Below, piece after piece: positions 1-39,453 of a stretch of DNA of 39,453 nucleotides (positions are counted from its first letter, which is position 1; each line of letters begins with the position of its first letter). The DNA lies in assembly GCA_003990765.1 (NCBI GenBank), contig RBNJ01000141.1, positions 1-39,453 on the forward strand, in the 5' to 3' direction. This DNA is from Jimgerdemannia flammicorona. Taxonomy: Eukaryota. The position numbers were made by a program, and so were the translations under genes. Below the pieces are notes generated by a model. The model saw only the letters and a program-made list of their open reading frames with translations, did no database searches and had not been told where the DNA came from.

Positions 1-28
<28 letters not shown>
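1..28 (+). repeat. poly(A) run truncated by the window edge; possibly the tail of an upstream retroposon
   Basis: 28 A residues at window start; the retroposon family in this window has similar tails. Confidence 0.5.
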
Positions 29-31
<3 letters not shown>

Positions 32-140
32 ACTTATAATACTTGCAAGTAACTTCATTTTCCTCAGTTTTGGTACAGTATTGCCAAACTTCAGAATGAG
101 GAGTATAGTGTGGAATATTATTTAAAGAAGGCTGGATATT

Positions 141-141
<1 letters not shown>

Positions 142-192
<51 letters not shown>

Positions 193-1342
193 GACTCAAG
201 TCCTGCGGATTTTTATTGGAAGGAAACTTAGACTATATAGGCCAAAACCCTCCCCCACCACCCATCAAGCACTGCCCCCCCATTAACCTAGGCTAGCTAT
301 TATCCAACAGCTCAACTATGCCAGGCACAGCAGGGCTTATATTGGTCCATACCTCATTCTGTACACCATACTCTCCCTACCACCAGGGAAAACTCAGCCA
401 TACACCAATGACCAAAAGCACATGCCCAAGAACCCAACATATGTATAAGGCCATACCTGAGCCAAATAGAATAGCCCCTGCCACTCCAAAGAGAATGATA
501 TGCAAAGAAAAACTCTCATCAAAACACAACATAGTAGATAGAGCCTGGTTCTCCCAGTCAAGATGAGTAAAGAACTTACACATGAGGTGAGAGGAGACCC
601 CCAATACTCTACTACTCAAGCCTGTGGGCCTCAATCACATTACCATATCAGCTCTCAGTTCCAGTTGAGTGCAGCCAAGATGCCTAAAATGGGTAGCCTT
701 GGGCCCCCCAACCCCTCCTGATGACTGGGGCCTAACCCACCAATCTGCCAAAAGAAGCCAAGAGTGACACCTACCACCTAACCATACTGTACTAATCAAA
801 AGGCCCCACTGAAGCAGCACCTGCCCCAGCCCTGATGACTGCCCCCAGCCTGGCACCCTACTGATTCACCATTATCACCCTTTCTCCTATCTGTAACAGC
901 CATCTCCCCTCCCATCCCAATAACACCTGAAAAGCAGTCACCTACATCAGAACTGTGCTCACTGGGAAGCTCGCCAAAGCCAGAGAGCTCCACCACAGAC
1001 ACCAAGGACCTGCAGGTAACCTACACTGAGCACTTGATGCCCAAGGTCAGCTGACTTCCTACATAGCCCAAGATACACTGAGACAACACCTTGTTGGTGA
1101 TGGCAAAAGGAAGAAGACACTGCACCAAAATGAATATACTCCAGATACAGCCGAAGGCACCAGAAACCATGAAAAAGTGGAGAAGATACTGATCTGACAC
1201 CAATAAAGAGACAACTCATCACCATTGCCTTCCCCCCACTGCTCTGCAACAGGTACAGCAAACTAACCCAAGGTAGAGGGAGTAATAATTATAGAAAGTA
1301 GACTTGGAAGATTACCTACCAAACCATTGTGACCAGTAAGGT
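142..1342 (-). mobile_element. Non-autonomous poly(A) retroposon (SINE-like family A), copy 1, nearly full length
   Basis: poly(T) 142-188; body is the reverse complement of 30269-31419; 15-bp TSD gaaggctggatattg (127-141) / gaagactgaatattg (1343-1357), differing only by G>A. Confidence 0.93.
721..1206 (+). pseudogene. Decayed ~161-codon ORF antisense to the retroposon poly(A) strand
   Basis: ATG 721 to TAA 1204-1206 in one frame; same 486-bp span in copy 5 (30889-30404, minus); all internal stops revert by C>T/G>A transitions; many C-ending codons. Confidence 0.5.
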
Positions 1343-1549
1343 GAAGACTGAATATTGTTTAAAGAAGTCTAACTTGAAGTATCACTAGTACTGAAAAATA
1401 CTAATAACTGATCTATTAATATTAATATTGATATAGTATATATATATATATATTTACATTTGTGTTTATGAACATACCTATAAATATTTTTCTCTCTCAT
1501 TCTTCTGTTTATACATATAAGCAAATCATATAATAAGTTTCATTTATTT

Positions 1550-1734
1550 ATAGAATTCAAATCAGATAATTTAAATCTAACCAAGATTCAAATTCAATGA
1601 TTCAAATTTGGTAATTCAAATTTGGTAATTCAAATTTAGTAATTTGAATTTAGTGATTTGAATTATCAGTTTAGAGGTTTGAATTAGAGCTGTTATAATT
1701 CAAACTAGTTCAAACTGACTTGTTCAGAGCACTA
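1550..1734. mobile_element. Probable terminus of a hAT-type DNA transposon with subterminal repeats
   Basis: Array of ttcaaa/tttgaa motifs (mutated TTCGAA), including 14-bp tandem attcaaatttggta, ending cagagcacta (reverse complement TAGTGCTC, like the end of the 22812 MITE); partner end not found in window. Confidence 0.4.
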
Positions 1735-2399
1735 GTCATTTCTATGAGAAATATATAAAAGAATCTATTAAAGTTACAAGTGAATATTTTCTAAATCTCT
1801 TCTTCAACAATTATTACTACAAAGTCAAGGCCTTTCTAAACTATAAGAGATATTATACTAACTAAAAAAAATCTCATCTCTACTACTGAGTTCTCTATAT
1901 ATAGAAAAGATAATTCCACAGTAAGGATTACAAACTGCTGAACTTAGCAAAGTCTCTACCACATCATCTCAACTAGAAAAATAGTTAAAGAAATACTCAA
2001 GCCTGATACTAGTAGCCCTAGTATTACTTTAGATCTACTATTAAGAATATTAAGTCTATTAAAAATCACTACAGAAGACCTAGTGATAACTTTATCAAAA
2101 CTACCAATCTATAGACTAGTTATTAAGTTTATCTATCTTAGTAATATTATAGAAGAAATAACTATATATTATACTGTCTCTAAGATAACAGTATCTGAAG
2201 AAAGACTACTATCATCTCACTATACAAGTAGTAGAATAATATCAGCAAATGAAAAGATAGTAGCTCTGACTGACTAAGTAACTATACTTATCCATACTCT
2301 TTTAAAATAAAAATATCTACAAAAGATCTCTGACTCATATTATTTAAAGATAAAGTAGACTAAGTAATAATATTTATAGGATAAGTTGATATCAATTAT

Positions 2400-3135
2400 C
2401 ATATTAATAGATGAAATGACAATCAGAATCCAGATAGTACTCTCAACAATAATGAGTACTATAAGATTGAAGATCTCTATATAACTACAGACTTATAAGT
2501 AGAAAAAGTTTTCAACTATTTTATAAATACTGCTACTCAGTAATGATATAATCTCTCAGTATACTATCTTATTTAAGAAACTTATGCCAAAATTAATATA
2601 AATAAAGAAGATAATAATTACTCTAATATGAGGTCTATTCAACTATCATGGACCTAAAGGCGCCAATGATCTAGCAATTCTGCAACTCTGTCTACATCAC
2701 TAAAGTCAGAGAAAGTATTTGTAATAAGATTAGAAATTCTGCTGAATACTATAGGAGCAGAATATAGCTAATGAGAACAAATAGTAAGTAGAACCAGAGT
2801 AGTATACTTCTTTAATACCATCTCTGATGATTATCAGAAAAGATTCAAGAGCAAGAATGACTCTATAATTATCTATATAAACAATAGTACTTAGAATAAA
2901 CTGTTATTAGAGTATATATTATCTTAGAACTTAAAGACTAAGAGACAATAGAAATAACAATAAAGGAGACAAGTAATATCAATTCAAGAAGAGATATAAA
3001 TCTCAGAATGACTTCTCAAAATTACAAAGAAAATTTCAGAAATTGTCTAATAAGAAAATAGAGAAACTTATAAAAAAAGAAGTATGTTTTTACTATAAAA
3101 AGAGAGGATATATGTCTTGTAAATACTCTGAAAAG
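2400..3135 (+). pseudogene. gag: G1 gag remnant with CCHC zinc knuckle
   Basis: ~3082-3130 reads CFYYKKRGYMSCKYSE, a mutated CX2CX4HX4C; start approximate. Confidence 0.65.
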
Positions 3136-3254
3136 AAGACTAATATGAATAAAGAACTATCCTCCTCACACACTATCACTATGATAGAAGATGATTCCAA
3201 AAGAATCTCTGAAAAAATTAAGTTCAAGAGATTCTACATTACTATAAAAATCTC

Positions 3255-3630
3255 AAATAAAGTATATAAATCTGATGCTGGCTATAACCTCTACTCAAGT
3301 ATAGAAATAACCATTAAACCAGACAAGTAAGTAACCATTAGTATAGATGTTAGAATAAAAATCTCCAAAAGAACCTATATTTATCTTATAGAAAGAAGCA
3401 GTCTGATCAAAGAAAAAAGACTCTATATAGCTAAAGGAGTTATAGATCAAGAATTTAAAGATAAAGTTAAGGTCCTGCTATATAATACTAAGCAGAAGAT
3501 AGTTGAAATCATATGTGAAAAAAAAATCACCCAAGTCATTTTTGAGATAATTTGTAATAACTTTAAGTTGAAGAAATAAATGAACTATTATTCTTTGATA
3601 GAGGTGAAAACCCTTTTAGATTAATAAAGA
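3255..3630 (+). pseudogene. G1 dUTPase domain, between gag and protease
   Basis: Motifs SDAGYNLYS, RSSL, GVIDQEFKDKVKVLL and C-terminal DRGENPF match trimeric dUTPase motifs. Confidence 0.85.
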
Positions 3631-4261
3631 AGTATCCTGACAAAGCTAAAGAGAAGAGCAAGATATAGAAGATTATTTAGATTGAAGAATCTCAAGACTG
3701 AGCCCAGAAATAATATCAGTATATTACTAATAGATATGTCTCAGCAGAATAATATTCTCATAGAATTAAGATATACTCTTTCAAATATACAAGAGAATAT
3801 ATTATATATATTCTTAAATTCAAGAAGTATAAGCTAACTATTCTAGAATAATAAGATAAAGAAATCATAAATATTAATAATAAAGATAGAGATATACAAA
3901 ATTGAGAAGAAGAAGTCTCTCTAGAAATAATTACTATCTAGTAAGAAGGTAATCTTAAATATATCTACTGTGATAGTTGATCTAAATTAGGAATATGAAT
4001 CAGGAGAATAGATATTTGATCATAATACCTAAATCTGATACCCAAATATAGTATAGTCTTATAAATAGTAGTATTTTACAAATGTTAAAGTTTTCACAAA
4101 TGTTAAGAGCCTGTTTGGTTCAAAATAACGTTATTTTGGGTTATATGGCATGAGAATTATTTCTGGATTAAAATAATTCTAATGCTCAAAAGATCATGCT
4201 ATTACTGAACACTAATAATAAAATTATAGTGTTATTTTGAGTCAGCTACAACCTTGCTGTC

Positions 4262-6380
4262 ATGTCTTCTCCAAATGCACTGCTGCCTCTTCTACAGCAA
4301 TTCACTACTATCCTCTATGACATCCAGCCTAGCCTCCATAAACTCATTTACTTGCCACATTTCCTCATACTTCTTGTCCACATTGCTGCTAAGTATTCAC
4401 TGCTACTATATAGAAAGCAGCTATATAATATGTCTCCTCTATCAGATACTCTTTATTTTTCAAGTTACTATTTTTAATAAGAAAACTTGCCAATTAATAC
4501 ACCACCATCAGGTGCTCACTATGTGGAGGAGTTGCTGATAAGAAATACATGATGCATTAATAGTGTTTTGCAGATACTCCTTGCCACATTTCAGTATCTA
4601 TGTTATCTTCTGGAGACCCATAAACTCCTTAAGGAGTATCAGATCATGAGTATTGCTGAATAGGTTGCAATTTTCTTTTGGGTTATTAGACACAACATGT
4701 CCAATAGACAGATGATGGAGTGCTTCCAGCACAGTAGAGATTGATCAGTACAATCTTCCACTTAGTTCTTAAGGCATTGGTGTACCTTGCTCCTGACTTT
4801 GTATGTCTGCCACATTCAAACAGCTGGCCTCCCAAAGTGAGGGAAAACTCAAAGTTTTTTCCTTACTTTAAGAACTGCATTGGTATGCTTGATGGTTTCC
4901 ATATTCCTGCTTTAGTATCTGCCAACTTAGTTATAGTATACAGAAACAGAAAGGGGTTCACTTCACAGAATATACTGGCAGTCTGTAATTTCAACATGAC
5001 ATTTTCTTATATTCTGAGCTGAGAGGGTTCTGTGCATAATGGACAAGTCCTTAAAGATGTACTCAGCAAAGATCTTTTTATTCTGGAAGGCAGGTTCTAT
5101 CTGAGAGATACTGGTTATAGACTGTTGTATCAAGTCCTTACTCTCTACTGATGCATTCAATACCACCTTCATAAACAGAGAAGTACTTACATCAAGGGAG
5201 AGCAGAGGACAGATTGTCAGAAGTTTAATTTTATTTATTTTTTTTTATTTTTTACTAGGCAACTGCCAATTTGTGACTGCAAATGAAGGAGGAGCTCTTC
5301 AACCTCAGATATGCAAGTCTGAGAAATATGGTGGAGCAGACCTTTGGAGTGCTAAAATACTGCTTTCCGATCTTGAACACATAGATCATATATTTGCTAG
5401 AAATGCAAGCAGACCTCCTACATGTATTGGCTTGCCTGTATAACTTTATCATGCAACATAATGGCCAAGATGATATATTCTTCCAGGAAGAATTTGCATG
5501 AGACTTAGAGGAGTATGAAAATAGGAAAGGATATTGGGTTGAAGAGGATGATGGTATGAGGGTCCTCAGTGCCTATAGTGGGGCCCTCTGGCTTTGACAA
5601 GCTTCCTGGTAAGTGTGGTTCTGGCATAAGTAACTGTTTTTTGGATATTGTCAAGATGGGAGGGGAGATGGCTATTACAGATAGGAGAAAGGATGATAAT
5701 GGTGAACCAGTAAGATGCCAGGCTAGAGGCAGTCATTGGGGCTGGGGTGGGTGCTGCTTCAGTGGGGCCTTTTTATTGGTACAGCATAGTTAGGTGGTAG
5801 GTATCACTCTTGGCTTCTTTTGGTGATTTGGCAAGTTAGGCCCCAGTCATCAGGGGGGGTCAGGGGGCCTGAGGCTACCTATTTCAGATGTCTTGGCTGT
5901 ACTTAACTAGAATTGAGAGCTGATATAGCAATGTGATCAAGGCCTACAGGCTTGAGTAGTGGGGTATTGGGGATCTCCTCCTGTCTTACATATAAGTCCT
6001 TTACTCACCTCAACTGGGAGAACCAGGTCCTACCCATTATATTGTACTTTGATGAGGGTTTTTCTTTACCTATCATTCTCTTTGAGGTGGCAGGGGCTAT
6101 TCTATTTGGCTCAAATGTGGCCTTGTATATATATTGGATTCTCAGGTATGTGCTTTCGGTCGTTGACATATGGCTGGGTTTCCCCTGGTAGTAGGGAGAG
6201 CATGGTGTACAGAATGAGGTGCAGGCCAACATAGGCCTTGCTGCATCTGGTATGGTTGAGCTGCTGGACAATAGCTAGCCTAGGTTAATGAGGGGGCAGT
6301 GCTTGATGGGTGGTGGAGAAGGGTTTTGGCCTATATAGTCTAAGTTCCCTTCTAATAAAAATCCATGGGACATTGAGTCC

Positions 6381-6421
<41 letters not shown>

Positions 6422-6495
6422 ATAGTGTGAGTAAATGGTAAGATGAAATTGCCCATCAAATGTGGGAAAATTATTAGCAATACTAACAACAATAG
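4262..6495 (+). pseudogene. PIF/Harbinger (HARBI1-like) DDE transposase, interrupted near the C-terminus by retroposon copy 2
   Basis: Motifs FFPYFKNCIGMLDGFHIP, YRNRKGFTSQNILAVCNF, EGSVHNGQVL, ELFNLRYASLRNMVEQTFGVLK, CLYNFI; probable intron ending at tttactag 5258. Confidence 0.9.
5561..6418 (+). mobile_element. Family A retroposon copy 2, 5'-truncated by ~350 bp
   Basis: Aligns from 30600 of copy 5; poly(A) tail; 13-bp TSD atgatggtatgag (5548-5560) / atgatagtgtgag (6419-6431). Confidence 0.93.
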
Positions 6496-6539
6496 GTATG
6501 TCTTATTGATTGCACTTTTTTATTAAATCACATACATAA

Positions 6540-7627
6540 CTATTGTAATTGTCCTGAAGTGTCTTTATTTATATTGTTAATCTCCTCTTTTAACCAAATA
6601 TTATGCATCTTCCCAGTAGACATTACACAGAATATTATCATATTTACTTCAGACTTCATAACACTATAAGCTTTGGTTATGTCTATACTATTTAATATAT
6701 TACTGTACTCTTTATAGAGGGCAAGGATTGCATCTTGATGGATACTGGGACTTATCAGTGACAGTACCTTTGCAATATCAGTCAGCTGGTCAATGGTAGA
6801 GGTAATTGCCATACTAGAGTTAGTTTGCTCATGTTTTTTGGAAGTGGTTTTGTGGGAGGGAGTAGTGTTGTGGGAGGAAGTGGTGGTAGAGAAAGTGGTA
6901 ATAGAGGAAGATTTGTTGGTGTTGGAGATATTTTGAGAGGTATCTTGAAGCTCATCTTCATCTTTGGAGAGTATCTCATTTCAAATTTGATGCTTGTTGG
7001 TATTGGAAGATGTTTGAGAGAAGATTGATAATTGGTGCTCATTTTTATCTTCAGAGAGCATCTTGGTCTGAGTGTAATACTGCATGGCCTGGCCTTATAT
7101 AGTGGTATAATGGCCAGTTTTCCCTATTGTCCCAAATAGCTCATTAAAGTTATTATAGTGAGAAAAGGCCCTATTTCAGAACTTTTTTGCCTGGGGGTAT
7201 ACTTGTAAACATAGAACAAATTAGAAAAGATAATATTCAGCTTGCAGAAAGCCTAAATAATGAGTATTTGCACCTTTAAGTAATCATTCCACACTTTTGA
7301 AAGAGCCTCCACTGTTTGTACCTCCTCATTCCAACCAAACCCACTCCTATTCTTTAGGTAGTTGAATGTGCCATAGTCTAACTTAAATGACTGGTGAAAC
7401 TTCGACTTGATCTGACTGATATTGATCAGCTGGTCAAAGTGTTCTGAGCATTGTTTAGCTATTGAGACCCATGTCTCTGGCTTGAAACTATTTTCAGTTC
7501 TTTTTCTACATCAAACTACATTAAGCAGCTGAGAGATCAGGTAGTTTTCCATTGTCAAGTCCCATTGGAGATACAGTGCCTTCTTCTTTCCTTCAGAGTT
7601 TTCTTTGGCAGAGGTAGTGGGGTTCAT
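6540..7627 (-). pseudogene. PIF/Harbinger second gene: Myb/SANT-like DNA-binding protein
   Basis: Minus-strand translation LQWDLTMENYLISQLL..ENSFKPETW..LKNRSGFGWNEE..VWNDYLK, GT-AG intron ~7273-7202, then PQAKKF; convergent with the transposase. Confidence 0.85.
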
Positions 7628-8299
7628 GGAGGTAATGGATTCATAGAGACAAAGACGAATATAACAGGAAGTAGTAGAGGTAGTGAAAATAACAGTCAAA
7701 ATATAGATCCGAACCTATATTTCAAAATAAGGGGTTATATATGATTTTGTGTAATATTGTGTTCTAATGGTGATATTGTACCAAACACATTATAATTTTG
7801 CTGTGATATTTAAAAATAATGTTATTTCGAAATGCAGGCATTATTTTCTAAACTAACACAACTGAACAGGCCCTAAACTCTTTACAAATATTGAGATTTT
7901 ACAGATATTAGTTTTGATAATCATCAAAGATTTAACAGATATCAAGGATTAATACTTATAAAAAGTAACTTATATATATATAAATATCCTCAGTATCTAG
8001 AGTAAATAAACCTCAGATTGAAATAGTTCAAAATAAAGAGAAAGCAAAAAAAACTAGTAAGTCTGCAGACAGATATACTTTGAACTCACCCACCCCTATA
8101 TTCCAAGGACTCTGCAGAGTCAAAGAAGATCAAGTTTTTAAAATATAGAAATCTGACATACTTTTATAGTTATATATCTGCTACATTACAACTTGGTATA
8201 TATTGGCTGGTAATTCAAGATAAATTTCTCACTTTTAAGCTAAATAATAAATAACTGCTACTATCTGAATAACTATATAAATCAAATCAAGACATCTAG

Positions 8300-11200
8300 A
8301 CAAGATAGATATAAGACTACTAGTATTCTACAGATATACTTCAGATGAATCAATCATTATCTTTATTGATGATTTCAAGTAGTATACTACTATAAGGATT
8401 CTGATAGTAAGACAACAAATAGTCCTCATGCTCTTTAGTCTCTGAGAACCAGTAAGAGTAGCATTCACAGCTGTAACTTATATATAAAATAATAATAATA
8501 CTATACTAGCAGCACAGAAGGCCTGGCTCCAAACCACCTACTATATAGAAAAGATCAAGAAAGTACTAAAGGATTAGCTCAATATAATATATCAAGAAAT
8601 GAGTGAAGATCTAAATACATTCTACACCAGAATCTAATATTAGATAATACTTACAGATTATGCTACTGCTATTTAAGATTAAGTAGCAGAAATAACTTTC
8701 ATGAAAGGAGTCTACCCAGAGATAGCCCTAGCTATCTGCTCATCACCAGTAGTCCTAGATCTAATACAGAAGGTCACCTATGCCCAGTGATACTGAATAG
8801 CCAGACATCTACAAGACTATATAATGGAAAGAGTTACTAGAGTTAGAATCAAAGCACTCAAGGCAACTAGTATAATTTCTACCATAGTAATCAATTGAAA
8901 TACACCTCAGCTAAGAGCTATAGAGCAATAGTAAAATAGCAATCCTATGGAGGAATTTGCTAAGAGGTTTGCTGAAATAACTACTTATCTTGAAGATATA
9001 GTAAAGAAAATTCAAAGAAGAGACTACTGCCTAGTTCAGAAGTTTGCTGCTATCTCAGATAAGAAGAGAGATACCTGCTATACTTATAGAGAAGAAGGCC
9101 ACTACTCATATAAATATATAAGTGAGACCAAGTACAAAACTCAGCCAAGCAATGCTATAAGAAACAAAGAATAGGCCAATACTATTACCTTTGAAAAAAT
9201 TGGAAAATTAGATGAAAAAGAATGAGAGGCCTACTCTGATAGATTACTAAGAAAGATGTTCAAAAGAAACCCTACAAGAGACCACCAGGAAGACCTAAGA
9301 AGAACTCTGTGGAAAAATAGATGGAAACTACTACAGAAAGCCAAGGTGAAGAAATTGATCAAGATACAGAGCTGGAACAGGCTGTTCAAGATATCATTTG
9401 AGGAACTACCACAGCCAGTAAAGGAGAAAAAGAGAAGAAGCTTCACAAGACCAAAACTTTTAAGTATAATATCTTCAAGGACCTCAGTCAACAAAAGGTC
9501 AATACAACCTTTGGCCAGTTGGCAAAAATATCTATATTTAGACAGTAAATGAGATATGAACTTGCTGAGACAACCAAGAAATAAGGATAGAAGATAACTG
9601 AGGCCAACAATGTTCAAAAAGACTCTAGAAAAGAGAGTGAAGATAATTGCAAGATATCTGTCTATACTATCTATCAAATCAAAGATAGAATCTTTGAGGC
9701 TCTCATTGATACTGGAGCAGAAGAATGTCTCTTTAGTAAGAAAGCAGCAGACTGTCTAGGTTGAGAGATTGAGGAAGCAATCAAGTTGATATTCATCATA
9801 GCTGATAGTACAAAAGCTACACTTCTGAGAAAGATCCAAGATATTTCTATCAAGTTTGGAGGAGCAACCATCTCAGTAGATATGATTATAACTAATACTA
9901 CTAACTATGACATTCTTATCAACAACCAGTGACTTCATAAAGCCAGAGCAATAATTGACCTCAATGCCTCAAAGATATAGATCATCTACTAAGATCAGAA
10001 GATATAAATTCTCATCAATATCAACAAAAGAGTACTGCCTAAAATAGAGAAAGAAAAAAGCAAACAAAAAGAAGTCTATATAGTGACTACTCAGAAAAAG
10101 AAGAAGAAAGTCAAATGGATTAGTAAAGAAAAATGGTGTAAAAGAATCATTGAAGGATATATACTACAAGGAGTCTGCTCTCACAGAATCAAGATATACT
10201 ATATGAAATATATTGATAATTGCTATCAGTATATCAGTAGAATTAAGAAGATCTACTATGAAAGAATATAGAGAGCTCTTGAGAAATAAGCAATGCTAAA
10301 AAAGGAACAGAAAGAGGATGACAAACCACTAGCTCTCCTAGAGAATAGTAATTATGAAGAAGAAATCTAGGTCAAGATTTGAAGGATCCACTTTGATACA
10401 GTTCTATCAGAATATAAGTCAGAGAATACAACTGGAATGAATATTACCACAGTAGAGGAAACTATACTGGAGCCTCAGACAACTACCCTGCTTGCAACTG
10501 GTCTAGAAATGACTATCTCAAAGAACCATATTGGGATCCTCAAGATAAGAAGCAATATGGCCAAGAGTGAGATTATTATTGAAGGAGGTGTTATCAATTC
10601 AGACTATATTGGAGAAATACTACTTATTGCTTAGAACTACAACTCTATGATTCTGTTTCCAATTAAGAAAAAAGACTAATTGATACAGATATTGAACTTC
10701 TCAGTTCTTCAGCTAAAGATTATAGAAGTGAAGAAGTTGGAGGAAACAGAAAGAGAAAAGAAAGGATTTGGATCCATAAGAAGAGGAGTATTTATTAGTA
10801 CTAAGATCACTGAACTGGATTATAAGAAGGAGGAAACCACAAATAAGCATAGTTATACCATTAGAAATTAATTCTCACTCAAGAAGGAATACATGAAGAT
10901 ACTTTATAAATTTGAGGATGTTCTAGCCGCAGACTTCAAGGATATCAAAGAAAAGACTCCATACTACTATTATGATATAAACATAGGAGATACTGAACCA
11001 ATTTATCAAAATACAAGGTCAATTCTACTAGCCTATTGTGGATGGCTCAGAGAATAAATCAAGTAGATGAAAGAAGCTAGTATCATCAAAGAAGCCAGTA
11101 GCCCTTAGACTTCACCAGTTGCATCAGTCTCAAAAAAAGAAAGCAAACTAGGAGAATTTGCCCCAAGACTCTACACCAATTACAAGAAGCTAAATCTAGC

Positions 11201-13490
11201 TATAAAGAAGGATTACCAACTATTGCCCCTCATCAGTGATATTCTTGTAACTTTGAGAGTTGAAGCACAGTATTACAGTATCTTGGATTTATACTTAGGA
11301 TTTTATCAGATTTGCCTCACTGAAATAGCAGGTAAAAAATCAGCCTTCATCATCTCAGACAGAACCTATATCTACCTACAAATGTTATTCAGAATATGTA
11401 ATATACTAGCAAGCTTCTAGTGAATGATGAATAAAATCTTTTACTATGATATGAGAAGATAGATGATAGTTTATATGGATGATGTTATTATCTATAGTAA
11501 GACAGCCAAAGAACATCTGCAGTACATTCAGCAGATAATGGAGAAGCTAAGAAAACATAGTCTTTATATCAAGTCCAAGAAGTGCAAGTTTGCAGAAATT
11601 GAGATTTTCTACCTTAGTTATATCATTAACTGAGATAGAATACATACAGACTTGCTCAAGATTTAAGCAGTAGTAGTATACCTAAGGCTTGCCACTGTCA
11701 CTGAAGCCCAAGCCTTTATAGGACTTGCCTCTTACTACTATAGATTTATTAAAAAATTCTCCAATATCACAGGACCAATCTATAAACTCAACAAAAAGAA
11801 TGTCAAGTTCCAATAAACTGGCAGGTAACAAAAAGCATTTGATAAACTCAATATTAGACTGATCCAAGCACCCATCCTCAGAAGACCCAATTGGACTCAA
11901 AAATTCATCTTGTAGATAGATGTAAGTACACAAGGACTGGGAGTAGTTCTGGTACAGAAGAAAGATAAAGTAGAGTATATCATCACATATCTAAGCCAAG
12001 GAACCTGAGGAGCTGAAAAAGAGTATAAATTCTATAAGTTAGAATATCTTACAGTTATCTGGACTATAGAGAAATTCCATTACTATCTTACAGGAAGACA
12101 CTTTATTATTCAGATGGACTACTCAGCTCTCATCTAGCTACTGACCACTGGGCAACCTAAAGAAATCTATGTCAGATGGATTATAAAGTTACAAGTCTAT
12201 AATATAACCATCATATACTACTCTGAAAGAACCAATACCAATCTAAATGCCCTCTCATAGACACTCTAAAGGACTTCTAATTAGCAAATCAACCATGAAT
12301 AAGGAACTCTACTATAGAATTATCACCTACCTGGAACAGTAAAAGATACCCCAATATCTGGAGGAATAGATATAAATAATTATCAACAGAATATGGAAAC
12401 AATTTGAAACTGATAGAGAAATATTGAAAAAGAGAAAGCTACTTATCATACCTGAATACAAGGAGTAAGTAATGAAATAAGTATATGAACTTAGCTATCT
12501 AAGAGGAACAAACATATACAATAAAGCAAGAAGAACATTGTAGTGGCCAAGAATAGAGAAAGATATCAGATGATTTATTAAGACTTATAATAAATACCAG
12601 AAACAGAAATAAGACTAATAAAATCGGACCCCAGAATCAGTACATATATATAGAACCAGTACTCTTTATATATATTGCAATAGACATAATTGGCTCCCTA
12701 CTCTTAACTTTAAATGATAACTAATATATTATTGTCATTTAGATCTTTTTATAAAATAGATAAAGATAGGACCCCTCAAGGAAGTCAATGTATAGTCAAT
12801 TGCTGATTTCTTCTATAAAGAAATTATTTGCCAATTCAAGACCCCAGCACAAGTAACTACAGATAGAGGAACAGAATTCATAAATCAGTTCTTTGAGGTT
12901 CTCTATAAGAAATATAAGATTCAGCATATTCAGACTATAACTTATTATTCTCAGAGAAATGGATAAGTAGAAAGGATTAATAAGACTCTTAAAAATATCA
13001 TTACTAAGATCTATAATAACTATGAAAACTGGGATCACTATCTACCAATAGTATTATCTGCTCTTTGAGATATCTGATCACAAAGCACCCATTTTACTCT
13101 ATAAGAAATACTGTTCAGAGAAGAAAGTTCTCAAGGACCCCTATCATTTAATGGAGATGCTATATGGAAATATATAGATACAGAAATACAGAGATAATAT
13201 CAAATTAGAAAGAAGGCCAAGGATTATATAACCAAGACACAGACACTATAATGGAATAATATAGAGAAGATTTACAAGTCCCTGGAGATTATCAAGATAG
13301 GAGACAAAGTCCTGATATATTAGAATATAGTAGAAGCTTCATGGTTACAAAAACTAGAGCCTAAGTAGGAAGGACCTTATCTTATATAAGATATAAAAGA
13401 AACTACCTTTTAGTTATAAAAACTCTCAGGCACAATCATCTCCACTACTCTTTACTGAAACCAACTCAAGAAGTATCATAACTAATCAAT
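8300..13490 (+). pseudogene. G2 gag-pol
   Basis: Knuckle CYTYREEGHY (~9076), protease ALIDTGA (~9700), RT VYMDDVII (~11472), RNase H (~11900-12270), integrase IDIIG/TDRGTEF/VERINKTLK, EGPY motif (~13370). Confidence 0.9.
10371..10780 (+). pseudogene. G2 dUTPase domain, between protease and RT
   Basis: TGMNI, LLATGL, IRSNMA, EGGVINSDYIGEI, ETEREKKGFGS. Confidence 0.9.
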
Positions 13491-13939
13491 AGAGTACTGC
13501 CACAGTTCTCAATATCACCAGTACTATACAATGAGCCATAGAAAGACAATAATATACTATCAAGCTGCCAATCATGGAGGAATTTTTTGACAGTATCCAA
13601 AGTATAGTCCAGATATATCTGTTACAAATTTTGTATTTCAAGATCTATCAGAACTGATCCAAGTTTCAAGAATACTTCAAGTTAGGACAGCTACTAAACT
13701 TACAGCCAGAGATGGGGAAAGAAGACTGAATTAGAGAGTGCTAGCTCTTCCATGTTCAGATCACAATTGCCAAATGAGTTAACAATTTGTTCAAAGATGA
13801 TGGGCCAGCTCTAGCTCATTTTTGAGAAGTAGTCTTAGGAGACTTTGGATATATCAAGAGATACTATTGAGAGAACATAATGATATAAATCATACAATAT
13901 AAGAAGATACAAATCATGGAAGCTTGGGAGTTTGAGTGA
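13478..13939 (+). pseudogene. G2 extra ORF downstream of integrase, unknown function
   Basis: Long frame whose stops all revert by transitions (MEEFFDSIQSIV..FQEYFKLGQLL..IAK*VNNLFKDDGPALAHF), with one inferred frameshift into VVLGDFGYIK..MEAWEFE*. Confidence 0.6.
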
Positions 13940-13980
13940 ATAGAATGTTTCAGAGAAAAATCACCTATTCAGAAGAAAGT

Positions 13981-14474
13981 TGTGACAGTTGATCTGAATT
14001 AGAAACATGAATTAAAAGAATAGACATTTGATTATAATATCTGAATCTGATTCCTAAATATAGTATAGTCTTACAAATAGTAGTCATTTCACAAACTTTA
14101 AAGTTTTCACAAATGTTAAACTCTTTACAAATATTGAGATTTTACAGATGTTAAAGTTTTGACAATTATTAAAGATTTAATAGATATCAAGAATTAATAC
14201 TTGTGAAAAGTAACTTATAGAAAATATAGTCATAACTTAGTTACTTTATTGCTAGCAAACTTGTATAAATATCTCTAATATCTAGACTAAATAAATCTCA
14301 GATCAAAATAGTTCAAAGCAAAGAGAAAGTAAAAGAACTAGTAAGTCTGTGGGCAGATATACTTCAAACTCACCTACTTCTATATCTTAAGGACTTTGTA
14401 AAGTCAAAGAAGATCAAGTTTTCAAGATATAGAAATCCAATATACTTCTATAGTTATATGTCTGCTATGTTATA
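13981..14474 (+). repeat. G2 3' LTR (494 bp)
   Basis: tgtgacagttgatc...ctatgttata; direct repeat of the 5' LTR. Confidence 0.93.
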
Positions 14475-14478
14475 CTAC

Positions 14479-16642
14479 CTATAAGGGAGAATTGAAGGAA
14501 ATCCTATTTAAGTTCTTATTGATAGTGAAGCAAGTAAGTACTATCTTAATAAAGAGACTACTAATAAGTTTATACTCAAGATACAAAGAAATTCAGAAGG
14601 AAATATTACTATATTTAAAAATAAAACAACTTAGAAACTCTCTAAAATCTGTAAGAATATACTTCTATAACTAAGAGACTATATTATAAAGTAGACCTTT
14701 TATATTGCATATCTTTTAAGATATAATTTCATTCTCAAAAAATCTTAACTCAATTAAGAAAATCTATATATTAACTAGTGAACCAATATAATCTCTCTAG
14801 AATATATCAAGTTATAGTCAGAATAGGCTAAGAAAAAAGCAAATCTCAAGTATAATATTATCTCTATCATATAAATAAAGAAGCTAGTCTATAAATCAAA
14901 GTAAAATATTTATGTATATTTATACTATCAAGGAGCTACCAGCAGAAGATGATAATAATAATGACCTTTCTGAACTATTGAAGAATAAAATAATAATAAA
15001 AAAAGCCTCTAAAAACTATTCAAATATTATGAAGATATCTTTCATAACTCTAAGAACTACTATCTATCTGAGCAGTAGAACATAGTATTAAAACCACTCT
15101 AAAAGTAGATTCTCTCTACTACAGAACCTACTAACTAGCTCAGTCTGAGCTAAAAACTCATAAGAAATAGCTAGCAGATCTATCAAATAAAGATCTCATA
15201 TATTTATTAAAATTATCATATAGTGTATTAATCTTTTTTATTTATAAAAATAATAGAAGTCTATATATATATATATATATTGATTATCAAGTACTCAACA
15301 AGATATCTGTTAAGAACTGATATATATACTTATAAATTAATAAACTACTTAACTAAGTATATAATATCAAGATCTTTTCACTTATTAATCTTATATCTAG
15401 ATATTATCAAATTTATATCAAGGAAGAAGATATTTCAAAAACAGCATTTTGAATAAGATTTGAATATTATGAATTCTATATATGTAATATCTTTTAGACT
15501 CACTAATATATTAGTAATCTTCTAGATACTGATGAATGATATATTTTGAAAATATCTTAGAGTATTTATTCTAGTATACTTAGATAATATTCTAGTATAT
15601 AGTACAAGTACTACTACTTACTAATAATATCTATAGATAGTTTTTGACATACTCTGAGAATATAAGCTCTCAGTAAAAAAGAAGAAGTACTACTTTTTTA
15701 AAAAGAAAATCAAATATCTAAGATATATTGTCTTAGTAAATAGTATTGCTATTGATTCCAAAAAGACTGAAGTAATTCACAACTGACATATTCTGAAGAT
15801 TCTTAAGTCCCTATAAAGATTCAATAGATTAGCTGAATATTATTAAAGATTTATTCAAGAATTCTCAACAATTGCCTCTCTACTTATTAGTCTTTATAAG
15901 AAGAGAATCAATACTAAAAAAAGAATAGACAGAAGAATATACTATAGTAATAAATATCTTTAAGATAATACTGATTGATCAGCTCAGACTCTATAGAACT
16001 CTTTACTATTATTACAGATATCTCAAAATATTACTATTGGAGCTATATTGACTCAGTATGAATATCTAGTTACATATTTGTCCCAGAAGCTAAATGAGTA
16101 TAAAAAGAACTATATAATATAAGATAAGAAACTTCTTGCTATTATATGATCTCTATAATTATAGAGATATTTCCTCCTCAGTAAGAAGTTTATCTTTTAG
16201 ATAGACTATTAAGCCTTATAATATATTTAGATATAACTAATCCTTACAGAAAAATAGATATGATGGATACAGATCCTTATACTCTTCAATATTAAAATCA
16301 AGTATATTGCTGATATCAAAAATGAGATAACTGATACACTTTCCCAAAGTACTTAGATAAATGATCTTATAGTAATTAGTAATATTACTACTAGTTTATT
16401 TGAAGAAGTTAAGAAGAAGTATACTAAGGATACTAATATATAAGAAATTACTAAGCAAATTCTCAAAGAAAGAAGTAATATTATAAAGAAGATATATAAA
16501 AATATTTCTATTCAAAATAGATATATTTTGACAATATAAAATTTGAGTTTCTAATATCTCTATCTGTCTGCAAATCTTACAAGAATTGTATAATATATCT
16601 ATAGCTAGTCATATGAGATTTGGTAAGATATACTAACATATT
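14479..16642 (+). pseudogene. pol: G1 pol: protease, RT, RNase H and start of integrase
   Basis: VLIDSEAS (~14512), LVYLDNILVY (~15570; mutated YLDD), ITDISKY..GAILTQ, DKKLLAII, IASHMRFGKIY. Confidence 0.88.
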
Positions 16643-17106
16643 TATAATAATTTTATAGATATATTTAGACTTAGTACATTTTTGTATCTTTTAATTAGTC
16701 TTTTCTTATCATTTCTTGAACATTCTACTATATTCTGCCATCTTCTACTTGTTTAGAAATCTTCTCTTGGTACTTAGACACTACTAGAATACTCTTGTCT
16801 TTTCTTGATATTAAGTATCTTGTCTTAGCTAGTCATAGAACCTTTCAGAATATTGTAGAATTATATTAGTCAGCTTTACCAAGAATCTATTTCTTGGTAT
16901 TTCTCTTTCTTTCCAAGATCCTTCTGAATCTTTCTGTCAGATCATATATAAATATCCTTATTATCTACCTGAATAAAGCTCAGAATATTTTCTCCCAGAA
17001 ATCCTTCAAGAATACTTGAACTTTTAAATATCTCTTTGAGCTACTTTAGGCTAACTAAAACCTCCAGATTTAGCTACTTTCTCTTAAAGAAACTAGAACC
17101 ATTATA
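16643..17106 (+). repeat. G3 5' LTR (464 bp)
   Basis: Direct repeat of 22290-22751; TG..CA ends mutated to TA..TA. Confidence 0.93.
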
Positions 17107-17196
17107 TTTGATAGGAGTAGGGTTATTATATCTTACCTTATTAAGAAATCTTATATAAATCTGGAAACCAGTTACAACTAGTCACATGAACTTGAA

Positions 17197-20100
17197 ATGA
17201 GCTATGAAGAGTCAGTCCACTAGTTAGACCTCTCTACTATAAAAGAAGCAGAAGAACTATAAGCCAGTATAGAGGACATGATTACCTCTATGGCCTACCA
17301 AATCTAAGTACTTCAAGTATAACTAGAACAGCAGAAAACAAAAACTGCAAATATATCACATTCTGTGTAGCACTAGTTAGTTTCAAGTCACTCAAGCCAA
17401 ATATCTTCAATAGTCACCAAGGAGGACTATCTACAGATATGTAGATCTTCTAATTGAATTAATACTTCAAGTTTATAAGAATAGAAGAAGACATACAAGT
17501 CTAATTTGCTGCCATACTTCTCTGAGGAAATGTAGCCATTTGGTAGTGCAATTATATTATAACTATATCTATATACTCATATATATGAATTAAAGATTTA
17601 GAAGCTTTCAAGAGAGCCCTTTATAGGCAGTTCAAGTCTGCTAATACTACCAAGCTAGCCAGAGATAAGCTAGAAAACATCAAGCAACTCAAGTCTATAT
17701 AAAGCTATAATATATAATTTCTGTCAATTATACTTAAACTACTAACAATAGCTAAGAATGAAAAGATAAAATGCTATGTCTGAGATCTGAAGGGAAATAT
17801 ATAAGTAAAAGTAGAGCTAGAAGAGCCACAAAGCCTTGATGAAGCTATAAGGATTGCCAATAGGTTCAATATCATCACCTTTGGCAACTACTTTAAACCA
17901 GAATACTACAAGAAGAACTACTTTAAGAACTACCATAGAAACCAACCAAGGGTAGTTGGTCCAGCATCAATGGACTTAGATACTATATGTAAATAAAAAG
18001 AACACTAAGCTCACCTCTGAAGAAAAGGACTATCTGAAGAAATCTGAAGTCTGTTTCTTTTATTACCAAATAGGATATATTACAACCAAATGTCCTAAGA
18101 AGACTAGCAAACCTTCCAAACTAGTCACTGTATTGTCTAAAGACACACCTGTCAACCCTACTACTAGTCAATCTAAGCTCAAGATCAAGAAGCTTCACTC
18201 AAAGGCTCAGGCCCCTCAATATCAAACAGAAAGAACTATTGGTCTTGATCTATACTCTGTCAAATAAGTCACCATTCTAGCCAAGGGCCAAACTCTAGTG
18301 CCTACTAGAATTACAGTCTAATATTCTGAAGGATATTATATCAGAATTATATCACAATCAGGACTCAGTGTCAAACATTATTTAAATATAGATGCTAGTG
18401 TTATTGACCCAGACTTTCAAGGATAAGTTCAAGTTCTACTTATCAATCAAAAGGATCAAGACTACATAGTCAAGGAAGGAGACCAAGTTACACAAATAAT
18501 CCTAAAAAAAAGCCAGTTAACTCAAAATTACAGAAGTTCAAGAACTCTTTAAAACCAAGTAAGATCAAAAAGATTTTAATAGTACTGATCAAGCAGCAAG
18601 TCTTAATGAAAATTGAGCTCAAGCTATGCTCATTTTCAAAGACCTAGTTAAAGAAAAAGAAGTTCAAGTACTTATAGACAGCAGAGCTGCAAAAAACTTC
18701 ATCAATTAAAATCTCATTGAAAGCCTCAAGATCCTTACCAAGTCTGTACCCAAGAATAACAGTATAGTTACTACAGATAGTACACTATACCCTATCAAGT
18801 CAATTGCTATCAAATTACCCATCAAGATCCAGAAATATTGAGAATGAGTAGACTTTGAGGTTGTACCACTAGGAGATCATGATCTGATCCTAGGAAAACT
18901 CTGGCTTACAAAATACAATCCAGATATCAATTGATATAAGAATGAAGTCACCTTATTTCAAGATAGAGCCAATATCACTATCAAGATAGACAAGATCATG
19001 AGCAAGACCCAGATTGCAATACTGTCAGTCATATAGTATAGGAGAGTACTTAAGAAGGTAATGTATGCCTTTATTGTAATAGTTCATCCCAAAAAATAAG
19101 ACAAGAAACTATTAGTCAATGAAAGTATCAAGTTACTGCTAGAAGAATTCAAGAATATCTTTCCAGATAAGCTACCTGGTCTACCACCTATATGAGAAGT
19201 TGATTATGAAATCAAACTGACCCCAGGAGCTATACTACCCAAGAAATATATGTACTATATGTCACCACTCAAAATTGAAGCAGTTAAAAAAGAACTAAAA
19301 GAACTACTTATATGAGAAGTCATTTAGCCAAGCAAATCTCCTTATAGCTCATCAGTCCTATTTGTCAAGAAGAAGGATGGTACTCTATAAATATGTATAG
19401 ACTATCATATACTCAATAAGCTCACTATCAAGAACCACTATCTGTTACTTTTAATTGATCAAATCTTTGATACTCTCAAGAATACCAAGTACTTTACTAA
19501 ATTGGACCTCATGTCAGAATACCACTAGATCTAAATTGAGCCAGAAGATTTCTAAGACTGCATTTATGACTCTCTTTGGACTCTACAAATTCCTGGTCTT
19601 AGTATTTGGTCTCACTAATATATCTGCCACATTCCAGACCTTAATGAACAAGATATTCAAGAACTAACTATTTATTTTTCTATTGATATATCTTGACAAC
19701 ATCCTGATCTTTAGCACAACTAAAGAAGAATACCTCAAACATATTCAAACAGTCCTAGAGATCCTGCAAAAATACAAGCTTTATACTAAGCTTAAGAAGT
19801 ATGAATTCTTCAAGAAATATGTTGAATATCTTGGCCATATTATCTCTATATAAGGAATCCAAGTAGACCCAAACAAGATAGAGGTAATTTAAGAATAGTC
19901 TATTCTATCAAATCTCACAGAACTTCAATCTCTCCTTGGCCTAGCTGGCTACTACTATTGCTTTGTCAGAAACTCTCTGGCATTATTGAGCCACTGACTA
20001 ACCTCATGAGGAAGGTCCCACACTCAGACCATGATATACCCTACACCTGAGACCTCTTCTATCAATAAGCCTTTCAAGAACTCAAGAAATGCCTAACCTA

Positions 20101-21990
20101 TACTCCAGTTCTACATAGTACAGATCAAGACCTAAAATTCATAGTTACCACTAATGTATTGAATTTTGCCATTAGAGTAGTTCTATTACAAGACAATAGC
20201 AAAGGATATCATTCTATTGCTTTTGAGTTTCACAAGTTGGCCCTAGCTGAACAGAAGCTAGCCACTCATAAAAAGACTACTAGTAATAATATATAGACTA
20301 GACTACTGATAATACTATCTAGAAGATATTGAGTTTGATATTATTACTGACCATTAATCTCTCAAGTATATCAACATCCAGCCTACTCTGTTATGCTTAT
20401 AAGCTAAGTGGAGTCTCAAACTTCAAACCTTCAACCCAACAATTATCTATAAGCCTGACAAGATACTTGTAGTATCAGATACCTTATCAAGATATCTGGA
20501 CCTCACCATAATCATACAAGTCACCTTGGCATCAGAATTTCTAGACCAAATCAGGCAAGCTTATAAAGAAGTTACAGTCACCACTAGAGTTTTCTTGAAT
20601 GAGCTCAAGGATACATATACTGTTAAGATCAATCTGATCTATCATTAAGACTAAGTCTATCTACTCAAAAACATAAACCTACACTATAAGATTTTGTAAG
20701 AACACTATAACTTCCCTCTTGCTAGTTACCTGGGAATCAAGAAGACTGTTAAAAATATCTAACATCACTATTATTGATCAAGCATGGTCAAGAAAATTAA
20801 GAACTATGTTACCAGCTATAATCTATGCCAGTACAATAAGTCTATCAACCAAGTATCAGCTGGCTTGCTACAACTACTGCCAATTTCCACCAAGAAATTC
20901 AAGAAAGTTACTATGGACTTTGTAACTTAACTACCATAAACTCAATCTGGTACTAATGCTATTATTGTATTTATTGACTGCCTGACCAAAACTATGGTTA
21001 TCAAACTAACTACTACCAATGCTACTATACCCAAGATTATAAGAATCTTCTTCAAGTCTATCTTCTATCACTATGACCTACTACAAGTAATTATCAGTAA
21101 TTATAATCTCAAGTTTACCAGTCACTTCTGACAAACTCTCTTTAAGACCCTAGAAATCCAATTGGCTATATCTACTGCCTTCTACCTACAAACTAATAGA
21201 CAAACCAAGTATATGAATAGAACTCTAGAACAGATGCTTAAAAACTATATTTCTTATAAGTAAGATAATTAGGACCACTATCTAACTTATATAGAGTTTG
21301 CATACAATAATTTTATTCAATTATCTACTAGTCTTTCTCCTTTCTGGTTACTCCATGATTAAGATCCCAAGACCTCTGCAAGTCTAGTCCCTTTCAAGAA
21401 AGCAGTCAAATATAAGTCTCTACTACTAAGAGTGTTATAGACAAAATGGACAAATTACTCAAGATTTCTACTATGAATCTTCAGAAGGCTCAATAGTATT
21501 AAGCTAAGTATGCTGATAAGAAATACCATGATATCACTTATACTATTAGAGATTAAGTCCTACTATCTACTGAGAACCTCAAGATATAATCTCAAGTTAA
21601 CCATCCTTTGAAAAAGTTCCAACCCAAGTATATTAGACCTTTCAAGATTACTAAACAAGTCTTTGCATCCTCCTACTGCCTCAAGCTATTTAAAATTATG
21701 AGAGTACACCCAGTCTTTCATATATCATACCTTAAGATCTAAAACTAGTTACTACTCTATCCTGATCAAATTCTTAAGCCATCTGTCCCAGTGATTATTG
21801 AAGATCATATTAAGTATGAAGCTAAGAAAATTCTTAACAAATGAATCTACTACTGCTATCCTGAATACCTAGTCAAGTAGATGGGCTACTCTAAATATAA
21901 TACTATCTGGGAACTGCTGGTCAATCTCAAGAACTCTCAAGATCTAGTTCAAGACTTTGAGATAAAATATATTATCCAATCTCTATAGTG
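17197..21990 (+). pseudogene. G3 gag-pol
   Basis: FAAILL*GNVAIW (gag), CFFYYQIGYITTKCP (~18052), VLIDSRAA (~18665), IYLDNILIFS (~19690), RNase H, integrase MDFVT/QTNRQTK, VHPVFHISYL, chromodomain YLVK*MGY..IWELLVNL (~21813-21960). Confidence 0.92.
18178..18590 (+). pseudogene. G3 dUTPase domain, between gag and protease
   Basis: LKIKKLHSKAQAP, IGLDLYS, LVPTRI, SQSGLSVK, ASVIDPDFQG*VQVLLIN, EGDQVTQII. Confidence 0.92.
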
Positions 21991-22289
21991 ACTTTCTTGG
22001 ATTATTAATGACCTATAGTAATAACCAGTGCCTTATACATCAGAAGTTTACTTTGAATTCTCAGAATTAGTAGAATATTTAATAAATAAAAAGTCTACCA
22101 AAATAAAGCTACTAGCTGGGTTTGAATCTCTCCTAGTTAATTAGTTTGATAATAGACTCTCTGCTCTATATAAGGATGGCCAATCTCTGTCAATATACTA
22201 ATATAAGTTTGAGAAATTTTGGTTAAGTATATCTAGTCTTGTGTTACCTAAGAACTCAATGAGAACATTAGTTCTTAAGGAGGGAGAAA

Positions 22290-22751
22290 TGTAATAATTT
22301 CATAGGCATATTTAGTCTTAGTATATTTTTACATCTTTTAGTTAGTCTTTTCTTATTATTTTTTTGAATATTCTACTATATTCTGCTGCCTTCTACTTGC
22401 TTAGAAACCTTCTCTTAGTATCGACACTATTAGAATATTCTTGTCTTTTTTTGGTACCAAGTATCTTATCTTAGCTAGTTATAGAACCTTTTAGAACATT
22501 ATAGAATTATATTAGTTAACTTTACTGAGAACCTATTTCTTGGCATTTCTCTTTCTTTCCAAGATCCTTCTGAATCTTTCTATCAGATTATTATAAATAT
22601 TCTTATTCTCTATTTAAATAAAGCTCAGAATATTTTCTTTCAGAAATTCTTTGAGAACACTTGAACCTTTAAGTATCTCTTTAAGCCACTTTAGACCAAC
22701 TAGAACCTCTAGATTTAGCCACTTTCTCTTAAAGAAACTAGAACCATTACA
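22290..22751 (+). repeat. G3 3' LTR (462 bp)
   Basis: tgtaataatttc...ccattaca. Confidence 0.93.
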
Positions 22752-22811
22752 ATATTGCTGATATTTCTACTAGCCCAAGATAATAGCTGATATTAAGAAC
22801 TATATTATATA

Positions 22812-23350
22812 TAGTGCTCCAAATGAGTCAATTTAATCTAGATTGAATTCCATCTGGATCAACTCAGATGGGATTTGAATCTCATCTGGATGGATTCAAA
22901 TCAACTATTGTTTTAATTTCCAAATTAGACAATTGAATGTTTACATTAATAACTTAATAAATAATTAACTAAATTTGATAATCTTAGGTCATTTGAAAGC
23001 CCTTAATGAGACCTATCTAATGACATCAAGAACATTGAAATCAGATCATATATTGCTAAGTTATGAAGGAAAATATCTAAATTGCTGATTTTGGAAATTA
23101 TTAGATTTTCTGATTTTGAAAATTTTATCAAATAGAACATTTTCCTTAATATTTTAGCAATATATAATCTGATTTTAATATTCTTGGTATAATTAGAAAG
23201 GCCTTATTAAGGACTTTCAAATGATATTAAGATTATTAAATTTGGATGATTATTCATTGAGTTATTGATATAAACATTCAATTGTCTAATTTAGAAATCA
23301 AAACAATGGTTGATTCAAATTCTATCTGAATTGACTCATTAGAAGTACTA
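22812..23350. mobile_element. hAT-type foldback MITE (539 bp)
   Basis: TIR tagtgctccaaatgagtcaatt / aattgactcattagaagtacta; 8-bp TSD attatata / attacata; ~200-bp internal inverted arms (~22880-23078 vs ~23132-23320). Confidence 0.88.
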
Positions 23351-23468
23351 ATTACATACTATAATATTTATCAAAGATATAAGCCTAGCAATTAAGTCTC
23401 AGCTAGAATAGTAGAGCTACTACCAATTCTTACCTAAAATTAGAACTATATTAGAATGGACTTTATTA

Positions 23469-25472
23469 TCTAACTTATAAGTACATAACCTCTAAGCCAC
23501 TGAAATTATATATCTCCCTTAGAATTCACATGCAAGATTATGAAGCTAAATCAAATCAAAGTTACAGATTATAAAGCTAAGTTAACTTAAAGTTATAAAA
23601 TACAAGACTCATAAAAACAGAACCTTGTAAATTAAGATTGAAGACATATATATCAGATATGTATATAGCTTACCAAAATAGAGAACTATAAATAATAATT
23701 ATAAATCCTCAAAAATATATATATTTAGCTATAATCACTAGAGTCGATAATTATATTTATACTGATATTTGAAATACTATTATTAACTATATAATGATAC
23801 CTTTATATCTCATAAATATCCATAGTCTAGTATCTTTCTACTTTATAGAAGTCTGATAGAATAACTTGAATATACTTAGCAAGGTTTACTAAATTAAATA
23901 AATTTCAAGTAAATATCAAATTAGTTATCTCCTTGAAAATATAATTAATTACTACTATGATATAGATATTATCAAAGTGTCTTAATACTAGAAACTCATT
24001 ATATACAAATACTAGAAACTCTTTTACAAGTATAGTACTTTCATTCTCTATCTCTAAGTTACTATTACTAAAATGATTACTACTTTAATCTATGGCCAAA
24101 TCAATGATATAGTATAAGAACTCAATTAGAAATATATTAAATATATTTAAACTACTGATAGATCCTTCCTGTACTTAGATAATCACATCTTGCAAATACT
24201 CTAAGTCAGATATACTATGAAAGATATCTATAATATAATTTAGTTTAACAATAATAAAGCAGAAGACAATAACCTCTCTAATACTAAGATGTCTTTCAGT
24301 TAAGAATTCTTATCAACTCTGATTACTCCACTAACTCTACCAATAGACTTACAATAGTTTATAACCACCTATAAGACCTATTGAGATAATGATCACTAGT
24401 ATGAATACTAATCTATATTTATATTCTAACTACTTTAACTATAATAAAGAAATAGAAAAACATAATCTATACCTTTAGACAACTCTCAAGATAGAACCAA
24501 TGACCCCATCTCTTAAGTATGAGTAATATGAAGAATAATCTCTAGTATACTATAACTCTGTAATATATAGTACTATAATCTACTGAAGATATATATACTA
24601 ATAGCAAATCTGATAAAAGTAAAGATAAAGTACCTCTTCTCTATCTACCAATACTATATTCAGCATATGAGACAGATGATGCTATTCTGTAGAATAATTA
24701 CTTTATTTTAATATTCTACTATATGAATAAATAGAGAGATATAATCCAAGAACTACTCTTTCTAGATAACTACTTTATCAGAGATGATATTATCAATAGT
24801 AACCTTATTGAGAAATACACATATAGTGCCTAAATCTATAAATAGCTTACCAGTCATTTGTATAGTTAGATTAGTTAGTACTATATGACTATATTTTGAC
24901 TTATCAATTAGTAATCAGTTTATAAATTATATAATATAACTATATTCTAACTTATCAAGTACTAAAGAGATAACTCATATTTAGTCTAGTCTAGATAGCC
25001 CCCCATCAGTATAAATATTCTCTCTTCCAAACCTCAGAAAATCAGATAAGAATATAATCTAAGTATAAATAATTCTATATACCAATATCTCTTCATACAC
25101 TATGTACTTCTAGTATTAGCTAATAGTAATATTATAAATAATAAATAAACCTATTTAATAGCCCACAAATTACTCTTAAGTAAATCTGTACTATGTTAGA
25201 TCTCACTCTTAATGAGATCTAGAAATTTCTTAATTAGATATTATCTATAGTAATATATCAATTTAACTAAACTGATTTTAGTTTCTTAAACTTTCTGAAA
25301 TAAAAAGGACTTTGGTTGAGATATTAATCTAATTATGAAATCAATAAGTATAGAGGATGTACTCTATATAAAATTAATCTTGACCTAAAGAAAACAATCT
25401 TTCAGAATATCTAGAACTTCTAGGAAACTCTTCCAGAACTATGTAATAGTATTTTAACAAAGTATTCTCTTA
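23469..25472 (+). mobile_element. 2-kb insertion in G1 integrase; candidate non-autonomous Helitron
   Basis: Removal restores MDFI-I-QLLKIKKKRDVIIVFID; inserted at A|T, starts TC, ends with a degenerate hairpin (agtatttt-aac-aaagtatt) then ctctta; no TIRs. Confidence 0.55.
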
Positions 25473-25663
25473 TACAACTACTAAAAATAAAGAAGAAAAG
25501 AGATGTAATTATTGTCTTTATTGATTACCTTAGTAAGTAAGCTTACTTTATTGTAATAACTATTACTATAATCACTCTAGAAATAGTAAAGTTAATTATT
25601 AATAATGGTTCTATCTCTGTAGATTACTATTAGTAATCATCTCTGATAGAGATACAAAATTTA

Positions 25664-25829
25664 TGTGCTGAAAGACGGGATCTGGACCGTCGGAGTGTTA
25701 GTAGGCGTTGATTGTTCGGCTATAAACATTGCAGATTTGCCGAGTAGGTAGCGCTATGTTGTGAAAAGGAAGATCTGAAGGGTAGGACTACGGCCTGCTC
25801 GATAGAACAATTTTATGTGTATATTAAAC
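25664..25829. other. 166-bp CpG-intact insertion flanked by a perfect 16-bp direct repeat
   Basis: agagatacaaaattta at 25648-25663 and 25830-25845; 9 CpG within the insert. Confidence 0.9.
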
Positions 25830-25845
25830 AGAGATACAAAATTTA

Positions 25846-27016
25846 CAGCTACTTTCTCCACTACCATACTAGTTATAAAATATAGATAAGCAACTGTCTG
25901 AGTCTCTTTTCTCCTAACTTTACCCTCTTTACCCCAGTATAGTTTGCTATACCTATAAAAATATGGTAAAAGAAAGACAATGGTGAAAAGTTACTTCTTT
26001 ATTAGTATCAGATCAGTATCTTCTCTACTTTTTCATAGTTTCTAATATCTTTAGCTATATCTGAGATATATCTATTATTTTCTTTCTTTTGTAGATATTA
26101 TCTCAGTATATTATAGACTATATAGAAAGTTGACTGACCTTGGGTATTAAGTATTAAGATAGATTACTTATAAGTTCTTAGCACTTATAGTGAGGCCCTC
26201 TGAGCTTTGGTGAGCTTTCTAGTAAGTATAGTTCTGATATAGGTGACTGTTTTTTAGATAGAATTAGATTGAGAGAGAAGATAGCCATTATAGATAAGAG
26301 AAAGGGCAATTATAATAAATCAGTAGGGTACTAGACTGAGGGCAGTTATCAGTACTATATCAGTAGAGTCTTCTGATTGATACAGAGTAGTTAGATAGTA
26401 GATATTACTCTTAACTACTTTTAGTATTAAGCTCTAGTTATTAAAAATAGTTAGAGAGCTCAAGACTATCTGGATCAGATATTTTAACTATATTTAACTA
26501 GAACTAAAAGCTAATATAATAATATGATTAAAGCTCACAGGCTTGAGTAGTAGAGTATTGGAGATCTTATCCTATCTTATATGTAAGTTCTCTACTTATT
26601 TCATTAGAGAGAACTAGGTTCTACTCACTATTCTGTACTTTAAGAGAGATTTTTCTTTACCTATTACTCAACTTGAGATGGTGGAGATTATGCAAATTGG
26701 CTCAAATATAGTCTTATATCTATATTGAAGTTTCAGCTATATATCTTTAGTTATTAGTATATGGTTACTTTTTCTCTAATAGTAGAGAGAGCATAGTATA
26801 CAGAATGAGATATAGACTAATATAAGCTCTACTGTATCTGGTATGATTGAGCTGCTGAATAATAGCTAGTTTAGGTTTAATAAGAGTATAGTGCTCAAGG
26901 ATTAGTAAGAGAGAGTTTTGGTCTATATAGCCTAAGTTTTCTTTTAAAAAAAATCTGCAGAACTTTGTATTTATTAAAAATAAAAAAAAAATAAAAAAAT
27001 AAAAATAAAAAAAAAA
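25846..27016 (+). mobile_element. Family A retroposon copy 3, heavily mutated
   Basis: Starts cagctactttctccactacc as copy 5 does; degenerate A tail; TSD agagatacaaaattta / agagatgcaaaattca (27017-27032). Confidence 0.9.
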
Positions 27017-27885
27017 AGAGATGCAAAATTCACAAATAACTTCTAATAAGTACTTTTTAAAGAACTAAAAGTATAACTCAAGATATCTACTATCTATTAC
27101 CTATAGATAGATAGTTATATAGAATAAATTAATAACTCTAAAGTAAATCTTTAGTATCTTTTATAGCTATAAGCAGAATAATTAGAACAAAAATCTAACC
27201 CTAACTAAATTCATATATAATAACAGTATAAATACAAGTATAAAAATGACCCTATTCTATCTGAACTATAGATAATACTCTTGAACCCCCACAACTATTA
27301 TATAAGCAATAATACTAGTAATATAAAAAGTTATCAATACTATATAAAGTACTATCTAGCAAGTACACAATACTTTTATAGAAGTATAAAGAATATAAGT
27401 AGTATATACTAATAAAAATAGAAGAGAAGTTACTTATAAAAAGATGAATAAGTATTACTCAGTATATGGTACCTAACTCTGAATATATAATATGAGACTA
27501 AAAAGAAACTTAGACTCTATTACATTAGACTATTCAAGATTTTAAAGAAGTATAGTCCTATTATATATAAGTTGAATCTCCAGTAACTCTCAAAAAAATC
27601 CACCCAGTATTTCATATATCTCAACTCTAGCTATATATTGAAAATATCTTTAAAGAAAGAATAGTACTACTCTTAGATCTAATTATTATTTACTAAGAAC
27701 TAGAATATGAAGTTGATTATATTTGAATTATAAGGACTGATAATTTGAATGAGCTACCAAGTCCATCTAGTACTATCTCATAAAATGGAAAAGCTATCTT
27801 AAATATAATACTATCTGAGAAAAAGAAGATAATCTTTTACTAAATATAGAAGAAGCAGTAGCCTAATATAGATATTTTATATAAT
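27017..27885 (+). pseudogene. G1 integrase C-terminal half and chromodomain
   Basis: RDAKFTNNF, YNNSINTS, IHPVFHISQL, EYEVDYI, IKWKSY..TI*EKEDNL. Confidence 0.85.
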
Positions 27886-27937
27886 GAAAATTTTAATGAA
27901 ATTTCCAAAAGACAGTTATACTCTTGATAAAGAGAAG

Positions 27938-28192
27938 TATAAATATCTTAAGATATTTATAAAATAATCTATTATAGTATAAATAATTAGTAACAATATC
28001 AAGAACAGACTAAGAATAAGATTACTATGACTATCTTTATAGTTATTGAATACCAATAGACCTTTACAGAACTACTCTCTATTAATATATAAATTTCTAG
28101 AAACTCTGATCCAAATAAAGCTCAATAATATCTTGAAAGAATCTAATATTTCCAAATCTTCTATTATTAATAAGAATTGAAGGAATATTATA
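27938..28192 (+). repeat. Putative G1 3' LTR
   Basis: Follows a purine tract after the chromodomain; contains tatataaat and aataaagctc, as the G3 LTR does; no partner LTR in window, so ends are approximate. Confidence 0.4.
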
Positions 28193-28233
28193 ATATTAGA
28201 CAACTTATCTACTAATAAGCAAATCTCTTTAGT

Positions 28234-29400
28234 ACTCTTTTCTCTACTACTATACAAGTTATAAAATTTTAGTAGGTAACCTTTTCTTTACTTTTATCTT
28301 CTCTATCTTAGGTTGGTTTGCTATATCTATAAGGGTATAATAAAAGAGAGATAATGGTGATGAGTTGTTCCTTTATTTGTATCAGATTAGTGCTTTCTTT
28401 ACTTTTTCATAGTTTCTAATATCTCTGACTATATCTAAAGTATATCTGTTTTGGTACAGTATCTTACTTTTACTATTATCAATAAGATATTATTTCAATA
28501 TATCATAGGTTATATAGGAAGTTAGCCAATCTTAAACATTAAGTACTAATATAGATTACCTATAGGTCCTCAGTATCTATAGTAGAGCTCTCTAAGCTTT
28601 AACAAGCTTCTTAGTAAGTATTGTTCTAATATATATAAGTAACTATTTCTTAGATAGTATTAGAATGAGAGGGAAGATAGCTATCATAGATAAGTAGAAG
28701 AGTAATTATAGTAGACTAGTTAGGTATCAGACTGGTGATAGTTATCAGAGCTAGGGCAGATATTATATTGGTAAGACCTTCTAATTAATGTAGGGTAGTT
28801 AGATAGTAGATATCACTCTTGATTACTTTTGATAATATTTGAGATTAGACCTTGGTCATTAGAGATAATTAGAGAGCCTAAGGCTATTTAGATTAGATAT
28901 CTTAACTATACTCAACTAAAACTGAGAGTTGATATAGTAATATAATTGAGGCCTATAGCCTTGAGTAATAGAGTATTGAGGGTCTTCTTCTGTCTCATAT
29001 ATAAGTCCTCTACTCACCTCATTAGAGAGAACTAGATTCTACTCACTATTCTATATAATAATAAAAAAGTTTCTTTATCTATTACTCTATTTAGAGTAGT
29101 GGAAACTATTCTATTTAGCTCAAGTATAGCCTTATATATATGTTGGAGTTTCAGATATATATCTTCAGTTATTAGTATATAGTTACCTTTCCCCCTAGTA
29201 GTGGAGAGAGTATGGTATATAATGAGATACAAACTAATATAAGCTCTACCACATCTGATATAGTTGAGCTATTGAATAATAGTTAGCCTAGATTTAATAA
29301 GAGTATAGTACTCAAGGGGTAGTAAGAGAGAGGTTTGGCCTATATGGTCTAAGTTTCCTTTTAATAAAAATCTATAAGACTTTGAGTTTATTAAAAAAAA
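28234..29400 (+). mobile_element. Family A retroposon copy 4, heavily mutated
   Basis: Colinear with copy 5 from its 5' end; short A tail; no clean TSD. Confidence 0.88.
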
Positions 29401-30251
29401 TAACTTTTTTTTATTTTTTCCACTAATACAAGACTTCTTTATTAACTAATTTATAATAAATATATAGTTCTCATACTATACTGGTAACTTCAATCCAACC
29501 TCTCTACCCTATCTTATCTTAATATTTTCTCTCTCTCTCATCTCAACTTTCCTAAAGATAATAAGCAACTTTTAGTAAAACCAAGCAACTGCCCTATTTA
29601 TTCATTAACAACTATATCTATATTATTATAAAAAGGTTATATGTTCTTTTCTATACTTAGTCCCAAGTCCTCAACTATTTCTATAAAATATCTTCTAAGA
29701 ATATTATTAATCCAACTAATGAATACTGGAGTGATATTACTTTTTAAGTAGTCTAGTATATAGCTCTTCAGTTTGAAGAGTATCTAGGATTTAGTACTAA
29801 CCTTGATGAGTAAGTTCTGACAAAGAAGAAAAAAATATAATAGTTTATTATATATTAATAAAGCTATTGAATATTTCAATAGAATTTCTAATAAATAGTA
29901 ATAAAAATATACTAATAAGCTACTGAAATTTCCAACAGAAATTCTAATAGAATTTCCAATAAGTAGTTATGAATATTATATAGTATAACTATATATAGAT
30001 ATATCTAATATACTATATTTAATTATAGCTTTAAATCTATATAAATATTCTCTATACTAAGTATATAATAATCTTAGCTCTATTTTTTCTAAATATAAGA
30101 ATAAAGTAGTATTCTTACCAAGAACTCTCAGATCCAACTTATTAATAATTTTAAGTCTAATTAACTTGAGATATAAATATAATATCTTTATTAGTATAAG
30201 AATCTGAAAATAATACTTAGACTATACTACTGCAATAGATAATTAAAACTT

Positions 30252-31416
30252 CAGCTCCTTTCTCCACTACCTTACTGGTCACAAGATTTGGTAGGTGACC
30301 TTCTAAGTCTCCTTTCCCCTATTATTACCCCCTCTACCTCAGGTTGGTTTGCTGTGCCTACAGGGGTATGGTGGGAGGAGGGCAATGGTGTTGAGTTGCC
30401 CCTTTATCAGTGTCGGATCAGTGCTTCCTCTACTTTTTCACGGATTCTGGTGCCTTCAGCTGCATCTGGAGTGTACCTGTTTTGGTGCGGCACCTTCTTT
30501 CTTTTGCCGTCGCTAACAAGGTATTGTCTTGGTGTATCTCAGGCTATGTAGGGAGTCAGCCGATCTTGGGCATCAAGTGCTTAGTGTAGATTACCTGCAG
30601 GTCCTCGGTGCTTATGGTGGGGCCCTCTGGCTTTGGCGAGCTTCCCGGCGAGCATGGTTCTGGTGTAGGTGACTGCTTTTTGGGTGTTGTTGAGATGGGA
30701 GGGGAGATGGCCATTACAGATAGGTGGAAGGGCAATTATAGTGAACCAGTAGGGTGCTAGGCTGGGGGCAGTCATTGGGGCTGGGGCAGGTACTGCTTCG
30801 GTGGGGCCTTTTGATTGGTGTGGTGCAGTTAGGTGGTAGGTGTCACTATTGACTTCTTTTGGCGGTCAGCAGGGTTGGGCCCCAGTCATCAGAGGGGGTC
30901 AGGAGGCCCGAGGCTACCCATTTCAGACATCTTGGCTGCACTTAACTGAAACTAGAAGCTGATACAGCAACATGATTGAGGCCCACAGGCTTGAGTAGTG
31001 GGGTATTGGGGGTTTCCTCCCGCCTCATGTATAAGTCCTTTACTCACCTCAACTGGGAGAACCAGGCCCTACCCACCATGTTGTGCTTTGTTAAGGGTTT
31101 TTTATTTGCCTGTCATTCTCTTTAGGGTGGCAGGGGCTATTCTATTTGGCTCGGGCATGGCCTTGTACATACATTGGGTTCTCAGACATGCGCTTTCGGT
31201 CATTGGCATATGGTTGGATTTTCTCTTGTAGAGAGAGAGCATGGTATACAGAATGAGGTGTGGACTTATTAGCTCTGCTGCGCCTGACATAGTCGAGCTG
31301 CTGGACAATAGTTAGCCTAGGTTAATGGGGGGGCAGTGCTTGGTGGGTGGTGGGAGAGGGTTTTGGCCTATATAGTCTAGGTTCTCTTCTAATAAAAATC
31401 CACGGGACATGAGTCC

Positions 31417-31480
<64 letters not shown>
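30252..31480 (+). mobile_element. Family A retroposon copy 5, full length and least mutated
   Basis: Perfect 16-bp TSD tagataattaaaactt (30236-30251 / 31481-31496); AATAAA at 31391; ~60-nt poly(A); retains several CpG. Confidence 0.95.
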
Positions 31481-31482
<2 letters not shown>

Positions 31483-31496
31483 GATAATTAAAACTT

Positions 31497-32337
31497 AGTA
31501 CTTTCTCATAAGAACTTAGAATTTATGACTAATAGTTATCTTAGTTATCTGTAATATATTAATTTATTTTATTTTATTTTATTTTTAATTTTAATTATTA
31601 TAAAAAATATCTTTTTTATTATTCTTTATTAAAGTTATTATATTAATATAATTTTTAAAATTAGATATATATTTTCTGAAATATATATATATATAATACT
31701 ACTCTAATTAGTTATATAAAATATTTAATAAATTAATTAAAGTTAATTTAATTTAAAAGTTTTATTATATTAAATCTATAAATCTAATAAGCTAAATAAA
31801 TTATTCTAATATGTAATTAAATTTTAAATTATTAACTTTAATAATTAGATAAACTATTTGATTTATTATAATTTTATTAACTAAAATAATTATATTATTA
31901 AAAATACTATTAAATTATCTATAACTATTATATATCTCTCTTATTCTGTATTATAGTCAAATTTGACAATTTTAAAATAGAAATTAAAAAAATTAAATTG
32001 CTAAAAAAAAAAAAGTTGCTTTTATTATTAATTAACTTTAAAATACTCACAGATTAAGGAATATATATATATATCTTATTATTATTATATTTTTATTTTA
32101 AATATATATTTATTAATTATTAAATTTTATAATAAATAATTTAAAATAAAAATTTAAAATTTAAAATGTCAAATATATATTATATATTTTTTATTTTATT
32201 ACTAAGTTTAATAGAAATATAATATATTAATATAAATTAAATTTATATATATTTGAAAAAAATTTATTATGATAAAATTTTAAAAGATATTAATAATTCT
32301 GATTAATAGTGATTCTGTAGTCAATAGTTCATCCTAG
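31497..32337. other. Extremely AT-rich relic DNA ending at a hairpin + CTAG (possible Helitron 3' end)
   Basis: Almost no G/C; imperfect hairpin 32300-32323, CTAG 32334-32337 then T; CpG-normal DNA begins just after. Confidence 0.45.
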
Positions 32338-32475
32338 TTATTTTTTGACCATCTGAATAAATTAGATCCATATTTTATCATGGTCATTCCATCGAGTCTA
32401 AAGTCATTACGGCAGAGATATGATGCAAAACGTTTTTTTGTACTATTTCGTATGCTGCACAGTATATTCGAAGAG

Positions 32476-33850
32476 ATGACGCCACAGCCTTTTTGTAATG
32501 ACGTCACACCCAACAACCCCTGCTCAGACTGTCTGACCAAAGTTGCCATTCTTGACACCGCTGCCCCTGCCCCTTCTCCAACGTCTACCCTGAACATCCG
32601 TTTGACACCAATGACACCAGTGACACCATCCGTGGCGAGTTTGGCCCGTCCTGGAAGGCTGCTTACCATCCTCAACGCGGTGGGGTAAGTTGTTTGATAT
32701 ATATATGCTTGCCTTGTTCGCCATGAAAGAATACTTAGTCTCACACCACCTCATTGTGCCGCGTTTCCCTCAGCAGACCTTCACCAAGACCCACCGACCA
32801 TCACCACGTCGTTATCATTGGGACCTTTGCACCTGGATGATCTGAAGACTAACGAGCCCGTCAGGAGATTGTGATGCAAGTTGCGGAAGTTGTCAATCCT
32901 AAATTGAAGGGTATGTGTAATTGTGGTGCCCTGCTTCCATTATTACTGGCACGCTTGACTGGAGAGTTTCTAACACTGATATTGATCCCACAGACCCTCC
33001 ATACGTTCGATGCCTTTTTTAATAATGGTTGATACAAACACTTCTAGTGGTACATCTAGCTTGCCAGGAACATCAACTTTGATCAGGAATCCTATATGTA
33101 AGCCGAATATTGTTGTATGTCCCCAGATCCGATTACGCGAACATGCAACACATACTCATCCAAACCTCGCTTTCTCCCCCCATCCTCGCAGTGTCACCAG
33201 TCCAAACTCTGAGTTCACCCTTACCCCGTACCTTGACATCCGCCCCGACCGGCATGCAAAGCCTCGCGCCACGCTCCCCCACAATTTTGCAGCGCTCAAG
33301 TGACGACACCTTCTCAGCCTTTGAGAATAAGGGCGATGGTGCAATGACGCCTCCTCAAGGTGTGCCAGGTGACATTCGTGTGCGTGAATGACTAGTACAT
33401 TGGGAAGAGCGCCAGAGCATAACAGCAGATACGTTAGAAGAAGATTATGGTGGAGAAGATTACTAATGTAGATATTCTATCTGCCAGGGGCGGAGAAAAT
33501 GGTATGTGTATTAGATGATTTTTCAATGAGAATATTTACGCAGATAATGTCTGTTCGGGGGCTACTTCTTACCGTCGCTACGATTACTAATTCGCCAACG
33601 GCCTTAAATCCATGTCATTTTCTATAACAGCGAGAAGATCGACTTTTTCTTTGATACTGACGAATACTGACGAGAGTGGACCAAGTGGCGGGTGGGATCA
33701 TAGGGAAGATGCCAAGTGGCTCGGGGTGGGATCATGGAGAGGATACTGGTTTGGCCCGAGTGGCTTGAGGCGCTGAGGCTGGGTGGGATCATGGGAAGAT
33801 GCTAGTTTGGCCCGAGTGGTTGAAGCAGAGGAGGGAGGATATTGACGTAT
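32476..33850 (+). pseudogene. Intron-containing gene-like locus with in-frame stops; product unknown
   Basis: Canonical introns gtaagt 32685..cag 32773/32776 and gtatgt 32911..ctaac..cag 32993; spliced frame has stops (FAPG*SED*RARQEIVMQVAEVVNPKLKDPPY). Confidence 0.4.
33690..33820 (+). repeat. Short imperfect direct repeats
   Basis: gggtgggatcat at 33690, 33724 and 33781; gtttggcccgagtgg twice. Confidence 0.8.
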
Positions 33851-34663
33851 AGGGGTATGGTGGAAAACAGGATACCTTGGTCTTGTATCAGAGTGCATAC
33901 CATAATAAATATAAATTGCATTATGCATTGAAATATTAATTACCCACGAACAATGAGACAGTGATTTCTAAATTTTTACCCAAACTTGACTTTCGTCACG
34001 TACGCGATTTTGCATGCATGATCCATTCTCAGTGATACAAACTAATTTATTCCTACACCTCGCTTTTATTTTTTGATCGGGATCAGATTAATAAACAATC
34101 GCAGTTAGTGTATAAGCAGGAAAGCATGATTCAAAATACGAATTCACATAGGAGCGATTACATTATCCACCATTTGATGCTTGGGGGAAGGGCACGAGAC
34201 GATTCGGTCTTCAAATCATACTCAGCCGACCATCAATATCCGAAAGGTAGAAAAAATAGATGGTGGAAGGTTCTCATGTCCCCCAGCCCGAACACCTGGC
34301 CAGGATGATGGTTCACACTGATATGACATTATGACATTGGAAAACCGCGTGGATACCTGTGACATGGGGACACAATGAAATCGCGCGACCCAAATGCAGG
34401 AAAGTGCATGCTCGGACTCATCCAAATAATCCAAATAAGGAGTCGCGCTCCACAAATTGGAAAAGGCGTTCCACATCCGCAGCCTACGATGATTGAAGGA
34501 TCGCGCGCTCCCGAACAGGCCTAGCTTTGTATCTCCGTCAGTGGAGGTCCATTACCGAAAATAGACCGCGCGACCTCCAAAGTGGGTGTGCACGCCCCGG
34601 ATGTTCTGCCGTTTATTTTCTTACAGGGTCCAAGTCAATCAGTAAATTATGAGTACCGTGCAT

Positions 34664-34671
34664 TATATAAA
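34664..34671 (+). promoter_or_regulatory. TATA box upstream of the 34750 ORF
   Basis: TATATAAA followed by a C/T-rich leader ~80 bp before the ATG. Confidence 0.5.
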
Positions 34672-34749
34672 TCGTAGTTCCTGCGCTCCCCAAAGCCAGC
34701 ATGGTTTCACCTCCACTCCAACCAGCATTCACTTCACTACCCCACACAA

Positions 34750-35469
34750 ATGTTCCACCGCTTTTTCGCCTTCATCGCACGGGTTATGTCCCCTAATGCT
34801 GTGCTCAACCTTTTCGCCTTGGCATGCATGTCCCGCCCCCCCGAAGTCACTCGCATCATCAGCGAGTACCCTACACCACAAAGAATTGACCTTTACCCCG
34901 GTTTCGGCGAATCCTTCGTGCATCTCACACCCGACCATATACAAGGATTCGAAATCGACATGAACGACCTGACCTACGTCGTTCATCTCGAAACGGGCGA
35001 CCAAATCCCGATCCCCTCCATTGGCGTAGGTGTCATGCTCCCAGCAGGTGGCACTTTTGTCCTCAAGCAGACGCCGCTCCCACAAAGCACTCGTTCCCGC
35101 CTCGTCTGGACCTTGCTCCTGCTGTCCTTCCTGGCCTTTGCCCTCCTCGCCAACAACGCAACGGAATTTTCGGCGGATTGGAACGGTGATACGTTAGGAC
35201 AAACCCTTGGCGAGCGTCTCCGTCTGGGAACTGCACTTGCGCTGACAGTCCTACTCCATTTCTTCTATCGGAGAAAGGTGCGCTGTCTGCGACGCCGGTG
35301 GACGAGGAAGATTATCGTGTGGGTGTGTTATGCTTTGCACGCAGCCATGGTGATCTACTATGCGATCGCTATTTTTTGGATTGAAGTGTTGATGCCTCCC
35401 ATCATTGTTAAAAATATTTCATTGATATACCCTATGCTTGCAATCTTGATTAGTATTTGGGTAGATTAG
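34750..35469 (+). CDS. Intronless hypothetical membrane protein: small soluble N-terminal domain plus ~4 predicted TM segments
   Basis: 239-codon ORF, C-ending codon bias, upstream TATA, hydrophobic stretches (LVWTLLLLSFLAFALL, LGTALALTVLLHFFY, IIVWVCYALHAAMVIYYAIAIFWI, ISLIYPMLAILISIW); true start could be a later ATG. Confidence 0.7.
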   Translation: MFHRFFAFIARVMSPNAVLNLFALACMSRPPEVTRIISEYPTPQRIDLYPGFGESFVHLTPDHIQGFEIDMNDLTYVVHLETGDQIPIPSIGVGVMLPAGGTFVLKQTPLPQSTRSRLVWTLLLLSFLAFALLANNATEFSADWNGDTLGQTLGERLRLGTALALTVLLHFFYRRKVRCLRRRWTRKIIVWVCYALHAAMVIYYAIAIFWIEVLMPPIIVKNISLIYPMLAILISIWVD

Positions 35470-35527
35470 GCCCCTCACATTGACGACAGCTTAGAGCATT
35501 TTTTTTTTTTTTTTTTTTATCGTGGGA

Positions 35528-35613
35528 GGGAGTTGAGCGCCGAGCGATCTTTTATGACAGTCTTTTATTCTTTTGTGAAGGGGAGTCGAGCGCCGAGTGT
35601 TATCTATGACAGT
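35528..35613 (+). repeat. ~34-bp imperfect direct repeat in the putative 3' UTR
   Basis: gggagt(t/c)gagcgccgag..tatgacagt at 35528 and 35581. Confidence 0.8.
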
Positions 35614-36235
35614 ATATGCACATGAACAACAATAAATTCAATATGCCATTTAACACAAATTATTTTCGCCGTGGGGGTACGTAGGGGTTGAAAGAGTACG
35701 GCTGAACTGTTTATAAAACGGCTGTGAAATGGCGTCACTCAAATGACGTAGACCAAAAAACGTGCCCATGGGACACGTGCGCGATCACGGAGGCCTAGAT
35801 CGCCGATCGTGACGTTGCCAAATCGTAAACATGAATTGCTATACAAGACACACGTTCAGTTTCAACGCGAAAATGTCGTCAAATGGTCTGTTCATGGGGT
35901 TTGAGATATTGCAGGTGTAATGTCTGCAAATTTTTACGTCAAAATTCGCGGTGTCGGTATTCGAGACAGAAATTTTGCGGTTTGTGATTCTTGAAGATTT
36001 CTAATATCACCGGATCAAACGGGTGGTGGTAAGCGTAGATGTCCCGAAGGGTTCTGTCTTCTTGAACAAGGGGTACGCGTTAACAATGTCCCATTTTAGT
36101 ATATAAATGTGCGGGGAATCAACGTGCGGCTTCAGCGAACATCAAGCATTGTCCATGTGCCGTCCAAATTCTGGCATATGCTCTCTGTGAAAACAACTTG
36201 CAGGTGAGATAGGCTGCACGAACACAATTCGGAGA

Positions 36236-36550
36236 ATGGAAGTCGACGATATGCTTGAGTTCGAGGGGGTAGCCAAGTTGGTCTCATATGATGTCACCAA
36301 GGACGCAAAGCCACCCATGACGCAACCTCCTAAATACATGCTTTATCACTCATTGAAATGGGGCATAGCTTGAAAAACGAACACCACCACACGATAATGG
36401 CTCATGCCGTTCGATGTATCATTGTTGGCTACATCCTCCTTCCTTTTCCTCTCTTAATACCAAAAACGATTGGAGGTGAATTTGGAGAAGTTGGTCGAGG
36501 AGATGAAATTATGTTACCAGAGATCGTGCTGCAAGGTATATACGTGATTC
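36236..36550 (+). pseudogene. Possible decayed small gene
   Basis: TATATAAA at 36100; frame MEVDDMLEFEGVAKLVSYDV..KRLEVNLEKLVEEMKLCY broken by stops. Confidence 0.3.
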
Positions 36551-36805
36551 GGGGACAATGATGAAACACAGTGATGATGAATATGGATGCCGTGGCCAGC
36601 ATGGGTCAATTGCCGCGTATATAGACTGTTATTTGGAGATAAATTAATCTGAATAGTTGTAATTTATATACAAGTCTGTAAATATGTTAGTAAAGGCGCA
36701 AAACAAGACAAAACAACACCATCACCTCGTAAATTGCGCAGAAATATTATTACTTAAATCAGGGACAGCGGGAGATAGTAATGCGACTAAATGGTGCAGA
36801 GGCAG

Positions 36806-37563
36806 CTAGCTAGATCGTTCCGAGTTTACCATTCGTGGGTGTTCTGATTCACAGATCGCGAGCGCCCGTTTGTACTTGTCCTGGTCTTTGTAGAGCTTAG
36901 CCAGGTTGTGCCGTATTTGGGTGCTCTGATCCCAACACCTCACAGATCGCCAGCGCCCGTTCTTACAGCGGCTGCACTTCATCGCACTTGCCCTGGCTTT
37001 TGTAGAGCAAAGCCAAATTGTTCGATGCTGCCATCTTTGTGTTCTTTGACCCCAACACCCTCTCATGGATTGCCAGGGTCCTTTCATACAGTGGTTCCGC
37101 CTTTCGTAATTACACTGCTTGTCATAAAGCTACGTGTCAGACAGTTCTGTTTTGCCATTTTTTCGATCTCTACGATCCCCCGGTGAATGTCACTCATCCT
37201 GTTGTTGTTCTAAGCAGACCAATGAGACAGACCTGGAAGTCAACAGCCATCTAGTCCAGATTTTCCAGTTAAGTAACAATGTGTCGGACGTATGGAAGGT
37301 GCACCTTGTTTGCTTTTCGGACATGGGGAATAGGATACTCTATGGAGACAAGCTCTTGTTCAACGCGGTAACGATGGTTTCTAAAATCGCAAATGCTATC
37401 TGCTCCTCACCGTACAAATGTCGATGTGATCTAATTGTCGCAAATTCTCACTGCTCGTCATTACAGCAGAACGACGCCTATTAACAACCGAGCGACGGTT
37501 AATTGTCGTTCAGGGTTAATTGTCGTGAGTGTTCGACCTGTTCTGTGGTAATCTTTACAAAGG

Positions 37564-37603
<40 letters not shown>

Positions 37604-37900
37604 ATCGATTTCTGTGTGAGCTGCCATCTGGGTCAAGTCGAAATGGCGAACAGTATCATGACGGTTGGCTCGTGAAACGGATATAATGGGAATCGATTCC
37701 ATTTAAACCTGTACATTGAACTCGGAGTAAAAAATTCAGCCCGAAAGGTGCCGTATACTCGACCAAGAATGAATGCAAATCCAACATCGCAACCGCCAGG
37801 ACGCATGTGACAACGTGAGCTGTCTCAAGCTTCCAGAGCAAGTTTCGTTTTCCATCAAATCTTGCGACTCATTGGCCATTGCTTAAATGTCTTCCGAAAG
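36806..37900 (-). pseudogene. NB-ARC/TPR (NLR-like) pseudogene: TPR repeats and preceding linker
   Basis: Minus strand AEPLYERTLAIHERVLGS, NNLALLY, ERALAICE, GSEHPNTA, NLAKLYKDQDKY (kinesin-light-chain-like TPR), HLPYVRHIV; many frameshifts. Confidence 0.82.
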
Positions 37901-38199
37901 TAATGTCCAGAACGTCCGCATGAGAAGCTACTTAACTGATTACTACCAGCGATGGCTCAGTGCAGCACGTCAACAAAATTATTGATACTGTTAATTCCAG
38001 CGGACGAGCATTGTATCTCGGTCCCATTTCCACAAGCACAGCGCCTAGTGGAGCAGTGTAGTATAGTAGAACAATAGAATTTCATGTGTGAATAAAAACC
38101 TGAAAGATTTAGATAATAGAGGCGATACCATTTTTGCAACCCAGATACCATCCATCTACCATAACTGCCCTGCGAAATGCCGCCAGAAGCGCTGTTAAA

Positions 38200-39350
38200 A
38201 GGATATTCCTAGTTCCGTCAAGCCCACAAACCGATTCGTAAATCGAGAGGATATCCTCCAAGTAATGCAAGCGACCATCCATAGTAACCAATCGAAATAC
38301 ATGCAAGTCCCGGTGGTTCTCAAAGGCATTGGTGGCATATGGAAATCCGAGCTAATGTTGAATTTTGCTACCAGCATCGCGATAACTATTATTACTTCTC
38401 CTGGCTGCTTGTTACGGTGCGGAAGTTGTCGTTTAATCAAACCATCAAGCAAAATCTATTGGCGGCACGAATTCTTTATATTTGCGCCTTTCTCCAACCA
38501 GACGCAATACCAGCAATACCAGCATTCTTATTCAAACGACAGCGAGCACTGTTCTATCTACGATCGGCACACTAGTCGAGTCTTCGTTCCTACGGCGAAC
38601 TACGGCTGAGGATAACAGCAAAAATAATACCAACGATGACGGTGATAGGAACAATTTCGACCAAACTAGTATTTGCGATCTATCGTACGGTGCAAATGGT
38701 CGTTCGTGATGCGATAAAAATCGGTGAGCTTTCGAGGTGGCTAGAACGCATCGTCGTTCGTGACAATCGTCTCTTAGCTTTTTTGTTTTGACTTCACCTT
38801 TATATATTACTATACCCGCAATTCGTGTAATCATCATTAACGATGGCTCAAAATTACAACGTAGACGTATATAAGCATCCAAGTCATCATAAAACTGCAT
38901 CGCATATACAGCGGCGTACACATGTACTTTAATATGATATCAGGTAAAAGCTGTTTGACATTAGTTAATTGTATACAATTGAGTGACGGCAAGCGTGGCC
39001 CCGTAGCAGCACTAATGGAATCCAATCTCTCGGAATCATGTTGGGACGGCCAATGATCTGGGCTTACTGGTCAAGGGCGGCAGTAGTACGGATATTCATA
39101 TGTATGACACAAGCACTCAATGTATGGCACAGGTACTCAATGTACAGCACCAGTACCAGTTGTGAATGTGGTTGCGCATTTTCCCTAAAGGATCAACAGT
39201 CACTTTGTTAGCGACGAAACACAACCTTTTCGCTTTGAGCAAACAAACGTATATACAGATAAAGCTCGGATCTAAGAGAGAGAGGGCGCTGGCGAGGAGT
39301 TGTAAGCACAACAATCGCGCCTCGACGACCTGAGTCTGCAAGCGGCGTAT
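38200..39350 (+). pseudogene. NB-ARC (STAND NTPase) pseudogene with TPR remnant
   Basis: RFVNREDIL, degenerate P-loop VVLKGIGGIWKSELML, CYQHRDNYYYFSWL, ILYICAFLQPDAIP, IYRTVQMVVRD, LGS..ERALA near 39265-39295; internal deletions and frameshifts. Confidence 0.8.
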
Positions 39351-39453
39351 AGCCAGAGAATACTGAATGATCGGTACTCCAATTGCATGGCGTTTGATGG
39401 TAAGTGGTGCATCCGTTTTTTTTTTTTTTTTTTTTTTTTTTGTTTATTTTTTT

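Follow-up and report, generated by a model that had tools for sequence, protein, structure and literature searches.

The window that we analyzed, a stretch of 39,453 nt, contains five copies of a repeat family whose element is ∼1.17 kb long, as revealed by blastn of the first copy against the whole window and by alignment. The blastn matches extend over positions 139 to 1342 (c1), 5561 to 6419 (c2), 25974 to 27017 (c3), 28353 to 29403 (c4), and 30269 to 31469 (c5). Copy c1 is inverted relative to the other four, and its sense strand is the minus strand. On the basis of the blastn self-match, the alignment, and reading of the sequence, the body of c1 was placed at 189 to 1350 on the minus strand, where it is full length or nearly so. 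Its 5′ end is CAGTCTTCACCTTACTGG, with a small deletion relative to c3 to c5, and its A tail appears on the plus strand as a run of 47 T's at 142 to 188. The body of c2 (5561 to 6383, plus strand) is 5′ truncated at the equivalent of c1 position 1010 and is followed by an A tail of 36 nt (6384 to 6419). Two plus-strand copies are full length and heavily mutated: c3 (25846 to 26975), which ends in an interrupted A-rich tail of 42 nt (26976 to 27017), and c4 (28230 to 29392), with an A tail of 11 nt (29393 to 29403). The least decayed full-length copy is c5, with a body of 1168 nt at 30252 to 31419 on the plus strand and an A tail of ∼60 nt (31420 to 31479).

Target-site duplications were recognizable in four of the five copies. 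The duplication that flanks c5 is perfect (30235 to 30251 and 31480 to 31496, 17/17), that of c3 is alike at 14 of 16 positions (25830 to 25845 and 27017 to 27032), and that of c2 is alike at 11 of 13 (5548 to 5560 and 6419 to 6431), with both mismatches being transitions. For c1 there are two overlapping candidate pairs, alike at 12/13 or 16/17 positions, and c4 is the exception, with no clear pair. In all five copies, the 3′ A tail adjoins the flanking DNA directly. At the other end, c3, c4, and c5 begin with identical bases and c1 with nearly identical ones, c2 being the sole truncated copy. An AATAAA motif is located in c5 at 31391 to 31396, 24 nt 5′ of the A tail, and the motif is also found in c1, c2, and c4.

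Copies c3, c4, and c5 lie in the same orientation within 5.6 kb. A segmental duplication of this cluster was ruled out by the intervening spacers, which match nothing else in the window; the unique spacers indicate three separate insertions. Together with two copies recovered from unrelated public records (P0003 and P0004), seven copies of the family are known. Assembled contigs from two sequencing runs with small shares (0.09 and 0.07), 80 to 90% alike, also align to c3 to c5, the strand of a contig being uninformative. One sequencing-run contig of 3259 nt covers only the 3′ part of the element (equivalent to 30914 to 31388), without the antisense frame discussed below. Elsewhere, the window also contains a GTATGT intron and dUTPase-bearing LTR remnants, which, along with the spectrum of mutations described below, give the genome a fungal appearance; for an ORF at 34750 to 35466, no protein relatives were found.

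Class of the element and decay of its copies

The evidence supports classifying the family as a poly(A)-tailed, non-autonomous, putatively LINE-dependent, SINE-like retroposon. The A tails, the AATAAA motif, the target-site duplications, and the one 5′-truncated copy all argue for this class, as does the absence of Pfam families in the six frames of c5 (stops read as X), among which neither a reverse transcriptase nor an endonuclease of its own was found. The same features bear out an earlier note on this DNA, which had described a SINE-like poly(A) element. We use the term “SINE-like” rather than classical SINE because of the 1.17-kb length, the AATAAA motif, and the lack of a Pol III-type head. 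In the window, ARAGORN detected no tRNA genes, and no Rfam family reached its gathering score. Nor did the window reveal a LINE partner; among its 91 ORFs of at least 70 amino acids, the 51 that were scanned gave only LTR-type domains. The combination of AATAAA and internal T runs points to Pol II transcription of the element.

Could the copies instead be processed retrocopies, all derived from a single Pol II gene of the host whose transcript, either an mRNA or a long non-coding RNA, was repeatedly captured by a LINE? Such retrocopies would be expected to show an AATAAA motif followed by an A tail, a defined 5′ end, and target-site duplications and to have no head of the Pol III type. However, five copies in 39 kb plus two in unrelated public records amount to the kind of density that transposable families show, and the copies fall into at least two lineages set apart by shared indels, which points to several source copies. 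Moreover, a sense-strand protein family was not found. We therefore regard retrocopies of a host gene as distinctly unlikely.

The RNA of the element corresponds to the A-tailed strand. We propose that this RNA would enter the genome by target-primed reverse transcription, using machinery that was probably supplied by a LINE at another genomic location. Insertion by this route would leave A tails and target-site duplications of 13 to 17 nt and, at times, a truncated 5′ end. Subsequent to insertion, the copies have changed almost exclusively by C>T/G>A transitions, chiefly at CpG and CpA, a process that would make them AT-rich while keeping their A tails pure.

The copies are 68 to 83% identical to one another in pairwise comparisons, with transition/transversion ratios of 4.9 to 8.6. 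Scored against a transition-reverted reference, the frequency of C>T change ranged among copies from 45 to 84% at CpG, from 15 to 73% at CpA, from 10 to 47% at CpC, and from 2 to 16% at CpT. The order of decay by context is CpG > CpA > CpC >> CpT, and C>T/G>A changes occur throughout all copies. Over the whole window, the observed/expected ratio of CpG is 0.38. The A and T bases of the copies are nearly unchanged, which explains how the A tails have stayed pure even though the copies carrying them have diverged by 17 to 30%. Hypermutation specific to TCG was considered and rejected based on the frequencies at TCG and ACG (0.46 versus 0.73). As judged from this spectrum, the decay may have been a RIP-like process or deamination of methyl-cytosine.

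Stop codons and indels in the antisense frame

The poly(T) run at 142 to 188 represents the A tail of a copy on the minus strand, and the plus-strand frame at 721 to 1206 is therefore antisense to the retroposed RNA. For this frame, the earlier note had proposed that the element mobilizes a small basic protein gene in antisense. The dimensions that it gave are correct: the frame spans 486 nt from the ATG at 721 to the TAA at 1206 in c1 and likewise 486 nt in c5 (30889 to 30404, minus strand). The first two ATGs (Met1 and Met39) are indeed 114 nt apart in c1, c2, and c5, which have no indels in the frame, and each of the four copies that extend to codon 162 has the terminal TAA there (4/4). A TAA codon contains no C or G to be altered and cannot be removed by a C>T/G>A process, so that its conservation is uninformative.

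Is the frame open in any copy? Our data revealed that it is closed in every one. Counting the terminal codon, there are 7 in-frame stops among the 162 codons of c1, 5 in c5 (internal stops at codons 8, 103, and 117 plus two at the end), 16 in c3, and 17 in c4; c2 has 3 in the 96 codons that it covers. Many of these stops (codons 25, 48, 70, 95, and 159) face CGA, CAA, or TGG in another copy, and codon 5 is TAA in four of the five copies. At codon 103 (c1 positions 1027 to 1029, plus strand), c1 has TGA and c5 has TAA. The first base of this codon is T in all four covering copies, c3 and c4 having T plus a 1-nt gap, and no sense codon is found there in any of them. The claim that all internal stops revert by C>T/G>A thus fails at codon 103.

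We constructed a maximally transition-reverted consensus in which c2 was included only up to c1 position 1010, since the flank beyond this point is non-homologous. A consensus containing stops not attributable to transitions had been named in the earlier note as an outcome that would speak against a gene, and the consensus retains TGA at codon 103. The longest antisense frame of the reverted consensus comprises 110 codons (697 to 1026), and the sense strand offers frames of 125 and 113 codons. An open antisense consensus frame of 169 codons was also considered and was rejected, as the C that it needs at c1 position 1027 came from the unrelated flank of c2.

The frame is preserved no better than the remainder of the element. 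Between c1 and c5, identity is 83.5% inside the frame and 84.3% in the stretch 189 to 720, with no indel events inside the frame and four outside. Between c3 and c4, five indel events fall inside the frame and two in 189 to 720. The remark in the earlier note about divergence and indels immediately beyond the ORF is thus a weak one, given that identity inside is about the same as outside and that indels between c3 and c4 are commoner inside. Two of the changes within the frame, a 1-nt insertion near c1 position 980 and a 1-nt deletion near 1029, are common to c3 and c4. The insertion is also found in P0003 and hence in three of the seven known copies; P0003 probably carries the deletion near 1029 as well, as its last residues fit a loss of 1 nt at that point. 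Frame 3, which is entered after the insertion, has a TAA at 1017 to 1019 in all copies, and the lineage with the insertion consequently runs into a stop.

Protein searches, chance expectation, and codon-like signals

We searched for relatives of the putative protein by using the antisense frame of c5 with X at the stops (P0001) as the query. A word-index search of 5.8 billion clusters, from which 18 candidates were scored, gave a single match, P0003, and a full read of 1.84 billion representatives again returned P0003 alone. This protein of 105 residues comes from a contig of 770 nt and is a fragment of another retroposon copy. Its residues 1 to 88 follow the proposed frame, after which the translation continues in frame 3 (975 to 1004) and then in frame 2 (to 1027) of c1. 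All three frames are therefore used within 105 residues, with two frame changes, the second shift being its own. At several positions where the window copies have stops, P0003 has Trp, Arg, or other sense residues. No Pfam family and no PDB sequence matched the antisense frame, and AlphaFold modeled the antisense protein with a mean pLDDT of 52.6 and a pTM of 0.18, which is a weak test with a single sequence. Two metagenome scans gave no matches, one with a transition-tolerant 48-nt pattern and the other with c5 peptide patterns, which were a poor choice because c5 is a mutated copy.

As a control, we searched with the sense ORF of c1, which comprises 109 codons (962 to 1288, minus strand). 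This query found exactly one protein, P0004, a “hypothetical protein” of 93 residues that is 78 to 80% identical over 90 to 93 residues in one frame and that lies opposite the DNA of the proposed antisense ORF. The matches to P0003 and P0004 indicate that, where copies are less decayed, gene callers will select ORFs from either strand.

The sense strand performed comparably in the copies themselves. Over the same 486 nt, one sense frame has 3 stops in c1 versus 7 in the antisense frame, and 4 versus 5 in c5. The longest uninterrupted ORF is longer on the sense than on the antisense strand in c1 (109 versus 89 codons), c2 (92 versus 89), and c5 (98 versus 94), and longer on the antisense strand in c3 (72 versus 54 codons) and c4 (78 versus 48).

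How long a frame is expected by chance? In dinucleotide shuffles of the consensus, the median longest ORF was 149 codons, and 946 of 1500 shuffles reached 140 codons. A window of 162 codons with at most two stops occurred in 998 of 1000 shuffles, and one with no stops at all occurred in 374 of 1000. Such openness is what chance alone would give, since the reverted antisense strand is T-poor (∼12% T). The caveat attached to the original proposal, namely, that GC-rich DNA with its transitions reverted can give long ORFs by chance, is the explanation that we adopt. The ancestral antisense strand would have been C-rich and T-poor and would have held few stop codons, and reverting every transition would remove nearly all of those that were left. 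The antisense ORF is most likely a by-product of stop-poor composition combined with the mental reversal of mutations and not a gene.

A gene could still be envisaged in copies other than those sampled here. Active master copies might carry a real antisense gene for a small protein, of 162 codons or shorter (e.g., from Met39 to codon 102), expressed from an internal antisense promoter in the manner of L1 ORF0. Consistent with this idea, most stops coincide with codons for which another copy has CGA, CAA, or TGG, the sense residues of P0003 occupy several of those positions, c1, c2, and c5 are free of indels within the frame, and the codon-like signals described below, weak as they are, point in the same direction. 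However, the stop at codon 103, with its T in every covering copy, outlasts even maximal reversion, and codon 5 is closed in most copies. The lineage of c3, c4, and P0003 is frameshifted into the TAA at 1017 to 1019, and P0003, the only relative, is itself another copy that changes frame twice. In addition, the frame is no more open than expected by chance, it lacks a Pfam family and a confident fold, and the sense-frame control performs equally. The protein would be rich in Pro, Ala, Thr, and His, as expected of translated C/A-rich DNA. Taken together, the closed codon 103, the lineage with the +1 and −1 shifts, the chance-level openness, the frameshifts in P0003, and the equal sense control do not support a small basic protein gene mobilized in antisense, and we give its presence in master copies hardly any credence.

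Codon-like signals were nonetheless detected in the frame. In the proposed frame, dN/dS (NG86) was 0.29 for c1-c2, 0.43 for c1-c5, and 0.37 for c2-c5, compared to 0.51 to 0.85 in the other two phases. Neutral simulations that used the copies' own context-specific rates gave median dN/dS values of 0.52 to 0.55, and values at or below the observed ones were obtained in 7/400 (c1-c2), 43/400 (c1-c5), and 41/400 (c2-c5) simulations. Transitions common to at least two copies were distributed over codon positions 1, 2, and 3 as 26, 27, and 40, compared to 40, 38, and 30 for private transitions; the share of position 3 among the common transitions was reached in 36 of 3000 simulations. Shared transversions numbered 0, 2, and 5 at the three positions. 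The base G is richest at position 1 (54, 33, and 28 by codon position), the chi-square test of base by position gave P = 0.024, and the period-3 power was reached by 15 of 500 shuffles. With the stop-poorest windows of shuffles as the null, 27 of 1000 reached the observed chi-square value and 27 of 1000 reached the period-3 power. The control stretch 189 to 720 displayed none of the codon-like signals, and no tandem repeats that could be a source of periodicity were found in 189 to 1350.

These signals were read as weak because they come from related, sequential tests on five copies, with non-independent pairs and mostly parallel changes. The last point follows from the number of shared transition columns, 93 observed versus a median of 106 under independent decay, which indicates that most shared transitions are parallel changes rather than inheritance open to selection. 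A codon-like periodicity (P of about 0.01 to 0.05) is left as a weak, unexplained remainder, and the codon-like signals weakly keep alive two minority readings.

According to the first of these, the region 721 to 1206 would be a fossil piece of coding sequence, of host origin or taken from some other element, that was built into the founder in reversed orientation and has no present coding function. The restriction of the period-3 composition and of the G preference at position 1 to 721 to 1206, with their absence from 189 to 720, fits this reading, as does the scarcity of stops in this frame of the reverted consensus. The periodicity is weak, however, at ∼27/1000 under the selection-matched null, and emerged after several tests; neither the 1.84 billion representatives nor Pfam yielded a donor protein, and the third-position excess of shared changes, if real, would be left unexplained. 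A fossil coding piece is in our judgment unlikely.

The second reading is that a shorter ORF is real in master copies: as the family diversified, purifying selection would have acted on a short antisense coding sequence, perhaps extending from Met39 through codon 102, or on the entire frame in an unsampled lineage. If true, the third-position excess, the low dN/dS, and the periodicity of G at position 1 would be the trace of that coding sequence, and a non-autonomous retroposon would have been spreading an antisense small-protein gene. To our knowledge, the one element so far reported to have such an architecture is primate L1 (ORF0), which is autonomous. We consider this selected short coding sequence very improbable.

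The reading that we prefer, and hold to be probable overall, is that of an ordinary non-coding poly(A) retroposon whose antisense frame is a compositional by-product. These results carry a caution for similar repeats. When C>T-hypermutated repeats are restored by reverting transitions on a C-rich, T-poor strand, long frames will appear in almost any consensus, and conserved TAA or ATG codons are no evidence of coding in such repeats.

Comparison with known systems

Classical SINEs derive from tRNA, 7SL, or 5S RNA, are transcribed by Pol III, and are roughly shorter than 600 nt. The present element resembles them in being non-autonomous and dispersed and in having target-site duplications, an A-rich tail, and a putative dependence on LINE machinery. 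It differs from them in its length (the body of c5 measures 1168 nt), in its AATAAA motif and internal T runs, and in that Rfam and ARAGORN found no relation to tRNA, 7SL, or 5S RNA in the window. The window contributes a further family of SINE-like, Pol II-type poly(A) retroposons, from a repeat-rich, fungal-looking genome that appears to have been shaped by a RIP-like or deamination process.

The antisense orientation of the frame recalls primate LINE-1, whose 5′ UTR contains the antisense ORF0 (PMC7746726, PMC4908685, PMC8554170) and is described as having an antisense promoter (PMC7746726, PMC4908685). As with ORF0, the frame lies opposite the retroelement's own RNA, and an antisense promoter inside the element would be needed for its expression. 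In contrast to the present element, L1 is autonomous; the frame described here is interrupted by stops in all copies as well as in the consensus.

Among described systems, the one that comes closest in architecture is Eg-R1 of the powdery mildew Blumeria graminis. Eg-R1 is a SINE-like, Pol II-type, non-autonomous non-LTR retroposon with AAUAAA and >3000 copies, and its 5′ sense strand gives rise to ROPIP1, an experimentally supported peptide of 74 or 44 residues (PMC6022598). According to that account, the two elements are alike in being non-autonomous and non-LTR, in being unlike a classical SINE and lacking an A/B-box head, in having AAUAAA and many copies, and in having a small ORF proposed as a source of protein. 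They differ in that ROPIP1 is encoded in sense and has experimental support, whereas the frame examined here is antisense and unsupported. The genomic insertions of Eg-R1 are described there as having no poly(A) stretches (PMC6022598), whereas the present copies mostly have A tails of 36 to 60 nt (11 nt in c4). Blumeria, moreover, is stated in the same source to be without RIP (PMC6022598), whereas the copies in this window are hypermutated. Should the codon-like periodicity be confirmed in a large set of copies, it would be relevant to the way in which retroelements give rise to new small proteins, a role for which ROPIP1 of Eg-R1 is the proposed precedent.

Mutation spectrum and placement of the retroposon copies

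Across all five decayed copies of the poly(A) retroposon family (c1 to c5), C>T/G>A hypermutation followed the order CpG > CpA > CpC >> CpT. The most frequently mutated trinucleotide was ACG (0.73), and TCG (0.46) was the lowest among the CpG contexts. A and T were almost unmutated in these copies, and body divergence reached 32%. Because A and T were nearly untouched, the A tails remained pure despite the divergence of the bodies.

Three of the insertions (c3, c4, and c5) lie in identical orientation within 5.6 kb (25846-31496). The spacers that separate them are unique within the window, and c3 and c5 each have their own target-site duplication; that of c4 is indistinct. The cluster is due to a local hot spot for insertion or simply to chance. 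Adjoining c1, a short array of imperfect repeats was observed at 1590-1680, made up of aattcaaatttggt and its inverted form. Other long A or T runs are located at 1-29, 35500-35519, 37564-37603, and 39416-39453, the first and last of which form the two ends of the window. These runs may be tails left by further retroposons whose sequences are unrelated to the c1 to c5 family.

LTR retrotransposon remnants

Pfam searches of three plus-strand ORFs (3331-3576, 10383-10631, and 20069-20293) revealed dUTPase matches (E values of 2.8e-11 and 1.4e-11) and a match to RT_RNaseH_2 (E value of 2.2e-12). The ORFs represent what is left of LTR retrotransposons, including at least one that carries a dUTPase. 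The dUTPase and RNase H ORFs are flanked by two pairs of direct repeats, one spaced by ∼6.3 kb (7910-8188 and 14155-14472) and the other by ∼5.6 kb (16645-17104 and 22292-22749), with 81 to 89% identity within pairs. Both are probably LTR pairs, belonging to two Gypsy-type elements. Directly past the second LTR-like repeat, two nested inverted-repeat pairs with 85 to 86% complementarity (outer, 22894-22986 and 23228-23320; inner, 22989-23074 and 23139-23224) form a long palindrome-like structure (22894-23320).

Candidate genes

A 914-nt contig from sequencing run X1 was placed with zero mismatches on 33192-33500 and 33630-33871, skipping 129 nt. The skipped stretch (33502-33630, plus strand) begins with GTATGT and ends with CAG, and the contig resembles the spliced transcript of a gene lacking any recognizable domain. 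A weak TPR_10 match on the minus strand (36809-37129; E value of 0.0033, under the Pfam cutoff) and a plus-strand ORF (38199-38606) with a P-loop-like GIGGIWKS, assigned by eye with no tool, may represent a decayed NLR-type gene. The minus-strand ORF at 7256-7510 matched the Pfam family Myb_DNA-bind_3 (E value of 3.6e-10), a Myb/SANT-like domain that occurs in partners of Harbinger-type transposons.
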